Below, piece after piece: positions 1-64,000 of a stretch of DNA of 64,000 bases (position 1 is the first letter of the stretch; every line of letters begins with the position of its first letter). Below the pieces are notes generated by a model, which was not told the origin of the DNA, ran no database searches, and was given only the letters and a program-made list of their open reading frames with translations. Made by a program: the position numbers and the translations under genes. Source of the DNA: Patescibacteria group bacterium (GTDB taxonomy: Bacteria; Patescibacteriota; Minisyncoccia; Phycocordibacterales; CAIRYW01); assembly GCA_040389185.1 (NCBI GenBank), contig JAZKAJ010000007.1:5127-69126 (forward strand). The letters run 5' to 3'.

Positions 1-269
1 AAGTAAAAGCAACAGCAAAAAAAGATTCAACTCAAATGATTATTGGAGTAACAGAAGAGATCAAAGAGATTAGAACCAAAAAAGGTGATCTTATGGCCTT
101 CGTTAAAGTTGGAGACTTTAGTGGAATGATGGAAGTAGTACTTTTTCCTAAAATATACGCAGATGTAAAGCAGCTTTTCAGTGGTGAAAAATGTCTTCGA
201 ATCGATGGAAAAATTTCAATGAAAGATGATGTCATGAGTATTTTGGCTGATAAGGTAAAAGTGTTGTAG
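1..269 (+). CDS. dnaE: DNA polymerase III alpha subunit, C-terminal OB-fold fragment (gene starts upstream of window)
   Basis: The open frame runs from the window edge (codons from nt 3) with no stop. The translated segment ...KKGDLMAFVKVGDFSGMMEVVLFPKIYADVKQLF...RIDGKISMKDD matches the C-terminal OB-fold of DnaE. The family call rests on recalled motif similarity only. Confidence 0.55.
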   Translation, partial: VKATAKKDSTQMIIGVTEEIKEIRTKKGDLMAFVKVGDFSGMMEVVLFPKIYADVKQLFSGEKCLRIDGKISMKDDVMSILADKVKVL

Positions 270-400
270 TAAACACAGTCAAACACTATTTGAAAAGCAC
301 GTTCACCCGTTCACTAACATATTGGTGATTACCCCAATGCTTTCTAAATACAGATTTGTTTATTTTAGAGATAATATTTAATAGGTAGAGTTAGTGTTCG

Positions 401-461
401 GGCAAGTAAAATTCTACTGAATTTTTGCTCAAGTCTCGCCTACCCGGCTCGAAGCCTTTTC
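401..461 (+). repeat. Copy C of a conserved bipartite 3' element: GCAAGUAAAAUUCUACUGAAUUUUUGCUCAAGUCUCGCCUACCCGGCUCGAAGCCUUUUC
   Basis: Near-identical to the minus-sense sequence at 62469-62534, and related to 37496-37563. It has a hairpin AAAUUCUACUGAAUUU followed by the conserved tail GUCUCGCCUACCCGGCUCGAAGCC and a U-run. It lies about 130 nt downstream of the dnaE stop on the same strand. Confidence 0.55.
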
Positions 462-573
462 AAATAATGTTCTCCTATGTTTTGGTGGTGGGAAGTGGAA
501 AAATGCTGGGCAAGGACACAAAGATTGCCTAGCATTTTTATTTATATGATAAAATTATCTAAACCAACCGTAC

Positions 574-834
574 ATGAACACGTCAGAATTGCACATTGAG
601 TACTGCTATGTAGGATCTGATGATGTAGAAAAATGTTTTGTAAGATTTGCAGAACCTCAACCATTCTCATATATCCTAAGTATTATGAAACTAGGTAGAG
701 AAAGGCAAACCTTGCATTATCATCTCAAACAGATTTTTGATCGCGCTTCTATAGTTGTCGAAATATCAAATGTAGATCACTATGGAAAGGATAAAGACCA
801 AAAATTTTTGTTCTATTCACCAGATTGCCGCTAA
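574..834 (+). CDS. hypothetical protein (86 aa)
   Basis: An ORF immediately followed by a strong intrinsic terminator. No recognisable domain. Confidence 0.35.
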   Translation: MNTSELHIEYCYVGSDDVEKCFVRFAEPQPFSYILSIMKLGRERQTLHYHLKQIFDRASIVVEISNVDHYGKDKDQKFLFYSPDCR

Positions 835-868
835 TACCCTTTCGCGTTCCGCGAAAGGGTATTTTTTA
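835..868 (+). terminator. Rho-independent terminator hairpin ACCCUUUCGCG-UUCC-GCGAAAGGGU plus U-run
   Basis: Perfect 10-bp GC-rich stem followed by TATTTTTT, read directly from the sequence. Confidence 0.65.
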
Positions 869-903
869 ATATTTTTCTTGACCAATCCCTATATTCTAGT
901 AGT

Positions 904-1191
904 GTGTATGCAAATGCTCTTATGATGAAACCTCACATAACCATCAGCCTCATTCTCAAAGGAGTGGAAGTTGGTTTTTTACAGTTTCCATCATCCACCA
1001 ACTTAAAATCGAAAAACATCAAAGATAAATTACGAATCTCAAAAACCGATAGACCTCTTGATCAAATAAGAAAAATACTCCCACTCGGGATAGTATCAAA
1101 AAGGATCGGTAAAAAGGAAGTAATTGATTTTCGGATAAATATTCGAGTTAAGCGCAAAAAAGCGCCCAAAACTGCCCGACACAAAAAGTAA
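904..1191 (+). CDS. hypothetical basic protein (95 aa), doubtful
   Basis: ORF only. Lys/Arg-rich C-terminus, no RBS seen. Confidence 0.15.
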   Translation: MYANALMMKPHITISLILKGVEVGFLQFPSSTNLKSKNIKDKLRISKTDRPLDQIRKILPLGIVSKRIGKKEVIDFRINIRVKRKKAPKTARHKK

Positions 1192-1257
1192 ACGGGTGGT
1201 TTTTTTATACCTCCAAATATGCTAATCTATACTCGAATAGGACAATTTACAGAAATA

Positions 1258-1362
1258 CTTGTCCCGTTAAAAAATCACCAAATCCATGGTGAACAATATG
1301 ATTATAATTAGACAGACTTTAGCAGAAACAAGAGATTACTCTTTAATTTTTTAATTGGGATG
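1258..1362 (+). promoter_or_regulatory. thrS leader with long-range start-codon-sequestering helix (degenerate member of the leader family)
   Basis: The distal arm CUUGUCCCGUUAAAAAAUC (1258-1276) can pair with the proximal arm AUUUUUUAAUUGGGAUG (1346-1362), which contains the thrS ATG. The same distal motif CUUGUCCCGUUA occurs in the gyrB leader. Confidence 0.4.
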
Positions 1363-3114
1363 GAAAACAAAGAAAAAGCAGAAAACTTATCAAAAAAGCG
1401 ACATACTCTCGCCCACCTTTTGGCGGAAGCGGTTATTGAAAATTACCCTAGTGTACAGTTAACTCTCGGCCCAGCGATCGACACAGGATTTTACTACGAT
1501 ATAGACTTTGGTGCTGAGAAGATCTCGGATCAAGACCTCGAAAAGATTGAAAAAACGATGCGAAAAAATCTTTCAAAATGGACAGAATTTTCACATCAAG
1601 AAGTCACTGCAGACGAAGCTAAAGCAGTATTCAAAAACAACTCATACAAAACAGAACTCATTGAGGAGATCTCCGGACGTGGCGAACCGATCACTCTCTA
1701 TACTTGCGGAGGATTCACTGATCTCTGTCGTGGAGGACACTCAGAAAATCCTGCAAAAGAAATCGGCGCTGACTCTTTCAAACTTTCTCGAGTCGCGGGC
1801 GCATACTGGCGAGGTGATGAGAAGAACAAAATGCTTACTCGTATCTACGGACTCGCATTTGATACAAAAGAAGAACTCGTTGCATACGAAACACAACTCG
1901 AAGAAGCAAAGAAACGAGATCACAAAGTTATCGGACGTGAGATGGGACTTTTTACATTCTCTCCTCTTGTTGGAGCAGGGCTTCCACTTTGGACTCCAAA
2001 AGGAACAATTATTCGAGAACTCTTGAATGATTTTGTTTGGGAACTTCGAAAAGTCAAAGGCTACGAAAAAGTATGTATTCCCCATATCACAAAAAGAGAA
2101 CTTTATGACACTTCAGGACATTGGGACAAATATGCAGACGATCTTTTCAAGATTCATACTCGTGAAGACCATCTCTATGCGATGAAGCCAATGAACTGTC
2201 CCCACCACACACAGATCTTTGATGCAGAACCCCGCAGCTACCGAGATATGCCGCAGCGATATGCAGAGACAACAATGGTATATCGAGATGAGCAATCAGG
2301 AGAACTCTCAGGACTTTCTCGAGTGCTTTCTATTACTCAAGATGATGCCCATGTATTTTGCCGTGAGACACAAATCGAAGAAGAGTGTATGGCGGTCTGG
2401 GATATTGTGGAAACTTTTTACAAGACATTTGGATTTGATCTCAAAGTCAGATTCTCAACTCATGACCCGAAAGAAAGAACTAAATATCTAGGCAGTGATG
2501 AAGTCTGGACAAAAGCAGAACTCGCACTCGAAAACTTGATGAAGAAAAAAGGAGTTGAATGGATGGACGGAACAGGCGAAGCAGCGTTTTACGGACCAAA
2601 GATCGACTTCATTGCAAAAGATTCTATCGGCCGGGTACTTCAGGTAGCAACAATCCAGCTCGACTTCAACCAGCCAAAAAACTTTGGACTCGTTTGCACA
2701 AACGAAAAAGGTGAAAAAGAACAGGTGGTGATGATCCACGCAGCGATCATGGGATCAATCGAAAGATTCATGTCGACTTTGATCGAGCACACCGCAGGAG
2801 TATTTCCACTCTGGCTCTCACCTACTCAAGTACGAATCGTTCCTATCGGTGACAATGAAATCGAGTATGCAACAAATCTCAGAAAGACCTTGCGAGAAAA
2901 TGGTATTCGAGCAGATCTCGACCTTGGTAATGATTCATTCGGTAAAAAGATTCGAAATGCTAAAACAGAAAAGATTCCATACATCGCGGTTATCGGTAAA
3001 AAAGAAGTGGAAGCAGGACAAGTCACTCTCGAAGGTAGAACTGAAAAATTTGTCTTGAGTATTGAAGATGTGGTAAAGAAATTGTTTGAAGAGACAAAAA
3101 ACAAAATTAACTAG
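1360..3114 (+). CDS. thrS: threonine--tRNA ligase (short form lacking the N-terminal TGS domain)
   Basis: 584-aa ORF with class II aaRS motifs and ThrRS-specific segments (RDHKVIGREMGLFTF, HAAIMGSIERF) and a C-terminal anticodon-binding domain. Confidence 0.93.
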   Translation: MENKEKAENLSKKRHTLAHLLAEAVIENYPSVQLTLGPAIDTGFYYDIDFGAEKISDQDLEKIEKTMRKNLSKWTEFSHQEVTADEAKAVFKNNSYKTELIEEISGRGEPITLYTCGGFTDLCRGGHSENPAKEIGADSFKLSRVAGAYWRGDEKNKMLTRIYGLAFDTKEELVAYETQLEEAKKRDHKVIGREMGLFTFSPLVGAGLPLWTPKGTIIRELLNDFVWELRKVKGYEKVCIPHITKRELYDTSGHWDKYADDLFKIHTREDHLYAMKPMNCPHHTQIFDAEPRSYRDMPQRYAETTMVYRDEQSGELSGLSRVLSITQDDAHVFCRETQIEEECMAVWDIVETFYKTFGFDLKVRFSTHDPKERTKYLGSDEVWTKAELALENLMKKKGVEWMDGTGEAAFYGPKIDFIAKDSIGRVLQVATIQLDFNQPKNFGLVCTNEKGEKEQVVMIHAAIMGSIERFMSTLIEHTAGVFPLWLSPTQVRIVPIGDNEIEYATNLRKTLRENGIRADLDLGNDSFGKKIRNAKTEKIPYIAVIGKKEVEAGQVTLEGRTEKFVLSIEDVVKKLFEETKNKIN

Positions 3115-3138
3115 GTAGAAAATAAAATTTGAAATTCA

Positions 3139-3178
3139 AACGCGCGGCACCTTTCGGGACCGCGCGTGTTTGATTTTG
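3139..3178 (+). terminator. thrS terminator hairpin (CGCGCGG...CCGCGCG) followed by a T-rich tract
   Basis: 7-bp GC stem 25 nt after the thrS stop, then TGTTTGATTTTG. Confidence 0.45.
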
Positions 3179-3476
3179 ATGTTTATAAGGTCATATTTCA
3201 GACAACGACACATTCCTCCGACTCAAGACGCTCTGATAACGCATCAAACGACAATAAGAAGGTGGTGAAAATGCGAGTGACTGAACCGTCTTGAATGTGT
3301 ACGGTTTTTGAAAACCAACTACACCCAAAACATATCAGACCATATGAACTCAAATAAGGAGCAGAATTACAGTGTGGGCACCGTGGGCAGTGTGTTTCGT
3401 CCATAATCCGCACAATAACATATTTTTTATAAAAAGCAATGGTCTCAATATATCTGTATTAAAATGACGCTCAACC

Positions 3477-3716
3477 CTACTCGGTGTTGTGCGTCTGTCC
3501 ATTAGCCGAAGCTTTAGGAAGATTACTGGGTGATGCAGCGACAAGCTTGCGAAAAAACTCAATGCTGCGCAAGCTCGGGATATCTCTCGAAAAAACAGGA
3601 GGAGGCATCGCGTGACCGGCAACAACAGTCCATCCAGGAGGCAAATCACGATAAGCACCTACACTATAATTGCGATGATCCATCCCCGAGCAGAAAGAAC
3701 GATTATTAGCATTCAT
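3477..3716 (-). CDS. hypothetical Pro-rich protein (79 aa) within a GC-rich (about 50%) non-coding-looking island; may instead be part of an ncRNA
   Basis: ORF preceded by GGAGAAAGGTAGG (RBS-like). Composition is atypical for the window. The island is bounded by the thrS terminator and terminator T1a. Confidence 0.2.
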   Translation of the reverse strand: MNANNRSFCSGMDHRNYSVGAYRDLPPGWTVVAGHAMPPPVFSRDIPSLRSIEFFRKLVAASPSNLPKASANGQTHNTE

Positions 3717-3747
3717 ATTAATATCATCCTACCTTTCTCCAATCCTA

Positions 3748-3790
3748 AAATCAAACAGCACCGCGGCGTAGCCGCGGTGCTGTTTTAAAT
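3748..3790. terminator. Family-1 conserved bidirectional terminator (T1a): A-run, CAGCACCGCGG-CGUAG-CCGCGGUGCUG, U-run
   Basis: GC-rich perfect hairpin flanked by AAAATCAAA and TTTTAAATTT. One of 5 near-identical copies in the window. Sits 38 nt past the sortase stop. Confidence 0.6.
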
Positions 3791-3827
3791 TTCCTCATTA
3801 ACTCACCCCTCACAACCCATCACTTTT

Positions 3828-4472
3828 CTATTTCGCTTCCTTACTTACAAACATTGCTTCCGCAACATACCTCTCCTGCTTTTGTCCAAACGTATTACAA
3901 GTTGAAAGTGTCAGCATATTTTTGTCTGTTCCAAAATCAATGAATTCCTTTGTTGCATCTACAAGAGAAACTTTTTCTACCGAATATGTATATCGACTTG
4001 TTGCAGAATCAACGTAAATCAAATCTCCCGCTTTTAATTTTTCAATTCCGTTTAGAGACTTGTATGCTTTGTTCTGTACTACTGCCCAGTTTGAACTGTG
4101 TCCAAAGATAAGTACATTGCCGCTACCTAATAATGCCGAGTCAGGGTATCGTATTGTCCCACGAGTGAGATACTCATCGAGGATCGTATTATCTTTTGTT
4201 GTTGGATTTTGCACCAAAATATCAATATCGGTATTAGGGATTGTGAGGTGTATAGGTTCTTCACCAGCTTCTTTTGGTAGAGTAGCTTTTGTCTCTGTCA
4301 TTTGCATCGCATTGAACCGAATATCGTCAAGTACACCATTACTTTCGCTTGAGATCTCACTAGGTACAAGCCCCAGTGCATAGAGACCAATGAAACTGAC
4401 CAGAAATACACCTGTGAAAGTAGATACGAATCGAACATCCCCTCTTTTCCAAAAAGCCTTGTATTTATTCAT
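3828..4472 (-). CDS. sortase family transpeptidase
   Basis: N-terminal TM segment plus sortase signatures LIFGHSS and catalytic TLSTCN (TLxTC). Confidence 0.75.
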   Translation of the reverse strand: MNKYKAFWKRGDVRFVSTFTGVFLVSFIGLYALGLVPSEISSESNGVLDDIRFNAMQMTETKATLPKEAGEEPIHLTIPNTDIDILVQNPTTKDNTILDEYLTRGTIRYPDSALLGSGNVLIFGHSSNWAVVQNKAYKSLNGIEKLKAGDLIYVDSATSRYTYSVEKVSLVDATKEFIDFGTDKNMLTLSTCNTFGQKQERYVAEAMFVSKEAK

Positions 4473-4581
4473 ATATTTTCATTATATAAAGGATTTTTAA
4501 GGACGTCAATTAAGTACTTGACATTTACCTTTAAAAGATATATAATATACTCATAAATCTAAAAGATTAACAAATACATTT

Positions 4582-6045
4582 ATGTCTCAAGACCCACACA
4601 TTATTGTAGAAGACCATACAAACGATGCTCCAAAGAAGAGTAACTCTATTGTTCGTGGAGCAATTATAGTTGCAATTATCCTCGTACTCCTCTTTATCGC
4701 GCTTGCTATAGTTAAATTCGTACCAAAACTTATTTCTTCATTCGGTACTGCGAGTGTTTCTCTCTCTTCGCTCTTTAGCCCAAAAGAAAACATTACTGTA
4801 AGTGCTCCCTCTGAAGTGAAGAGTGGTTCGCCATTCACAGTAAGTTGGAAAAACAATGTGACTGAACCTGCAGGTTCACTTATGTGGAGCTACCAATGTG
4901 CTGACAATGTCACTGTTGAATATACTTCAACAGGAGGTCAGAGACCGGTTATTTGTAACACCCTCTTCCCCCTTCCAGCAACTGGCAACAGCTATTCTTT
5001 TGTTGCAAAAAACTCTGGTACAGCGAGTGTACCTGTCACAATGACAGTGGCACTCTATGATGCTGATATGAAAACTGTAAAGGTGCAAGGATCTACAAAT
5101 ATGACAGTACTCGCACCTGGAAGCACAGCAACTGTTGTCTCACAGTACAATCCTGATTACAGTGCCACAACAACACCAAGTACAAACAACAACTCAACAA
5201 ATACAAATACTAACGGAACAACAAAAACAACAACCAAGACAACTACGAACAATACTAATTACAATACAGGAGTTACAAATGGAACACCTGACTTAAGTGT
5301 GAGCCTCGTAAAGGTTGGACGAACACAGAACGACGGTTCATACATAAGTACAAATTCATTTGCAGAAAATGATCGAGTGACCGTGATATTTAAAGTAACA
5401 AATACCGGTACAGCTCGCTCTGGAACTTGGAGTCTCCGAGCAGATCTTCCTACAAAGACACAATCTGACAAAGTATATGTTTCTAACGCGCAGCCAGCAC
5501 TTAATCCTGGAGACTCATACCAGATGACAATCTCATTTGATGCCTTTGATCCAAACGGACGAAATATTATAATCACTATAAGCAACAACGACTACAACCA
5601 ATCAAACAATGTTTTGAATATTCCAGTCACTTCAAATGGTAACAATTCAAACAACGATAACAACAATAGCACCGGAAGTCGCCCAGATCTTACAGTCAGA
5701 ATCATTGATGTTGGAACAATGGGTAATAACAACCAGTTCTACTACTCAAACTCGCTTAATAGTAATGACAAGATCGCAGTAAAGTTTGAGATCCAGAACA
5801 TCGGCGGATCAAATTCTGGAAGCTTCCGATTCACTGCTGATCTCCCAACAAGTGACAACAATACATTCGAATCAAGTAATCAGTCATCACTTGCTCCGGG
5901 CGAAACAAGACAATACACACTTGGATTTGATAATCCAGACACCGGAACAAATACGATCACAATCGATGTCGACTCTGATAATGATATTCGAGAAAACAAT
6001 GAGAACAATAATGATGACTCGATGAGAGTTCGAATCAATAACTAA
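4582..6045 (+). CDS. membrane-anchored surface protein with Thr/Asn-rich linker and CARDB-like repeats
   Basis: N-terminal TM helix, an STN-rich low-complexity linker, and repeated PDL(S/T)V...VKVG segments typical of CARDB domains. No C-terminal LPXTG. Confidence 0.6.
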   Translation: MSQDPHIIVEDHTNDAPKKSNSIVRGAIIVAIILVLLFIALAIVKFVPKLISSFGTASVSLSSLFSPKENITVSAPSEVKSGSPFTVSWKNNVTEPAGSLMWSYQCADNVTVEYTSTGGQRPVICNTLFPLPATGNSYSFVAKNSGTASVPVTMTVALYDADMKTVKVQGSTNMTVLAPGSTATVVSQYNPDYSATTTPSTNNNSTNTNTNGTTKTTTKTTTNNTNYNTGVTNGTPDLSVSLVKVGRTQNDGSYISTNSFAENDRVTVIFKVTNTGTARSGTWSLRADLPTKTQSDKVYVSNAQPALNPGDSYQMTISFDAFDPNGRNIIITISNNDYNQSNNVLNIPVTSNGNNSNNDNNNSTGSRPDLTVRIIDVGTMGNNNQFYYSNSLNSNDKIAVKFEIQNIGGSNSGSFRFTADLPTSDNNTFESSNQSSLAPGETRQYTLGFDNPDTGTNTITIDVDSDNDIRENNENNNDDSMRVRINN

Positions 6046-6081
6046 CAGCAAGAGTGAAAAGTGATTAGGAATTAGTAAAAA

Positions 6082-6116
6082 GAAAAAGTGCCGCGGCTAC
6101 GCCGCGGTACTTTTTA
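6082..6116. terminator. Family-1 conserved bidirectional terminator (T1b): AGUGCCGCGG-CUAC-GCCGCGGUACU
   Basis: Hairpin with one G.U pair, flanked by A-run and T-run, between convergent genes (CARDB + / gyrB -). Confidence 0.6.
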
Positions 6117-6149
6117 ATTTACTTTCTACTTTTCACTAATTACTTGTTA

Positions 6150-8317
<2,168 letters not shown>

Positions 8318-8403
8318 TTTGATATATTATACCAAATTTTACCTTTCAAAACTATTGACTATGACCATTTTCGTGATACTTTTAACTAGAACCACCGCCC
8401 ACC

Positions 8404-8502
8404 ATGCCCACACTTATTGCTCTTACTGTTGCTGCCTCAATTATGATTTACCTTGGAATTGAATTCCTCGAATGGCTTTACATGCCTAAGTCCAAGAATT
8501 GA
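8404..8502 (+). CDS. possible 32-aa hydrophobic peptide (MPTLIALTVAASIMIYLGIEFLEWLYMPKSKN)
   Basis: Short ORF below the ORF-track threshold with a single predicted TM helix and a TTGACT -35-like hexamer upstream. Speculative. Confidence 0.15.
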   Translation: MPTLIALTVAASIMIYLGIEFLEWLYMPKSKN

Positions 8503-8620
8503 GACATTCACCATCCTAATCGCCGTACTCCTCACCGAGCATCGGCTTTTTTATTTTCGACTCAAATTTTAGAATATGTTAAAATATTTTTAGACCCAAA
8601 ATAAACGGTCTCATATACAC

Positions 8621-8821
8621 ATGCCCTCAAGCGACAAACCTACACCACCCGAAATCCTGTCCTTCCGCGAAAAAATGAGAAGAAGAGACGCACTCCGCAA
8701 GAGAACACAAGGAGAATACCCCGACCACGAAGTCATTGCTGCCCTCTTGAGAGTAGTGCCGTTTCTTGGAGAAACTCTTCTCGACTTCTGGCGATCGATG
8801 CGGCGTCGTGTGGAAGCCTGA
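8621..8821 (+). CDS. hypothetical Arg/Pro-rich protein (66 aa) in a GC-rich (about 52%) patch
   Basis: ORF followed by a hairpin containing the palindrome GAGTGCATGCACTC and a T-run (8843-8885) on the plus strand. The patch composition is well above the window background. Confidence 0.3.
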   Translation: MPSSDKPTPPEILSFREKMRRRDALRKRTQGEYPDHEVIAALLRVVPFLGETLLDFWRSMRRRVEA

Positions 8822-8982
8822 CCGTTTCCGTTCTTTCATCACCAAACCGTTCCGAGTGCATGCACTCTGTTCGGTTTTTTATTTTCTTAAATATTTAAAT
8901 ATTGAAATACTTCAGCAGAAGCTTAACCCCTGAGGGTGAAATTTATCTCACTTCTCCGCTAAACTTTTGCTATCGCAAAACT

Positions 8983-10959
8983 TTAGCGGACAAGCCACTT
9001 ATTTTCCACAAGCGCACCGGTTATTCTCTCCATCACTTTATTTACCTCATCATCAGTAAGTGTCTTTTCATATGATTGAAACACGAGTCTGAATGCAAAA
9101 GAAGTTTTTTCTATTGCGCCCGTTTCTTTATTTGTCTTTTCAAACACATCAAAGAGTTCGTGACGAACCAAGAGATCTCCTACGTGAGTTTCTATCACAT
9201 GCCAGACTTTTCCTGCATTTGATTTGTCCCCTTCTACAAATACCGCAATATCTCGAACCATAAATGGATACGGAGAAGGTGCTTTATATTTCTTTACTTC
9301 TTTTGAAACAGGAATTTTGATTGATTCCTTTAGTTCAGGAAGACCTGCGATAAGGGCTTCAAAATCAACCTCCATTATTCCATCAAGATTATTTGTCATT
9401 CCGATTGATTTACCTCCTTTTGAAATAATCCCGCCACTATCATCCACCGTACACAGTATCTCAATTTTTGATCCTAAATGTTCGAAAAGTTCATCTCGTA
9501 CCACCTTGATCTCATCATTTGGTCTCTCGCCTTTCTTTGCTTTCTTATATGCAATACCGATACAAAGCGACAGAAATTCTCTCCCATCTTTCCACACTCG
9601 TCCAAATTCAAATACTTTGATCTTGTTTTGACCCAAAAGATCTGCATAATAAATATTATTTTTTAACTTCTCCTCCATTTGTGTTAAGAGATCTGTTCGG
9701 AGACTTTTCTTGTCTTCTGCAAGAGGATTCATTATTTCAACCTCTCCTTTTGGAGCCAATGTATATGACTGCACCTCACTAAATCCTCTTTCAATAAGGA
9801 AATTACGTACAATATTTCGATATGTAATATCATTGTTCAAAACAACTGGAATACTGATAACGGGAAGTGTTCCTTCAATATTCTCATACCCATAAAGCCT
9901 CCCAACCTCATCCACAATATCTTCTTTTATATTCAAATCCCTTCTTCCATCTGTTGGATATACCGCAATTAAAGCACCTTCTCGCCGTGCATTTATTGAT
10001 GCATTCTTTAGTAGCTCTATAATTGTTTCAGACGAAATTTCTTTTCCGAGCTTTTCACATATAAACTCAGGTGATACTTCAACCTTTTTTTCACTCTTTT
10101 TTGCAAGACCTGCAGACGAGATAGCGCTTACAGTAATCTCTGGATTTTCTTTTTTGAGTAATGAAACGAAATAGTTCAACGCTTCAATTGTGAGCATAGA
10201 GCTTACTCCATTTTCAAATCTCTTTGATGAATCAGTTTTGATATTGAGTTTTGTTGAAGTTTTACGTACGAGGCTTGCAACAAAATGTGCGGATTCAACA
10301 ATCACATGATCAGAATTATGAGTGGTCTCAGCTAGTTTGCCGCCTTTGATCCCAGCGATTGCAAGAGGATTTTTTTCATCTGCAATAACAACAATGCTCG
10401 AATCAAGCTTTACTTCTTTATTGTCCAAAGTGGTTATAGCTTCTCCCGTTCTTGCATATCGAACCACAATATCGCCCGATACCTTTTCTGCATCAAACAC
10501 ATGCATCGGCTGTCCAATATCAAGCATCACAAAGTTTGCAATATCTGCAAAGATATTGATAGATCGCTGTCCTACCGCTTCGAGCTTCTCTTTAAGCCAT
10601 AGAGGTGAATCAGCTTTTGTCACATTCATAATCCGGGTTGCATTATATGAATCACAAAAATCTCCCGCTTCGACAGAAACATTGACACCCATAACATCAT
10701 CAGCTTCGATTTCAGGAAGTATGCGAGGAATGAATTCATTGTCCGGAATGAGCGCCGCAAGCTCTTGTGCGACACCTTGATGTGAAAGACAGTATGATGC
10801 CCGATCTGGAAGCACTTTCACATCGAGGATATCATCGGTTGTTCTTTTCTCAATTCCCTCAACTTCAAAAATATGGAATGTCAAAAGCTCCGCAATCTTG
10901 TCGGACGACGGAAGAGGTTTCTTAAAATATGTCTGGAGCCACTTGTGTGAAATTTTCAT
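8983..10959 (-). CDS. pheT: phenylalanine--tRNA ligase beta subunit
   Basis: 658 aa. The N-terminus MKISHKWLQ... and domain order (B3/4, B5, catalytic-like, FDX-ACB) fit PheT. Confidence 0.88.
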   Translation of the reverse strand: MKISHKWLQTYFKKPLPSSDKIAELLTFHIFEVEGIEKRTTDDILDVKVLPDRASYCLSHQGVAQELAALIPDNEFIPRILPEIEADDVMGVNVSVEAGDFCDSYNATRIMNVTKADSPLWLKEKLEAVGQRSINIFADIANFVMLDIGQPMHVFDAEKVSGDIVVRYARTGEAITTLDNKEVKLDSSIVVIADEKNPLAIAGIKGGKLAETTHNSDHVIVESAHFVASLVRKTSTKLNIKTDSSKRFENGVSSMLTIEALNYFVSLLKKENPEITVSAISSAGLAKKSEKKVEVSPEFICEKLGKEISSETIIELLKNASINARREGALIAVYPTDGRRDLNIKEDIVDEVGRLYGYENIEGTLPVISIPVVLNNDITYRNIVRNFLIERGFSEVQSYTLAPKGEVEIMNPLAEDKKSLRTDLLTQMEEKLKNNIYYADLLGQNKIKVFEFGRVWKDGREFLSLCIGIAYKKAKKGERPNDEIKVVRDELFEHLGSKIEILCTVDDSGGIISKGGKSIGMTNNLDGIMEVDFEALIAGLPELKESIKIPVSKEVKKYKAPSPYPFMVRDIAVFVEGDKSNAGKVWHVIETHVGDLLVRHELFDVFEKTNKETGAIEKTSFAFRLVFQSYEKTLTDDEVNKVMERITGALVENKWLVR

Positions 10960-10962
10960 AAA

Positions 10963-11292
10963 TTATCGTGCAGATTTTTTGTGTGACACCGTGATGTTGA
11001 TAATAATCCACACCAAAAGTACGCTCGCTTCAATTATTACATCATTTACATATAGGATAATTGCAGCACCGACAGCAAACGACACAATACCAAAGAGATG
11101 ACCTTTGAGTGACACTGGCCAATTAATGAATCGTTTGTTGCCAGTATGTCCTAGTTTTGAAAACCAATATCCAAATCTACGATGATGGGCACCTTTCACA
11201 TATTCAACAGCTGAGACAATCACATATGCAAGCAGGATAAAGAAGATCACCATACCCCAAGAAAAATTTGTATTTAAAAAAAGATTTTGCAT
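10963..11292 (-). CDS. hypothetical membrane protein (109 aa, 3 predicted TM segments) between pheS and pheT
   Basis: Hydrophobic ORF tightly packed (4 nt) against the pheT start. Confidence 0.45.
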   Translation of the reverse strand: MQNLFLNTNFSWGMVIFFILLAYVIVSAVEYVKGAHHRRFGYWFSKLGHTGNKRFINWPVSLKGHLFGIVSFAVGAAIILYVNDVIIEASVLLVWIIINITVSHKKSAR

Positions 11293-11349
11293 ATTGAATT
11301 AATTTAATTATTTTTGCTTTGGACTTTTGACTTTCAGACTTTCGACTAC

Positions 11350-12054
11350 TTAAAATTGATTAACAAATCTTAAATCTGCTGTATAAAGTTCTCGAATATC
11401 ATTCAAGCCATATTTCACCGCAAGAAGTCTGTCGATTCCTCCTCCGAATGCAAAGCCTTGCCATTTGGTCGAATCCACTCCTGACGCCTCAAGCACATTT
11501 GGATGGATAAGTCCTGCACCCATCATTTCAAGCCACTTGCCTTTCCACTGCATATCCACTTCCACTCCAGGCTCGACGAATGGGAAAAAGCTCGGACGAA
11601 ACCGTATCTCAGCATCCTCGCCAAAATATTTTTTGAAGAAATGTGTAAGCACACCTTTAAGATCAGCCATCGATACCACCTTGTCTACAAAGAGTCCTTC
11701 AAATTGATGAAACTGCGCTTCATGTGTTGCATCGGTCGCTTCATTTCGGAATACTTTTCCAGGAACAATGATCGCCATTGGAGGCTTGTGTGTTTCCATA
11801 TATCGGATCTGCATCGGAGATGTATGAGTTCGAAGAAGTTTTGCTTCTTCACCTTCTTTTCTTTTTAGCCAAAAAGTATCCTGCATATCTCGTGCCGGAT
11901 GATCAGCAGGAAAATTAAGTGCTTCAAAATTATAATGATCTGTTTCAACTTCAGGTCCTTCAACAATAGAAAAACCAATATCATTGAAAATATCTGAAAT
12001 CTCTTGCACAGCTTGAGTAATGAGATGGTAGTGACCTTTTTGATTTGATTGCAT
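11350..12054 (-). CDS. pheS: phenylalanine--tRNA ligase alpha subunit (short form)
   Basis: 234 aa with PheS class II motifs (FNFEALNFPADHPARDMQDTFW, GFAFGGGIDRLLAV). Confidence 0.9.
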   Translation of the reverse strand: MQSNQKGHYHLITQAVQEISDIFNDIGFSIVEGPEVETDHYNFEALNFPADHPARDMQDTFWLKRKEGEEAKLLRTHTSPMQIRYMETHKPPMAIIVPGKVFRNEATDATHEAQFHQFEGLFVDKVVSMADLKGVLTHFFKKYFGEDAEIRFRPSFFPFVEPGVEVDMQWKGKWLEMMGAGLIHPNVLEASGVDSTKWQGFAFGGGIDRLLAVKYGLNDIRELYTADLRFVNQF

Positions 12055-12240
12055 CCCGTTCGAAATAGGAAGCGCTTATCGCCTCCCAGTATTATTTAAT
12101 AAATGATAATGATTACTCTCTAGCATATTTTGCTCTGAAACTAAGCGCTTCCGTAGTATATGTGAATTTAAAATGCTTATCGTGCTTTTGCCTTATTGTA
12201 ATATGTAACTCTGGACAACTGCAGGATTTCGAACGGGACC
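12052..12240 (-). promoter_or_regulatory. pheS leader: nested long-range helices sequestering the start codon (leader family)
   Basis: In mRNA sense the distal arm GGUCCCGUUCGAAAU (12240->12226) pairs with the proximal arm AUUUCGAACGGGAUG (12066->12052). An inner helix GGAAGCGCUU (12150->12139) pairs with AAGCGCUUCC (12076->12067). Confidence 0.5.
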
Positions 12241-12348
12241 AGTAGTTGTTAAATTATAACGAAAAAACAATAAAAAGCCACTCTGCTTTAGTACATCGCA
12301 GCTTTTCGATTTCTCTAAATACTTGAACTTACTCGCTGCAATATTTGA

Positions 12349-15300
12349 TCATTTTATTAATGAATTCAACACTTCCCTCGTCTTTGGTCCAAAGTATCCT
12401 ATAGCAGGAGTAATATTGTATGCTTTTTGAAATTTGATCAGAGCTGCTTTTGTTGCAGGACCAAAATATCTTGTCTCGAATCCAGAAGATCCAGGACCAG
12501 CTACGGCAATAGGAAAATTGTGTGTATTGAGGAAGATCTGGAGATATTTTATATCATCACTTCGTATAGTTCCGAATGGAATGTCTTTAGTGAAGGTAAA
12601 GCCGAGTGTGGTATTGATCGGGGAGGTTCGAACACTTGGAATATTCGGAATTTGAGAAATTGATTTTGAACACGCTTCTCCTGTAAGAATACTGAAATTA
12701 AATCCTTGAAAACATCCTGGAATAGTGGGTTCTGTAGTACGACAAGGAAGACCGGTATTTGTATCAAATCTCTCTCCTCCCAAACAAGTGGGAAGATGAG
12801 GAGGAGTATTATTATTAATTTGAGTTCTTGAAATAGAACTTGCTGAACCACTTGTATTTCTAGTTCCCTCTTGTTCCGGCGCTTGATCTGTTGACTCAGA
12901 TGTAATAGCGAAAGAAGTGAGAGGAAGCGGAGTACTTGTGTTACCAGCATTATCAGTCACAGCAATCGTGCAGTTCAAATATGTTCCGACTGTGAGTGTA
13001 GAGAGAGTGATTGTATTAGAACCTGAAGATACACTTGTCGTCACACTACTACAAGATCCACCATATGTAATTGTACCGGCTTCAGTTGTTGAAAAAGTGT
13101 AGTTTGGGCTAGTGTTTGTTCCAGAAGTGACCGGTGTGATCTCTGCCAGTGACGGTAAAGTAGTGTCGATTGTTATTGAGAGTGCAGGTGATGCACCACT
13201 TTCATTACCCACAGAATCTACTTCAGTGTATGTGATACTATGCACTCCAGGATCTAAGGCAGTACTTGTAATTGTAAAATTATCTGAATTGCATCCGATA
13301 TAATTATTAAATATCCTATCAACATATAGATTCACTTGAATATCAGTACATGTGCCAGTAAATGTTGGTGATGTGTCGTTCGTTACATTATCCGTCGATG
13401 ATGCGCCCGTATCACTTGAAGAATCCAGGTCTGGTGCAGAAGAAGGTGTAGAAGGTGGAGTAGTGTCTACAGTCGCGGTAGTGGTCGCAACATCTGAAAA
13501 GTTACCGATGGTATCATAGGCAAATATTGAGTAGTGATACGTCCCATCAGGTACATTTGCAAGATCCCAAGATGTTCCACTAAGTCCTGTAACTACCGCT
13601 CCACCACTATTTGGATCAGTTACATATCCTACAGTAGTACCAAATACACTTACAGTTGAAAAATCAGAATCTATTGGATTAATCCACGAAAGATGAACAT
13701 TACCTCCTGATGGATTGGCAGTGAAGCTTGTCGACGCACTAGGCGCTGTAGTATCAATAACAATATCATTATTTGCACCAAGACTTCCCGTGGTACCTGG
13801 ATCAGGCAAAGTGAGGTTTGCGTCTATAGATGAAGAGGTACTTTTAATGCTTCCACTGTTTAAATCGAGCGCGGCGTTTGTTGCATAATCAAGGTCAGTC
13901 GAGTTGTCTCCATCTTGTACAGTATATGCAAACACCAAGGTGTCACTGCCAGAGCCTGAAGCATAAGTCGCAACAGCATCTGTTGTATCACTTGTCTCCA
14001 GAGTAAGATGCGGTGTACCCATGACTGTAACCGCCTCTGAAAAATGAACCTGTATTTCTACATTACCACTACTTGCAAACGCTCCTGAATTTGTAGAATC
14101 CACAGAAGTGACAGTTGGAGCTTGTGCCGCATACTGAAAAGTACCTCCGTTTGTCTCCACAAAAGTAGTATTGGAATCGTATGTTGCACCCGATACATCC
14201 ACAACAACACCAGGACCATCAGCAACCACAGTCCACGGATAAGGATCTTGTGTGAAATCTCTTACTGTAGTTATACTAGAAGTATATCTACGAGTAAGTG
14301 GGCCTTCTATAGAACCGCTAATATATGCACTTAAATCACCGTTAAATATAGCACTCGAGTTAAGAGTGCCTCCCCGATTCTGACTTGAATCGTTGAATGT
14401 AGCATCACCGGCTATAGTCCCATTATTGTATGAAGAATCATTAAAGACAGCATACGTTGTAATCATGCCCTCATTATGGGCACTATTATTGAAGGTAGTC
14501 GTAGCAAGCTCTCCACCATTGTACGTAATCCCACCATTACTATTTATATAGCCCCTGTTGAATGTTGCCCCATTCATAGCTTGAATATTTATATCTATAT
14601 ATCTATCATCTAGAGATGGTGAAAAGGTAAAAGTGTTTACTGTCGGAACACCGATTGATGATGTCCATATACCGTCTACAGCAATCACATCATCGGTAGA
14701 ATCTGGCGTGGCAGTAGTAGGTATGATAAAGGAAGAATCAATTCTCCAATTTCCCACATTACCCCAATCATTATTATTGATTGAATTGAAATATTTTCTT
14801 GTACTATTTACAGTCCCGGACGTACCCGCTACACCAGCAGTACCAGTCTGACCAGTTGAACCTACTAAACCGGTTTGCCCATTTGATCCAGAAGCGCCAG
14901 CGGAACCGTCTGCGCCGTTCGTACCGTTGCTACCATTTACACTTCCACAACCATTTTCATCACACCCTGGACTCGAACCACTTCCCCCACTTCCGCCAGA
15001 GCCACCAGAACCAGGACTTCCCGCAACCGCAGTGCCCCCGCCACCTGGCAGACCAGCAACACCGGCTGAACCAGCGGTGCCTGCTGAATATACTATGCTT
15101 CCGAATTGACTCAAGCTATCAATCGATACATTGCCCCCATTACCTCCATTACCTCCATTACCAGCATCACCTCCATTACCTCCATTACCAGCAGTACCAC
15201 CATTACCAGCGTCACCACCAGGACCACCAAGTCCGCCATTGCCACCATCTGTTCCGTTACAATTACAAGAAGGTACATCCGCACTACCACCAGGACCACC

Positions 15301-16134
15301 ATTTCCACCGGTACCTCCGTTACCTCCATTTGCACTCCCCCCATAACCACCACGGCCACCATTGCCGCCATTTGCACCATTACCACCATCTACAGAAATT
15401 ACAGCAAGGGAATGTATATTTGCATTAATTAAAACTATGTGGCCTCCATTGCCCCCATTACCACCATTTGCACCAGCAGATCCAGCTGTACCGTCCCCAG
15501 GACTTCCACCACCTGTACCGGCAGTACCAGCACTTCCACCACCCCCAGCATAAGCAGTAGGACCTCCTGCTCCCGGATCACCATCTATACCTCGATCCCC
15601 GTTTGTACCGTTAGCATCGCTGGTATTTGAACCATCATTGCCACTAGCCCCAGCATATCCATTTCCACCATTTGATTGTAGCTTGTCGTACACCGTCGAA
15701 GTCGCAATCGTGATATCCCCACCATTAGAACCGTCGGGTGAGCCAGCATCACCATTTGCACCATTTGCTGTAAGTCCGCCATGTACAATTGCATTTTGTA
15801 CTCTAAAACTGTAAGCATTATTTCCAGCAAAGCCGCCATTTGCAGAAATACCATCGGGACCACTAATTTGATGGCCTGCACCATCGATTATTACCCCATC
15901 AGATTGAATAGTAATACAAACTCCCGAAGAAGTTATAATATCTTGGGTCAATGTATATGTACCTGGATCAGTAATAGTCTGACAACTAGATATTTCAGTT
16001 GTTAACGGCACCGCCCGGGTCGTTTTTGGAAATAAAAAAACTCCTCCAACAGAAAAAAGAGTAATCGTAAAAATCATGAGAGGTGAAACAAAGCTATATA
16101 CTCGCTTTAACGTTCGTGATTTATAGATGGACAT
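12349..16134 (-). CDS. giant secreted surface protein (1261 aa): beta-helix-like N-terminal region, Gly/Asn-rich repeats with a collagen-like G-X-Y run, Ig-like/Thr-Ser-rich repeats, C-terminal peptidoglycan-binding domain
   Basis: N-terminal signal/[10 protein letters not shown]-type low complexity. A strict triplet run [36 protein letters not shown]-terminal ...[33 protein letters not shown] matches the PG_binding_1 signature. Overlapping alternative-frame ORFs are low-complexity artefacts. Confidence 0.8.
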
Positions 16135-16252
16135 AAGAAATATTATAACTCAAAAAACTTCATTCCGAAACAATAATATAAAAAAATAAACATTTATTTG
16201 CACAAATTCTTCGTGTAACATTCTGTACATAGACCCTTTAAAAAATCCAGAA

Positions 16253-17500
16253 ATGATGTATAATGCTTGGATGCAAACTATTGTGAGCACCCTTGGCACG
16301 ACTGTCATTTTCTTCTCCCTCTATTTTGAGGTGTTTCTTTTGATTTCCCTTTTTGAATCAAAAAAGAAACGAAAAGAGCTCTCAACACTTGAGTATTACT
16401 TTCCACCTGTCACAATTCTGATTCCTATCTGGAATGAAGAAAGTACAATTGTTGATACAGTCGAATCTCTTCTTAATCTCGATTACCCAAAGGACAAACT
16501 TCACATTATGGTCATAGATGATGGAAGTACCGACCGGTCACTTGAAGCCCTTCAAAAATTTAAAGGTCATCCAATCGTTGAGGTCTACTCAAAACCAAAT
16601 GGCGGTAAGTACACAGCACTCAATTTTGGAATTGAAAAAATGAAGACTGATTTCGTCGGATGTCTTGATGCTGACTCATTCGTTGATAAGAATGCACTTA
16701 AAAATATTATGAGACGATTTACGGATCCAGAAGTAATGGCTGTCACCCCTTCAATGATCATTGAAAAGCCATCAAACATCCTCCGCAAAATGCAGAGAGC
16801 AGAATACAGTTACGGCAACTTTATGCGAAAAGCATACGGATCTATTGGCGCAATACATATCACTCCAGGACCATTCTCTTTCTTCCGAAAAGAGGTATTT
16901 CAAAAAATAGGAATGTACAAACACGCACATAATACAGAAGACATGGAGATGGCTATGCGAATGCAAAAGAATCATATGATGATTGTAAACGAACCTGGAG
17001 CCCTCGTGTTTACAGTGGGCCCAGATACAATCAAAAAACTCTACAAACAGCGCGTGAGATGGGTGAGCGGTTTTCTCGGAAACCTCATTGACTACAGGGC
17101 AATGCTTCTCAACAAAAAGCACGGAGACCTCGGACTTATCGTACTTCCCTTTGCAGCATTTCAGATTATAATAACCTTTATCCTTATTGGAATATCTATA
17201 CATAAAACAGGGATGCAAGTATACAAATATATCTACCAGCTAATGACGGTTGGTTTTTCTGCCCCGATATTCGATTTTGGCTGGTTTTTTGTCGATACAA
17301 GTGTATTATCAATATTGACGGTCACCTTGTTCCTTTTTATCATAAGCCTCATTATGTATGGATACAAGACAGTGTATGGTAAATGGCGAATATCTATTGA
17401 AATGTTCTACTTTGTATTTTTATATTCATTTATAGCTCCTTTTTGGCTTATAAAATCGGTATATAATAATATCAAAGGTGTACATGCGCCATGGAGATAA
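16253..17500 (+). CDS. family 2 glycosyltransferase, membrane-embedded processive type (PgaC/IcaA/CesA-like)
   Basis: DxD region (VIDDGSTD), catalytic D (LDADS), QRVRW (QxxRW) motif and multiple C-terminal TM helices. Confidence 0.8.
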   Translation: MMYNAWMQTIVSTLGTTVIFFSLYFEVFLLISLFESKKKRKELSTLEYYFPPVTILIPIWNEESTIVDTVESLLNLDYPKDKLHIMVIDDGSTDRSLEALQKFKGHPIVEVYSKPNGGKYTALNFGIEKMKTDFVGCLDADSFVDKNALKNIMRRFTDPEVMAVTPSMIIEKPSNILRKMQRAEYSYGNFMRKAYGSIGAIHITPGPFSFFRKEVFQKIGMYKHAHNTEDMEMAMRMQKNHMMIVNEPGALVFTVGPDTIKKLYKQRVRWVSGFLGNLIDYRAMLLNKKHGDLGLIVLPFAAFQIIITFILIGISIHKTGMQVYKYIYQLMTVGFSAPIFDFGWFFVDTSVLSILTVTLFLFIISLIMYGYKTVYGKWRISIEMFYFVFLYSFIAPFWLIKSVYNNIKGVHAPWR

Positions 17501-17553
17501 GAAACAGTTTATAGTCATTAGTTTATAGTTGATAGAAATTAAATAAAAATACA

Positions 17554-18255
17554 ATGGAAAACAAGAAACAAATAGATTGGAAAAAATACGTCATTACCTT
17601 TTTTATAACTGCGACAATATTCGGGACTGCAATATATGCAAGCAATTTTTTCAATAACAAAAGAATAGACGAGATCAAATCAATCCAGGAATCAATCTCT
17701 ACAAACATCATGTCTTCTGAGACTCAGGTATCCCTCCTTTCAGACTTGGATTGTCAGGATGTTGGCAGCTCAATGCTTTCAACTGAGCTCAATTCTCTTG
17801 CCTCTCGAATCGAATATAGTGAGAAAAATATAAACAACGCCGATGAAGAGGTGCAGCAACTCAAAAAAGCATATTCACTTCTTGAGATCAAAGACTATCT
17901 TCTCATGAAACGACTCTCAACTCGATGTAACAAACAATTCGTCTTTGCTCTCTATTTCTACGCAGATAGCGCTAAATGCCCTGACTGTGATAAGGCAAGT
18001 ACGATACTCACTTACCTTCGAGAAAAATATCCAGAGCTTCGAGTATATTCATTTGATTACAACCTCGACCTTTCTGCACTCAAAACCCTCATTACTATCT
18101 CAAAGATCAAAGATAACCTACCAGCGATCGTAATAGATGGTAAAGCAATAGAATGGCCACAGGATAAGGATAGTTTAGAAAAGATTATCAAAGCCAAGTA
18201 TCCAAAGGATGCGAAGGTAGCGACGACGACTAGTAGTACAAGTACGAAGAAGTAA
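17554..18255 (+). CDS. membrane-anchored protein with coiled-coil and a CPDC (CxxC) thioredoxin-fold-like C-terminal domain
   Basis: N-terminal TM helix. ...FALYFYADSAKCPDCDKAST... resembles a thioredoxin-like active-site context. Assignment is weak. Confidence 0.4.
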   Translation: MENKKQIDWKKYVITFFITATIFGTAIYASNFFNNKRIDEIKSIQESISTNIMSSETQVSLLSDLDCQDVGSSMLSTELNSLASRIEYSEKNINNADEEVQQLKKAYSLLEIKDYLLMKRLSTRCNKQFVFALYFYADSAKCPDCDKASTILTYLREKYPELRVYSFDYNLDLSALKTLITISKIKDNLPAIVIDGKAIEWPQDKDSLEKIIKAKYPKDAKVATTTSSTSTKK

Positions 18256-18265
18256 TTAGCTTAAA

Positions 18266-18895
18266 ATGAAATTACTTCTCACCTCAAAAGAAAAGTTTTT
18301 AATTACAAAAGGATACGATCTACTTGGCATTCCGAAAGATAAACTAAAGATTGGGTATATCACCACAGCCCTGAAAGTTGTTGCTGATACTGAATATCTC
18401 AACTATATGAAAGAATATGAAATCGAAATGAGAAAGAATAATATTTCTTTTGAGGAATTCGATATTGAAGGCAAAAATGAAGAAGAGATACGGGAGTTTT
18501 TTAAAGATAAAAATGTCATTCAAGTCTCTGGAGGAAATCCTTTTTATTTATTAAAGAGTATTAGAGAAAGTGGGTTTGATAAAGTCTTAAAGGATCTATT
18601 GAACGAAGGTCTGATATATGTTGGCAGTAGTGCAGGTTCTTATATAATGTGTCCAACCATTGAAGTTGCTGCATGGAAGGTAGGTAGAAATAATTATGGT
18701 CTCAATGATCTTACGGCACTTGCATATGTACCCTTTCTGCTCAAATGCCATTATACAGATAGTGCAAAAGATACTATTTTAGAAAAGGTAAAGGATCTAA
18801 AATATTCACTTAAAATTTTGCGAGATGATCAGGCTTTTTTGGTTGAAGACGGTAATGTTATGTTTATTGGGGACGGAGAGGAAGTAAAAATATAA
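18266..18895 (+). CDS. peptidase S51 (dipeptidase E / cyanophycinase-like) family protein
   Basis: The segment IQVSGGNPFYLL...VGSSAGSYIMCP contains the S51 Ser nucleophile context. Confidence 0.5.
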   Translation: MKLLLTSKEKFLITKGYDLLGIPKDKLKIGYITTALKVVADTEYLNYMKEYEIEMRKNNISFEEFDIEGKNEEEIREFFKDKNVIQVSGGNPFYLLKSIRESGFDKVLKDLLNEGLIYVGSSAGSYIMCPTIEVAAWKVGRNNYGLNDLTALAYVPFLLKCHYTDSAKDTILEKVKDLKYSLKILRDDQAFLVEDGNVMFIGDGEEVKI

Positions 18896-18903
18896 TAACA
18901 TAT

Positions 18904-20634
18904 TTATCTTTTGACAATAAAATCTCCCAGCACAAGAACATCAAAATTATTGTTTAAAAAAGTTCGTATCGCATCTTCGGGTGTACAAACAATAGGCTCG
19001 TTATCATTAAATGAAGTATTAAGAAGCATAGGCACTCCTGTCATATCTTCAAAACAAGAAATCAAATTATAATATCTTTCGTTCGTTTCTTCTCTTACAG
19101 TTTGAATTCTTGCAGTATGATCAATTTGCTGAATTGCTGGCACAAGAGGAATTTTATCTTCTTTGACTTTAAAAGAAAAAAGCATGAAATCTGTAGAAAT
19201 TGGAATTATTGTCGATGAAATATCAAACCAATCTTTTGCCTTGGTATACAGAACACTCGGCGCAAAGGGCCTAAAAGATTCTCTCTTTTTAATTATCTTA
19301 TTCATCTTTTCTTTCATCTCTATGGTTCGAGGATCTGCAAGCAATGATCTATTACCGAGAGCACGAGGGCCGAATTCCATTGCTCCCTGAAACCATCCAA
19401 CAATCTTTCCTTCAGCTAATAAATGTGCTGTTTCCTGAGCAATATCATCAGATTTTTTATATATTAATTTATTACTATTTATAGCAGTCAAGATTTCTTG
19501 TTCGTTGAAAGTGGGCCCTAAGTAAGCATCGTTCATAATGAACACTCTCTTATTTCCTAAGATATTTGCCCAGACATATATTGCGGCCCCCAATGCTGTG
19601 CCCGCATCGTTTGAAGCGGGTTGTATATATACATCATCAAATAAACCTGTCTCAAGAACAGCTGAATTCATTAGACAATTCAAAGCCACCCCTCCAGATA
19701 AACATAGGTTAGTAGAATTAGTCCGCTTTTTCAAAAACTCAACAAGACCAATCACAATCTCTTCAGTAATTTTTTGTAACGATGCGGCAATATGAACATA
19801 GTCTGTCTTCAAATATTCGTCAGACCACTTTTCAATTTTTTTTAAACCAAACAATTTCTCTAATGGACCAAAATCATCTGACCTGAATTTAAAAATATTA
19901 TTATCGACAGTAAAATCACCCTCTCCAATTTTCACCACTGTCTTAAATTTATCTATATACTTTTGAGGATCACCGTAAGCCGTGAAGCCCATTACCTTAC
20001 CTGCATCATATTCTGAAAATCCCAAAAATTTAGCAATTTTTTCCCAAATAAAGCCAAGTGAGTTTGGATATTCAACTTCACCCACTTTTTCTATTTTATT
20101 ATCTTTCCCATGGCCTAAAAATGCACTATCAAACTCCCCTATACCATCAATTGCAAGAACCGCCGCATCAACAAAAGGTGACACAAGATAGGAACTTGCA
20201 GCATGTGCTAGATGGTGTGGAATCCAGTGTATTTTTTTACTTATATCTACCCCGTAATACTCTGATAATTTGTTAGGGAAATTGTTTAATTTATTAAAAA
20301 ACATTTCCTCACCTTCTTTTGTGCCCCAATCACCAGATTCCTTTTCTTCTACCACATCAATATTTCTTAGACGATCCTTAGGAAAGAAAGATAGAGCAAT
20401 GAAATTCACGTCACTAAATTCTATGCCCGCATATTTTATACAGAAATTTATTGAGTTAACTGGAATGAGATCAGGGTTATCTACTCTAGCCTCCTTCCCA
20501 CGCTTAATACGAGTAAATCTTTCTTCTTCGGCCGCAGCGAGAACTTGACCGTCTTTTATAATACAGGCAGATAACTCATGATAAGCGTGATTAATGCCGA
20601 GAATATAGATTGGTTTATCTGTAACTAATTTCAT
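18904..20634 (-). CDS. carbamoyltransferase (NodU/CmcH/TobZ family)
   Basis: 576 aa. N-terminal ILGINHAYHELSACIIKDGQVLAAAEEERFTRIKRG... is typical of the carbamoyltransferase N-terminal ASKHA-like domain, with a C-terminal YrdC-like region. Confidence 0.75.
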   Translation of the reverse strand: MKLVTDKPIYILGINHAYHELSACIIKDGQVLAAAEEERFTRIKRGKEARVDNPDLIPVNSINFCIKYAGIEFSDVNFIALSFFPKDRLRNIDVVEEKESGDWGTKEGEEMFFNKLNNFPNKLSEYYGVDISKKIHWIPHHLAHAASSYLVSPFVDAAVLAIDGIGEFDSAFLGHGKDNKIEKVGEVEYPNSLGFIWEKIAKFLGFSEYDAGKVMGFTAYGDPQKYIDKFKTVVKIGEGDFTVDNNIFKFRSDDFGPLEKLFGLKKIEKWSDEYLKTDYVHIAASLQKITEEIVIGLVEFLKKRTNSTNLCLSGGVALNCLMNSAVLETGLFDDVYIQPASNDAGTALGAAIYVWANILGNKRVFIMNDAYLGPTFNEQEILTAINSNKLIYKKSDDIAQETAHLLAEGKIVGWFQGAMEFGPRALGNRSLLADPRTIEMKEKMNKIIKKRESFRPFAPSVLYTKAKDWFDISSTIIPISTDFMLFSFKVKEDKIPLVPAIQQIDHTARIQTVREETNERYYNLISCFEDMTGVPMLLNTSFNDNEPIVCTPEDAIRTFLNNNFDVLVLGDFIVKR

Positions 20635-20927
20635 ATACTAATTATAACCAATATATTAAAAAGGCAAAATGAAAATGATTCGCCCCCCTACGGGAGCTGT
20701 GCATTTTTTGGGTTTTTACTTCATAAATTCATAAAAAATCTCAAAGGGTCTTGCGGTCAGGTCCCTATCCCGACCTCACCCAGAATCTCTCCTTCGCCTC
20801 TCAACTTGCCGTCGCAAGTTTCGGACTAGGCACCAGCTCGCTTGTTTCTGAAGCTTCAGAAACATAGCTCCGCTGTTCGAGTCTGGACGCAAGCAAAACC
20901 ATTTGCTTGCTGAGGCGACTCCATAAT

Positions 20928-20965
20928 AAAATCCCCAATGCATTTCTGCACCGGGGATTTTTCTT
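20928..20965. terminator. bidirectional terminator hairpin AAAUCCCC-(15 nt)-GGGGAUUU with T-run
   Basis: 7-8 bp stem directly 3' of tRNA-Thr (minus) and 3' of the structured region on the plus strand. T-runs on both sides. Confidence 0.5.
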
Positions 20966-20966
20966 A

Positions 20967-21042
20967 TGGAGCCGCCTCCCAGACTCGAACTGGGGACCCT
21001 CACTTTACAAAAGTGTAGCTCTACCAACTGAGCTAAGGCGGC
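20967..21042 (-). tRNA. tRNA-Thr (anticodon UGU), CCA encoded
   Basis: The reverse complement folds as a canonical cloverleaf: GCCGCCU-UA-GCUC-AGUUGGUA-GAGC-U-ACACU-UUUGUAA-AGUGA-GGGUC-CCCAG-UUCGAGU-CUGGG-AGGCGGC-U-CCA. Confidence 0.85.
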
Positions 21043-21136
21043 AAATATTTAATTATTCAAGTTTCAAGTATCCAAGTTTTCAAGGAAATTTTGTCTTTCA
21101 CTTGATTACTTGCCAACTTGTCACTTGTTCACTTCT

Positions 21137-21499
21137 CTATTTCGTCTCTCGATAGTTTTCTATATGCTTCAAAAAAAGCGAGACTGACCCTCTGTTCTTT
21201 GGAATATCTCGACCCTTAACCGCATCAACTATATGAGATATCTTAGGATACACTACTTCCTTCACTTTTTCAAATGTCTTGACTCCCTGCTTCACTGCAA
21301 GGAAAGCCATCACATTCGCTACTTTTTTTGGCATCTCTCGCGCGGACTGACCAGCATCCTTCATCTTCGCTTTCATAGAATGCTCGTGGACATGAGATAT
21401 ATCAATAAATGCACGACCAATCTCAAGCTCTCTTTTTTTATTCCAAAAAAGGAAGATGATTCCTACAAGCGAGACAAAAAAAGTGATTGAAGTGAACAT
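21137..21499 (-). CDS. hypothetical membrane protein (120 aa)
   Basis: ORF with an N-terminal TM helix. No recognisable domain. Confidence 0.35.
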   Translation of the reverse strand: MFTSITFFVSLVGIIFLFWNKKRELEIGRAFIDISHVHEHSMKAKMKDAGQSAREMPKKVANVMAFLAVKQGVKTFEKVKEVVYPKISHIVDAVKGRDIPKNRGSVSLFLKHIENYRETK

Positions 21500-21507
21500 G
21501 GAGATAT

Positions 21508-22092
21508 TTATGCTTTAGTTGTAAATCGAGCAAACTTACCTATTACTACCTTTTCACCAAACTTTTGAATTGCGTTAGAGATCTTTGTTGCAACAGTCAC
21601 ACTATCATCTTTGATGAAAGGCTGTTCGAGGAGCACCATTTCCTTAAAGTAAGCATTGATCTTTCCTTCAAGGATCTGAGCTTTAAGATTTTCAGGCTTA
21701 CCTTCAAGTTCTTTTTCAAATACTTCCTTGGCCTTTGCTTTGGAATCTTCATTTACATCATCCATACTTTTAAATTCTGGTTTTGTTGCAGCCACCTGCA
21801 TTGCAATGTCATATGCAAGAGCTTTAAATTCTTCATTCTTGGCAACGAAATCCGTCTCACACCAGAGCTCTACCATAGCACCAATCTCACCTGAAGTGTG
21901 AATGTATGCCTGCACAACACCTGCCCCAAGGTCTCTATCTCCCTTCTTTTCAGCGATTTCCGCACCCTTTTTCTTGAGAAGGACGAGAGCCTGCTCCATG
22001 TCCCCTCCGGCATCTTCAAGAGCCTTTTTACATTGCATAATAGAAACACCTGTTTTATCTCTAAGTTCCTTGATTTGTTCTGTAGTGATCAT
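21508..22092 (-). CDS. tsf: elongation factor Ts (short form)
   Basis: UBA-like N-terminus ...IKELRDKTGVSIMQCKKALEDAGGDMEQAL... and the GEIGAMVELWCETDFVA core. The ORF track begins at a TTG (22107); the ATG five codons downstream (MITTEQIKELR) is the more likely start. Confidence 0.88.
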   Translation of the reverse strand: MITTEQIKELRDKTGVSIMQCKKALEDAGGDMEQALVLLKKKGAEIAEKKGDRDLGAGVVQAYIHTSGEIGAMVELWCETDFVAKNEEFKALAYDIAMQVAATKPEFKSMDDVNEDSKAKAKEVFEKELEGKPENLKAQILEGKINAYFKEMVLLEQPFIKDDSVTVATKISNAIQKFGEKVVIGKFARFTTKA

Positions 22093-22141
22093 AGTGAAAA
22101 ATAACAAAATAATAATACGGGCCTACTTGAGACCTGTGTGA

Positions 22142-22846
22142 TTAAGCAGAAAGCGTACCCTTTTTGTATGCATCCCTGATTCGAGATACGAAGAATTCAA
22201 TACTTGCCTTTGAAGCATCATTACCTGCAATAGGATAATCAACACCTATAATATCATTGTCAGATGATGAGAGTGTGATTATAGAGACACCCATCTGCTT
22301 TGCTTCAGCAACAGCAATGTGTTCCTTTTTTGCATCTACGATAAAGATCGCATTTGGAAGCTTTTCAACACCTTTCAATCCTTCAAACATTTCAGTCAAA
22401 GTCACGATCTCTCGATCGAACATAAGTCTTTCTTTCTTTGTGTATTTCAAGAGTTCTCCTTTTTCTTTCTTCTGTGTTAGGTCAGCAAGTCTGTGAGTTC
22501 GTTTCTTGATCTCAACAAAGTTAGTCAAAGTTCCTCCGATCCATCGGCTCGCAACGAATGGCATATTAATACTATCTGCGTATGTTCGGATGATGCCCAT
22601 CGCTTCACTTTTACTTGAAACAAAAAGGATTGTTTTCTTAGCCTTACCGAGTTCAGCGACAAATTCTTCTGCTTTTTTGAGCATTTCTTCTGTCTTTTCA
22701 AGGTCAATAACCTCAGTCATATTTTTAACTCCACAAATAAGAGACTTAAATGATGGATGTCGTCGTGATCGCAAAAAACCGAAATGTGCCCCCACCTTGA
22801 CCATTTCCTGGATGTCTTTTGAAAGTGTGTTTGTTTTGTCTGTCAT
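22142..22846 (-). CDS. rpsB: 30S ribosomal protein S2
   Basis: The MVKVGAHFGF...RHPSF... S2 signature. The longest ORF starts at a TTG (22864); the ATG at 22846 fits the S2 N-terminal alignment better. Confidence 0.9.
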   Translation of the reverse strand: MTDKTNTLSKDIQEMVKVGAHFGFLRSRRHPSFKSLICGVKNMTEVIDLEKTEEMLKKAEEFVAELGKAKKTILFVSSKSEAMGIIRTYADSINMPFVASRWIGGTLTNFVEIKKRTHRLADLTQKKEKGELLKYTKKERLMFDREIVTLTEMFEGLKGVEKLPNAIFIVDAKKEHIAVAEAKQMGVSIITLSSSDNDIIGVDYPIAGNDASKASIEFFVSRIRDAYKKGTLSA

Positions 22847-22950
22847 ATTCAAATATATTACCAAAAAGCCTTAAGAAAAGCAAATGCACGGTACCTACGG
22901 CACCGTGCATTTCCCTATATACCATATACTATACATACGATATACCAATT

Positions 22951-23850
22951 CTACTGTGTTTCCTTGTAGTTTGGCGCCTTAAGACACTGTGTATACATAT
23001 ATGAATCATCAGCAACACCATCAGGTCCTACAAGAACTCCTGCGGTACAAGTGATATTTTCAGATTCACACTGACCCTCAGCAATCAATCGCTGTTTGTA
23101 GAATTTGTGTGCTTCTCCATCTTTTAAGGCAACGCCATCTCTTGTCTCACAATCAAGCCCTGCCTGACAAGCTACCGGGGCCGAAGGAGCACCTACTGCA
23201 GTGAGATTTTGAGATTTACAGAGATAATCTTGTGTCTGACATTTACCCTTATCTGCTCCACTCGCAATCTTTGTTGAGATAGTGGTTGTTTCACCTTCAA
23301 CCAAAAGTCCATTAGCTGATGTACACAACTGGTCACTCGCTGTTACTTTCACTTTACTCCAATCCATCCATCCAACAACATCAGATCCCCAAGCAAATCC
23401 ACTAAACACATTTCCATTCAGCGCTACGCCATAGGCAGGAGCATTGCCGTTACTATTTAGACTGATCCATCCATCCCATCCTCCCCGGTTATCGATCGTT
23501 TTATATATAAGGGGATTCATTACTGATACTGCTCTTGCCCATCCAGTAAGCTTTGTCCCATCTATCTTTGCATTGCCACCGAGTGACGAATTTGGAAAAC
23601 CAGTGAGCCCTCCGAATTTGACCCATCCAATATTTGAAGACCAAGCATAACCTACGAGTGATCCGTCATCTGTGAGCGATACGGTTCCATCGTTAAAAGA
23701 GATCCATCCTACATTTGAAGACCATGAATAACCGATCACTCTTTGAGTACTGTCCACAGCATCCGCTGGATAAGTCCCCACAAGTGCCATAAGAACAATG
23801 GCGACAAACATCACACCCAAATTAAATCGAAGAGTTTTAAGAAACTGCAT
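22951..23850 (-). CDS. secreted protein with N-terminal Trp-rich repeats (consensus G(Y/F)AWSSN(I/V)GWI(S/K)F) and a Cys-rich C-terminal region
   Basis: Signal peptide. At least 4 repeats (VIGYSWSSNVGWISFN, LVGYAWSSNIGWVKFG, LTGWARAVS, FSGFAWGSDVVGWMDWS) and 9 Cys in the last 110 aa. Confidence 0.55.
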   Translation of the reverse strand: MQFLKTLRFNLGVMFVAIVLMALVGTYPADAVDSTQRVIGYSWSSNVGWISFNDGTVSLTDDGSLVGYAWSSNIGWVKFGGLTGFPNSSLGGNAKIDGTKLTGWARAVSVMNPLIYKTIDNRGGWDGWISLNSNGNAPAYGVALNGNVFSGFAWGSDVVGWMDWSKVKVTASDQLCTSANGLLVEGETTTISTKIASGADKGKCQTQDYLCKSQNLTAVGAPSAPVACQAGLDCETRDGVALKDGEAHKFYKQRLIAEGQCESENITCTAGVLVGPDGVADDSYMYTQCLKAPNYKETQ

Positions 23851-23941
23851 AAATTATGTAAATAATTATTTAATATAAAATCAATATAAATTATACCACC
23901 TCAAATTTATTATGAACAACTTTTTGTCCCCAGTACCAAAC

Positions 23942-24823
23942 CTAATTCGTTTTTGATCCAAAGTATTTAAGTAGTGCATTAATCCCCAAAATATTTTTAT
24001 CAAACTCAACCGCCTCATGAGTTTTGAGTTCAACCTCAAACGCCGAGATCCCGATCTTTGAAAGCCAATCTGCAGCATCTCCTGTTACCTCGTAACTATC
24101 AAAAGTATCCGATGATGGATATCCTGAAGCTTTTGAATAAAGGTTCATGAGAGTTGAGGCTTGTGGTAGAACACCATTACCACAAGAAGCTCCAAAGACC
24201 CCATTTGCTTGGCTATGCCAAAATACGAGTGCATCTGGCTTTATTTTTTCTGCAAAGTTTTTGAGTGCAATCGATTCTGGTTCAGAAAATGCCGTCTTGC
24301 CGGCACTTACGGTCTGATTTCTCCATTTGCTTTCTGGCTGCCATTTGCAATCAAAGTTTCTATTTAGATCCACCTTGTTTGCATTGAATCGCGCATCTGC
24401 AAGTATATTTGCATCAGTTGAAACATCCGAAGAATCAAATCTACCTTCCTTTCCTGTAACCTTATAAACTCCGTCTGGATTCATTGAAGGAATAATGGTG
24501 ATAGTGACATTCTTCGGAACTCGAGAAAGATCTTTGTCCAAATAATCCATCGCCTGGTACGCAAGCAAGACACTATTCCATTCATACCCTCCATGAATAC
24601 CTCCAACAAAAACCACATGATACTTGCCGGTTCCGTAAGTGTAACTTTCAATTTTTCTTCCTTCGACAGAATTTCCAATACTGTCGATTTTAGGATTCGC
24701 GACAGGTTCTTGTTTCGCTTCTTGTTGAGGAATCACCTTTGTGGGTAAGAAGTAGAAATACAGCAATACCCCTAAGAGAATTAGGAGTATTGCAATGATA
24801 ATGTATTTATATCGATAGAACAT
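23942..24823 (-). CDS. M14 family zinc carboxypeptidase (gamma-D-glutamyl-diamino-acid peptidase-like), membrane-anchored/secreted
   Basis: N-terminal TM segment. Motifs GGIHGGYEWNS, NPDG and DLNRNF are characteristic of the M14 Zn-binding and active site. Confidence 0.7.
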   Translation of the reverse strand: MFYRYKYIIIAILLILLGVLLYFYFLPTKVIPQQEAKQEPVANPKIDSIGNSVEGRKIESYTYGTGKYHVVFVGGIHGGYEWNSVLLAYQAMDYLDKDLSRVPKNVTITIIPSMNPDGVYKVTGKEGRFDSSDVSTDANILADARFNANKVDLNRNFDCKWQPESKWRNQTVSAGKTAFSEPESIALKNFAEKIKPDALVFWHSQANGVFGASCGNGVLPQASTLMNLYSKASGYPSSDTFDSYEVTGDAADWLSKIGISAFEVELKTHEAVEFDKNILGINALLKYFGSKTN

Positions 24824-25743
24824 TACTTAGTGAAGTATTTGAGCACCGCTTCGATTCCTGCTTTGTTTTGCGACCAGTCAGTATCCGTATGATTCTTAAG
24901 AAGCACACTCACTGCTGGAATATTATTCTTCGCAAGCCAATTCATCATGTCTCCTGTGAGTTCATAGTAGTTATAATCTTCATGTGCTGGATATCCTGAT
25001 GCATCAGAAAATACTTTTGTAATATCAGTTGTTTGTTTGAGCACTCCATTATGACAACTTGAAGCATATACTCCACCCGCAGAAGCATACCAGCCAATGA
25101 CAGCGGCAGGCTTATTGCCTATGACGTAGTTTTGTACTGCCACCGACTCTGGCTCTGAAAATGCATTCGCGCCACCGCTCACTGTCTTATCTTGCCATTT
25201 TCCAGAAGCTTGCCAATCACAATCAAAGTTTCGGTTGAGGTCAACATCGTTTGCATTGAATCTTCCAGACACGAGAACGCTCGCCACTTTTGAAACCTGA
25301 GATGCACTGAATCTACCATCAACTCCTGTGACTACATTGAGGCCGTCAGGATTCAATACTGGAATAACAGTCACCTTCACATTTGCCGGAACGATAGCTG
25401 GATTTGCTTTGAGATAATCCATAAGTTGGTAGGCCAAAAGAGACGTATTCCATGCATATCCTCCATGAATACCTCCAACAAAGAGAACTTCAGTTGTACC
25501 TGTTCCAAAATGATATGCAGTAATATCTCGTCCTTCCACTGATTTACCGATTGAAACAACTGGAGCATTCTTTGCATCTGCATCAGCTTTCGCTTTTGCG
25601 TCCGCGGCTGCTTTAGCATCCTGATCAGATGTCGCTGTCGTATCCTCTACTACCACATCCTTCGGAGATGCATTCTTAGTTACAAAATAAATACAAACAC
25701 CTAAAATAATAATGACTACCAGGGCAATAATTGTTTTTTTCAT
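24823..25743 (-). CDS. M14 family zinc carboxypeptidase, tandem paralog of the preceding gene
   Basis: Same motifs (GGIHGGYAWNT, NPDG, DLNRNF). Ala/Lys/Asp-rich linker after the TM segment. A 1-nt stop/start overlap with the downstream paralog (stop 24823-24825, start 24823-24821). Confidence 0.7.
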   Translation of the reverse strand: MKKTIIALVVIIILGVCIYFVTKNASPKDVVVEDTTATSDQDAKAAADAKAKADADAKNAPVVSIGKSVEGRDITAYHFGTGTTEVLFVGGIHGGYAWNTSLLAYQLMDYLKANPAIVPANVKVTVIPVLNPDGLNVVTGVDGRFSASQVSKVASVLVSGRFNANDVDLNRNFDCDWQASGKWQDKTVSGGANAFSEPESVAVQNYVIGNKPAAVIGWYASAGGVYASSCHNGVLKQTTDITKVFSDASGYPAHEDYNYYELTGDMMNWLAKNNIPAVSVLLKNHTDTDWSQNKAGIEAVLKYFTK

Positions 25744-25836
25744 ATACTTCTATTTTAGCACAGATCACAACTTTAAAGTCAAACGGACAGAAATAAGTCT
25801 TATAAAATAAGCTTAAAATATGTGGATATCCCCCTC

Positions 25837-26583
25837 TTATCTGCAGTCTTTATACACTTTTGTTGCCGGCTTCGATAAAAACGCTTCCGATAAGAAGTTT
25901 TTCATATAGAGAAGACCTGTTACAGTAAATCCCTGCTTTTCAAACCTCCTACCTGACGTGAGAATTGTAAAATTTGGTATAAATAAAACTCTTCCAAATT
26001 TGCTCGCTCTCCGTGCGATATTTGTATCCTCACCATAAAATGAAATACGAGTATCAAATCCTTCCATTTTATCGAGTACTGATCTTCGTATGGCAAAATT
26101 TCCGCCCACCACCATATATCCAACAAGATAATACATAGGCAACGCGACCAAATACCAATAAAAATATTTAATTAAAAATTGTTTTAGCTTTGAAATATCA
26201 AAATAAATATATGGCCCGCTTACACAGACAATATCATCCCTCTTTTTAAAAATATTTTGGATCTTTTCGTACCATCCATGAGGCATCAAAGTATCTGCAT
26301 CAATGTTTGCAATGATCTCGCCTTTTGATTCTATATACCCTCGCTGTCTTGCCATCGTGAGTCCTTTGTTTTCTTCTCGTACAACCCTAACACCATGAGC
26401 AGTAAATCCTCTAGCAATCTCTCCAGTCCGATCTTTACTTGCATTATCGATGACTATTATCTCAAAGAATTTTGCACCTGAATCGATAACCGCTTGTAGA
26501 CATTTGCCTATATACTTTTCCTCATTATACGCAGGAATGACAAGACTTACCCTTAGATTATTTGAAATTTTATTTTGATCCAT
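25837..26583 (-). CDS. family 2 glycosyltransferase
   Basis: LVIPAYNEEKYIGKCL...IVIDNASKDRT with DxD-like IDAD. Classic GT-A N-terminus. Confidence 0.8.
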   Translation of the reverse strand: MDQNKISNNLRVSLVIPAYNEEKYIGKCLQAVIDSGAKFFEIIVIDNASKDRTGEIARGFTAHGVRVVREENKGLTMARQRGYIESKGEIIANIDADTLMPHGWYEKIQNIFKKRDDIVCVSGPYIYFDISKLKQFLIKYFYWYLVALPMYYLVGYMVVGGNFAIRRSVLDKMEGFDTRISFYGEDTNIARRASKFGRVLFIPNFTILTSGRRFEKQGFTVTGLLYMKNFLSEAFLSKPATKVYKDCR

Positions 26584-26640
26584 TGTGTTCTGAATTTAAT
26601 TTGCATTTATACTATATACCATATACTACACACATTCCTC

Positions 26641-27363
26641 TTATCTCACGGCTTCCCACTCTTCTGAAGTAGGTTTTTTAAACCATGCAAAAGCAATTAC
26701 ATCCCTTATCCATATATAAAGAAGCTTCAGCCAGCCATATTTTCGTGATCTTCGGCCAGAGTGATAGACAACAAGACGTCCATCATATCTGGTTTTACCA
26801 CATACTTTTGCAAGCCTTTGAAATATATCGGCGTCCTCACGACTCACAAGTGACTCATTATATCCACCCACTTTTTCAAAATCTTTTCGGCGGATCATTT
26901 GAAATTTACCAGACGCCTCACCAGTATGAAAAATATTATTTTTAACAAGATGCACAAAATTGAACAAAAGGTACATAATCCTATCAGAAAATGTTTCGAG
27001 ATCTTTGACCACTCGAAGCTGTCCTGTCAGTGCTACCAGATCCTTTTCATTTTCAAATCTTTTTAATGCATACCCGAAGAAATTATCAGGGCTTTGTATG
27101 GTAACATCAGCATCAAAAAAAACAATAATTGAGGCGTCGCTTTTTGATGCTCCATCGTTTCTGTTCGCACCAATAGTTTTATGTTTGTGTTCGGGCTGAA
27201 GTACAATATCTGCATATTGCTTTGCCACCACAACGGTTCCGTCTGTACTTTTATCATCAGAAACGATTACAAGATGTGGAATTGTAAGCTCGCTTTTAAG
27301 AACAGATAAAATGCCTCCAATATATTTTTCTTCATTATATGTAGGTATAATAATGTCGATCAT
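26641..27363 (-). CDS. family 2 glycosyltransferase
   Basis: IIIPTYNEEKYIGGIL...VIVSDDKSTDGT...FFDADV. The longest ORF (to 27414) overlaps DedA by 50 nt; the internal ATG at 27363 avoids the overlap. Confidence 0.72.
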   Translation of the reverse strand: MIDIIIPTYNEEKYIGGILSVLKSELTIPHLVIVSDDKSTDGTVVVAKQYADIVLQPEHKHKTIGANRNDGASKSDASIIVFFDADVTIQSPDNFFGYALKRFENEKDLVALTGQLRVVKDLETFSDRIMYLLFNFVHLVKNNIFHTGEASGKFQMIRRKDFEKVGGYNESLVSREDADIFQRLAKVCGKTRYDGRLVVYHSGRRSRKYGWLKLLYIWIRDVIAFAWFKKPTSEEWEAVR

Positions 27364-27364
27364 A

Positions 27365-27952
27365 TTATTTAATCTTGTTTTGTAAGTATCTTCTAAATCC
27401 GAGGAAAGCAACAATTACAAGAATACCAAATGCAATGATCGATACTTTGCCAAACACTGAGTCGATTGTAAGATACAGATTACTAAAATAATATCCTACC
27501 CCGAGAAGCATTCCGGTCCATACAAGCTGAGCAAAACCATTTACGAACATATAAAATCCAAAAGGGATTCTGACCATTCCAGCAGTAAAAAGTGTTACGA
27601 GAGCAAAGCCAAATCCATTGCTTATTTTTGAAATAAATAGTATAGGTTTTTTGTATTTATGAAAGATTTGTGTTACTTTCTCCACCCTTTCTTCTGTAAT
27701 ACTAAAATATTCACCATATCTTTTTACAAACTTATGACCAAATCTAAATCCAAGATAGTACCAGAGAGCATCACCTATCAAATCCCCGATCATAAGTGAC
27801 ACATATACAGGTACAACGAATAAATGTCCAAGCCTCAAAAGTACCCCGCAAATAAGTGACAAAAAAGGTCCCTCAAGAAATCCTAATATAATAAGGATCG
27901 AGTAGACGAGATACACATGATTTGTAGATAAATCAATCAAGTAAGCTTCCAT
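27365..27952 (-). CDS. DedA/VTT-domain family membrane protein
   Basis: Polytopic membrane ORF with the DedA-like segment ...GPFLSLICGVLLRLGHLF...YLGFRFGHKFVKRYGE. Confidence 0.65.
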   Translation of the reverse strand: MEAYLIDLSTNHVYLVYSILIILGFLEGPFLSLICGVLLRLGHLFVVPVYVSLMIGDLIGDALWYYLGFRFGHKFVKRYGEYFSITEERVEKVTQIFHKYKKPILFISKISNGFGFALVTLFTAGMVRIPFGFYMFVNGFAQLVWTGMLLGVGYYFSNLYLTIDSVFGKVSIIAFGILVIVAFLGFRRYLQNKIK

Positions 27953-27985
27953 TCAGATATTATATCATCGATATGATGTCAGAAA

Positions 27986-28864
27986 CTATCTATTTCTCAA
28001 ACTTCGGAGTTTATCAATAACATCGTTATTGATCGAATCAACATGGATTTGAAGATTGGGAGACGAGATATCGATTCGAGCTTCTTCGAGCGCTTTTTTG
28101 ACCGCTTCAGTTGTTTTAAAATACATATCCATTTCACGAGATGGAGTATCGATCCACACACGAACCAAAAGTTTAACACCTGAGTCGCCAAGTTCATCCA
28201 CCACAACATCTGGAGCAGGATTTTTGAGAATATGTTTCATAAATGAAACCTCTTTGAGAATTGCCATTCTCGCCATAACGATTGATTCACTGTATGAGAT
28301 ATTAACCTTCACAACAACTCTCGTATTGCCATTCGCTGAGTGATCAATAATAACATCACTTATCATTTTTCGATTTGGAATAATCACATATGCATTATCC
28401 TGAGTCTTTATTCGTGTACTACGTATTGTGATCTCCTCGATGCATCCATATCTACTTTCATGGGTAATATAATCCCCGACACGAAATGGTCTATCAAGAA
28501 AAATAAAGAACCCTGCAATAATATTTGAGAGCACATCTTGAGATGCAAAACCAATGGCAAGCCCCACTACTCCGATACCAGCAAGCGCAGCGGCCACATT
28601 TATACCGAGCTGCCCTATCATCATCACAAGGGTAAAGATAGAAATTAATACTTTGAAAATACCATCAATAATTTTGATCAAGCCACTTTCAATACCGCTT
28701 TTTTCAAGTATTGCTTTAAGTGGAGCAGAAAGCACTCGATATACAATATAACCAATAATAAACACCACAAGCGCCCCGACAATATTAGGTATCAGCAAGA
28801 CCAGCCGATCTTTGAGTGTAAAGGGGTCTAGGCTTGTAAACGATGATACATTCAAGTTATCCAT
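27986..28864 (-). CDS. mechanosensitive ion channel, MscS family
   Basis: Three TM segments followed by the MscS beta-domain signature (FIFLDRPFRVGDYI...EEITIRSTRIKTQDNAYVIIPN). Confidence 0.85.
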   Translation of the reverse strand: MDNLNVSSFTSLDPFTLKDRLVLLIPNIVGALVVFIIGYIVYRVLSAPLKAILEKSGIESGLIKIIDGIFKVLISIFTLVMMIGQLGINVAAALAGIGVVGLAIGFASQDVLSNIIAGFFIFLDRPFRVGDYITHESRYGCIEEITIRSTRIKTQDNAYVIIPNRKMISDVIIDHSANGNTRVVVKVNISYSESIVMARMAILKEVSFMKHILKNPAPDVVVDELGDSGVKLLVRVWIDTPSREMDMYFKTTEAVKKALEEARIDISSPNLQIHVDSINNDVIDKLRSLRNR

Positions 28865-28917
28865 ACTACCAATTATACCAAAAAATGAGAGGGTCTGCCC
28901 AGGACCTTGAAATACCT

Positions 28918-29619
28918 TTATTTAGTTAGCTTATCCAAAAACTTAAAAAGTAATTCATTTATTCTCGAATAATCATTCGCCCTTAATTCATCCGCAGTTT
29001 GTATGTATGATTGACCCTTATATTCCTCTAATTCGTGTGCGTTATTTTGTATCATTGCTTCAATCGCATCTGGTGTAAATTCAAAATGACACTGAAATCC
29101 ATAAATCTTTGGAGTATACCGAACAATCTGCCGAGGACAACCTTCACTTGTTGCAAGCACTTTTGATTCAGGGGTAAGTCCTGGCATATCTCCATGCCAA
29201 TGACCAACAATAAATTTTTCTGGAAATTCAGAAAATATTGGATCCTGTTTTCCATCCTCAGTAAGGATAAGTGGAAATACTCCAATCTCTCTGTTTGGAC
29301 TATGATCAAAATGAGCACCGAGTGCTTCTCCAATAAACTGCGCGCCGAGACACACACCGAGAATTATTTTATTTTCCTCAATCGCTTTCTTTATAAATTC
29401 TATTTCTTTCTCAGCATCAAAATGTGGACACTCTTCAAGAGTTGTTGCTGGTGATTGTGGTCCACCCATAATAACCAGAAAATCAAAATTATACTCCGTT
29501 GGGAAAGCATCCCCCTCATAGAGTTTTGTGTAAGTAATTTTATATCCTTTGTTTTGAGCCCATATTTCAATCGCAGCAGGAGATTCAAAACTTTCGTGCA
29601 TTATTATGTGAAGTTTCAT
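28918..29619 (-). CDS. class I glutamine amidotransferase-like protein (stand-alone GATase1)
   Basis: Catalytic Cys context GVCLGAQ and the His/Glu region HWHGDM...FQCHFE. Confidence 0.75.
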   Translation of the reverse strand: MKLHIIMHESFESPAAIEIWAQNKGYKITYTKLYEGDAFPTEYNFDFLVIMGGPQSPATTLEECPHFDAEKEIEFIKKAIEENKIILGVCLGAQFIGEALGAHFDHSPNREIGVFPLILTEDGKQDPIFSEFPEKFIVGHWHGDMPGLTPESKVLATSEGCPRQIVRYTPKIYGFQCHFEFTPDAIEAMIQNNAHELEEYKGQSYIQTADELRANDYSRINELLFKFLDKLTK

Positions 29620-29635
29620 AAATTCAAATTATTAT

Positions 29636-30169
29636 TTAATAAAGCTCAGGATTTTCCAAATGTAAAAGCGCCATTTTGACTGCACTTTTATTGAATGCAG
29701 TTCGATTCATTCTTCCTTTTGTAAGAATACTAATAAGACCTTCATGTTCTCCCAGCTTATCATGTTGAGTGAGCCCTGCGGCTTTCATAGCCTGACTTCC
29801 ATCAAGACCTTTGTTCAAGATTCCATCTATCGCTGCTTTTGGCCATTCGCAAGCTTCGGATAGTCCTAAGTGGATTTGTTTACCATCATATATCGCACAA
29901 ACAGCTACTTCCATATATCCAGATTTTGTTTGAGGTACCGCCATAAGTCCACCCTCAATTCCAAATCCATAATCATTGCCCACATATGCCTGTTTTGCAC
30001 GATCGATTGCACCTGCCACAGTTTCATCAATATTTTTTGGATGTCCAAATTCATCAACCTTCACATCAACCCCTACAACTTCAGCACTCTCAAACATTGG
30101 GTAGTCGAGTAGTAATTCTTGAACGGCATTAACCTTTGTCTTATTTTTTGACCCTACTCCGATTTTCAT
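29636..30169 (-). CDS. probable inosine/xanthosine triphosphatase (YjjX/DUF84-like)
   Basis: Pattern KVNAVQELL...VGVDVKVDEFGHPKNIDETVAGAIDRAKQA resembles the YjjX family. Moderate, from recalled similarity. Confidence 0.5.
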   Translation of the reverse strand: MKIGVGSKNKTKVNAVQELLLDYPMFESAEVVGVDVKVDEFGHPKNIDETVAGAIDRAKQAYVGNDYGFGIEGGLMAVPQTKSGYMEVAVCAIYDGKQIHLGLSEACEWPKAAIDGILNKGLDGSQAMKAAGLTQHDKLGEHEGLISILTKGRMNRTAFNKSAVKMALLHLENPELY

Positions 30170-30202
30170 ATAAATGTATTATATCAAATAATTGACCTTG
30201 TT

Positions 30203-30772
30203 TTATTTATCAGTTTTTACTTTTCCTGCATTCATCCACATCGGCTTTTTCTTTAGAATTTTTTTGTATATCTTACAATCCTCTGAATGCGCCCCAGGTA
30301 GATATCCAATACTCATCAGAAATTCTCCCACAATCTCACCTCCTGTAAACCGAAAAGTTTTTTTGAATAGCTTTACCCACTCTTCTTTCGACAAAGGATG
30401 TTTTAATTCGAGCCACTTTTGAAATGATTCGGATTCTTTCTGGAGTCTGAGGATTGCTTTAGCATTTTCGATCGCAGCACTGATCTTCAAACGATTACGG
30501 ATAATTCCAGGGTTCTCCATGAGTCGCATAAAATCCTTGTCGCCGTATTTTGCTACTTTTCTTATATCAAAACCACTGTAAGCTTTTCGAAATGAATCCT
30601 GCTTTTTGAGAATTGTCTCCCAACTGAGTCCTGCTTGATTAATCTCGAGTATCAATCGTCCAAAGAGTTCATTGTCATCCTTAATTGGAAATCCGTAATA
30701 TAAATCATGATATGTCTTATGCAGATTTTTCCGAGGCTCCGCCATACCATCAATTGCTTTACAGTAAGACAT
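30203..30772 (-). CDS. tag: DNA-3-methyladenine glycosylase I
   Basis: YHDLYYGFP...DDNELFGRLILEINQAGLSW...IIRNRLKISAAIENA matches the Tag family signature throughout. Confidence 0.85.
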   Translation of the reverse strand: MSYCKAIDGMAEPRKNLHKTYHDLYYGFPIKDDNELFGRLILEINQAGLSWETILKKQDSFRKAYSGFDIRKVAKYGDKDFMRLMENPGIIRNRLKISAAIENAKAILRLQKESESFQKWLELKHPLSKEEWVKLFKKTFRFTGGEIVGEFLMSIGYLPGAHSEDCKIYKKILKKKPMWMNAGKVKTDK

Positions 30773-30789
30773 TTTAGTTTGTACTGAGA

Positions 30790-31200
30790 TTACTTTGAAA
30801 CGCAGTTTTTGTAATCAAGATCCATTGCGTTTCCTCGCATTATGATTGCCTCATTTCCTTTGTTCCAGAAAACAAATGATTCATCACTATTTACATATCG
30901 AACACCACTTCCAGAGATTGTTTGTTTGAGTGTGATTGCATCTGCAGCATTCAAAGACACATCAACACTTCCAGTTGGTACCGGCATCTCGCCAGGCTTA
31001 ACATCCACAACTTCCCCTTCATGATATGCAGCCACAACCGTATTACCACTATCACAAGTATAAATGACAGTATCTTTTGATACTTGTTTTGAGTTTGAAG
31101 TGGTCGGCACAGAGACTTCAGTATTTTTGCTTTCTTCAACAACCCAAAATAGAGCAACAAGAATAAATAAAGCGAGAATAATAAGTATATTTTTTTTCAT
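30790..31200 (-). CDS. secreted/lipoprotein-like protein, possible MliC (lysozyme inhibitor) fold
   Basis: Signal peptide. YTCDSG...GSGVRY...FWNKGNEA...C pattern is reminiscent of MliC/DUF306. Confidence 0.45.
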   Translation of the reverse strand: MKKNILIILALFILVALFWVVEESKNTEVSVPTTSNSKQVSKDTVIYTCDSGNTVVAAYHEGEVVDVKPGEMPVPTGSVDVSLNAADAITLKQTISGSGVRYVNSDESFVFWNKGNEAIIMRGNAMDLDYKNCVSK

Positions 31201-31324
31201 ATAGTGTTTTAAATTTAAGATAATAACATAGTTTTTTTCGTGTACTTTTAAATTTTACTTTAAAGTGAGGTTTATTTATACTTCAAGATTACTCAAAAAA
31301 GTAGAATCTATATTCTCTACAAAA

Positions 31325-31395
31325 CTGGGAGACTTGGACTCGAACCAAGATAATATCCTCCAGAGGGATATGTCCTACCATTAGACGATCTCCCA
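31325..31395 (-). tRNA. tRNA-Gln (anticodon CUG), U1-A72, discriminator G73, CCA not encoded
   Basis: The reverse complement folds as UGGGAGA-UC-GUCU-AAUGGUA-GGAC-A-UAUCC-CUCUGGA-GGAUA-UUAU-CUUGG-UUCGAGU-CCAAG-UCUCCCA-G. U1:A72 and G73 are typical Gln identity features. Confidence 0.75.
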
Positions 31396-32133
31396 GTTTT
31401 AAAGACAATGCATATTTATAATTTCAAAGTTTATTGGACCCTCTCCTTACAGGAGCAGTAGACCTTTTAGATAAAATCTCACTTACACTCGATTGTATCT
31501 CAAAAGCTTCTTCCATTGGGTCCCTTACCCAATGGAAGCCCCAAAACATCTCCAAGGGGATGTGTACTATCATTATACGATCTCGCAAAATTAACTTACA
31601 TACATTACCTTTTTTTCAGCCAAAAATCAAAATTTTGAAATATTTAGATTTTATGTAATATTTATGAAAGATTATGAATCACAAATCCCCCCTGATGAAT
31701 ATTACCGCTCTCTTGATCGTAAATACACTACTTGGACACGGTCAATGCATCCGAGCTGGCACCACTCTCATGCAACCTATTCCTCGTCCGACAGGAAGAA
31801 GGGGTGAGGATCTGGATGACTGGATGTCTGAGTCTGAACAGCCACAACTCGAATTTGAAGCCTACAAATTCAAAACAGGTCTTGAACCTATCAGTTCTTT
31901 GTTTGAAGACAAAACACCAAGTCCTTTTGCTTGCCCGGCAAAAACCCATAAAGGCAATAAACTTCACCGACCCACATACTAGTGGACGGTTTTTTATTGT
32001 CAAAAAATAAATTGACAAATATGATTAGTAATGTTATTTTGATGGTCGCCCATGAGCACACCATACCTCCGCCGAAACCCTGGCCCTTGTTGTTCAATAC
32101 CTCTACGAGACCGATCCTGATTTCGAAAAGGCA

Positions 32134-32274
32134 ATGGACAAGGTTCTCTTTCCGGAAGAGCCCTCAAAAAATAAGAAGCCAATAGACAAGAAAAAACCCA
32201 AAAAGAGCAAATTTACTCTCAAGTGCCTGGTCAAAAAACAGGCAAAAATGAAGGTTAAGCGGCGGCGCAAGTAG
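32134..32274 (+). CDS. possible small highly basic protein (about 46 aa from first ATG: MDKVLFPEEPSKNKKPIDKKKPKKSKFTLKCLVKKQAKMKVKRRRK)
   Basis: The plus-strand ORF ends 27 nt before a strong plus-strand terminator (32301-32335, stem GGAGGGAAG/CUUCCCUCC + U-run). The frame is open upstream to 32056, so a non-ATG start is possible. Confidence 0.3.
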   Translation: MDKVLFPEEPSKNKKPIDKKKPKKSKFTLKCLVKKQAKMKVKRRRK

Positions 32275-32300
32275 AGCTGATCTAATCAGCAAAACCACGG

Positions 32301-32335
32301 AGGGAAGTCACAAGCCTTCCCTCCTTTTTAATTTC
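32301..32335 (+). terminator. Rho-independent terminator GGAGGGAAG-UCACAAGC-CUUCCCUCC + UUUUU
   Basis: Perfect 9-bp stem followed by a T-run. Confidence 0.6.
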
Positions 32336-32336
32336 A

Positions 32337-32374
32337 AACAAAAATGCATCGCGGCTACGCCGCGATGCATTTTG
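32337..32374. terminator. Family-1 conserved bidirectional terminator (T1c), covarying variant AUGCAUCGCGGC-UAC-GCCGCGAUGCAU
   Basis: Same GCGGCUACGCCGC core as the other copies, with compensatory stem changes (CACC/GGUG -> CAUC/GAUG). Lies 11 nt past the pyrG stop. Confidence 0.6.
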
Positions 32375-32384
32375 AATTTATTTT

Positions 32385-34016
32385 TTACTTCTTCAATCCC
32401 GCCTTCACAAATGCAGAAAATATCTTCTGCGGAGCAAGAGGTCTTGCAAGGAATTCTGGATGGAACTGTACTCCTACAAAGAATGGGTGTTCGCTTTGAG
32501 GAAGCTCTGCAATCTCACAGAGAGTTCCATCTTTTGATTTACCTGAAAATACGAGTCCCGCTTTTTCAAGATCTCCCACATATTCATTATTCACCTCATA
32601 TCGATGTCGATGTCGCTCAACAATTTCCTCGGTACCGTAGGCTTTCCGTGCGATTGTTCCATCTTTGAGTACTGCAGTGTAGTCCCCAAGTCTCATTGAA
32701 TTCCCATAATTACTTTCTTCAAGTTTTTTCTTTTGTTCATGCATTATATCTACCACAAGCTTTGAGGATTTTGGATTGATCTCTCCTGTATTCGCATCTT
32801 TCCATCCAAGGATATTTCGAGCGTATTCAATAACCATAAGTTGCATTCCATAGCAGATCCCAAGGTATGGAATCTTATTCTCGCGAACGAATTTGATCGT
32901 CTCAACAATTCCATCCACCCCACTTTCACCGAATCCTCCGGGGACAATAACTCCATCATAGTCTTTGAGTATTGAAAGCTTACTTTTATCTTTTTCGAAA
33001 TCTTTTGAATTCAAGAATGAAATCTTTGGCTTTGCCCCTGCATAATATGATGAGATCTTCACCGCCTCGATCACAGAAATATACACATCAGAGAGTACAA
33101 AATCGCCTGAATCAAAATACTTGCCTACTACAGCAATATTTAATTCCTTTTTAGCATTCTTCTTTTTATTTACAAATTCCATCCACTCTGCAAGATCTGT
33201 CTTTCTTTTTGGAAGACCGAGTATTTCAGAGAGATGGTCTCCCAAATGATCCTTTTCAAAATTAACTGGAATGTCATAGATACTATCTGCATCAGGCGCT
33301 GAGATAATATTCTTTGCAAGTACATTACAGAAGACTGCAATCTTTTCTTTTCTTTTGTCATCAAGCGATACACCACTTCGGGCAATGATAATATCAGCCT
33401 GGATTCCAGCACCATTTAAAGTTCGAGCTGCATATTGAGTAGGCTTCGTCTTCATTTCACCGATAGTTGAAGGAGTAGGAAGATAGGATACCATCACAAA
33501 AGCTACATCTCGAGGATGTTCAATCTTGAGCATTCGAGCCGCTTCAAGAAAAATAATATTTTGATACTCTCCGATTGTGCCCCCCACTTCAACAATAGTT
33601 ATATCCGCATCAGCATCGTGAGCAGCATTCTTAATTCTTCGAATTACTTCCCGAGGTATATCTGGCACCACCTCAACATTCTTGCCTTTGTATTCGAGAT
33701 TCCGCTCCTTACGAATAACTTCCTGGTAGACTCGCCCCGTTGTCATATAGTTATTTCGACTGAGGCTCATGTTTAAAAAACGCTCGTAGTTACCCATGTC
33801 CTGATCGCACTCATCACCGTCTCGAAGTACGAACACTTCTCCGTGCTCTGTTGGATTCATTGTACCTGCATCGATATTGATATATGGATCGATCTTGAGA
33901 GCTGTCACCTTGAAGCCCTTTGACTTCATTATAGTTCCGATAGAAGAGGCCGAAACACCTTTGCCAACTCCTGACATTACGCCACCAACAACAAAGATGT
34001 ATTTTCGCTTCTTCAT
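32385..34016 (-). CDS. pyrG: CTP synthase
   Basis: 543 aa. N-terminal YIFVVGGVMSGVGKG, a C-terminal glutaminase domain (GICYGMQ, HPEF) and other conserved PyrG segments. Confidence 0.95.
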   Translation of the reverse strand: MKKRKYIFVVGGVMSGVGKGVSASSIGTIMKSKGFKVTALKIDPYINIDAGTMNPTEHGEVFVLRDGDECDQDMGNYERFLNMSLSRNNYMTTGRVYQEVIRKERNLEYKGKNVEVVPDIPREVIRRIKNAAHDADADITIVEVGGTIGEYQNIIFLEAARMLKIEHPRDVAFVMVSYLPTPSTIGEMKTKPTQYAARTLNGAGIQADIIIARSGVSLDDKRKEKIAVFCNVLAKNIISAPDADSIYDIPVNFEKDHLGDHLSEILGLPKRKTDLAEWMEFVNKKKNAKKELNIAVVGKYFDSGDFVLSDVYISVIEAVKISSYYAGAKPKISFLNSKDFEKDKSKLSILKDYDGVIVPGGFGESGVDGIVETIKFVRENKIPYLGICYGMQLMVIEYARNILGWKDANTGEINPKSSKLVVDIMHEQKKKLEESNYGNSMRLGDYTAVLKDGTIARKAYGTEEIVERHRHRYEVNNEYVGDLEKAGLVFSGKSKDGTLCEIAELPQSEHPFFVGVQFHPEFLARPLAPQKIFSAFVKAGLKK

Positions 34017-34111
34017 GAATTAAATATTGAATGTAGTATATAGTATTTGATATGACCTTTCAACCCTCTCTATGTTAGAGACAAAAGTGTTGATGTTATG
34101 CCGAAAATTCA

Positions 34112-35032
34112 TTAGATTTTAAGGTATTTTTTCACTGCCCAGTAACTAGAAAGTGCTCCAATAAATAATCCTGATATGAGCATCATTCCACCAATAGATA
34201 ATATGTCGCTTAGGTAATAAGAAAAGAGATTAACTCCAGTGCCGAGATCAAGCGTATGAGGGCCTGCCCAGTAAGTAATCGGAAGGAGCAGAAGGAGTGC
34301 TAAGAGCGTTGCGACAGCACCATACATAAGCCCACTTACAACGAAAGGACCTTTGATGTATCGCGTTGATGCGCCCACAAGTCGCTTTACAGAGATTTCT
34401 TCTCGAGCCATGTAGATCGTGAGTCTGATTGTATTAAATGAAATAAGGAACGCAATAACCGCAAAGAAGATCGCGACAGCAAGACCTAGAGTTCGAGAGG
34501 CGTCCATTATCTTTGTGAGTGCAGCAATCGCAGCTTTATTTCTACTATAGTTGATCTTGTCGATGATACTTTCTGAATTTTCTTTCTTTTGATTCTCAAG
34601 AAATGTTGAAATACCTTCATATTGCGATGGATCCTTTGCTTTGATCTCAAGTGATGCCCCGAGTGGGTTATCTCCAATTTCATCAAGTGCCTGAAGGGTC
34701 AATTCATCATTTTCATGTCTTGTTTTGAAATCTGCCAATTCCTGCTCTCGTGAAGAATATGTCACCTCGCTTACTTCAGGCTGAGATTCAATCTGCTTTT
34801 TGAGTGCCAAAATTTCATCTTCTTCCGCTGAAGTAACAAGATACACATTGATATCAACCTTGTTTTTGATCTGATCAAGTGTTGAGTGCAAAAGCGCCTG
34901 AGTCAGAAGGAGTGAACCGATAACCAAAAGTGCCATTGTCATAATAAGCACCGCGGTAACAGACACGGATCCATTGCGCCAAAAATTGAGAAACCCTGAT
35001 TTAAAAACTCGTTTGATATTTGTCCTTAGCAT
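34112..35032 (-). CDS. ftsX: cell division permease FtsX
   Basis: N-terminal TM, periplasmic domain and 3 C-terminal TM helices, directly downstream of ftsE. Confidence 0.85.
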   Translation of the reverse strand: MLRTNIKRVFKSGFLNFWRNGSVSVTAVLIMTMALLVIGSLLLTQALLHSTLDQIKNKVDINVYLVTSAEEDEILALKKQIESQPEVSEVTYSSREQELADFKTRHENDELTLQALDEIGDNPLGASLEIKAKDPSQYEGISTFLENQKKENSESIIDKINYSRNKAAIAALTKIMDASRTLGLAVAIFFAVIAFLISFNTIRLTIYMAREEISVKRLVGASTRYIKGPFVVSGLMYGAVATLLALLLLLPITYWAGPHTLDLGTGVNLFSYYLSDILSIGGMMLISGLFIGALSSYWAVKKYLKI

Positions 35033-35063
35033 TTTTATTTTTTTATTATACTACAAAAAATTC

Positions 35064-35744
35064 CTAGATTGCGAATTTACCATCCTTATCATCTCGCGCG
35101 ATCTTGCCACCCTCCATGGTGATAACTCTTTTTCCAATAGAATCAACTACACCCTTGTTGTGTGTCGTAAGGATTACAGTCGTTCCAAGATCATTGATCT
35201 TTTTGAGTATCTGGATGATGTCATAGGTTGATACTGGATCAAGGTTTCCCGTTGGCTCATCAGCAATAATAATATCTGGCTGATTGACGATTGCTCGTGC
35301 GATAGCTACTCGCTGCTTTTCTCCACCTGAGAGCTGATGTGGAAAATTCATCATTTTTTTTGTGAGATCTACGAGTCCTAGTACATGAGGAACATCAGCA
35401 GAGATCTCTTCATCTGTGCGTCCACATGCTTCCATCGCAAAGGCAATATTTTCATATACCGTGAGATTAGGAAGGAGTCTAAAATCCTGAAATACAGTCC
35501 CCACTCGTCTTCGGTAGTCCGTCATTTCATTCTTTCGCAACCCTCCGATATTTACAGATTCAAAATAAACAGCGCCATTTGAAGGTTTTTCTTCTCCAAG
35601 GATCATTTTAATGATCGTTGTCTTTCCTGCACCCGAATGTCCAACAATAGAGACGAATTCTTTTGGTTTTATAGTAAAAGAGACGCTGTCGAGCGCTTTG
35701 GTATCGTTTTGGTAAGTTTTGGAAACTTTGTCAAAGTAAATCAT
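35064..35744 (-). CDS. ftsE: cell division ATP-binding protein FtsE
   Basis: Walker A GHSGAGKTT, ABC signature LSGGEKQR, Walker B IIIADEPTGNLD. Confidence 0.9.
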   Translation of the reverse strand: MIYFDKVSKTYQNDTKALDSVSFTIKPKEFVSIVGHSGAGKTTIIKMILGEEKPSNGAVYFESVNIGGLRKNEMTDYRRRVGTVFQDFRLLPNLTVYENIAFAMEACGRTDEEISADVPHVLGLVDLTKKMMNFPHQLSGGEKQRVAIARAIVNQPDIIIADEPTGNLDPVSTYDIIQILKKINDLGTTVILTTHNKGVVDSIGKRVITMEGGKIARDDKDGKFAI

Positions 35745-35819
35745 AAATTTTTTTGTAAAAAATTAATTTTTAATGTTTAATTTCAAATTTTTAAAAATTA
35801 AAAATTACAAAATTAAAAA

Positions 35820-36698
35820 TTATAGTTGTTTTTCTGCCTCTATAAATCCGTCTAGCTCACCTCTCTCCAATATACTTTCTACGTTTGAAGTTTCAAATCC
35901 TGTTCGATGATCTTTGACGAGTTTATATGGATGCAATACATATGACCTAATCTGACTTCCCCATTCTGCATCTGTTGTTTTTGAAACATAAGAGCCAGAT
36001 TCTTCTGCCATCTTCTTAGCTTCCATTATAGCATAGAGTTTCGCTTTGAGAATCTCAAGACCCTTCTCTTTGTTCTGTGCCTGGTTCCGCTCAGAATCAA
36101 TATGCACAGAAAGCTTTGTTGGAATATGAACAATCCGGACCGCAGTCTCTCTTTTGTTTACATTTTGTCCACCTGGACCACCAGAACGAGTAAAATCAAT
36201 CTTCAATTCACTCTCTGGTATATCAACATTCATTGTCTTTTCAAATTTTGGTATTACTTCAATCATCACAAATGAGGTCTGTCGTTTACCGTTGGCATTA
36301 AATGGTGATATTCGCACAAGCCTGTGCACCCCTGATTCCTTTTTGAGAGTTCCATATACTTTTTTGCCTTTTATCTCAAATGACACACTTCGAAATCCTC
36401 TGCCATCATTTCTGTTTTCATCCAACAGTGTTGTAGCCCATCCTTTCTTTCCAATATATTTTTGATACATCGAAAAAAGCATGTATGCAAAATCCTCAGC
36501 ATCATCTCCACCGGCACCCGCAAAAATAGTCATGACCGCATCACCATTATCATACTTACCTCCAACAGGTACAGGATCATTGAGCTCTTGAAGTTCCTTA
36601 ATGAGAGCCTGCGCGTTATTTTTGTCATTCCAAAAATCCGCACTACTCATCTGTGTCTCGATTTCAGATATTCTTTTTTGTCTTTCTTCAGGAGTCAT
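35820..36698 (-). CDS. prfB: peptide chain release factor 2, short N-terminus, no programmed frameshift detected
   Basis: GGQ motif (SGGPGGQNVNK) and the SPF tripeptide (RISPFNANG) specific for RF2. The ORF starts about 30 aa later than E. coli RF2, and the 45 nt upstream contain no CUU UGA frameshift site. Confidence 0.85.
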   Translation of the reverse strand: MTPEERQKRISEIETQMSSADFWNDKNNAQALIKELQELNDPVPVGGKYDNGDAVMTIFAGAGGDDAEDFAYMLFSMYQKYIGKKGWATTLLDENRNDGRGFRSVSFEIKGKKVYGTLKKESGVHRLVRISPFNANGKRQTSFVMIEVIPKFEKTMNVDIPESELKIDFTRSGGPGGQNVNKRETAVRIVHIPTKLSVHIDSERNQAQNKEKGLEILKAKLYAIMEAKKMAEESGSYVSKTTDAEWGSQIRSYVLHPYKLVKDHRTGFETSNVESILERGELDGFIEAEKQL

Positions 36699-36743
36699 AA
36701 ATACAGTAAATAAGATAAAGGCAATAAATCTATGAAAAAAAAC

Positions 36744-37220
36744 TTACGAGTTCTTTGCTTTTTCTCTTCCAATTTCAGAGAGGAGTCCTGATGAAGCATC
36801 ATAGAGAGATTCATGAAAGCCGATAGCATCAAAAGCAAGCGCAGTCAGTACATCATCATTCAAAGTCTCACCAACCCCTTTCACAAGGTTCCAGTGAGCA
36901 AGAGCCGCTCCTCCGAAAAATCCCCACCATTCAAATACTTCTGAAGGATTATCCCATTCATCCCCCACATATGCGTCTCGCATTGCAATAAGCTTTGTTC
37001 CTGTCTTTTCTGATTTTGGTAGTACAATTTCTGAAACGTTTTGCGCTTTAGCAAAAGCAATGAGTGCTTCCTGATGAGCATTATTTCTCGCTATAAATCC
37101 GTCGATTTCAGCTTTTGAAAAGATCTGACCAAAAACGGACATAGCCTTTGTGATAGTTTCATTTCCCACTTTGGCAAAAGCCAGCACCTCTCCTATTTTT
37201 TTTGCAGTAAATTCATTCAT
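36744..37220 (-). CDS. hypothetical protein (158 aa)
   Basis: ORF packed 45 nt upstream of prfB. No recognisable motif. Confidence 0.4.
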   Translation of the reverse strand: MNEFTAKKIGEVLAFAKVGNETITKAMSVFGQIFSKAEIDGFIARNNAHQEALIAFAKAQNVSEIVLPKSEKTGTKLIAMRDAYVGDEWDNPSEVFEWWGFFGGAALAHWNLVKGVGETLNDDVLTALAFDAIGFHESLYDASSGLLSEIGREKAKNS

Positions 37221-37333
37221 AGTTTTTGTGTTTTATTGGATTAACAAAGAAGATTATAACATAAACTCCACTTCAACAGAGAACTTACAATATTTCAATA
37301 AAATATGCTTTAATATGCAGGTATTTACAATTT

Positions 37334-37406
37334 GCCGTCGTAGCTCAGTTGGTAGAGCATGTTCTTGGTATGAACAAGGTCATCGGTTCGATCCCGATCG
37401 ACGGCT
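37334..37406 (+). tRNA. tRNA-Thr (anticodon GGU), CCA not encoded
   Basis: GCCGUCG-UA-GCUC-AGUUGGUA-GAGC-A-UGUUC-UUGGUAU-GAACA-AGGUC-AUCGG-UUCGAUC-CCGAU-CGACGGC-U. Confidence 0.85.
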
Positions 37407-37417
37407 TAGCGAGTGAA

Positions 37418-37455
37418 ATTAGACTGAAAAAAGACAACACCTTCTAGTGTTGTCT
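37418..37455 (+). terminator. Rho-independent terminator AGACAACAC-CUUCUAG-UGUUGUCU + UUUUUUG
   Basis: Perfect 9-bp stem and T-run 12 nt after tRNA-Thr. Confidence 0.65.
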
Positions 37456-37495
37456 TTTTTGTATCAAACATCCCAAACGAAATAAACTATTTCTT

Positions 37496-37563
37496 AAAAA
37501 GACTTCGGAGGCGGGTAGCTGAGACTTGAGGAATTCGCAAGCTTGCGAATATCCGTGCTTTTT
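37496..37563 (-). repeat. Copy A of the conserved bipartite 3' element (minus sense: AAGCACGGAUAUUCGCAAGCUUGCGAAUUCCUCAAGUCUCAGCUACCCGCCUCCGAAGUCUUUUU)
   Basis: Shares the flanks GCACG...AUA and GUCUC.GCUACCCGCCU.CGAAGUCUUUU with copies at 401-461 and 62469-62534. The central hairpin differs in sequence but keeps its pairing. Sits immediately 3' of the minus-strand gene ending at 37574. Confidence 0.55.
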
Positions 37564-37573
37564 AAGAAGTAGT

Positions 37574-38011
37574 TTATGCAGAGAAACTTACCTTATCGTC
37601 CGCATCAAGATAATCAAAAAGAGTTGTCGTTTTAGGATCAAGAGCCAATCTCTCACACTCACCTTGAAACCATTCTTTTTTATTTGGATCAGTCGAATAT
37701 GAAAAATCAGTCTTAAACGCGCTAGACCATTTACTTACTTCATCTGGAGTCTTTGTATCTCCATGAGTCTCTACCCATTTACCAATTTCTTCATCACTTG
37801 CCCCTGTTGCAACAAATGCCTTGAATTCTTCTGCATTAATATTTTTAAATCCAAAAAGAGTTTTGTCGAGTGGGCAATCAAAGTGATATTCTCCGGCAGT
37901 ATCATTTATAACAGCGCGGCATTTATCGATTGTTCTCGCCAAAATTGCAAATCCATTTATCGTTTCATAAGGACTTCGTGGCGCCTCAACAGCCAAATCT
38001 TTTGCTTCCAT
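37574..38011 (-). CDS. hypothetical protein (145 aa), last gene of the PEP-utilizer paralog operon
   Basis: ORF only. No recognisable motif. Confidence 0.45.
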   Translation of the reverse strand: MEAKDLAVEAPRSPYETINGFAILARTIDKCRAVINDTAGEYHFDCPLDKTLFGFKNINAEEFKAFVATGASDEEIGKWVETHGDTKTPDEVSKWSSAFKTDFSYSTDPNKKEWFQGECERLALDPKTTTLFDYLDADDKVSFSA

Positions 38012-38049
38012 ATATTTTCAGTATTTAATTAATAGAACCCTATTATACC

Positions 38050-39036
38050 CTAAGCCCGTTTCAAAATCCTTACTATACCTTTCTCAGCATCAACCTCTAC
38101 TAAATCTCCATCTTTCAAGATTTTCGTCGCGATTTTGGTACCTATAACACAAGGTTTTTTAAGTTCACGAGCCACTATTGCTGCATGACAAGTAATGCCG
38201 CCTTCATCAGTTACAATCGCTGAACATTTCTTTATTGCAATCATCATATCGGGCGTAGTCATTGGAGAGACAAGTATCTGACCTGCTTTGATCTTGTTTG
38301 AGTTTGCAATACTTTTAAGAATAAATACCTCTCCTTGAACTTTACCAAGAAAAGCAGATCGACCTTTTATGATTTGAGCGTTGGTTTTTAAGACTTCAAA
38401 TTTATAAGGCAAATCATCATATTTTCCTCTAAAATTCTTGCTGCTCAAAACAACAAAACCCCTTTTTCTTTTCATCAACACTTCTTTAGAAGGAATTTTA
38501 CTTACTTCTTTTTGCAAAACCGTATCTTCAAAACCTTTTGTTTGCGGATGCAAATATATGAGTGAGTTCCTTAAAAATTTTGCTGTCTTTGACCAGAATT
38601 CATCAGTCTTTCTAAATTCAGTTGCAATGCCAACCAACTTCTTTGGACTTTTCCTATTAAGAAGAGTGAAGTAATAAAGAATATATCTTTCAACTTGTTT
38701 ATTGAGTTTTTTAATAAATTCTTCTAATTCCTGAGACGAATTAACATGTTTTTTCTTCCAAAATTTTTCATAATAAGGCAACTCTTTCATGTATGCATCA
38801 AGATTTTTATTGAAAAAATTGCCACTATTCTTATTTTTATAGAGAATGAGCAAAGAAAGTTCTTCTTCCAACTTCTTGTGTTGCAATACTTCAATAGTTC
38901 CTTCGGTCAAAAAATCAATTACCATCGGGTATGCAGGTTTCTGTCCTTTTAACTTTTTATACAGTGATTCAAATCCAAAGATCCATGCTTGCTGAATAAT
39001 AAGTCCAGTGTCTCTTGTATACGCTTTATAGTACAT
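38050..39036 (-). CDS. PEP-utilizing-enzyme mobile (phospho-histidine swivel) domain protein, paralog C (no ATP-grasp domain)
   Basis: The C-terminus ...SAIVTDEGGITCHAAIVARELKKPCVIGTKIATKILKDGDLVEVDAEKGIVRIL carries the catalytic His in the GG(I/L)T(C/S)H motif. The N-terminal part is helical and Lys-rich, with weak similarity to the middle region of paralog A. Confidence 0.7.
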   Translation of the reverse strand: MYYKAYTRDTGLIIQQAWIFGFESLYKKLKGQKPAYPMVIDFLTEGTIEVLQHKKLEEELSLLILYKNKNSGNFFNKNLDAYMKELPYYEKFWKKKHVNSSQELEEFIKKLNKQVERYILYYFTLLNRKSPKKLVGIATEFRKTDEFWSKTAKFLRNSLIYLHPQTKGFEDTVLQKEVSKIPSKEVLMKRKRGFVVLSSKNFRGKYDDLPYKFEVLKTNAQIIKGRSAFLGKVQGEVFILKSIANSNKIKAGQILVSPMTTPDMMIAIKKCSAIVTDEGGITCHAAIVARELKKPCVIGTKIATKILKDGDLVEVDAEKGIVRILKRA

Positions 39037-39038
39037 AA

Positions 39039-40598
39039 CTATTGATTTTTCAGAATCTTGACTACTCCTTTATCTGCATCTAATTCCACAAGATCCCCAT
39101 CTTTCAAATACTGAGTAATATTTTTCACACCAACAATACACGGAGTTTTAAATTCTCGCGCCACAATTACTGGGTGAGATGTGAGTCCTCCAAACTCCGC
39201 GATAATACCAGATGCTTTTCTAAGATAAATATCAAACACGTTACTTGCCGAAGCGACAACCAAAATATCTCCTTTTTTAACTTTAGATGCGCCCTCTAAA
39301 CTTGTACCTATCACAACTTTGCCAGTTATTTTACCAACACTTCCTGTCGCACCTTCAAATATATCTTTGTTAGTTTTTTCAACTTCTAATTGCGTTTGAA
39401 TTGTATCTTTTATCTTTTGAGCATCCTTGCCAACAAATACATATTCCTTATTATCGATAGTCATAAAACAGCTAAGTTTTAATCTTTCTTTCAGATCTTT
39501 TTCTTTTACTTTTTTATTTTCCTTCAAATAATCTGCAATCTCCCATGGTAAGAACTCTTTAAGTTCATAATAAGTAAGACCTAATCTTTTAGCAATTTCA
39601 GTATAGAGCGGAATGATGTAATAAGCAGACTCACCCATCACCGGATAATCTTCTGTACGTAAGAACGCCATCCGACGAAGACTCATAATCAAATTCTTCA
39701 CTTCTTTTGAAGGACCAATTTCTTCCAAAAAAACCTTAGAACGTTCAATGAGCGAAACATCATAATCATCACCAAGTCTTTTTGCCTTTACTGTCAAAGG
39801 AGTATCATTCTTAATGTAATCAATAACCTCATTCCAAATACTCAGAACTGTCGATGGGGGATTATTTGCATACACATTAATCCATACATAACCCTTAAAA
39901 TGTTTATCAATGAGTTTTTTTATTTCTTTATTTTCTTTTATCACCCCATCGTATGAAATACCTTTTTGAACCACCTCTAAAAGAGCCTTATTATCTCTTA
40001 CCAGTTTTACAATATTAAAAAAACTCTGTCTCTCTTTATAGATAATTGATACCTGATGTGGAGTAATAAGTGTATTAATATATTCAGTGACGAGTTCTGC
40101 TTTACCAAGTTCTCCCAGTCTCCTTTTCATATAAGATTCTAAAACTGGCATGAGTGCGATTTCCATATACCAATCATAAATATCTACCGTTAAGTTATAG
40201 ATTAAGTGTCTACCGACTTTGTTAAGAAGTTCTATAAGTTTCTTATTACTTAACTTATCTAGATTTTTAATTGCCCAAATTTTTCTTAATTCTTTCAAAT
40301 CAAAGTTAACCCTCTTTCGGTAATCTTTGACTACATCAATCATAAATCCTGGTTCAACTTCAAATCTATTTCGATAAAACTGATCAAGTCGATCACGATC
40401 TTCAACTGCCTGATAGCAAGTCTGAATCCCGTTTTCAAATAGATTAATTATAACTCGGAGACTATCTCCGGAAATACGTGTATGCTCCTTCTGGAATTTT
40501 AACCCTTTATCATAAGCACAATCGAGAAGTGGAAAATTGCCCGACCACGTGTACATCCAAGTGTAATCATTAATTCTTTTGATAAGTTTTTGATTCAT
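39039..40598 (-). CDS. PEP-utilizing-enzyme mobile domain protein, paralog B (substrate-domain-like region + His domain, no ATP-grasp)
   Basis: C-terminal ...GGLTSHPVIVAREFKTPCIVGVKNITQYLKDGDLVELDADKGVVKIL. Segments similar to the middle domain of paralog A (LSNKKLIELLNKVGR..., EIAKRLG...). The start is set at the internal ATG (40598) to avoid a 38-nt overlap with paralog A; the longest ORF runs to 40643. Confidence 0.68.
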   Translation of the reverse strand: MNQKLIKRINDYTWMYTWSGNFPLLDCAYDKGLKFQKEHTRISGDSLRVIINLFENGIQTCYQAVEDRDRLDQFYRNRFEVEPGFMIDVVKDYRKRVNFDLKELRKIWAIKNLDKLSNKKLIELLNKVGRHLIYNLTVDIYDWYMEIALMPVLESYMKRRLGELGKAELVTEYINTLITPHQVSIIYKERQSFFNIVKLVRDNKALLEVVQKGISYDGVIKENKEIKKLIDKHFKGYVWINVYANNPPSTVLSIWNEVIDYIKNDTPLTVKAKRLGDDYDVSLIERSKVFLEEIGPSKEVKNLIMSLRRMAFLRTEDYPVMGESAYYIIPLYTEIAKRLGLTYYELKEFLPWEIADYLKENKKVKEKDLKERLKLSCFMTIDNKEYVFVGKDAQKIKDTIQTQLEVEKTNKDIFEGATGSVGKITGKVVIGTSLEGASKVKKGDILVVASASNVFDIYLRKASGIIAEFGGLTSHPVIVAREFKTPCIVGVKNITQYLKDGDLVELDADKGVVKILKNQ

Positions 40599-40605
40599 AG
40601 AAGCT

Positions 40606-43038
40606 TTATAATTTAATAATTTTGACAACACCTCTATCTGCATTCACTTCTACAAGATCATTATCTTTAAAATTTAACATCGCGTTCTTTAATCCAATAA
40701 CACAAGGAATTCCAAACTCTCTGGACACAACCGCCGCATGGCATGTTATACCTCCAACTTCTGTTACTATAGCTGAGGCAAGTTTCATTGCAGGCAAATA
40801 ATCCACGGTTGTTGCATATGTGATAAGGACATCACCCTGCTTTACTTTATTGATCTCTTGAGGTGTTTTACATATTTTCACACGACCTTTTGCAGTACCA
40901 GGTGAACCACACTTTCCACTCGAATCCTCATCACCTTGAATCCAAGATTTTCGAGCATCAAAATCTTCAAGAATTCTCACAGCTTCATCATTACCAAACT
41001 TTTTTCTTTTCATTTCTCCAAGAAATCCCACAGCAGTAAAATCTGTTCTTTCTTTTAGAACATCTTTTATGTTTGTTTTACCTTCTAAACATTCAGATAT
41101 TTCATCAACAAACAGTAACGAAACCTTACCAACATTACTCTTTAATCTACGCGCGATCTCAGGAACAATGTTAATTAAATGTTCTCCAGCAAAACTCACA
41201 AAATACTCAGCTTCATTTCTTGTATCAAGTGCAAGTCCAAAATCCACAAATCTTTGAGTTTCGGATGGATTTAACTTCAAATTCTTTTTTGCTTCAAAAA
41301 AATCTTGTTGTTGTTTTTTTGTATAGTCTTTGAGTTCATTAATTACTTTCCTTATCTCATCTAAAGGTAGTTTTATAGCCTGCACCAACTCTTTCTCGTA
41401 ATGTTTACCTTGCCATGGATCACCGTAACTAAATATAGGCATAAAACCAAATTGTGTGGCAAGCAAATTTGAATTCTTCTCAAGCATTGCGGGCTTTGAT
41501 TTACAAACTAGTGCAGATTTATATACCGCCAATTTCTCCTTCAATGTTGTTGAAATGTGTTTTGGTTTTGTAAGCTTAAACAAAAACTCATTGAATTTCT
41601 CTGACCCCTCTTCAAGTCCTTTTGATTTTAGAATAGTATAAATTCCTGCCGTTAAAGCATTTTCACTAAGCCATCCAAATTGATCATAGACCGTGATTTC
41701 CCCTACTAGCTTTCTATTTTTCTTAAATACTTCAATTAATTTTTTATTTGAAAGTAACTCAAGATTTTTACTCTTCATCTCTGAAACTTCTTTTTTTGCT
41801 TTTTCAACTTCTATGTAGAATTTTGACAATTCTTTCCCAATTTTTTTAGGTGTTTTTTTATATAGATCCGCTATCCGAAGATCGAGTTTTTGAAAGAAAT
41901 CTTTGGAATAAAAAGGCAACTGATATAAAGGATTAATTTTATGGATAATAATAGTATCTCTTTCCAATCCAAATTTATCTTTAAACTTTTTTTGGGTCGT
42001 TTCATTATTCCAACACTCTGTTGCTAGAGGCGACAAGGACCATTGACCCATTTGAATCACTCCGTTTGGAAAATAGGTAACTTTTTTATTTGTAGACTGA
42101 AGAGTAGTAATAGGTCTCGACTGTACAATATAAAACTTTTTATTCTCATATGCCCACTCAATGTCACACGGAAATCCGTAATGACTCTCAATTTTAATAA
42201 TAACATTAGAGAGCTCCAAGATCTCTTTTCCAGATAAGCATTGTTCGTTCGCTTTTTTATTTTCAATCTCTTCCCACTCATTTGTGCCGGTTTTTGATTT
42301 AAATAAGCCTCGAGATTTCTCAGCGATATTCGTATCTAAAATTGCTTTTGGTTTTTTGGTTACTACATATGAATCTGGAGTCACTTGCCCTGACACAATA
42401 GCCTCACCGAGTCCCCACGATCCTTCAATAATCATTTGATTGTGATCTTCGGTCACTGGATGCACCGAAAATGCGATACCACTTTTCTCGCTCTGAACCA
42501 TTTTCTGTATTACAACTGCAACAGATATATGAGTATTGTGTAATCCTTTTTCAAATCGATAGAATATCGCCCGAGGAGTAAAGAGTGAGGCAAAACATCT
42601 CTGAACATTTTTAATCACATTCTCTTTTTTAGTATTCAAAAAACTATCGAGCTGTCCTGCCCACGCATGCTCAGCGCCATCTTCAGCGGTCGCACTACTT
42701 CGCACAGCCACCCACCGTGCATCCAAAGTTTTGTAGGCATCCATGATTTCTTTCTCGAGATTTTTCGGCATCGAAGCCTCTTCAATAATATCCCGAATAA
42801 TCTCTGACGCCCGCTCTACAGATTCCATCTCTTTATGATTTACTTTTTTGAGTGTCGCTTCAATTTCTGAAATAATATCTGTTTCTCGAATAAAATATTC
42901 AAATGCATCTGAAAGTACTACAAATCCAGGAGGCACGGGTATGCCCACATTGGTCATTTCTCCCAAGGATGCGCCTTTTCCACCTGCGATATTCGCATCG
43001 TGGCGATTGAGTTCCTCAAAGACTTTAATCATTTTCAT
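40606..43038 (-). CDS. rifampin-phosphotransferase / PEP-synthase-like enzyme, paralog A: N-terminal PPDK_N ATP-grasp nucleotide-binding domain + middle domain + C-terminal phospho-histidine swivel domain
   Basis: N-terminal IAGGKGASLGEMTNVGIPVPPGFVV...VAVRSSATAEDGAEHAWAGQ is the PPDK_N-type signature. C-terminal ...GGITCHAAVVSREFGIPCVIGLKNA. Domain order (ATP-grasp, middle, His) matches RPH-family enzymes rather than PpsA. Confidence 0.72.
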   Translation of the reverse strand: MKMIKVFEELNRHDANIAGGKGASLGEMTNVGIPVPPGFVVLSDAFEYFIRETDIISEIEATLKKVNHKEMESVERASEIIRDIIEEASMPKNLEKEIMDAYKTLDARWVAVRSSATAEDGAEHAWAGQLDSFLNTKKENVIKNVQRCFASLFTPRAIFYRFEKGLHNTHISVAVVIQKMVQSEKSGIAFSVHPVTEDHNQMIIEGSWGLGEAIVSGQVTPDSYVVTKKPKAILDTNIAEKSRGLFKSKTGTNEWEEIENKKANEQCLSGKEILELSNVIIKIESHYGFPCDIEWAYENKKFYIVQSRPITTLQSTNKKVTYFPNGVIQMGQWSLSPLATECWNNETTQKKFKDKFGLERDTIIIHKINPLYQLPFYSKDFFQKLDLRIADLYKKTPKKIGKELSKFYIEVEKAKKEVSEMKSKNLELLSNKKLIEVFKKNRKLVGEITVYDQFGWLSENALTAGIYTILKSKGLEEGSEKFNEFLFKLTKPKHISTTLKEKLAVYKSALVCKSKPAMLEKNSNLLATQFGFMPIFSYGDPWQGKHYEKELVQAIKLPLDEIRKVINELKDYTKKQQQDFFEAKKNLKLNPSETQRFVDFGLALDTRNEAEYFVSFAGEHLINIVPEIARRLKSNVGKVSLLFVDEISECLEGKTNIKDVLKERTDFTAVGFLGEMKRKKFGNDEAVRILEDFDARKSWIQGDEDSSGKCGSPGTAKGRVKICKTPQEINKVKQGDVLITYATTVDYLPAMKLASAIVTEVGGITCHAAVVSREFGIPCVIGLKNAMLNFKDNDLVEVNADRGVVKIIKL

Positions 43039-43184
43039 GAAAGAAATTATGCTACAAAATCCCTAATAAATCAATATAATGCAACATATTTTAAGATATT
43101 GTAGTCATTGACAAATGGCAATAATATGTGATATAATATAAAGATGTTCCTTAACAAGTCAGACCCGAATTCTTCGGCCGCTTT

Positions 43185-43817
43185 TTGGAGCTCCCTCAAC
43201 CACCACACCCCACACCTATTGTTATGATCGGATCCTTCAAACTCTCTGCTCAACGGCACACCAAAGCCGACAAGCATCCGCTGGGCGACATGTTCCGCCG
43301 ACTCACCACATCCGGCATTGGTCTCAGACAGCACCACAAAGTGCAGGACCTGCTCAAGCCACTTAAGTTTGATCAGGTGTTTTACACCAAGACCGTTCGG
43401 ACAGTCACCTTGGCCAGAGCCTTACTCCACGCAAACTATCCCAAGGAAATCATTCAGATGGTCAATTATGCTTATCCCGAGCCTGATGCCCACGCCGAGA
43501 TTTGGACAATGTTCGAGGAAGCAAAAGGCAAAGGTAACGCTCCCAACGACTATCGTGACCATCGCCACTTCGGACTCCTGCTTCAGTACTGCAAAGATGC
43601 GGCCAAAAAACTGCTCGAAGCATGCCAGGGAAAAAGTACACTACTCATTGGCCATGTGCCGATGAACCAGTTCATCCTGGCGGAGATCGCAATTCTACTG
43701 GGTCAACACGGCGTCGCTCGCGAACTTATGAAGACCCGTTTGGAGCTCGGCGACCGTCTGGATGTCGTTTGGGACGGTAAAAACCTCACACCCAACATCG
43801 TTCGCCTGGCACTTTGA
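43185..43817 (+). CDS. hypothetical protein in a GC-rich (about 52%) island; weak histidine-phosphatase (SixA/PGM-like) resemblance
   Basis: The longest ORF begins at TTG 43185; the first ATG is at 43224 (MIGSFKLSAQRHTKAD...). RH...R.LTTSG and LIGHVP are reminiscent of histidine-phosphatase motifs, but RHG is replaced by RHT. Composition is far from the window background. Confidence 0.4.
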   Translation: MELPQPPHPTPIVMIGSFKLSAQRHTKADKHPLGDMFRRLTTSGIGLRQHHKVQDLLKPLKFDQVFYTKTVRTVTLARALLHANYPKEIIQMVNYAYPEPDAHAEIWTMFEEAKGKGNAPNDYRDHRHFGLLLQYCKDAAKKLLEACQGKSTLLIGHVPMNQFILAEIAILLGQHGVARELMKTRLELGDRLDVVWDGKNLTPNIVRLAL

Positions 43818-43844
43818 TACCTCGACATCTGACTTGAATACCAC

Positions 43845-43877
43845 GAAGCCGGCTCTGCATGCAGAGCCGGCATTTTA
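43845..43877 (+). terminator. Rho-independent terminator GCCGGCUCUGCAUGCAGAGCCGGC + UUUU
   Basis: Perfect 10-bp palindromic stem and T-run 30 nt after the stop at 43817. Confidence 0.55.
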
Positions 43878-43893
43878 ATACTCAAAATTTTCT

Positions 43894-44262
43894 TTAAAAA
43901 CTCATTCCTCCCCCATGTCTTTGGACATCCATATTTTTCATTCTAATATCACTATCTATAGTTCTTGATTCTGATTCGAGTGTACGGAGCTGTGCTTCTG
44001 TATTTCGTATCAAACTGAGTGTTGAAGAATCTTTTTTTCCCGCCTGAAGATGAAGCAAATCCCTTTTTACCTGTTGTATTTCATTCTGAACTTTTAAGTG
44101 ATCAAGTTTTCGGCGAGAGATTTCTTGTTTTGTTCTATCAACTTCTCGCGTTTGAAGCGTATTGTCATACGCCTTCTTTTCCTGCATCATTCGCCCACGA
44201 GCATTATTAAAAGCGCTCGCTCCAGCACTTGTAACCTTTTTGTACATATCTCCTAACGACAT
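43894..44262 (-). CDS. hypothetical coiled-coil protein (122 aa)
   Basis: ORF with a heptad-like charged repeat pattern. Confidence 0.35.
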   Translation of the reverse strand: MSLGDMYKKVTSAGASAFNNARGRMMQEKKAYDNTLQTREVDRTKQEISRRKLDHLKVQNEIQQVKRDLLHLQAGKKDSSTLSLIRNTEAQLRTLESESRTIDSDIRMKNMDVQRHGGGMSF

Positions 44263-44292
44263 AAGTATTATTGAAATTAAATTTATAAGTTA

Positions 44293-44550
44293 TTATTTAT
44301 CTTTACCCCATCTCCAACGCGCTTTCTCACCTTTCATAATACAGACAATGATCAAGAAAAAAGTAAGTACCGCAAACGGAAAGACAAAATTAACAAGTAG
44401 ATTTCCATCTCCATCCAACATTGAACGGATATTCCACGACAAACCAATAAGTGCAAAAAGATAAAGAACCATTACACCCCATCCCTGCCATGTGTTTGGT
44501 GTCCATCCGTAGCCATATCTTTTTGCCCTAAACCATAGTTTATTATTCAT
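44293..44550 (-). CDS. hypothetical small membrane protein (85 aa, Trp-rich termini)
   Basis: ORF with two TM helices. Confidence 0.4.
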   Translation of the reverse strand: MNNKLWFRAKRYGYGWTPNTWQGWGVMVLYLFALIGLSWNIRSMLDGDGNLLVNFVFPFAVLTFFLIIVCIMKGEKARWRWGKDK

Positions 44551-44785
44551 ATTTATCCTAGAAAATTTTACCTATTAAAAAGTCGGTTTTACACCAATAT
44601 TATACCCTATCTTAAATATGAATAATATAACGTAGTGCGTCCAGAAAAGAAATCATGCCGAGCCGACTTTTTTGTTATGCAATATTCACCTTCTTGACCC
44701 AAGATTACAAAATAGGCCTAATTAAATTATATTAGATAGTATTTAGTTAAGCCTATATTGCATAACGATATAAGAATTATAGTCC

Positions 44786-44845
44786 AACTTCGACTCGGAT
44801 GCTGTGTACGAGAGTACTCGTCCACGCACTCCTCGCTCGTTGGAA
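44786..44845. repeat. Conserved intergenic motif copy 1: CGACUCGGAUGCUGUGUACGAGAGUACUCGUCCACGCACUCCUCGCUCG
   Basis: Shares CGACUCGGAYGCUGUGUACGA and GAGAGUACUCRUCCACGC.CUUCUCGCU with 51731-51856, where about 60 nt are inserted between the two halves. Contains the palindrome GAGUACUC. Confidence 0.5.
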
Positions 44846-44872
44846 TAGGTAAAACTTTAGAGGATGAATGTA

Positions 44873-45340
44873 TCAAGCCTGAAGCAGAGTCTCAATCCGT
44901 TTGAACTGGAGTTCTGAGACCGGACTTATTGAAAGTCTACTACCCCTCTGTGCCACCACCATGTGTTTGAGCACATCATCAGATTTTATTTCTGAAAGAG
45001 AAAGCGGGTTTTTATATTTCTTTACGAAAGCGAAATCAACACAATACCAGATCGGTTTTTCCTTTGTTGCTTTCGGGTCATAGTGTTCATGTTTTTTATT
45101 CTGCGCCGAGAGATCTGGATGGGGTTTTGAGACCACTTTTGCAAGTCCATATATTCCTGTTGGATTCTTGTCATTACCATTTGAATGATGAAACAGTGCA
45201 AGATCCCCCACGCGCATCCCATTCATCATAAAGTTTCGCGCCTGATAATTACGAACTCCTTCCCATGGAGTTTTCTTGTCTCGCTTTAGATCGTCTATTG
45301 AGTAGCATTCACCTTCGCTTTTTATAAGCCAATAGTTCAT
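44873..45340 (-). CDS. EVE (PUA-like) domain protein
   Basis: MNYWLIKSEGE...WEGVRNYQARNFMMNGMRVGDLALFHHS... matches the EVE/DUF55 signature. Confidence 0.8.
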   Translation of the reverse strand: MNYWLIKSEGECYSIDDLKRDKKTPWEGVRNYQARNFMMNGMRVGDLALFHHSNGNDKNPTGIYGLAKVVSKPHPDLSAQNKKHEHYDPKATKEKPIWYCVDFAFVKKYKNPLSLSEIKSDDVLKHMVVAQRGSRLSISPVSELQFKRIETLLQA

Positions 45341-45427
45341 AGAGAAATTATGAAGGATTATGTACTAAGTATCAAGCAAAGCTAAAATATTTACAAAATC
45401 AAATTTTAATGTTTAAATTGGGGTTAT

Positions 45428-45554
45428 GGATCCCGTTCGAAGCCGCGGTCACGATGTAATTTTCGAACGAGATAGCAACAAAACATTAGCCAGAGATTTA
45501 TATAACTTAATTTAAGCATAAGCGAGTGATCGCGACCTGCTTCGAAACGGGATG
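45428..45554 (+). promoter_or_regulatory. rsmG leader: inverted repeat GGAUCCCGUUCGAAGC (45428-45443) / GCUUCGAAACGGGAUG (45539-45554) enclosing about 95 nt; the proximal arm contains the start codon
   Basis: 13-14 bp complementarity read from the sequence, with possible extension via CGCGGUCACG / CGAGUGAUCGCG. A partial extra copy UUUCGAACGAGAU lies at 45461-45474. Confidence 0.5.
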
Positions 45555-46250
45555 GAAGAATTTAAAAAATACGCCGAAAAAGAAGGTACCAAAATAACAG
45601 ACAAGATCATTGGCGACCTTGAGCTCTATCTTAAGGAGCTTCTGGAATGGAATGAGAAGTTCAATCTCACAGGTATTACAGATCCGAAAGACATCTGGCA
45701 CAAGCATTTTATGGACTCCCTCACAGTCTTCAAATCAATCCCTGAAAAGGCGATCAAAGTAATCGATATTGGTACTGGTGCAGGATTTCCAGGACTTGTG
45801 ATTCAAATCCTCAATCCCCGACTCCACCTGACTCTTATGGATGCAACAGGCAAAAAAGTAGAGTTTTTGAAACACATGATCAAAAAACTAGAACTCAAAA
45901 ACGCAATCGCACTCCAGAATCGTGCAGAGATCTTGGGACATAATCCAAGCTATCGAGAAAGCTTCGATGTAGCACTTTCTCGAGCTGTCGCACTCCTCCC
46001 CACTCTTCTTGAATATGTGATGCCTTTTATAAAAGTAGGTGGAATATTTATTGCACAAAAAAAAGATGGTGTTGAAGAAATCGAATCATCGACAGAAGCA
46101 ATCAAAACACTTGGTGGAAATATAAAGGAAAAGACAAAGATAGATTCAGATATTCTCCCTGAAAGACAACTCATCATTATAGAAAAAATAAAAGATACTC
46201 CAAAAGAATATCCTCGAGCAGAGGGCTTGGCTAAAAAAAGACCACTCTAG
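45552..46250 (+). CDS. rsmG: 16S rRNA (guanine527-N7)-methyltransferase RsmG (GidB)
   Basis: SAM-binding VIDIGTGAGFPGLV and the RsmG-typical region with a C-terminal extension. Confidence 0.85.
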   Translation: MEEFKKYAEKEGTKITDKIIGDLELYLKELLEWNEKFNLTGITDPKDIWHKHFMDSLTVFKSIPEKAIKVIDIGTGAGFPGLVIQILNPRLHLTLMDATGKKVEFLKHMIKKLELKNAIALQNRAEILGHNPSYRESFDVALSRAVALLPTLLEYVMPFIKVGGIFIAQKKDGVEEIESSTEAIKTLGGNIKEKTKIDSDILPERQLIIIEKIKDTPKEYPRAEGLAKKRPL

Positions 46251-46286
46251 ATTGACATTTTACAAATTTGTGCGATTATAAACAGG

Positions 46287-46472
46287 ATGAAAACACCTAC
46301 TCTTATTATTCTTGCTGCCATTATTGGATTCGGTATTGCTTTGTGGACCCAGAGCAATAATCACAACGAACGAAAACCAACATGGAAATTTCTACTTGGG
46401 CTTTGCGCAATCAATGTACCAGTAGCTCCTGTTGTCTATCTCATTCTCGCAATTATTGCAGATCCGCTCTGA
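46287..46472 (+). CDS. hypothetical small membrane protein (61 aa)
   Basis: ORF with two hydrophobic segments. Confidence 0.3.
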   Translation: MKTPTLIILAAIIGFGIALWTQSNNHNERKPTWKFLLGLCAINVPVAPVVYLILAIIADPL

Positions 46473-46517
46473 TCTTCACAGCAAGTTACCCAACCATTCG
46501 TCTAGATGTCCCAGCAT

Positions 46518-47111
46518 CTAGACTCTTTTTTTTGGATTTTCTTTATAATCACACTTCGATTTATCCCAAAGCCCTAAGCCTTTTTCTCTCGCTTGTTTTT
46601 CGGCGTCTTTAAACTCTGTCTGGAATTCGTATGGAATATTATATGTATATTCAAACGCGTATCCGTCCTCAATCATTTTTTGATTAAGAAGTGTTCCATC
46701 TGTCAGATACACATACGCAAGTAGCCTGTGATATTTATCTCGCTCAGCTTGAGTTGGATCTTTAACTATAAGCACTTCTTTTCCCTCCGCAATTTCTTTC
46801 ATTCTTGCTGACGCTTCTTTTCCAAAACATTGTACAGTCGTACGTGGATCGACTGATTCTGGAGTATTGATACCTATGAGTCGCACAGCATCTTCTGTAT
46901 CTCCTATTTTAACCTTCAAAGTATCTCCATCGACAACTCGAGAAACAGTCACGCGTTCCATATTATTCTCAGTAGTAAGTATCGCCGTTGAATCTATCAC
47001 ATCTACAGCCTTTGGTTTTATGTATTTCTTTGAAATAAAGAAAGTTGCACTCAAAATAACCAAAATTCCGCAAACAAATATCAGTGTATATTTAAATCTA
47101 TTAGACATCAT
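46518..47111 (-). CDS. thermonuclease (staphylococcal-nuclease-like, SNase)
   Basis: N-terminal TM/signal. VVDGDTLKV...VRLIGINTPE...RLLAYVY...DG...LNQKMIEDGYA matches the SNase fold motifs. Confidence 0.8.
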   Translation of the reverse strand: MMSNRFKYTLIFVCGILVILSATFFISKKYIKPKAVDVIDSTAILTTENNMERVTVSRVVDGDTLKVKIGDTEDAVRLIGINTPESVDPRTTVQCFGKEASARMKEIAEGKEVLIVKDPTQAERDKYHRLLAYVYLTDGTLLNQKMIEDGYAFEYTYNIPYEFQTEFKDAEKQAREKGLGLWDKSKCDYKENPKKRV

Positions 47112-47168
47112 ATTTTTAATGATAACAAATTTTTAGAAAGTGTCATCGTAGTATATAATTTACCAATG

Positions 47169-47363
47169 ATCCCGTTCGAGATCACTCAATTAAGTAATCA
47201 AACTTAATTTAAGATTTTCACAAAACGGACTAATCATATTATATGTTAATAAACAACGGAAGTGCTCGGCAAGATAAATTAATATTTGCATATATTACTA
47301 AAACTTATTAATTAAATACTGATAGCAAGTGTGTCAAAAGCACTTCCTATCTCGAACGGGATG
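47169..47363 (+). promoter_or_regulatory. Leader of the FAD oxidoreductase gene: outer helix AUCCCGUUCGAGAU (47169-47182) / AUCUCGAACGGGAU (47349-47362) and inner helix GGAAGUGCU (47259-47267) / AGCACUUCC (47339-47347); the ATG at 47361 lies inside the outer helix
   Basis: Perfect 14-bp and 9-bp complementarities read from the sequence. Same architecture as the pheS leader, with compensatory base changes. Confidence 0.5.
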
Positions 47364-49010
47364 ACACAAACACAAATAGATGAAATAAAATCGATCATTA
47401 AAGGAGATGTTGATTTTAGTGACGAAACACTAAAGTCACACTCAAACGACGCGAGTCTTTTTGAAATTAGACCGGAACTTGTTGTATATCCAAAGGATAC
47501 AGAAGACATAAAAGCACTTGTAAATTTTGTAAACAAGCACAAAGAAACTGATCCAACACTTTCTATCACCGCTCGAAGCGCAGGAACTTGTATGTCAGGA
47601 GGCTCAATCAACAACTCAATCATCCTCGACTTTACAAAATATATGAATCGAATTATTGAGGTCAATCTCGTACACGGAATTGTAGAGCCAGGTTGTTACT
47701 ACAGAGATTTTGAAAAAGCGACTCTTGCGAAAAAAAGAATCATGCCAACCTATACAGCCTCAAAAGAAATCTGTGCAGTAGGTGGAATGGTAGCCAACAA
47801 TTCAGGAGGAGAAAAATCAATCAAATATGGTAAGACAGAAAACCATATTGAGAAACTGAAGATGGTGTTTGTTGATGGTAATGAATACGAGATAAAACCA
47901 CTTACCCACATTGAGCTTCTAGAGAAGACTACCGAGAATACTTTTGAAGGTAAAATGTACAAACAACTTTACGATCTTATTCTGGAAAACAGAAAAGAGA
48001 TCTTTGAAGCGAAACCAGATGTATCAAAAAACTCTGCTGGATATTACCTTTGGAATGTGGTGGACGATAATGAAGGATTTGATCTTTGCCGCCTTATTGT
48101 TGGAAGCCAAGGAACACTAGGAATTATTACTGAGATTACATTCAAACTTGTGCCGACAGAACCGTACGCAAATCTTCTTGCGGTATTTATGCCGGATATT
48201 ACACAAATAAGTAACATCGTAAACGAGATACTCCCCTTCAAGCCAGATAGTCTTGAAACATACGATGACTACAGTATGGAACTCGCAGTTAAATTCTTTT
48301 TTGATTTCTTCAAATCTCTCGGATTCTTTGGAGCCATCAAGCTTGGACTCAAATTTATTCCTGAAGCAATGATGATACTCACAAGAGGTGTACCAAAGCT
48401 CATTCTTCTTGTCGAGATCACAGGACAAAATCAAAAAGAAGTAAAAGACAAACTTGTAGCAATCGAAAACAAAATCCGACACTTTGGTTACAAAATGCAC
48501 ATCGCAAAAGATGAAGGTGAAGCGGACAAATATTGGAGAATCAGAAGAGAGAGTTTCAACATGCTTCGAAAACATGTACACAATCAGAGAACAGCACCGT
48601 TTATTGATGACATTATCGTGAAGCCTGAATTTCTTCCAGAATTCCTACCAAAGGTACGTGCGCTCATTGATGAGTACAAGCTCACCTACACTATCGCAGG
48701 ACATGCAGGTAATGGCAACTTCCACATCATCCCACTTATGGATCTCGACTCCCCTTTCTCCGCAGATACAATCCTTGAGCTTTCGACAAAAGTATATAAT
48801 CTCGTACATGAATACAAAGGATCTATCACAGCAGAACACAATGATGGAATTATCCGAACACCGTACTTGAAACAAATGTATGGAGACAGAATGATAGAAA
48901 TATTCCAAAAGACCAAAAATATCTTTGACCCACAAAACATTTTTAATCCAGGTAAAAAGGTAGGAGGAACTTTTGAAGATATCAAAAAATATATCAAGAA
49001 GAAAAATTAA
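47361..49010 (+). CDS. FAD-binding oxidoreductase (FAD_binding_4 / GlcD-like dehydrogenase)
   Basis: FAD-binding PCMH-type domain (ITARSAGTCMSGGSINN, VGGMVANNSGGE) and a C-terminal FAD-oxidase_C-like region. The ORF track starts at GTG 47331; the conserved leader motif ...CGAACGGGAUG supports the ATG at 47361. Confidence 0.75.
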   Translation: MTQTQIDEIKSIIKGDVDFSDETLKSHSNDASLFEIRPELVVYPKDTEDIKALVNFVNKHKETDPTLSITARSAGTCMSGGSINNSIILDFTKYMNRIIEVNLVHGIVEPGCYYRDFEKATLAKKRIMPTYTASKEICAVGGMVANNSGGEKSIKYGKTENHIEKLKMVFVDGNEYEIKPLTHIELLEKTTENTFEGKMYKQLYDLILENRKEIFEAKPDVSKNSAGYYLWNVVDDNEGFDLCRLIVGSQGTLGIITEITFKLVPTEPYANLLAVFMPDITQISNIVNEILPFKPDSLETYDDYSMELAVKFFFDFFKSLGFFGAIKLGLKFIPEAMMILTRGVPKLILLVEITGQNQKEVKDKLVAIENKIRHFGYKMHIAKDEGEADKYWRIRRESFNMLRKHVHNQRTAPFIDDIIVKPEFLPEFLPKVRALIDEYKLTYTIAGHAGNGNFHIIPLMDLDSPFSADTILELSTKVYNLVHEYKGSITAEHNDGIIRTPYLKQMYGDRMIEIFQKTKNIFDPQNIFNPGKKVGGTFEDIKKYIKKKN

Positions 49011-49012
49011 AT

Positions 49013-49048
49013 AAAAAGCGCCGCCCGAAGGGCGGCGCTTTTTATTAT
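49013..49048 (+). terminator. Rho-independent terminator AAAAAGCGCCGCCC-GAA-GGGCGGCGCUUUUU
   Basis: Perfect 11-bp GC stem with flanking A/T runs; bidirectional for the convergent gene at 49053. Confidence 0.7.
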
Positions 49049-49052
49049 CTTG

Positions 49053-50066
49053 TTATTTTGTTGTAAACGATCCCGCTTCTGATGTTGTCACATTACCACT
49101 CGCATCTGTACTTTGTACTTTGTAGAAATACTTTGTGCCAGATTTCAAACCACTTACTTTTAGGTCATGTACGTATCCGAGGTTTAACGATCCTGCATTA
49201 TCTGTTCCGTCTGTTCCAATACTCTCACTCTCACTTACCCATATTTTGCTGTTGGAAGCCTCATTAGTGATCCATATTACTCTTGCGTCACTAGTCCCCA
49301 CACTAATCACTGTGTTAAATAATATACTTGGAGCGCTTGTATCAACTGAAGATTCTGACTTGGTAGTAAAGCTGTTTATTCCACCCTGCTTAGTGTTTCC
49401 TGCCGCATCCTTTGCAGTAACTTCGAAGTAGTATTTTGTATTCGGATTCAATCCACTGAGCACTATCTTATGACTTGCTCCGAGAGATGTGTCGCTCAGT
49501 ACATTTGTACTTGCTTTAACATCATTTGCATTTGTTGCGTATCGGAGTTCACCTGTCGTTGAAGCGTTTGTATTCCAAGTTATTTCCGCTGTACTTGTTC
49601 CGATATTTGAGGCGGTAACATTTCTTACTACTACGAACGCATCAGGAGTGCTTGTTGCATGATTCCAATTGAACCAGTTTCCAAACCAGCTGTGCCACAA
49701 CCCATTAAACCATCCACCATTTTCACCCTTATCTTTGTCACCATTATCAGTTGAAGTGGCATAAGACTTGTCATGATCATCATTCCTATGTTCTGCGCTT
49801 ACAGTAGCCCCTATTCCCATATTTGCGCCATTATTGTGAGAAGCATTACCTATATGTGAATCAATTTTTGCTTCAATATTTGCGTTAGTTTTTAGATTTG
49901 GAACATTTCCATTACCGAGTAGTGCAACTTTCGAGTTTAGTAGATTCGCATTCGCAAACACTGGTACAAAAAACGAAAACATCAACACCGACAAAATTAG
50001 TTTATTTTTCATAGTATTATTTATTATCTTAATTTTAATATGTAAGAAAATCATTATAATCCTCAC
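49053..50066 (-). CDS. secreted protein with two fibronectin type III domains
   Basis: Signal peptide, His/Asn-rich low-complexity region, then two FN3-like repeats (...ITWNTNASTTGELRYATN...KYYFEVTAKDAAGN..., ...VIWITNEASNSKIWVSES...KYFYKVQSTDASGN...). Confidence 0.6.
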   Translation of the reverse strand: MRIIMIFLHIKIKIINNTMKNKLILSVLMFSFFVPVFANANLLNSKVALLGNGNVPNLKTNANIEAKIDSHIGNASHNNGANMGIGATVSAEHRNDDHDKSYATSTDNGDKDKGENGGWFNGLWHSWFGNWFNWNHATSTPDAFVVVRNVTASNIGTSTAEITWNTNASTTGELRYATNANDVKASTNVLSDTSLGASHKIVLSGLNPNTKYYFEVTAKDAAGNTKQGGINSFTTKSESSVDTSAPSILFNTVISVGTSDARVIWITNEASNSKIWVSESESIGTDGTDNAGSLNLGYVHDLKVSGLKSGTKYFYKVQSTDASGNVTTSEAGSFTTK

Positions 50067-50121
50067 CCTTCCTACAGTAGTGAAGACGAATCAGTTTTAA
50101 TACTATGACAATAGATAATTC

Positions 50122-51150
50122 TTATAGATGTATTCCAGGTAGGCTACCGCCTGCATCAGAATGTGTTTCAATGTGAACACTAGGTACATTAATGGTACCG
50201 TTATGACTTGATGAATCGGATGATTTAGTCTCTGTTTTGATTGTAGTCTTACTCTCATATCTTGTATTGAAGTCTGAAGAATCAACAGTGTCTTTTTTAG
50301 TTGAAGTTTCAGCTGTGGTAGATGCTGCTAGCATTGTCGTAGAAGCTTCATTTTCCACAATGGTTGTTGTTCCTTTATTTTCAGCAATTACTTCTTTGGG
50401 TTTTGAAAAAGCAGGTGCAAATACTGTTTTTGTTTCCACTTTTTTCTTTATATCATCCATACGAATATCATCAGATGGAGTAAGAAAAAGATCAAATTTT
50501 GCAATTACCTTACTTACCGTTTCTGCTAATCCCGAAGGAGAAGTATCCATTCTTTCTTGTGAACGCAAAGACCCAATAATCTTTTGGTGCTTATCAAGAT
50601 CTCCTCTAAATCTAGTAGCTTCTTCATTACTTGACCCTTTATCATCTTTTTGAAGATGTTCGAGTGTGACATTTGCCTGTACGGAATCTTCTTCAAATGA
50701 CTCTGCAAGATCCGTTTCCGTCTTTTGGTCAAGCTTTCCTTGCGTATACAACGCCTCGGCCTCTTCTAGTCGAGTATTAGCATTTAAGGTTAGCATTTTC
50801 ACCTTTTCTTTTTGATCTGTTGCAAAAGCGAGACCCACCTTCTCATTTAAGATCTTTACTGGATATAAAAGACTTCCAGGTAGTGCATTACTTGATGCAA
50901 AACTAATACCGCCCGTAAGCACTAACAAAAGTAATAGTGCCGACGGCACCATGAGTTTCTTATTATTAAAATAGTTTCCCACCCATTCGCTATACGACAC
51001 CCGTTTGTGTATTTGAAAACTACCACTTTCTTCAACAAGAGGATTGTCTTCTATATGCTTCAAGAGAGCATGCTTAATACTGTCTTTCTCATCGCTTGAA
51101 AGTGATATTCCTTTGGCTTTTTTTACTATATTCTTCAACCTAGTTCTCAT
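50122..51150 (-). CDS. putative anti-sigma factor (single-pass membrane protein co-transcribed with the ECF sigma factor)
   Basis: Overlaps the sigma gene stop by 11 nt. Cytoplasmic N-terminus, one TM helix (LMVPSALLLLLVLTGGISFA) and a Ser/Thr-rich extracytoplasmic domain. The role is inferred from context. Confidence 0.45.
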   Translation of the reverse strand: MRTRLKNIVKKAKGISLSSDEKDSIKHALLKHIEDNPLVEESGSFQIHKRVSYSEWVGNYFNNKKLMVPSALLLLLVLTGGISFASSNALPGSLLYPVKILNEKVGLAFATDQKEKVKMLTLNANTRLEEAEALYTQGKLDQKTETDLAESFEEDSVQANVTLEHLQKDDKGSSNEEATRFRGDLDKHQKIIGSLRSQERMDTSPSGLAETVSKVIAKFDLFLTPSDDIRMDDIKKKVETKTVFAPAFSKPKEVIAENKGTTTIVENEASTTMLAASTTAETSTKKDTVDSSDFNTRYESKTTIKTETKSSDSSSHNGTINVPSVHIETHSDAGGSLPGIHL

Positions 51151-51643
51151 GATTAAAAAGTTTTTTTATTTTTTTAATTGCTCTATGATACCGGACGGCT
51201 ACTGTATTTTCAGGTTCGCCCGTGATTTGAGATATTTCCCTGAAGCTTAGCTCCTGGACACACCTCATCATTATAACATCTTTAAATTCAACCGGAATTC
51301 TATCAAGAAGCCTGAATGCAAGAATGCTTTCAGAATGTTCTTCAATAGAAACTTCTACAGGGGCTGGCGGATCAAAATTTTCATCTTCACTTAGAGCATC
51401 AAGAGAGATAGCTTTCTTCTTTCGATAATAATCAATTATCAAATTCTTCATTGTTTGGTAGAAAAACGCCTTCAAATTCAATATCTGTCCTCCTCCTACA
51501 ACATAATTCCAAGTCTTCGTGAAAGTGTCTTGAAGTACATCTTTAGCGACTTCCCTGTCCCTAATATTAAAAAGACAGTGTCGAAAGAGGGCGTCGGCAT
51601 TTTCTTCATAGGCTCTTATAAAGTTGTTCTTTTGCTCTTCCAT
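51140..51643 (-). CDS. RNA polymerase sigma-70 factor, ECF subfamily
   Basis: Sigma-70 region 2 (...DVLQDTFTKTWNY...) and region 4 HTH (...LSFREISQITGEPENTVAVRYHRAIKKI...). Confidence 0.85.
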   Translation of the reverse strand: MEEQKNNFIRAYEENADALFRHCLFNIRDREVAKDVLQDTFTKTWNYVVGGGQILNLKAFFYQTMKNLIIDYYRKKKAISLDALSEDENFDPPAPVEVSIEEHSESILAFRLLDRIPVEFKDVIMMRCVQELSFREISQITGEPENTVAVRYHRAIKKIKKLFNHEN

Positions 51644-51730
51644 GGTAATTGACGATTAGGAATAATATTTCTGACAAAAAATCGCAATAAATGACTTAAA
51701 CCAGGGTGCGGGGTATTAAATCCTTTTGTT

Positions 51731-51856
51731 CAACTGCGACTCGGACGCTGTGTACGACTTTATCTTCTTACGAACGGAGTGAGTATTAGAAGATAAGAAG
51801 TACTCTTGTGGTGCGAGAGTACTCATCCACGCGCTTCTCGCTTGCTGAACCCAAAA
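51731..51856. repeat. Conserved intergenic motif copy 2 (with an about 60-nt internal insertion), 88 nt upstream of the ECF sigma factor start
   Basis: CAACUGCGACUCGGACGCUGUGUACGA...GAGAGUACUCAUCCACGCGCUUCUCGCUUGCUG matches 44786-44845. Confidence 0.5.
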
Positions 51857-51992
51857 ACACTTAAACCCAATCGGGGATGTTTATTATATAAATCGAAGAA
51901 AATTTGTAAAGATAAGTTATCCACTCCGTCTTCTAATATGTAAATACAGTTAAAAAGGCGGAATTTATCGATTAATCTAACTTAAAACTAAT

Positions 51993-52094
51993 ATGAATAA
52001 TCTAAAAAATACACTTTATAAAAGTCTGCGAATTGCAGAGATCGGGGGCCTGGCTCTTGTTATGATCATTGCATCTATACCGGCTCCACATTAA
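51993..52094 (+). CDS. possible 33-aa hydrophobic peptide (MNNLKNTLYKSLRIAEIGGLALVMIIASIPAPH)
   Basis: Short ORF ending immediately before the family-1 terminator T1d on the same strand. Speculative. Confidence 0.2.
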   Translation: MNNLKNTLYKSLRIAEIGGLALVMIIASIPAPH

Positions 52095-52139
52095 AAAACA
52101 AAAAGCACCGCGGCTACGCCGCGGTGCTTTTTGTTTTTT
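52093..52139. terminator. Family-1 conserved bidirectional terminator (T1d): AAAAAGCACCGCGG-CUAC-GCCGCGGUGCUUUUUGUUUUUU
   Basis: Canonical copy with a perfect stem and long A/T flanks, 3 nt beyond the DEAD-box helicase stop. Confidence 0.7.
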
Positions 52140-52141
52140 GA

Positions 52142-53557
52142 TTAATCTACGAAAGTCAGAGCCTTCCCCTTCGCACCTCCTCGTCCTGTTCGTCCTATTC
52201 GGTGAACATAGTCTTCGTAAGTTTCAGGGAGATCATAGTTGATCACGTGAGTCACATTCGGAATATCAAGTCCTCTTGCTGCAACGTCGGTTGCCACCAA
52301 AATCTGAACACTGTTATCTTTGAATGCCTTAAGAGCTCTCTGTCGTCTTCCGTGATTCTTGTCACCGTGAATAGACTCGGCCTTAAACCCTTTTTGAGTA
52401 AGAGTATCCATGAGCTTTTCAACCCCATGTTTTGTTCGTCCAAAGATAAGCACCTTTGAAAAATCTTTACCATTCAATAGATCATGGAGTACTTCGATCT
52501 TAACCTGATCTCGCTCAACTCGCACAACATCCTGATCAACTGATTTTGATGTGTCCCCAGTTTTTACAGAGATACTGATAGGATTCTTCAAGAAATCTTT
52601 AATGAGCACCTCGATATCTCGTGACATTGTCGCAGAGAAAAAGAGAGTATGTCGTTCTGCTGGCATAAGTCCCATCACATATTTCATATCTGCGATGAAT
52701 CCCATATCAAGCATTCGATCAGCCTCATCAAGAACAACTGTCGCGAATTCTCCGAAGTTAATACTTCGTCTTCGTTCAAGGTCCTTGAGTCGTCCTGGAG
52801 TTCCGATGATAAAGTTGTTGTGATACCTGAGGTCTCGCATTTGCATGCTGATTGGTGCACCACCAACTGCACAGACAGAATAGATCTTCATTCCTGGAGT
52901 AAGATCTTTTAATTCTTGGTCAATCTGAATCGCAAGTTCTCGAGTTGGCACCATAATGAGACAATTCTGCTTTGGATCTAGAATTACTTTATTGATCAAA
53001 GGAATTAAAAATGCTGCAGTCTTACCTGTTCCTGTGTTTGCAATACCAACAACATCCTGACCTTTGAGTACATGAGGAATTGCCTTGTCCTGAATAGGAG
53101 TTGGAGTTGTATATCCTTTTTTGAGAACATTGGCTTTTAGTTTTTCTTCAATTTTGAAATCAGCAAAGAGGTGTTCTGGTTTGAAGACTTCTTGTACTTC
53201 AGTTACAACAGCTTTGTTGATGAATCGTGAGACATCGATTCGAGGTCCTTTTGATCGGAATCCTCCTCGTCCTCCTCCTCGATTACCACCACCAAACCCA
53301 CCACGACTTCCGCCACGGAATCCTCCACCCTGTGGTCGTCCATAACCACCACGACTTCCATCAAATCGGCTCTCACTTGCACCTCTACTAAATCCACCCG
53401 CAGATCGTGTAGGAGCACTGAAAGACCGAGCTGGTCCAGTAGATGCTGGTGCTCTATGACTTGTAAATCCGCCTGCACGAGGACTTGGACTTCTTTGTCC
53501 AAATCTAGATGCACCTGCTCCTCTAGGAGCTCCTCCTGTTTTGTTATACATAAACAA
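52142..53557 (-). CDS. DEAD-box ATP-dependent RNA helicase with an about 100-aa N-terminal Arg/Gly-rich (RGG) disordered extension
   Basis: Q-motif, Walker A (ANTGTGKT), DEAD (VLDEADRMLDMGF), SAT, and motif VI (HRIGRTGRGG). The N-terminus is rich in GGFRGGSRGGFGGGNRGGGRGG. Confidence 0.9.
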   Translation of the reverse strand: MFMYNKTGGAPRGAGASRFGQRSPSPRAGGFTSHRAPASTGPARSFSAPTRSAGGFSRGASESRFDGSRGGYGRPQGGGFRGGSRGGFGGGNRGGGRGGFRSKGPRIDVSRFINKAVVTEVQEVFKPEHLFADFKIEEKLKANVLKKGYTTPTPIQDKAIPHVLKGQDVVGIANTGTGKTAAFLIPLINKVILDPKQNCLIMVPTRELAIQIDQELKDLTPGMKIYSVCAVGGAPISMQMRDLRYHNNFIIGTPGRLKDLERRRSINFGEFATVVLDEADRMLDMGFIADMKYVMGLMPAERHTLFFSATMSRDIEVLIKDFLKNPISISVKTGDTSKSVDQDVVRVERDQVKIEVLHDLLNGKDFSKVLIFGRTKHGVEKLMDTLTQKGFKAESIHGDKNHGRRQRALKAFKDNSVQILVATDVAARGLDIPNVTHVINYDLPETYEDYVHRIGRTGRGGAKGKALTFVD

Positions 53558-53910
53558 TAAAGGGATATTAATCCCATGAATTAGAAAAGCAAAAATATTA
53601 AAATGTGAATAAAATTCACAGCTTTTGCTTTATTTAGACCCTAGCTAGTTCTATATAATTTGGGTCACCAAGCGTTCGAATGCTTTGGAAATGACTCCCA
53701 AAATTACATTCATAGAATGAGGATGAGATTCACTTGAAATACAGTATATATTATATGAGTATTTTGTCAAGGATTACGATTGACTTTTGAGCTTATTTGT
53801 GACATTATTTACATATTCGAGCTCTTTAAAAAGATTGGTTTGACTATGTTTTTCAGTACACCTAGTTAAGTAGGTATTTTGAAAGGCATAGTTAACAAAG
53901 GACCAAATAT

Positions 53911-54201
53911 ATGGATTACATCCCAGTAGCAAAAAAAATAATGCGAGAGATCGTGCGAGTCAAAAAAAACACTCAATCGATTGAAATTGAAATTGGACCA
54001 GGACTGGAGATCTTGGGTACAGTTGTTGGAATGGATGAGCCTATTGATATTGCATCAACTCACGACCATCTAATGGATCACCAGCTTGAGGAGTTGGTGC
54101 GCCTAATCTTTGAACTTTTGACCAACGACACTCCATTCGTGACCCAAATCTTGGTCACTGAAAAAATCTGTCGTCGAAAGTGGGGGAAAAAACAATCTTA
54201 A
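53911..54201 (+). CDS. hypothetical protein (96 aa)
   Basis: ORF followed by a plus-strand terminator at 54210-54252 (CCGCACCU...AGGUGCGG + U-run). Confidence 0.4.
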   Translation: MDYIPVAKKIMREIVRVKKNTQSIEIEIGPGLEILGTVVGMDEPIDIASTHDHLMDHQLEELVRLIFELLTNDTPFVTQILVTEKICRRKWGKKQS

Positions 54202-54209
54202 CCCTTCCG

Positions 54210-54252
54210 ACCCGCACCTGAACAGCCATGTTAGGTGCGGCGAAGTTTTTTA
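54210..54252 (+). terminator. Rho-independent terminator CCGCACCUGAACAGCCAUGUUAGGUGCGG + UUUUUU
   Basis: 8-bp stem, then T-run after a short spacer. Confidence 0.5.
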
Positions 54253-54281
54253 TAATGTAAAGTCAAAGTATAATTTAAATA

Positions 54282-55583
54282 ATGAATCCAAACGAAAATA
54301 AAACTAAATCAAAAATCTGGGATGTCATCGTCATTGGTGGCGGTCCTGCTGGAATGATGTCAGCAATACAAGCCAAGAAAAATGGTCTTGATGTTTTACT
54401 TTTGGAAAAAAATTCTCGTCTCGGTGAAAAACTCCTCATCACCGGAGGAGGCAGATGCAACGTCACAAACGAAGAATACGACAACAAAAAAATCCTTGCG
54501 AAATACAAAGGAGCGGAGCATTATCTCTACTCCCCTTTTTCACAGTTCACAGTCAAAGACACTCTCGACTTTTTCCACTTGCGAAAAATGCCTACCAAAA
54601 CAGAAGCTCTCCAAAGAGTATTCCCTGCAACAAGCAGAGCAGAATCTGTCTGGAATGTACTCATTGAAGAATTAAAGAAAAGCAAAATAGAAATTCTTTC
54701 TAATTCCGAAGTAAAAGGTTTCATAAAAGAAGAATCTTCCCTAGACGTTGGACGTCTAGGGAAGATAATCGGAGTTAAAATGCGAGGAGATAATATTATC
54801 CAGGCCAAAAACTTTATCTTGGCTACTGGGGGCAAATCACGCCCTGAGACAGGCTCAACTGGTGATGGATTCAAATGGCTTAAAGATTTGGGACACAAAG
54901 TAGCAGAACCTTCAGCTTCCCTAGTGCCAATTGCCATAAAAGACGACAAGGAGAATAATTGGTTCAAATTACTTCAAGGTATCACTCTTTCAGAAGTAAA
55001 GATCACGACAGTCCAATTCGACAAAAAACAAAAAGTATCGAAAGGTAAAATTCTCTTTACTCACTTTGGAATAACGGGTCCAACAATTCTTAATATGAGT
55101 AAAAGTATCGGCGAACTCCTCTCATATGGAGATGTGTTTATTGTCCTCGACCTCCTCCCTACTCTTGATCACGGAATGCTTAACAAAAAACTCCAGGAAA
55201 TATTTGCTCGAGAACATAACAAAAAAATCAAGAATTCTCTTGATGAATTATTTGTAAGTACACTCGCGCCAATAGTCTTAGAAAAATCAGGTATAGATAT
55301 CGATAAAAAGTGTAACAGTGTTACAAAGGAAGAACGAATGAAACTCATCGAAACCGCAAAGAACATGAAGCTCGAGGTCGAAGAACTTCTCGGAACTGAT
55401 AAAGCAATTATCACTTCAGGAGGAGTAGATCTTAAAGAAGTAGATACCAAGACAATGCGATCAATACTTTTTCCTAACCTCTATCTCGTCGGTGATATTT
55501 TGAATATTGATAGACCATCTGGCGGATACTCGCTTCAGCTTTGTTGGACTACAGGATTTGTTGCAGGAAATAATATAAAGTAA
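54282..55583 (+). CDS. NAD(P)/FAD-dependent oxidoreductase, HI0933/BaiN-like flavoprotein family
   Basis: N-terminal DVIVIGGGPAGMMSA...GGGRCNVTN and the C-terminal ...TSGGVDLKEVD... region are diagnostic of the HI0933-like family. Confidence 0.85.
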   Translation: MNPNENKTKSKIWDVIVIGGGPAGMMSAIQAKKNGLDVLLLEKNSRLGEKLLITGGGRCNVTNEEYDNKKILAKYKGAEHYLYSPFSQFTVKDTLDFFHLRKMPTKTEALQRVFPATSRAESVWNVLIEELKKSKIEILSNSEVKGFIKEESSLDVGRLGKIIGVKMRGDNIIQAKNFILATGGKSRPETGSTGDGFKWLKDLGHKVAEPSASLVPIAIKDDKENNWFKLLQGITLSEVKITTVQFDKKQKVSKGKILFTHFGITGPTILNMSKSIGELLSYGDVFIVLDLLPTLDHGMLNKKLQEIFAREHNKKIKNSLDELFVSTLAPIVLEKSGIDIDKKCNSVTKEERMKLIETAKNMKLEVEELLGTDKAIITSGGVDLKEVDTKTMRSILFPNLYLVGDILNIDRPSGGYSLQLCWTTGFVAGNNIK

Positions 55584-55596
55584 TTTGAAAAATAAT

Positions 55597-55631
55597 GAAA
55601 ATGCACCGCGGCTACGCCGCGGTGCATTTTA
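55597..55631. terminator. Family-1 conserved bidirectional terminator (T1e): AAAAUGCACCGCGG-CUAC-GCCGCGGUGCAUUUU
   Basis: Perfect hairpin between convergent genes (oxidoreductase + / surface protein -). Confidence 0.65.
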
Positions 55632-55647
55632 CTTTATTGTTCAGGGC

Positions 55648-56928
55648 TTAATTATTAGTAACAATGACCGTTGAACTTACACTCGCACTTGCTTTGCCCG
55701 AATTTGTAACAATGAATCGAGGAGTATATGTGCCTGGCGAATTATATGTGTGAGTAAATGTCGTTGTTTGAAACACTGTCGAAGCATTTGAAGCGACTGT
55801 CGCATTTGAATTATTTATTTCATCACCCCAGACAACAGAATAACCATATGTCCCTATCGCTTGAGCAGCTGTTTGAATCACCCATGTACCCTGCTCTCCC
55901 ACACGCAAGCTATTTGGTGCATCGATACCAATAATTTGCGGACCGTTATTTGAGTCACTTATAACAGTAAATATTTTACTGTTACTTTCTGCAGTATCTA
56001 CATTCTTTATTGAGACCACATAATCTCCAGGAGTTACCTGTCGAGCAAGCATTGAACAAAACATATTAGGTGCGCAATAATTGCCAATATATTTAGGAAC
56101 CGTAAATGTGAGCCGTGTACCATTTTGTGATACCTCTCCATTATATATGGCACCATTACCAAACTTGATTATATTAATATTTGCAAATCCACTTCCGAAT
56201 AGTGTTACAACAGTTCCTGTTGAACCTTGTGCGGGTGTTATCGAATCGATATATGGATTTAAAGTATTTTGTGAAGTAACAGTAAAATTCAAACTATTAC
56301 TTGTACCATTGACATTCTTAACTTGCACAGAATAATCGCCTGGTGTTGTTTTTTGAGAAGCGGCAAATGTCAAACAAGGAGGGTTTGAATAGTAACAAAG
56401 TGGACTCAAATAATCTGGCACCATAAATGAGACTTTGGTACCATTATCCCATGCTTTTGCATGCACTAATGCCCCGTTTCCAAAGAGAATCGTATTATCC
56501 GTTGTAAAGTCTGAACCCGTTATCACAACCTCAGTTCCAACAACTCCTGATTGAGGAGACAATGAGTATATCTGAAGATTATTTGTTACGGTTCCACAAG
56601 ATATCCGCCCAATCTCAGCACGAGTCAAAGGGCCAACAAATCCAGTTGTTATAATACCGTGGTCTCGTTGAAAATTACGAACTGCATCCATGGTTACTAC
56701 ACCAAAATATCCTGTAGTAACAACATGGAAATAACCTGTGGTTGATAAGTAAGACTGTAATTTAGTCACTTCTCCACCAGTTCGCACATCACTTAAACCA
56801 AGATGGAGGTCATTAGACAATTGTATACAAGAAGAGGTTGGTGCAACACTCTCAGCTTGGGTCACAAACGCTGTAGAAAATGCAAAAACAAAAACACTTA
56901 AAAAAGTAAAGATTTTATTGGTATTCAT
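55648..56928 (-). CDS. secreted surface protein: N-terminal peptidoglycan-binding domain, two IPT/TIG-like domains, C-terminal PKD-like domain
   Basis: Signal peptide. ...VTKLQSYLSTTGYF...GYFGVVTMDAVRNFQRDHGI... fits PG_binding_1. Repeated ...SPQSGVVGTEVVITGSDF... / ...ITPAQGSTGTVVTLFGSGF... IPT-like units. ...TYTPRFIVTN... is PKD-like. Confidence 0.55.
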   Translation of the reverse strand: MNTNKIFTFLSVFVFAFSTAFVTQAESVAPTSSCIQLSNDLHLGLSDVRTGGEVTKLQSYLSTTGYFHVVTTGYFGVVTMDAVRNFQRDHGIITTGFVGPLTRAEIGRISCGTVTNNLQIYSLSPQSGVVGTEVVITGSDFTTDNTILFGNGALVHAKAWDNGTKVSFMVPDYLSPLCYYSNPPCLTFAASQKTTPGDYSVQVKNVNGTSNSLNFTVTSQNTLNPYIDSITPAQGSTGTVVTLFGSGFANINIIKFGNGAIYNGEVSQNGTRLTFTVPKYIGNYCAPNMFCSMLARQVTPGDYVVSIKNVDTAESNSKIFTVISDSNNGPQIIGIDAPNSLRVGEQGTWVIQTAAQAIGTYGYSVVWGDEINNSNATVASNASTVFQTTTFTHTYNSPGTYTPRFIVTNSGKASASVSSTVIVTNN

Positions 56929-57042
56929 ATTATTTTGAAAATATTAGATGTTATATTAGATGCCCTAGTGTGTAAGACGGGTGCATGAGGTTTTGGTGAC
57001 AACGCGAGGTTCATTACCGTAAATTCACCACAAGAAAATAGT

Positions 57043-57642
57043 TTACATAAAATTTCTATCTTTCAGATATGAAACAAAACTGTCTACATTTGTATATTCA
57101 TACCCTTGTATCCCCAAATCTTCTGCGGCTTTCACATTCACTTCATTATCATCAACAAAAATTGATTCTTCTGGCTTTGAATCTATAAAATCAAGAGTGT
57201 AGAGGTAAATCTCCGGGTCTGGTTTTAACATCTTGACTTCTGATGAAATAACTATTTTATCAAATAATTCTTTGAATTCAGGATAATCCCTGTACACTTT
57301 TCTGTTAAATATGGAATTGTTCGCATTCGAGAGCAGAGCAATTTTATATCCTTTTGATTTGAGTTTCTGTGCAACTTCAACCAATTGATTGTCTAATATA
57401 CAAAATTGATCGATCTCATCTAATATTTCTTGTTTCGTAGACTTGACCCAGGGATGACTTAAAAGATAATCAAGAAAATCATCTTCGGATAAATTACCAA
57501 GATCACTTTCCCTCACAATACTCATAAAGTCAGGATCAGAATGTCCAGTACTTGAAATGTTCTTTGCATACCACAGAGAAAGTGGTGGTGTGAGAAATAC
57601 CTTGAAACAATCAAATATAAAAGTGGTAATATGTTTATCCAT
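57043..57642 (-). CDS. HAD-superfamily hydrolase-like protein (degenerate motif I)
   Basis: Motif II/III/IV contexts (ALLSNAN, KPDPEIY, FVDDNEVNVKAAEDLG), but motif I reads FIFDCF rather than DxDGT. Confidence 0.5.
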   Translation of the reverse strand: MDKHITTFIFDCFKVFLTPPLSLWYAKNISSTGHSDPDFMSIVRESDLGNLSEDDFLDYLLSHPWVKSTKQEILDEIDQFCILDNQLVEVAQKLKSKGYKIALLSNANNSIFNRKVYRDYPEFKELFDKIVISSEVKMLKPDPEIYLYTLDFIDSKPEESIFVDDNEVNVKAAEDLGIQGYEYTNVDSFVSYLKDRNFM

Positions 57643-57643
57643 A

Positions 57644-58306
57644 TTAAATTTGGTCTGAATAGATAAATACTTCAGGGATTTCTTTCAGAATATTTGCAGG
57701 TTTTTCTTTTAGTGGAGCCGAGTTTTCTTTGAGTTCAGAAATTACACCCTGCTTTGATTCTCCAAAAATAAAAACAAATGCTTTATTGATTTTTCGAATT
57801 GCTTCAAAAGATAAAGTGATTCTTTTGTAGGGTTCTCTAATATATGAAGACACTAGGTTAGTCTCATGAGTAGCAGGACTTTCTGGCAAGATTCCGGCAA
57901 TATGAAGATCAGATCCAATACCGAATTGAGAAATGACCATATCATTTTCTGCAAAGGCATTTGAAAGATTGCTCTCAAAATCATTTGTGGTCTGTTTAAA
58001 ATCCTTATTAGTTAGCACCGGAATCACATTTACAACTCCGAAATCAAAACCTGCTTCAATGAGTTTTTTCCAGCTTGAATCAGCATGCCCAACTTCCCCA
58101 TATCGCTCATCAGTTAAAGTGACGGTAATCTTTTTAAGATCTACAATGGAATTTTTAAGAATTTGAAGTGTATCAACACAAGATTGAATACTCGATCCCC
58201 CAGTCAAAAACCAAAGTACTTTTTTACCCTGATTTAATTCGAGAGCAATAGCCTCTGCTAAATTCTTAGAACCTTTTTTATAATCTTCTGATTTTATGTA
58301 TTGCAT
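57644..58306 (-). CDS. pgl: 6-phosphogluconolactonase (NagB/RpiA superfamily)
   Basis: ...VLWFLTGGSS...TLTDERYGEVGHADSSW... pattern of Pgl/DevB. Operon context with zwf and gnd. Confidence 0.7.
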   Translation of the reverse strand: MQYIKSEDYKKGSKNLAEAIALELNQGKKVLWFLTGGSSIQSCVDTLQILKNSIVDLKKITVTLTDERYGEVGHADSSWKKLIEAGFDFGVVNVIPVLTNKDFKQTTNDFESNLSNAFAENDMVISQFGIGSDLHIAGILPESPATHETNLVSSYIREPYKRITLSFEAIRKINKAFVFIFGESKQGVISELKENSAPLKEKPANILKEIPEVFIYSDQI

Positions 58307-58313
58307 GTTACTT

Positions 58314-58355
58314 CAATTTGTAATTTTTTCTACGGCCGTAGAAAAAATTACAAAT
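58314..58355. repeat. 42-nt perfect palindrome AATTTGTAATTTTTTCTACGG|CCGTAGAAAAAATTACAAATT between gnd and pgl
   Basis: 21-bp perfect inverted arms read directly from the sequence. Confidence 0.6.
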
Positions 58356-58370
58356 TTTATTATTTACACT

Positions 58371-59300
58371 TTATTTATTCTTTGTTACCCCATGCCCTCC
58401 AAATTGTTTTCGAAGAAGCGAAACGATTTTATTTGAAAATTTATCTTGGTTTTTTGGGTCACTCGATTCCTTGCGTACATTGAGCGCATCTTCGATCACT
58501 CTCACATCTACTCCAAATTCCTTTCCAGTATTTACAGTCCATGCACCCTCACCTGTCGCGTTGATAAACCCATTTGTCTTTTTGATATTTTCTGTTTCAA
58601 AAATATTTCGACAGAGATCAATAAGCCAGCTCCGAACAACAGATCCTTGCTGATACACTCTTGTGACATCTTTGAGATTAAGCTTAAATGGACCAGCATT
58701 GAGTACTGCATACCCTTCTCCAATCGCTTCCATCATTCCATATTCAATTCCGTTATGCACCATTTTAGTGAAATGTCCTGCACCTGATTTTCCAAGATAT
58801 GCATAATTATCTCCCGAAGAAAGAGTCTTGAATATTGGTTCGACAATATTCCATTTTTGTTTTGGTCCACCTACCATAAGCGCGAAACCATTCTTTTCAC
58901 CCCATACTCCACCTGATGTTCCAGAGTCAAAATAATAGATACCTTTTTTTGCCAATTTTTCCCCTCGCACCATTGTCTCCTTATAAAAAGAATTCCCTCC
59001 ATCAATTACAATGTCCCCCTTCTTAAGATATTTTCCTATTCCATTTTCTCCAAAAATAAATTTGTCGACAGTATCATGAGGAAGCATGATCCAATAGACA
59101 CTTTTTTCAGATCTTGATTTAGTCATCACCTCCTCAAGATTTGTTGTTCCGAATATTTTACTCTTTTTGATCTCTATTATTTTGTCTTCTCCCCGATTCC
59201 AAGCGAGCACTTTAAATTTATTCTTATGAAGTCGTCTTGCTATCTGTGCACCCATCTTTCCTAATCCAAAAATTGTTACTGTAGGTTTATTGTTTGCCAT
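58371..59300 (-). CDS. gnd: 6-phosphogluconate dehydrogenase (decarboxylating), short gnd-like form
   Basis: N-terminal Rossmann TIFGLGKMGAQIARRL plus the 6PGD catalytic region (...GGPK...FTKMVHNGIEYGMM...). Confidence 0.8.
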   Translation of the reverse strand: MANNKPTVTIFGLGKMGAQIARRLHKNKFKVLAWNRGEDKIIEIKKSKIFGTTNLEEVMTKSRSEKSVYWIMLPHDTVDKFIFGENGIGKYLKKGDIVIDGGNSFYKETMVRGEKLAKKGIYYFDSGTSGGVWGEKNGFALMVGGPKQKWNIVEPIFKTLSSGDNYAYLGKSGAGHFTKMVHNGIEYGMMEAIGEGYAVLNAGPFKLNLKDVTRVYQQGSVVRSWLIDLCRNIFETENIKKTNGFINATGEGAWTVNTGKEFGVDVRVIEDALNVRKESSDPKNQDKFSNKIVSLLRKQFGGHGVTKNK

Positions 59301-59311
59301 ATCTCTTAAAA

Positions 59312-59932
59312 TTAATTTTTATTAATAATGATCACTTGTCCATCTAGTAGAGTCTTATAAAGAATCTTCTTTTCTTCAAGATAATTAACAACTTTTTCTA
59401 TCGCCTCAGATTCTTCATGTCCTGAACGATAATGAGGAGCGATCGAGTAATCAATAAGATCTAGTCCTTCCCAAACTATACCAGATTCATAAATTCTTCT
59501 GACAGCTAGAGCATCATCCACCAATTCAAACCCTTCCAATGTTTTTCCTGCTACTACACTTCCAGCACTGTATCCTCCATACACAAAATTAGGATCTTTG
59601 CCCATTTCTTTAATAACAATATCAAATTCACTATCGCGCATGATTCGACGTAAAAGAAATACGTTCCCACCCATAACCCATACTCCATTATACTTTTTAA
59701 ATTCAGTCATTAAATCCGATCGATTCTTGAAATCTCTCAAATCAACCTCTGTTCCTTTAACACCAATTTTATTTAGATTATTTAACTCTTCTATTATTCT
59801 ACTTTTTCTTTCTGAACTGGAAAGATAATCCTGTGCATTCAATATTACAGCAATATTTGGTTGCGCTGTAAATAAGGATACAAATTTTTGAGGATCTTCA
59901 CCAAAATCATGTGATGATAAATAGAGTTTCAT
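59312..59932 (-). CDS. peptidase S51 family protein (dipeptidase E-like), second copy in the window
   Basis: ...VWVMGGNVFLL...GGYSAGSVVAG... matches the S51 nucleophile context. Embedded between zwf and gnd. Confidence 0.5.
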   Translation of the reverse strand: MKLYLSSHDFGEDPQKFVSLFTAQPNIAVILNAQDYLSSSERKSRIIEELNNLNKIGVKGTEVDLRDFKNRSDLMTEFKKYNGVWVMGGNVFLLRRIMRDSEFDIVIKEMGKDPNFVYGGYSAGSVVAGKTLEGFELVDDALAVRRIYESGIVWEGLDLIDYSIAPHYRSGHEESEAIEKVVNYLEEKKILYKTLLDGQVIIINKN

Positions 59933-59938
59933 AAAGAA

Positions 59939-61123
59939 TTAAATAATGAAATTGGGTCCATTACCTTTCTTATACAATACCAAAGGCGTACTACCCATAT
60001 TTTCTCTCACTTCATCTGCGAGACGCCAAAGAGCAAGTAATTCTTCTTTGCCTACAAATGTATTCATATCTCCTTTGAAAGCAGATTCAATCACTGCTTC
60101 ATAAGCATTGTAGTGTTTCGGTATATCAATGTTAAATACAAATTTCTCACCATCATTAAACTCGATTTCGACCTCTTCTTTTCTTTCATCTATTTCAAGT
60201 GCTTTTCCTGCTTCAATCACAATCTCAATATCTGTAAATTTTGGAAGAAGACTTTGTAATCCTAATCTAAAATAAGTTTCTGTCACTGATTCTGAGGCGA
60301 CTCCTTTCTCTTCTTTATATCCTTCATATTGTGCACGGATAAGACTTCGTGGCATATATTGTAGAGACTCGATCACATCCTTGCGCGCCGTACTTTGGTC
60401 ATTCCCTAACTCCATAAGTAGTGTCGCCACTATTTCAAGCACATGGTTTTGACCCACATCAATAAATGCACCCACTTTGTCATAGAATTCTCCTCGCCCT
60501 TGAATATCAATCACTTCTCTGAGTCGACAGACTATTCTTGAAACATGTTCATTATTTAATTTTGATTCAAATACAGGATCTGCGTTTCGTTTATTTATGA
60601 TTTCTCGAAGCCCGACTTTTCCCAGATAATGATCAATTCGAAGAATTTCTTTCTCTTCAAAAAAATTCTCAATTAGGTTTTCGAGAGATTCCGCAGATTC
60701 AAGACTATTTCCAAAAGGCTTCTCAATAAGGATTTTCCCTTTGAGGCCAGCCTTACCAAGACCTTTTACAATGTCCGCATATGCATTTGGTAGTACCGCA
60801 AGATAGTAGAATACTTCACCTACTCCGATTTCTGATTTTAGTTTTTCATAAGACCCTGAATCTTCAAATGAACCATTTACAAAAACTACATGCTCAAGAA
60901 AATCCTGAACAGTACCCTCATCAAATTTCGAGAGTGACGGTTTGATAAAATTTCTATATTCATCATCACCCCACTCTCTTCTCCCAAAAGCAATTATTTT
61001 TGAAGCGTTGTTTGGTTCATTTTTTTGAAACAATGCGCAGAGTGCTGGTATGATTTTAATTTGTGCCAGGTTTCCTGTTGCCCCAAACAACACATATGTA
61101 ATTGGATGAATATTATCTACCAT
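59939..61123 (-). CDS. zwf: glucose-6-phosphate 1-dehydrogenase (short form)
   Basis: N-terminal NADP site FGATGNLA, and the catalytic RIDHYLGK motif. Confidence 0.85.
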   Translation of the reverse strand: MVDNIHPITYVLFGATGNLAQIKIIPALCALFQKNEPNNASKIIAFGRREWGDDEYRNFIKPSLSKFDEGTVQDFLEHVVFVNGSFEDSGSYEKLKSEIGVGEVFYYLAVLPNAYADIVKGLGKAGLKGKILIEKPFGNSLESAESLENLIENFFEEKEILRIDHYLGKVGLREIINKRNADPVFESKLNNEHVSRIVCRLREVIDIQGRGEFYDKVGAFIDVGQNHVLEIVATLLMELGNDQSTARKDVIESLQYMPRSLIRAQYEGYKEEKGVASESVTETYFRLGLQSLLPKFTDIEIVIEAGKALEIDERKEEVEIEFNDGEKFVFNIDIPKHYNAYEAVIESAFKGDMNTFVGKEELLALWRLADEVRENMGSTPLVLYKKGNGPNFII

Positions 61124-61126
61124 AAC

Positions 61127-61597
61127 TTAATTTAACTTAACCTCATTCCTCGTATCGACATGATGTCCATTAATTTTTATATCATCATTTACCCACAATC
61201 TTTCTGGTGTAAATTTATACACCCTTCGAGGACTTATACCGATAAAATCTTTCGCACTTTTTGTTTCTTTATTTTTTCGCGCATAGAAAATTTTAAGTGC
61301 AAAAGTAATTTTATCTTCATCATTTACTACCTCTGCTTTCCCTTGCATATACACACCCTCACCAGTCCCTTCCTTTGCATTTGGTGAATATATAACCGCA
61401 AACACCTTATGGTTAAATTCAATATTTTTTGAATGCTCAGAATCAGGGCTAGAAATCCAATAAAAATTGTAATCATTATCGTAGGCTGTATACACTGGGG
61501 AATTCCACGGATTGCCCTCCTTAGATACAGTTGCAAGAGTGATATAAATCACTTCTTCAATAATTTCTTTTGCCCTTTTAGCCCTCAATTCATTCAT
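61127..61597 (-). CDS. pyridoxamine 5'-phosphate oxidase-like FMN-binding protein (general stress protein 26 family)
   Basis: ...ITLATVSKEGNPWNSPVYTAYDNDYNFYWISSPDSEHSKNI... typical of the PNPOx-like split-barrel. Confidence 0.7.
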   Translation of the reverse strand: MNELRAKRAKEIIEEVIYITLATVSKEGNPWNSPVYTAYDNDYNFYWISSPDSEHSKNIEFNHKVFAVIYSPNAKEGTGEGVYMQGKAEVVNDEDKITFALKIFYARKNKETKSAKDFIGISPRRVYKFTPERLWVNDDIKINGHHVDTRNEVKLN

Positions 61598-61598
61598 T

Positions 61599-62354
61599 TT
61601 ATTGATTATCCCCTTTTATCATTTTGATCGCCTCAGAAACAGTTGTCATGAATTGCGCTGGGAAAATAATTGTTGAATTTTTCTCTACACTAATTTCAGA
61701 CATGGTCTGCAACGTTCGAAGCTGTAGTGCGACAGGATGCGCTGCAATAATATCTGCCGCTTCTCCAAGTTTTACCGCTGCCTGGAATTCACCTTCTGCT
61801 GCCACGATTTTTGCACGTCTTTCTCGTTCTGCCTCAGCTTCTTTTGCCATTGCTCGCTGCATATTTTCTGGAAGAGAAATATCCTTGATCTCAACTGCAG
61901 TCACCTGAACTCCCCAAGGTTCTGTATGAGAATCAATAACGTCTTTAATTTTTGAATTAATATCGAGCGTTTGTGAAAGAATCTCATCGAGTTTGAATTG
62001 CCCAATAACATTTCGCACCGTTGTCTGACTGATCTGATTAACCGCACTGTACACATCCTCAATTGCTACGACAGATTTTTGCGCATCAACAATCTTGTAA
62101 TATGCAACAGCAGCGATATCAATAGACACATTATCTTTTGTAATAATTTTCTGAGATGGAATATTCATAGTGATTGTTCGAAGCGCAACCTTTGTCATCT
62201 GCTCAAGGATTGGAACAAGGATAATGAGTCCAGGACCTCGTACTCCCACACATTTACCCAAGAAAAAGACCACGCCCCGATCATATTCTTTGACCACCCG
62301 AAGAGAGAGTGAAAGTAAAACAACAAATACTGCAATACCGATATATAAAATCAT
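61599..62354 (-). CDS. SPFH/band-7 (stomatin/prohibitin-like) membrane protein
   Basis: N-terminal TM helix then [15 protein letters not shown]...PGLIILVP...[13 protein letters not shown]... SPFH core and a coiled-coil tail. Confidence 0.85.
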
Positions 62355-62468
62355 ATATTTATACTAATTATTAAGTATAGGAATTATAACATATTCAAAC
62401 CGCCCCGTTGCCACGGGGCGGTAGGGCGTTCTGTATTTAAACACTGAAGCGGAGTCAAAGTATTTTTT

Positions 62469-62534
62469 GAAAAGACTTCGCAGGCGGGTAGCCGAGACCG
62501 AGCAAAAATTCAGCAGAATTTTATGCGTGCTTTT
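62469..62534 (-). repeat. Copy B of the conserved bipartite 3' element, immediately 3' of guaA
   Basis: The minus sense AAGCACGCAUAAAAUUCUGCUGAAUUUUUGCUCGGUCUCGGCUACCCGCCUGCGAAGUCUUUUC is nearly identical to plus-sense 401-461. Confidence 0.55.
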
Positions 62535-62559
62535 CAAAATGTACTTTGCGGAGCTTTTT

Positions 62560-64000
62560 TCACCCCCATTCAATAGTAGAAGGTGGTTTATCTGAAACTC
62601 GATATGTTACAGCACCAACAGCTCGAACCTCATTTGTAATTCTTTGAGAAACTTTTCGAAGGAATTCATAAGGTAATTCTGCAAACTGCGCTGTAAATCC
62701 ATTCACACTCCAAACCGCCCAGAGAGCAACAACAACACCTTGTGATGCGTCATCACCCTTGGTACATGTGATCATTGAATTAGTTACTACCGCTCCAGCC
62801 TGCCAGACAGTTTCATATATTTTAGCTTTTCGAAGTTCTTCAACATAAATACCATCAATATGTCGTGCAATAAGGAGATTGTCTTTTGTAACCTCTCCTT
62901 CAATTCGAACAACAAGCCCAGGTCCTGGAAATGGATGGCGAACCAAAAGCTCCTCTCTGACCCCAATTGCTCTTCCGATATCTCTTGCCCCATCTTTGAC
63001 ACAATCAGCAAGTGGCATTAATTCAGGGACAGAAAAACCAAGATTAGTATTGTGATGAAGCTTGATCTGCGCTCGTCTTGCACCATCGTGTCCCACCCCA
63101 CTCTCTGAGAGATCAGTATAGAGAGTTCCTTGTGCAATAAATTCTGCACCAAACTCTTTTACTTCTTGTTCCAATACTTCCTTATACACCTCCCTCATTG
63201 CCAATCTCTTTTCTGGCATCATGATCTTACCCTTGAGAACATCAAGAAATTTTTCTGTTGCATCCACCACCTTAACCTGGAGCCACGATTCGTTTTCAAA
63301 ATTATCCAGAACACTTTTTTCATCGTCGGGTCGATCAATCCCTTTGATATATATAGCCATTACTTTACCACTTGTTTCTCCCAATGCTTTACGAATAAGT
63401 CCCGCAACAACTGATGAATCGCAACCGCCCGAAAGAGCAATGAGCACCTTTTTGTCTCCCACAGTTTCTTTTATTTCCTTTATTTTTCTTTCTGCAATAT
63501 TTTCCGCTGGAAATCTATCCTTTGCTTTACATATCTCGAAACAGAAATTCTCAAATATCTTTATTCCATTTTCACTCTCGGTTGTTTCTGGATGAAACTG
63601 TACACCATAAAGATTTTTATATTTAGCCGCAGAAACCGGAGCATCGTCTGTGGTGCCTAATACTTCGAATTTTTCATATGGTTCAATCCTGTCTCCATGA
63701 CTCTCAAGTACTTTGGTTGTCTCTCCAAATCCTTTAAAAAGTGAGTCATTATTTTGAATATGAAGTGTATGTACACCAAACTCCCTCTTATTGGCTCCCA
63801 CAACCGTAGCTCCTATATAGTGCGCCCATAATTGAAATCCGAGACAGACACCGAGCACAGGGATTTCTAGATCAAAAATTTTAGAATCAAATGGCACACC
63901 CCCTTCTTCATAAACAGATGCAGGTCCTCCAGAAAGAACAATTCCGATTGGATTAATTTTTTTAATGTCTTCCACAGTTAAAGATCGAGGGTCTGCCACA
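62560..64000 (-). CDS. guaA: GMP synthase (glutamine-hydrolysing), partial: N-terminus beyond window end
   Basis: GATase region (...GVCLGFQ...GVQFHPE), ATP-PPase SGGCDSSV, and the C-terminal dimerisation domain ending ...PPSTIEWG followed by a TGA stop. Confidence 0.9.
   Translation of the reverse strand, partial: VADPRSLTVEDIKKINPIGIVLSGGPASVYEEGGVPFDSKIFDLEIPVLGVCLGFQLWAHYIGATVVGANKREFGVHTLHIQNNDSLFKGFGETTKVLESHGDRIEPYEKFEVLGTTDDAPVSAAKYKNLYGVQFHPETTESENGIKIFENFCFEICKAKDRFPAENIAERKIKEIKETVGDKKVLIALSGGCDSSVVAGLIRKALGETSGKVMAIYIKGIDRPDDEKSVLDNFENESWLQVKVVDATEKFLDVLKGKIMMPEKRLAMREVYKEVLEQEVKEFGAEFIAQGTLYTDLSESGVGHDGARRAQIKLHHNTNLGFSVPELMPLADCVKDGARDIGRAIGVREELLVRHPFPGPGLVVRIEGEVTKDNLLIARHIDGIYVEELRKAKIYETVWQAGAVVTNSMITCTKGDDASQGVVVALWAVWSVNGFTAQFAELPYEFLRKVSQRITNEVRAVGAVTYRVSDKPPSTIEWG

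Follow-up and report, generated by a model that had tools for sequence, protein, structure and literature searches.

In a stretch of DNA of 64,000 nucleotides from a Patescibacteria group bacterium (the window; GC 38%), which protein searches assign to the Parcubacteria/Paceibacteria ('Candidatus Taylorbacteria'), five genes, thrS, gyrB, pheS, rsmG and that of a FAD oxidase, are preceded by leaders in which a distal arm is complementary to the sequence next to the start codon. The question raised by such leaders is whether they are regulatory RNAs controlling the genes downstream, or whether they reached these genes in some other way. The initial annotation of the window had left the choice between a previously undescribed translational control element and a MITE-like element that supplies start codons. 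The analysis reported here favours the second possibility. In particular, it is probable that the five leaders are lineage-specific insertions of internally deleted, non-coding, MITE-like derivatives of a small element of Parcubacteria and, with the same degree of confidence, that they are decayed copies of a tiny GIY-YIG mobile element that targets start codons.

At each of the five genes an insert of 99-192 nt is found, whose 3' arm abuts the ATG and whose arms pair with each other, (T)CCCGTT.GA... with ...TC.AACGGG(A) (Table 1). All five arm pairs proposed by the initial annotation were recovered by inspection of the sequence, by RNAfold, by an arm scan, which returned exactly five copies in the window, and, in full or in part, by a covariance model of metagenomic copies; the accompanying claim that the five genes begin with CGGGAUG holds except at thrS, where TGGGATG is read. 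Four exact matches to the 11-mer TCGAACGGGAT or its complement exist, plus a copy with one mismatch at 12229-12239, against a chance expectation of ~0.03 exact matches per 128 kb, and all of them fall within arms, namely those of the copies at rsmG, the FAD oxidase gene and pheS; at two mismatches the count (14 vs 13 expected) is at chance level. The long-range helix is part of the minimum free energy structure in five of five copies, with RNAfold z-scores of -4.2 (rsmG), -7.3 (FAD oxidase), -3.6 (pheS), -2.0 (thrS) and -0.5 (gyrB), the last two folds scarcely beating those of shuffled sequences.

Table 1. Positions in the window of the five inserts, their inverted repeats (TIR, terminal inverted repeat; P2, subterminal inverted repeat) and the flanking target duplicates
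Feature	Position	Strand	Evidence or remark
rsmG copy, 122 nt, non-coding	45431..45552	+	arms, RNAfold, arm scan, covariance model
rsmG copy, TIR arms	45431-45445 / 45539-45552	+	
rsmG target duplicate ATGGA, upstream	45426..45430	+	opens 29-codon uORF
rsmG target duplicate, downstream (rsmG start)	45552-45556	+	
FAD-oxidase copy, 192 nt, non-coding	47170..47361	+	RNAfold, arm scan, nhmmer with coding-element model
FAD-oxidase copy, TIR arms	47170-47183 / 47348-47361	+	
FAD-oxidase copy, P2	47258-47266 / 47339-47347	+	
FAD-oxidase target duplicate ATGA, upstream	47166..47169	+	opens 13-codon uORF (MIPFEITQLSNQT, then stop)
FAD-oxidase target duplicate, downstream (true start of the gene)	47361-47364	+	
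pheS copy, 185 nt, non-coding	12054..12238	-	RNAfold, arm scan, nhmmer
pheS copy, TIR arms	12238-12224 / 12066-12054	-	
pheS copy, P2	12152-12142 / 12078-12068	-	
gyrB copy, 101 nt, degenerate	8213..8313	-	RNAfold, covariance model
gyrB copy, arms	8313-8299 / 8227-8213	-	P2-like hairpin 8242-8229
thrS copy, 99 nt, degenerate	1262..1360	+	RNAfold, covariance model
thrS copy, arms	1262-1276 / 1346-1360	+	P2-like hairpin 1330-1343

The window copies are recovered by a covariance-model search of the kind proposed in the initial annotation. Specifically, a model trained solely on 35 metagenome copies of a 120-nt class matches over full length the rsmG (31.9 bits, E 3e-4), gyrB (27.4 bits, E 0.003) and thrS (23.5 bits, E 0.016) copies, and in part those of pheS and the FAD oxidase, with nothing convincing beyond the five in the 64-kb window. 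Moreover, a DNA model of the coding form of the element, described below, gives nhmmer matches in the pheS and FAD-oxidase inserts, positions 12240-12129 of the former being aligned to model positions 5-119. An intact GIY-YIG ORF is absent from the 64-kb window, as searched in six frames with hmmsearch.

The borders of the inserts are informative. The rsmG copy reads ...ttATGGA-TCCCGTTCGAAGCC...GCTTCGAAACGGG-ATGGAAG, with CGCGGTCAC and GTGATCGCG prolonging the outer helix, and the FAD-oxidase copy reads ...ccaATGA-TCCCGTTCGAGATC...ATCTCGAACGGG-ATGACAC; in these two of the five copies the target duplication is intact. At pheS, which on the minus strand reads ...actactgg-TCCCGTTCGAAATC...ATTTCGAACGGG-ATGCAAT, the upstream duplicate has decayed to CTGG, and it is decayed as well at thrS and gyrB, whose copies form a degenerate subtype, ACTTG-TCCCGTTARAAAATCAC...CTCTTTAATTTTTAATYGGG-ATGG. 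The ACTTG (1257-1262; 8318-8313 on the minus strand) lies to the left of the 5' arm, where the ATG duplicate would be expected, and its presence in both copies is left unexplained by the insertion model. Just 5' of the P2-like hairpin the same two copies carry (GG)ACAAG (1327-1331; 8245-8239), complementary to CUUGU(CC), which provides an alternative partner for the 5' end; at thrS, ~25 extra nucleotides separate the promoter from the arm. At 45463-45473 the rsmG copy repeats the 3' arm internally in nearly identical form (TCGAACGAGAT), and local pairing of this segment with the 5' arm could compete with the long-range helix.

The comparison with related genomes separates a conserved leader from an acquired one. 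The FAD oxidase gene of two relatives (91% identical in L001, 87% in L002) is leaderless and has no insert (...gTATATAATttggtaATGactcaaacacaaatag), and the rsmG site of L002 is likewise empty, tgtttaaatgaatggatATGGAAGAATTC (tgTTTAAATgaatggatATGGAAGAATTC). In two further relatives (L159 and L160, with GyrB 94% and 91% identical) the gyrB, pheS and thrS sites are empty and the genes leaderless. In other words, the orthologous sites are empty at five of five genes in relatives of 87-94% protein identity, which indicates that the inserts are lineage-specific. In the more distant L019 and L027, whose FAD oxidase is 67% identical at the protein level, a copy of the rsmG type (CCCGTTAGAAGCCGCGATCGC...GCGATCTGCTTCTAAGCGGG, ~5880-6003) stands at the same FAD-oxidase start codon; it either struck this site independently or is old and shared.

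To place the five copies in a wider family, metagenome contigs were scanned with TTCCTAYYTCKAACGGGAT, leaving the next base free. At least 124 matches in at least 120 stretches were obtained and, among the 124 listed, the next base is G, completing an ATG, in 112; an ORF of >=80 aa, or one reaching the contig end, follows in 83 of 91 listed matches. The hosts sampled encode SSB, ribosomal proteins S2 and L3, a class II aminoacyl-tRNA synthetase, Dus, methionine aminopeptidase, MurG, a Mur ligase, sugar nucleotidyltransferases and FtsH, that is, diverse and unrelated housekeeping functions; at these loci the enrichment in a gene class for which the initial annotation had advised looking is absent. 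Six or seven more copies have the opposite orientation, each where a gene of the complementary strand begins. Orientation relative to the host gene is biased ~15:1, non-coding copies included. A second ATG precedes CCCG by 5-7 nt in 92 of the 107 forward copies listed (86%), and the bases following the two ATGs match (for example ATGCAA/ATGCAA, ATGCG/ATGCG and ATGAG/ATGAG), the repeat reaching 2.1 nt past the ATG vs 1.05 in shuffles (maximum 1.32 in 1000). Counted from the ATG, the flanking direct repeat measures 4-6 nt, and the logo of the reconstructed target carries information at ATG-A/G-A only.

As far as flanking sequences can establish it, then, the element enters ATGRA start codons with a duplication of 3-5 nt (TG-N-N); the original ATG is left upstream, and that of the host gene is new, being composed of the terminal A of the element and the duplicated TG. 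The simplest symmetric form is A-TGNN-(T-CCCG...CGGG-A)-TGNN, with 3-5 bp duplicated and the last A of the element rebuilding the ATG. The earlier suggestion of a MITE-like element supplying start codons was therefore essentially correct. The transcription start of leaderless genes was considered as the target and rejected: a -10 box at the right distance is found in just 28 of 90 copies, which points to the start codon (ATGRA) itself.

Insertion appears to be repeated and recent, as indicated by tandem copies (...CGGGATGAATCCCG...) and by a pair of different genes that carry the same 196-nt non-coding copy, the latter being also an indirect hint of mobilisation in trans by the enzyme of the parent. 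Tandem or nested copies were observed at L079, L086, L112, L120, L125 and L135 (...CGGGATGAATCCCGTTAGA...), the last being a copy within a copy, and imply that the regenerated ATGAA site was struck again. Overall, the copies fall into size classes of ~85, ~120, ~190 and ~278 nt. The viral contigs scanned gave one chance in-frame match only. In several copies (L037, L042, L049, L056 and L119) CCCG is directly preceded by (T)ATAAT or ATTAAT, a mutated form of the upstream ATGAAT, and the uORF start is lost; the change in L049 makes a perfect TATAAT box, with the predicted transcription start inside the 5' arm. A 5-bp target combined with purifying selection may not fully explain why ~90% of copies occupy true start codons, given that ATGAA must occur elsewhere in intergenic DNA; nor does it account for the ~15:1 orientation bias.

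The longest size class reveals the nature of the parent. The full element, of ~278 bp, reads T-CCCGTTAGAGAT...ATCTCTAACGGG-A, and its sole gene encodes a stand-alone GIY-YIG protein of 83-95 aa, UPF0213-like (for example MFYVYVLQNKNKRWYTGYTEDLRKRFNQHN...REKYLKSGMGKRYLKNRLKRFLSLTG, then stop). The ORF is intact in 23 of 24 copies of this class; the protein matches Pfam GIY-YIG (PF01541) with E ~1e-15 and no other domain, and the residues of the catalytic motif are invariant across the coding copies. A median dN/dS of 0.18, at dS ~1.5, indicates that the ORF is under purifying selection. The terminal inverted repeats encode the two ends of the protein, PVRD at the N-terminus and LSLTG plus stop at the C-terminus, while the 5' strand of P2 encodes LRKRF and its 3' strand KRFL; the basic C-terminal tail KYLKSGMGKRYLKNRLKRFLSLTG, contributed by P2 and the 3' arm, is peculiar to this family.

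The frame joins the nuclease to its host gene at both ends. In 8 of 20 coding copies the host ATG is fused in frame with the element (MNPVRD...); in the remaining ones the frame from the host ATG stops after 4-15 codons, and in the examples inspected (L043, L156 and L157) this mini-ORF ends 2-6 nt before an internal ATG. At the other end the TGA stop of the nuclease usually overlaps the host ATG (ACG GGA TGA; ATGA), one subfamily having instead a TAA stop 7 nt upstream of it. Judging from the reading frames, the nuclease ORF is thus read from the initiation site of the host and ends at or near the host ATG. After the intact GIY-YIG copy of L156 the regenerated start is now GTG (CGGGGTGAA, 10255-10261), the upstream copy being still ATG.

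Short copies keep traces of this gene, as their semi-conserved GTCGAGA and internal CGGGAT are remnants of the ARSRE and YTGYT codons; the idea that the internal CGGGAT was designed as an anti-sequestor was accordingly rejected, the motif deriving from the YTGYT (YIG) codons. The window arms, CCCGTT(A/C)GA... / ...TC(T/G)AACGGG, also bound 278-nt GIY-YIG copies. If short copies are mobilised in trans, a GIY-YIG copy with CCCGTTCGAG arms would be expected; among the copies listed no coding one with the CCCGTTCGA arm variant of the window was seen. The window copies have traits of MITEs: they are small, non-coding and dispersed, share their terminal inverted repeats with a parent, are associated with target duplication and show presence/absence among relatives.

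The protein family is large: in Parcubacteria a protein search returned 6233 clusters (90% identity), whose members measure 85-86 or 94-95 aa and carry no more specific name than 'GIY-YIG nuclease family protein' or, wrongly, that of 'excinuclease ABC subunit C'. Two genes found by this search, without use of the DNA pattern, have the same arms, the duplication and the 4-nt ATGA overlap, the genes that follow them being ftsH and one for a DUF4430 protein. By sequence, the nearest solved structures are the UPF0213 proteins 1ZG2 (E 5e-10) and 1YWL (E 4e-3).

A Shine-Dalgarno-like 4-mer precedes none of the 49 ATG-initiated ORFs of the window, and in 18 of them the ATG follows the end of a -10-type hexamer by 5-9 nt, a signature of leaderless genes; many genes show TATAAT 6-8 nt before the ATG, as at 12349-16134, 18904-20634, 27365-27952 and 29636-30169, all on the minus strand. 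This implies, on sequence criteria, that leaderless mRNAs would be widespread in this Parcubacterium, a trait of which no mention was found for this group in the literature searched. A -10 box lies just upstream of the 5' arm in all five leaders. Specifically, the promoter-like sites of rsmG (TTTACA-18-TAAATT, ending at 45419) and of the FAD oxidase gene (TTTAGA-16-TATAAT, ending at 47159) end 6 nt before the upstream ATG, and the transcript is therefore predicted to start there and to hold both arms. With promoters upstream of the arms, an effect of the inserts on translation becomes plausible. A promoter within the 3' arm was rejected: the hexamer 7 nt ahead of the ATG, TATCTC/TATTTC, does not end in the conserved T, and rsmG has no such box.

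From these features a mechanism can be proposed. The GIY-YIG protein would be a mobility nuclease with the inverted repeats and the ATGRA target as its sites of cutting, and the host gene following a full element would be translated by termination-reinitiation coupling. For the decayed copies of the window, the transcript would begin at the upstream ATG, and ribosomes engaged on the short uORF would unfold the helix as they cross codons 2-6, in the 5' arm, and the host ATG would thereby become accessible. Simple coupling cannot apply to most non-coding copies, in which the uORF stop is far from the host ATG, at varying positions; in the short copies a conserved uORF peptide, or a stop beside the host ATG, is absent, frames and stops being variable. 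In its most complete form the proposal is that the ~278-bp GIY-YIG unit is an autonomous transposon that colonises start codons, hijacks host initiation and returns the ribosome through the regenerated ATG, and whose non-coding progeny give essential genes structured leaders dependent on the upstream AUG and on the helix. This broader reading is advanced tentatively, its chances being somewhat short of even. If true, the host genes would be translated by unmasking, by processing or by transfer between the duplicated AUG-NN sites; the element would be the smallest known transposon by far, and the first prokaryotic one with a GIY-YIG nuclease; and a function would be provided for the widespread stand-alone GIY-YIG proteins of the UPF0213 type.

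It has to be considered what the helices are for. P1, the outer helix, is formed by the terminal inverted repeats, and P2, the inner one, by the subterminal ones. The covariation noticed in the initial annotation is real: P1 variants (AGAGAT, AGAAAT, AGAGGT and AGAAGT) are concordant between the two arms in 104 of the 117 copies listed, the variant of the window having a C-G pair in place of A-T. P2 measures at least 6 bp in 107 of 117 copies, with 58 distinct stems, and in 22 coding copies, where it spans ~150 nt, double changes affect 6 of 14 pairs, with a covariation score of 0.167 vs 0.084 in shuffles (none of 500 as high). The double changes coincide with the codons of RKR and KRF; in the protein alignment the residues encoded there are invariant or nearly so, which suggests that these changes are largely synonymous. 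In addition, the thrS and gyrB arms run through a G-C, G·U, A-U series, with pairing kept and matched 1-nt insertions. Taken together, the compensated changes of arms and P2 and this series indicate that selection on a folded strand, either RNA or single-stranded DNA, is real.

The main alternative is an RNA structure, exapted or designed by the element, with P1 and P2 acting in the mRNA. Such a role is compatible with a mobile origin; on present evidence it is possible, if on the unlikely side. The structure might mask the host AUG until the upstream ORF is translated, or be a substrate of RNase III whose cleavage restores a near-leaderless mRNA, or bring the two identical AUG-NN sites side by side, letting the ribosome pass over the insert at initiation. 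Several observations speak for it: the predicted +1 at the upstream ATG, with both arms transcribed; the persistence of that ATG in most copies; the orientation bias, shared by non-coding copies; the compensatory changes in P1 and P2, the thrS and gyrB arms staying paired through a G·U intermediate and matched insertions; the essential host genes, which must stay expressed; and the RNase III gene present in a relative. Moreover, the helix predicted by RNAfold extends from 2-3 nt past the 5' AUG to the first two bases, A and U, of that of the host gene. The earlier claim that the start codon is sequestered is thereby borne out only in part, the start region being partly paired and the pairing of the AUG limited to its A and U. 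On the other hand, ~98% of the pairs of P1 and P2 are Watson-Crick, with G·U at only ~1% and not in excess relative to A·C, which is atypical of an evolved RNA helix. In particular, G·U vs A·C counts are 6 vs 9 in P1 (the target-derived position left out) and 7 vs 3 in P2, and an asymmetry that would be the sign of sense-strand RNA folding is seen in neither. Also against it, most copies are young, so that the features kept may only mirror their age, and uORF stop positions are unconserved. The pairing pattern looks more like one acting at the DNA level, in end recognition or in folding during movement, than like a long-evolved RNA helix, although the helix data as a whole are fitted equally well by folding of DNA and of RNA. 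On the insertion reading, the long-range helix is primarily the inverted repeats of the element and not an evolved regulatory RNA.

A second alternative accepts mobility and concerns its agent: the GIY-YIG gene would be a selfish gene of the homing-endonuclease type, or a cargo, spread by double-strand-break repair or by an unlinked transposase of the host or of an insertion sequence. This is unlikely, even if the characterised mobile GIY-YIG genes are all homing or retroelement endonucleases (Dunin-Horkawicz et al. 2006), a survey of the superfamily that goes no further than raising the question of other members being molecular parasites. In NCBIfam the closest model is a group I intron endonuclease, with a weak match under the cutoff, and Pfam finds in the element protein no recognised transposase family or fold (DDE, HUH, serine or tyrosine), both points in favour of homing. 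Against it stand the many unrelated host genes with no flanking homology beyond ATGRA, the target duplications and terminal inverted repeats, the purifying selection on an ORF inside the element, and the failure to find a larger autonomous unit, or a larger ORF, within the same arms, a search of 1.19 Mb for arm pairs 330-5000 nt apart having returned none. The parent has the catalytic domain of a homing endonuclease and lacks, at 85 aa, the additional DNA-binding domain for a long homing site in a cognate allele, its target information being limited to ATG-R-A. The likeness to phage T4 seg/mob genes and I-TevI is that of a selfish GIY-YIG nuclease gene wedged between or into host genes; unlike these, the element has an 85-aa catalytic domain alone, terminal inverted repeats, a target duplication, non-coding derivatives and hundreds of unrelated sites with only ATGRA in common.

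A dedicated family of cis-regulatory leaders (riboswitch, RNA thermometer or protein-binding operator) for the five genes is very improbable: the start region is paired, folds beat shuffles in three or four copies, covariation is present and two of the genes encode aminoacyl-tRNA synthetases, but the lack of the inserts in orthologues at 87-94% protein identity largely refutes it, and the unrelated housekeeping hosts with no gene-class enrichment, the flanking direct repeats, the poorly conserved interior made of decayed coding sequence, the protein-coding parent, the almost purely Watson-Crick helices and the lack of an Rfam match all argue against a translational control element as the origin. 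In the window Rfam gives only three tRNAs at the gathering threshold and, in E-value mode, nothing at the leaders, no ribozyme being detected there in either mode; together with the lack of a T-box sequence, this agrees with the earlier exclusion of a T-box. RNA thermometers, riboswitch platforms and T-boxes do share with the leaders a 5' region pairing directly upstream of the AUG, and differ from them in that here the structure is unconserved between orthologues, is tied to no gene class, has no ligand-binding core and involves no Shine-Dalgarno sequence. The integron attC site was also rejected, its core motifs being in reverse order and the insert holding no cassette.

Returning to the insertion of a mobile element, the window features are MITEs in form, and their mRNA hairpins recall the Correia elements (NEMIS) of Neisseria. 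With these and other bacterial MITEs they share small size, lack of coding capacity, terminal inverted repeats, a short target duplication, presence/absence between close relatives and co-transcription with the neighbouring gene, with a long hairpin in the mRNA, which in the Correia element is a substrate of RNase III. Unlike these, the parent is a 278-bp element encoding a GIY-YIG protein and not a DDE insertion sequence, insertion takes place at the start codon itself with regeneration of the ATG, and a second, covarying subterminal inverted repeat and a strong orientation bias are found. The UPF0213/YhbQ-like proteins (PDB 1ZG2, BH0048; 1YWL, EF2693) have the same single-domain size as the element protein; unlike it, they have no assigned mobile role and lack the tail described above. 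The T4 gene 60 bypass cassette with mobA, the mitochondrial 'byp' elements and the IStrons are alike in that the harm of a mobile insert in an expressed gene is removed after transcription, and the matching codons on both sides of the insert resemble those of bypassing; here the inserts measure 99-278 nt and lie before codon 1, and the full element relies on an ordinary stop/start overlap.

The parent is unlike both the known insertion sequences and the GIY-YIG homing endonuclease genes. There is a substantial chance that it represents a new transposon class. Known autonomous insertion sequences start from ~700 bp, and a unit of ~280 bp with its own nuclease, ends and duplication would undercut them. 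To our knowledge, no prokaryotic GIY-YIG transposase has been reported, and GIY-YIG would join the enzyme families employed for transposon-like spread in bacteria; no description of a GIY-YIG element at start codons was found in the full-text literature searched. Start-codon targeting, ATG regeneration and the stop/start overlap would render the parasite both expressed and harmless. Since Shine-Dalgarno sequences are missing and many genes are leaderless, the inserts offer a natural experiment on how such ribosomes find their starts.

A further consequence regards genome annotation. The mechanical ORF call for the FAD oxidase gene begins at a GTG, 47331, inside the element, when homologues place the true start at the ATG 47361, and the inserts will thus mislead gene callers; in CPR annotations they give rise to false upstream starts of this sort and to spurious small ORFs, such as calls of 94-95 aa beginning 'MNPVRD...'. 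Two minor features of the window are also worth recording. The PheS protein (11350-12054, minus strand) counts only 234 aa, and 238-261 aa in relatives; as bacterial PheS is typically of ~330-350 aa, the N-terminal domain is seemingly missing in this lineage. Finally, an intergenic block of ~320 nt (44552-44870), edged by imperfect inverted repeats of 26 nt (44551-44576 / 44844-44869) and with no Rfam match, is missing at the syntenic site of L001 and mostly present in L002; it might represent either a further small mobile element or a gene for an sRNA.

Follow-up and report, generated by a model that had tools for sequence, protein, structure and literature searches.

The window, a stretch of 64,000 nucleotides (64 kb) from a patescibacterial contig, has an average GC content of ~39%. 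Pfam searches of ~60 larger ORFs identified housekeeping functions, e.g. ThrRS, PheST, GyrB, PyrG, FtsEX, RF, EF-Ts and S2, together with pentose-phosphate enzymes and glycosyltransferases. The PyrG and DEAD-box helicase proteins matched proteins on Patescibacteria MAG contigs exactly or almost exactly, and their closest homologues all belonged to Paceibacteria/Parcubacteria. Several long stretches (3115-3757, 8214-8982, 31400-31670, 43338-43893 and 51644-51990) showed no convincing ORF or Rfam match, which is unusual for a compact genome. At 31670-32280, two small genes of 77 and 102 aa without a Pfam match were called in both the NCBI and the Logan assemblies. Five copies of a GC-rich hairpin and one diverged relative were found at the following positions:

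3753..3785 (copy 1; core 3758-3780): 15-bp stem AAACAGCACCGCGGC/GCCGCGGTGCTGTTT, canonical TAC loop on the minus strand, the plus strand reading GTA; 47 nt past the stop of a sortase gene (3828..4472, minus strand), with the ThrRS gene (1360..3114, plus strand) opposite across a 640-nt gap.
6083..6115 (copy 2; core 6088-6110): GTGCCGCGGC-TAC-GCCGCGGTAC (GTGCC...GGTAC); between a convergent CARDB gene (4582..6045, plus strand, 42 nt away) and gyrB (6150..8213, minus strand, 39 nt away).
22882..22912 (diverged relative, subfamily B; core 22886-22908): GCACGGTACC-TAC-GGCACCGTGC with one A.C mismatch; flanked by a gene at 22951..23850 (minus strand) and by rpsB (22142..22864, minus strand), the hairpin lying upstream of rpsB.
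32341..32373 (copy 3; core 32346-32368): GCATCGCGGC-TAC-GCCGCGATGC (GCATC...GATGC), a compensated exchange of C-G for U-A; 16 nt past the stop of pyrG (32385..34016, minus strand), on which small plus-strand ORFs converge.
52090..52142 (copy 4; core 52105-52127): flanks lengthening the stem to 25 pairs, G.T counted; 14 nt past the stop of a DEAD-box helicase gene (52142..53557, minus strand).
55598..55630 (copy 5; core 55603-55625): 15-bp stem; between a convergent HI0933-like flavoprotein gene (54282..55583, plus strand, 19 nt away) and a PG-binding protein gene (55648..56928, minus strand, 22 nt away).

The canonical core, GCACCGCGGC-TAC-GCCGCGGTGC, is 23 nt long and consists of a 10-bp stem with 8-9 G-C pairs and a TAC/GTA triloop, which a locus-specific A/T extension of the stem enlarges to an element of 27-53 nt. 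Because the GC content of the window averages ~39%, each copy forms a GC island. A pattern search of the window with the 23-mer GCACCGCGGCTACGCCGCGGTGC at up to three mismatches returned precisely the five copies listed in a first-pass annotation of this DNA, all of them exact or compensated versions of the core, where none were expected by chance. No match to the 23-mer occurred in any of 100 dinucleotide-preserving shuffles of the window, which ruled out a chance or low-complexity origin. Reading of the five sequences confirmed that each copy is flanked by an A-run on one side and a T-run on the other, and the variants described earlier, i.e. an inverted loop in the copy given at 3748, a G.U pair in that at 6082 and a compensated change from C-G to U-A in that at 32337, were likewise recovered. 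The G.U pair of copy 2 (6088-6110) is found on the plus strand and corresponds to an A.C mismatch on the minus strand. The diverged sixth relative at 22886-22908 had been overlooked; it keeps the layout of a 10-bp stem and TAC loop, while its inner stem bases have diverged. The flanks lengthened the core stem by 5-12 perfect Watson-Crick pairs, or by up to 15 when G.T was counted, and in a hairpin census the total stems of the window copies amounted to 15-25 pairs with G.T included. When folded as RNA from either strand, the five copies had energies of -24 to -38 kcal/mol and z-scores between -5 and -11. All copies were solitary, the closest neighbours in the window being more than 2 kb apart, and no dimers were present.

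All five canonical copies in the window were intergenic, with the nearest stop codon at a distance of 14-47 nt. Four copies occupied four of the eight firm convergent junctions (ThrRS/sortase, CARDB/GyrB, small ORFs/PyrG and HI0933-like/PG-binding) and one more a probable junction, which corresponds to 4-5 of ~9 junctions. The placement of at least four of five copies in eight firm convergent junctions among ~63 boundaries has a hypergeometric p of ~6e-4, in agreement with the earlier observation that the copies lie past stop codons and often between convergent genes. A putative 33-aa ORF on the plus strand (51993..52094; MNNLKNTLYKSLRIAEIGGLALVMIIASIPAPH), whose C-terminal half is hydrophobic, stops exactly at the left foot of copy 4, and if this ORF is real, the site of copy 4 is also a convergent junction. 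At copy 3, the converging plus-strand small ORFs are served by a separate private hairpin (32299-32324). According to the hairpin census, the canonical copies account for 5 of ~12 strong 3' hairpins in the window; the convergent junction 18895/18904 was without any hairpin, and others use unrelated hairpins.

For the distribution of the family outside the window, one degenerate pattern (GYRYCGCGGCTACGCCGCGRYRC) was scanned against species-representative genomes (~185,000 species, one genome each), metagenomes and viral contigs. Among the species representatives, low-GC matches were obtained in one MAG, Candidatus Taylorbacteria RYN_386, with seven pattern matches at five loci; the other 12 matches were single matches in sequence of 55-74% GC and were discarded as chance. 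Low-GC matches in the metagenomes came from one sample, Ga0172380, and were distributed over seven contigs. High-GC matches (GC 0.55-0.74) were dropped as family members from the genome and metagenome scans alike, being single chance matches. The core was found at 14 or more further unrelated loci from only two other sources, the Ca. Taylorbacteria MAG and the one metagenome, and the identical 23 bases recur in three genomes at no fewer than 19 unrelated loci. It was absent from nine loci (135 kb) of other close relatives, whose PyrG and DEAD-box helicase proteins show 75-91% and 83-89% amino-acid identity to those of the window; at the density of the window, the probability of finding no copy there is ~2.5e-5. 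The family is narrowly and patchily distributed. Its density was five copies per 64 kb in the window, and four copies were found within 8 kb of L016, a segment of JAQBQZ010000002.1 from the MAG, where copies 5870-5892 and 6848-6870 are separated by ~960 nt and copies 6848-6870 and 7245-7267 by 375 nt. Viral contigs and phage records gave no matches to the core and plasmid matches were only chance occurrences in coding sequence of GC-rich Streptomyces; a phage or plasmid origin was accordingly rejected. BLAST similarity between copies, both within and between genomes, was restricted to ~33-46 nt, indicating that the unit is the hairpin itself and not a larger element.

The 19 canonical copies from the three genomes were all intergenic and about half of them were situated between convergent ORFs. 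Four copies had no ORF 3' end on either side, the next ORF start being 203-689 nt away or no ORF being present there; for all others, a flanking ORF was found within ~100 nt. The orientation of the core was random relative to the genes.

Twenty-six family members were aligned together with 10-nt flanks and pairs were counted for an 18-bp helix. Paired bases were found in 88.9% of the cells; shuffling reduced this to 73% and sliding of the partner to 35-55%. Changes on both sides were observed at 15 of the 18 pairs and none of 500 shuffles reached the covariation values. The core pairs had been chosen in part by the search criterion, while the eight flank pairs are free of this selection. The first flank pair was A-U in 14 members, U-A in 11 and G-C in one, and was unpaired in none. 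On average, a copy's own flanks added 5.9 bp to the stem, whereas the flanks of other copies added 1.1 bp (permutation p < 1e-4), and bases other than A in the left flank were matched by the copy's own right flank in 30 of 50 cases, compared with 23% for the flanks of other copies (p < 1e-4). The claim that variants keep the pairing was thus substantiated by the double changes and by flanks that are complementary within a locus though differing between loci, and the alignment argues that the structure of the hairpin is under selection.

Compensated variants of the stem also recurred outside the window. The GCATC/GATGC variant was found again in L010 and L016, a CGCAGC/GCTGCG variant at L016:6848, and subfamily B (GCAC-GGCGCC-TAC-GGCGCC-GTGC) at L035:1314, L038:1834 and L015:993. 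The outer stem TGCACCGCG occurred with another apex, CC-CGAA-GG or CC-TTTA-GG, at L005:2060 and L050:3319. A second recurring type of terminator, with the apex CC-CGAA-GG or CC-CAAA-GG, was observed in the window (49010-49046) and at L005:2060-2098, L016:2348-2380 and L035:13299-13337; an example is AAAAAGCGCCGCCCGAAGGGCGGCGCTTTTT, flanked by genes 47331..49010 and 49053..50066, which converge on it. The outer stem TGCACCGCG of the main family is also found in some copies of this second type, which suggests that the terminator hairpins of the lineage are modularly related.

Three pairs of orthologous sites were compared: L001:4886 with L026:4420, L010:4959 with L024:2178, and the subfamily B copy of the window (22886-22908) with its orthologue L015:993-1015 from a Taylorbacteria MAG locus. 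The genomes compared are 72-80% identical in nucleotide sequence across syntenic genes, and the window and L015 are 88% identical where the stretch could be aligned. A hairpin of the same layout was kept at all three sites. The triloop was inverted (TAC versus GTA) in each of the three comparisons, with colinear surrounding sequence and with arms that were kept or compensated, indicating that the loop, or else the entire palindrome, is frequently inverted. At two of the three sites (L001/L026 and window/L015) the immediate flanks were conserved as well, which suggests old, retained copies and not recent insertions. Between the subfamily B hairpin and rpsB, ~46 nt (22840-22885 in the window and 1016-1065 in reverse orientation in L015) were identical at 45 of 46 positions in genomes that are otherwise ~79% identical, and this segment is probably a conserved rpsB promoter or leader.

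Other junctions showed turnover. On the 3' side of the DEAD-box helicase gene, where the window has the canonical core, L053 carries ACACCGCGCC-TTTA-GGCGCGGTGT, L052 carries GCACGGCGCC-CTTG-GGCGCCGTGC and L054 an unrelated hairpin. The HI0933/PG-binding junction of L052 likewise has an unrelated hairpin. Gene order downstream of pyrG differed in every relative compared, so that no empty site could be identified in a very close relative, and in L049 this position is taken by GCCGGTTGC-TAC-GCAACCGGC. In the block syntenic between the window and L015, a canonical copy of the MAG lies at a convergent junction for which the window has no counterpart.

Placement and base composition together suggest that this lineage-restricted, sequence-conserved hairpin family probably represents a putative bidirectional intrinsic (Rho-independent) terminator, or 3'-end hairpin, at operon ends and especially at convergent junctions. 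Transcription from either strand would yield the same very stable RNA stem with a U-rich tract behind it, the hairpin would release polymerases from both directions, and the RNA 3' end would be protected. The first 8 nt after the core contained a mean of 5.1-5.2 T on both strands, compared with ~2.5 expected from composition, and the five window copies had 4-7 T at these positions on both strands. Each window copy therefore combines, on both strands, the GC-rich stem-loop and T/U-rich tract that define an intrinsic terminator with a position 14-47 nt past a stop codon, 4-5 of the five being at convergent junctions, and the copies were among the top matches of a terminator consensus scan on both strands. 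Such placement and T tracts are consistent with the bidirectional-terminator anatomy proposed in the first-pass annotation. In Rfam searches of the window, no family reached the gathering score or E <= 0.01 except three tRNAs, so that a known RNA family was ruled out for the hairpin; the best sub-threshold matches, which involved miRNA precursor hairpins as well as terminator parts of sRNAs and leader RNAs, reflect generic hairpin similarity.

Two copies from the MAG speak against this reading. L016:298-320, a loop variant (ATA) upstream of rpmF, and L016:7245-7267, located ~250 nt upstream of rpoB, are without T tracts and are exceptions to the position at gene ends, indicating that the core can occur outside a classical terminator setting. 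Moreover, the A tract is complementary to the T tract, and their pairing could sequester the U tract in the RNA. Termination also leaves the identity of 23 bases unexplained, because a stable hairpin alone does not need 23 identical bases. The identical core could be kept up by copy-and-paste or replacement of resident terminators, by ectopic conversion via the common A/T-tract flanks, or by selection through a factor that reads the sequence.

A non-autonomous mobile palindrome of the REP/REPIN or MITE kind, copied into A/T-rich 3' intergenic sites or into resident terminators, is on the whole an unlikely explanation. A trans-acting enzyme would be involved, e.g. a RAYT/IS200-type HUH Y1 transposase acting on ssDNA hairpins, and terminator activity would be a by-product that is tolerated or exploited. 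Mobility would fit a 23-nt core that is identical at non-homologous loci and loses all similarity within ~45 nt, as well as the patchy spread (5 copies per 64 kb in the window, 4 in 8 kb of L016, none in 135 kb of relatives) and the presence of other hairpins at orthologous junctions of relatives. The orientation of the core, random with respect to genes and differing between orthologues, and the few copies in non-terminator settings point in the same direction, whereas the conservation of the immediate flanks at two of three orthologous sites argues against it. The flanks consist of A/T runs and lack the unpaired GTAG/CGTC foot tag that is a hallmark of REPs (PMC3733652), and neither dimers or BIME-like clusters, nor terminal inverted repeats beyond the palindrome, nor a target-site duplication was found. 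A MITE is not indicated, the element being a single hairpin whose flanks are inverted complements and not direct repeats. A larger repeat or coding mobile element around the motif, which had been named as a finding that would overturn the annotation, was looked for and ruled out: similarity ended within at most ~45 nt, the scanned ORFs were housekeeping genes, and Pfam searches of the window ORFs of at least 80 aa detected no transposase, RAYT (Y1 HUH transposase) or integrase. It is similarly doubtful that the 23-nt palindrome is a self-propagating unit which, in a few lineages of Paceibacteria, settles in bidirectional terminators or takes their place by an ssDNA-hairpin mechanism; this would involve no target duplication, ready flipping and complementary flanks regenerated, for example, by template switching, and the core would be read by a dedicated enzyme or factor, possibly via the GCGTAGC apex. 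If this is true, ultra-small CPR genomes would harbour a selfish terminator element of minimal size.

The constancy of the sequence might instead be due to a host factor for which the core is a specific site, but we judge this to be quite improbable. Candidates would be a dsRNA- or hairpin-binding termination or processing factor, as proposed for TRIT, or a DNA-level binder of the palindrome or cruciform, for example at a gyrase-type site of the kind that REP/BIME are reported to provide at convergent junctions. Sequence read-out would be consistent with a core that remains exact or compensated at orthologous sites despite 75-80% nucleotide identity, and the authors of the TRIT study inferred likewise for their motif (PMC3152330). 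The layout of 10 bp plus TAC is also common to subfamilies of differing stem (window 22886, L035:1314, L038:1834, L015:993 and L049:11652). Tolerance of the stem variants GCATC/GATGC and CGCAGC/GCTGCG and of apex variants, however, points to structure and not to sequence read-out, the free flipping of the loop makes a strand-specific loop contact unlikely, and no candidate protein was found. In favour of such a factor, the GTA strand reads GCGTAGC at its apex, in keeping with the GCGNAGC consensus of mini-hairpin DNA (PMC13037366, PMC3201870); this might favour extrusion at the DNA level and template switching, and hence loop flipping and the perfecting of flanks. Against a host factor, the ViennaRNA DNA parameters gave identical energies for both strands; an asymmetry of the GNA triloop between strands was dropped for this reason and is a literature-based lead only.

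That the arms are paired DNA-uptake sequences of the Neisseria DUS or Pasteurellaceae USS type, co-opted as terminators in an uptake-dependent bacterium, is hardly credible and was rejected: inverted DUS pairs make up ~55% of high-confidence Neisseria terminators (PMC1852404), comparable with 5 of ~12 strong 3' hairpins here, but the 9-nt arm was found outside palindromes only once in 64 kb (34948-34956) as against five paired elements, no further isolated arm was present in 88 kb of related carrier loci searched, the density is ~one per 13 kb compared with ~one per kb for DUS/USS, which are largely single and inside genes, and no uptake specificity is known for these bacteria.

As a predicted terminator, the hairpin has its closest analogue, both functionally and formally, in the mycobacterial TRIT, followed by REPs in their 3'UTR role and by terminators built from DUS/USS. 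TRIT (Tuberculosis Rho-independent terminator) is a palindromic, bidirectional motif that is conserved in sequence and structure within one genus, with 147 copies per genome located at ~-8 with respect to the stop codon (Gardner et al. 2011, PMC3152330). The present family resembles it in being conserved in sequence and structure, palindromic and hence potentially bidirectional, scattered at gene ends and lineage-restricted, and in providing a large portion of the stable 3' structures. It differs in its unrelated sequence, in its location 14-47 nt past the stop for the window copies, as opposed to ~-8, and in the number of copies, of which five per 64 kb were counted here. TRIT, moreover, is without a classical U tract and belongs to a GC-rich genome, whereas here A/T tracts surround a GC island in a genome of 39% GC.

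In E. coli, REPs located in 3'UTRs and at convergent genes have terminator and stabiliser functions (bioRxiv 10.64898/2026.03.23.713779). In common with REP/BIME elements (PMC3733652, PMC2817692), which are short (20-40 bp), GC-rich extragenic palindromes at 3' ends or between convergent genes, the hairpins are distributed in a species-specific way and differ in location from one relative to the next, and with a 23-nt core and exclusively intergenic copies they fall within that definition. The palindrome is perfect here and imperfect in REPs, and the copies are singletons with A/T-tract flanks that co-vary. A GTAG/CGTC foot tag was seen in none of the 26 aligned members, GTAG being present only at the apex as C-GTA-G, and REP dimers or BIME clustering were not found, every copy being single. 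The earlier designation as REP-like can be upheld only loosely, in the sense of a dispersed extragenic palindrome, since neither the foot tag nor dimers or BIMEs were found, nor, among the scanned window ORFs of at least 80 aa, a RAYT gene of the kind that REPs usually flank. In Neisseria and Pasteurellaceae, a single repeated sequence is used to build terminators (Kingsford et al. 2007, PMC1852404), and here too one conserved sequence gives both arms of many putative terminator hairpins; the family differs in its far lower density and in having no population of single-copy or intragenic motifs. Recurrent flipping of a loop between close relatives, with the stem kept, is also known from hairpin-loop inversions in plastid spacers (e.g. 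PMC6824564), but plastid hairpins are unique, whereas the present ones form a dispersed family with a 3-nt loop that was flipped in three of three cases. As judged from its sequence, the hairpin is predicted to be a lineage-specific, sequence-standardised palindromic terminator repeat that is a member of neither TRIT, REP nor DUS/USS.

A common origin with a second element family (CUACCCGCC), as suggested in the first-pass annotation, was not borne out; that element is ~70 nt long and non-palindromic, and the string in common is only ~9 nt. This structured element has two copies in the window, at 37498-37572 and 62467-62542 (minus strand), which are 83% identical over ~100 nt and sit directly 3' of the DUF5069 and GuaA genes. 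It has an A/U outer stem, an internal hairpin that is variable in sequence with the pairing kept by compensation, and a conserved unpaired stretch, GUCUCRGCUACCCGCCUSCGAAGUC. No Rfam match was obtained and the element was not found in the 54 loci examined. It is a candidate for a new 3'-UTR RNA or sRNA motif.

Since CPR/Patescibacteria are uncultured, next to nothing has been charted of their transcription signals, and transcription units in these MAGs would be easier to annotate with a terminator motif that can be recognised at operon ends and convergent junctions. The motif is also predicted to be a natural bidirectional terminator part of compact size. Its occurrence, within the collections scanned, was restricted to one of ~185,000 species representatives and one metagenome, and it may be used as a lineage marker. 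The family also makes a case for asking why lineages standardise their terminators on one exact sequence, a question common to mycobacterial TRIT and REPs, to which rapid loop inversion and co-varying flanks are added here as evidence.
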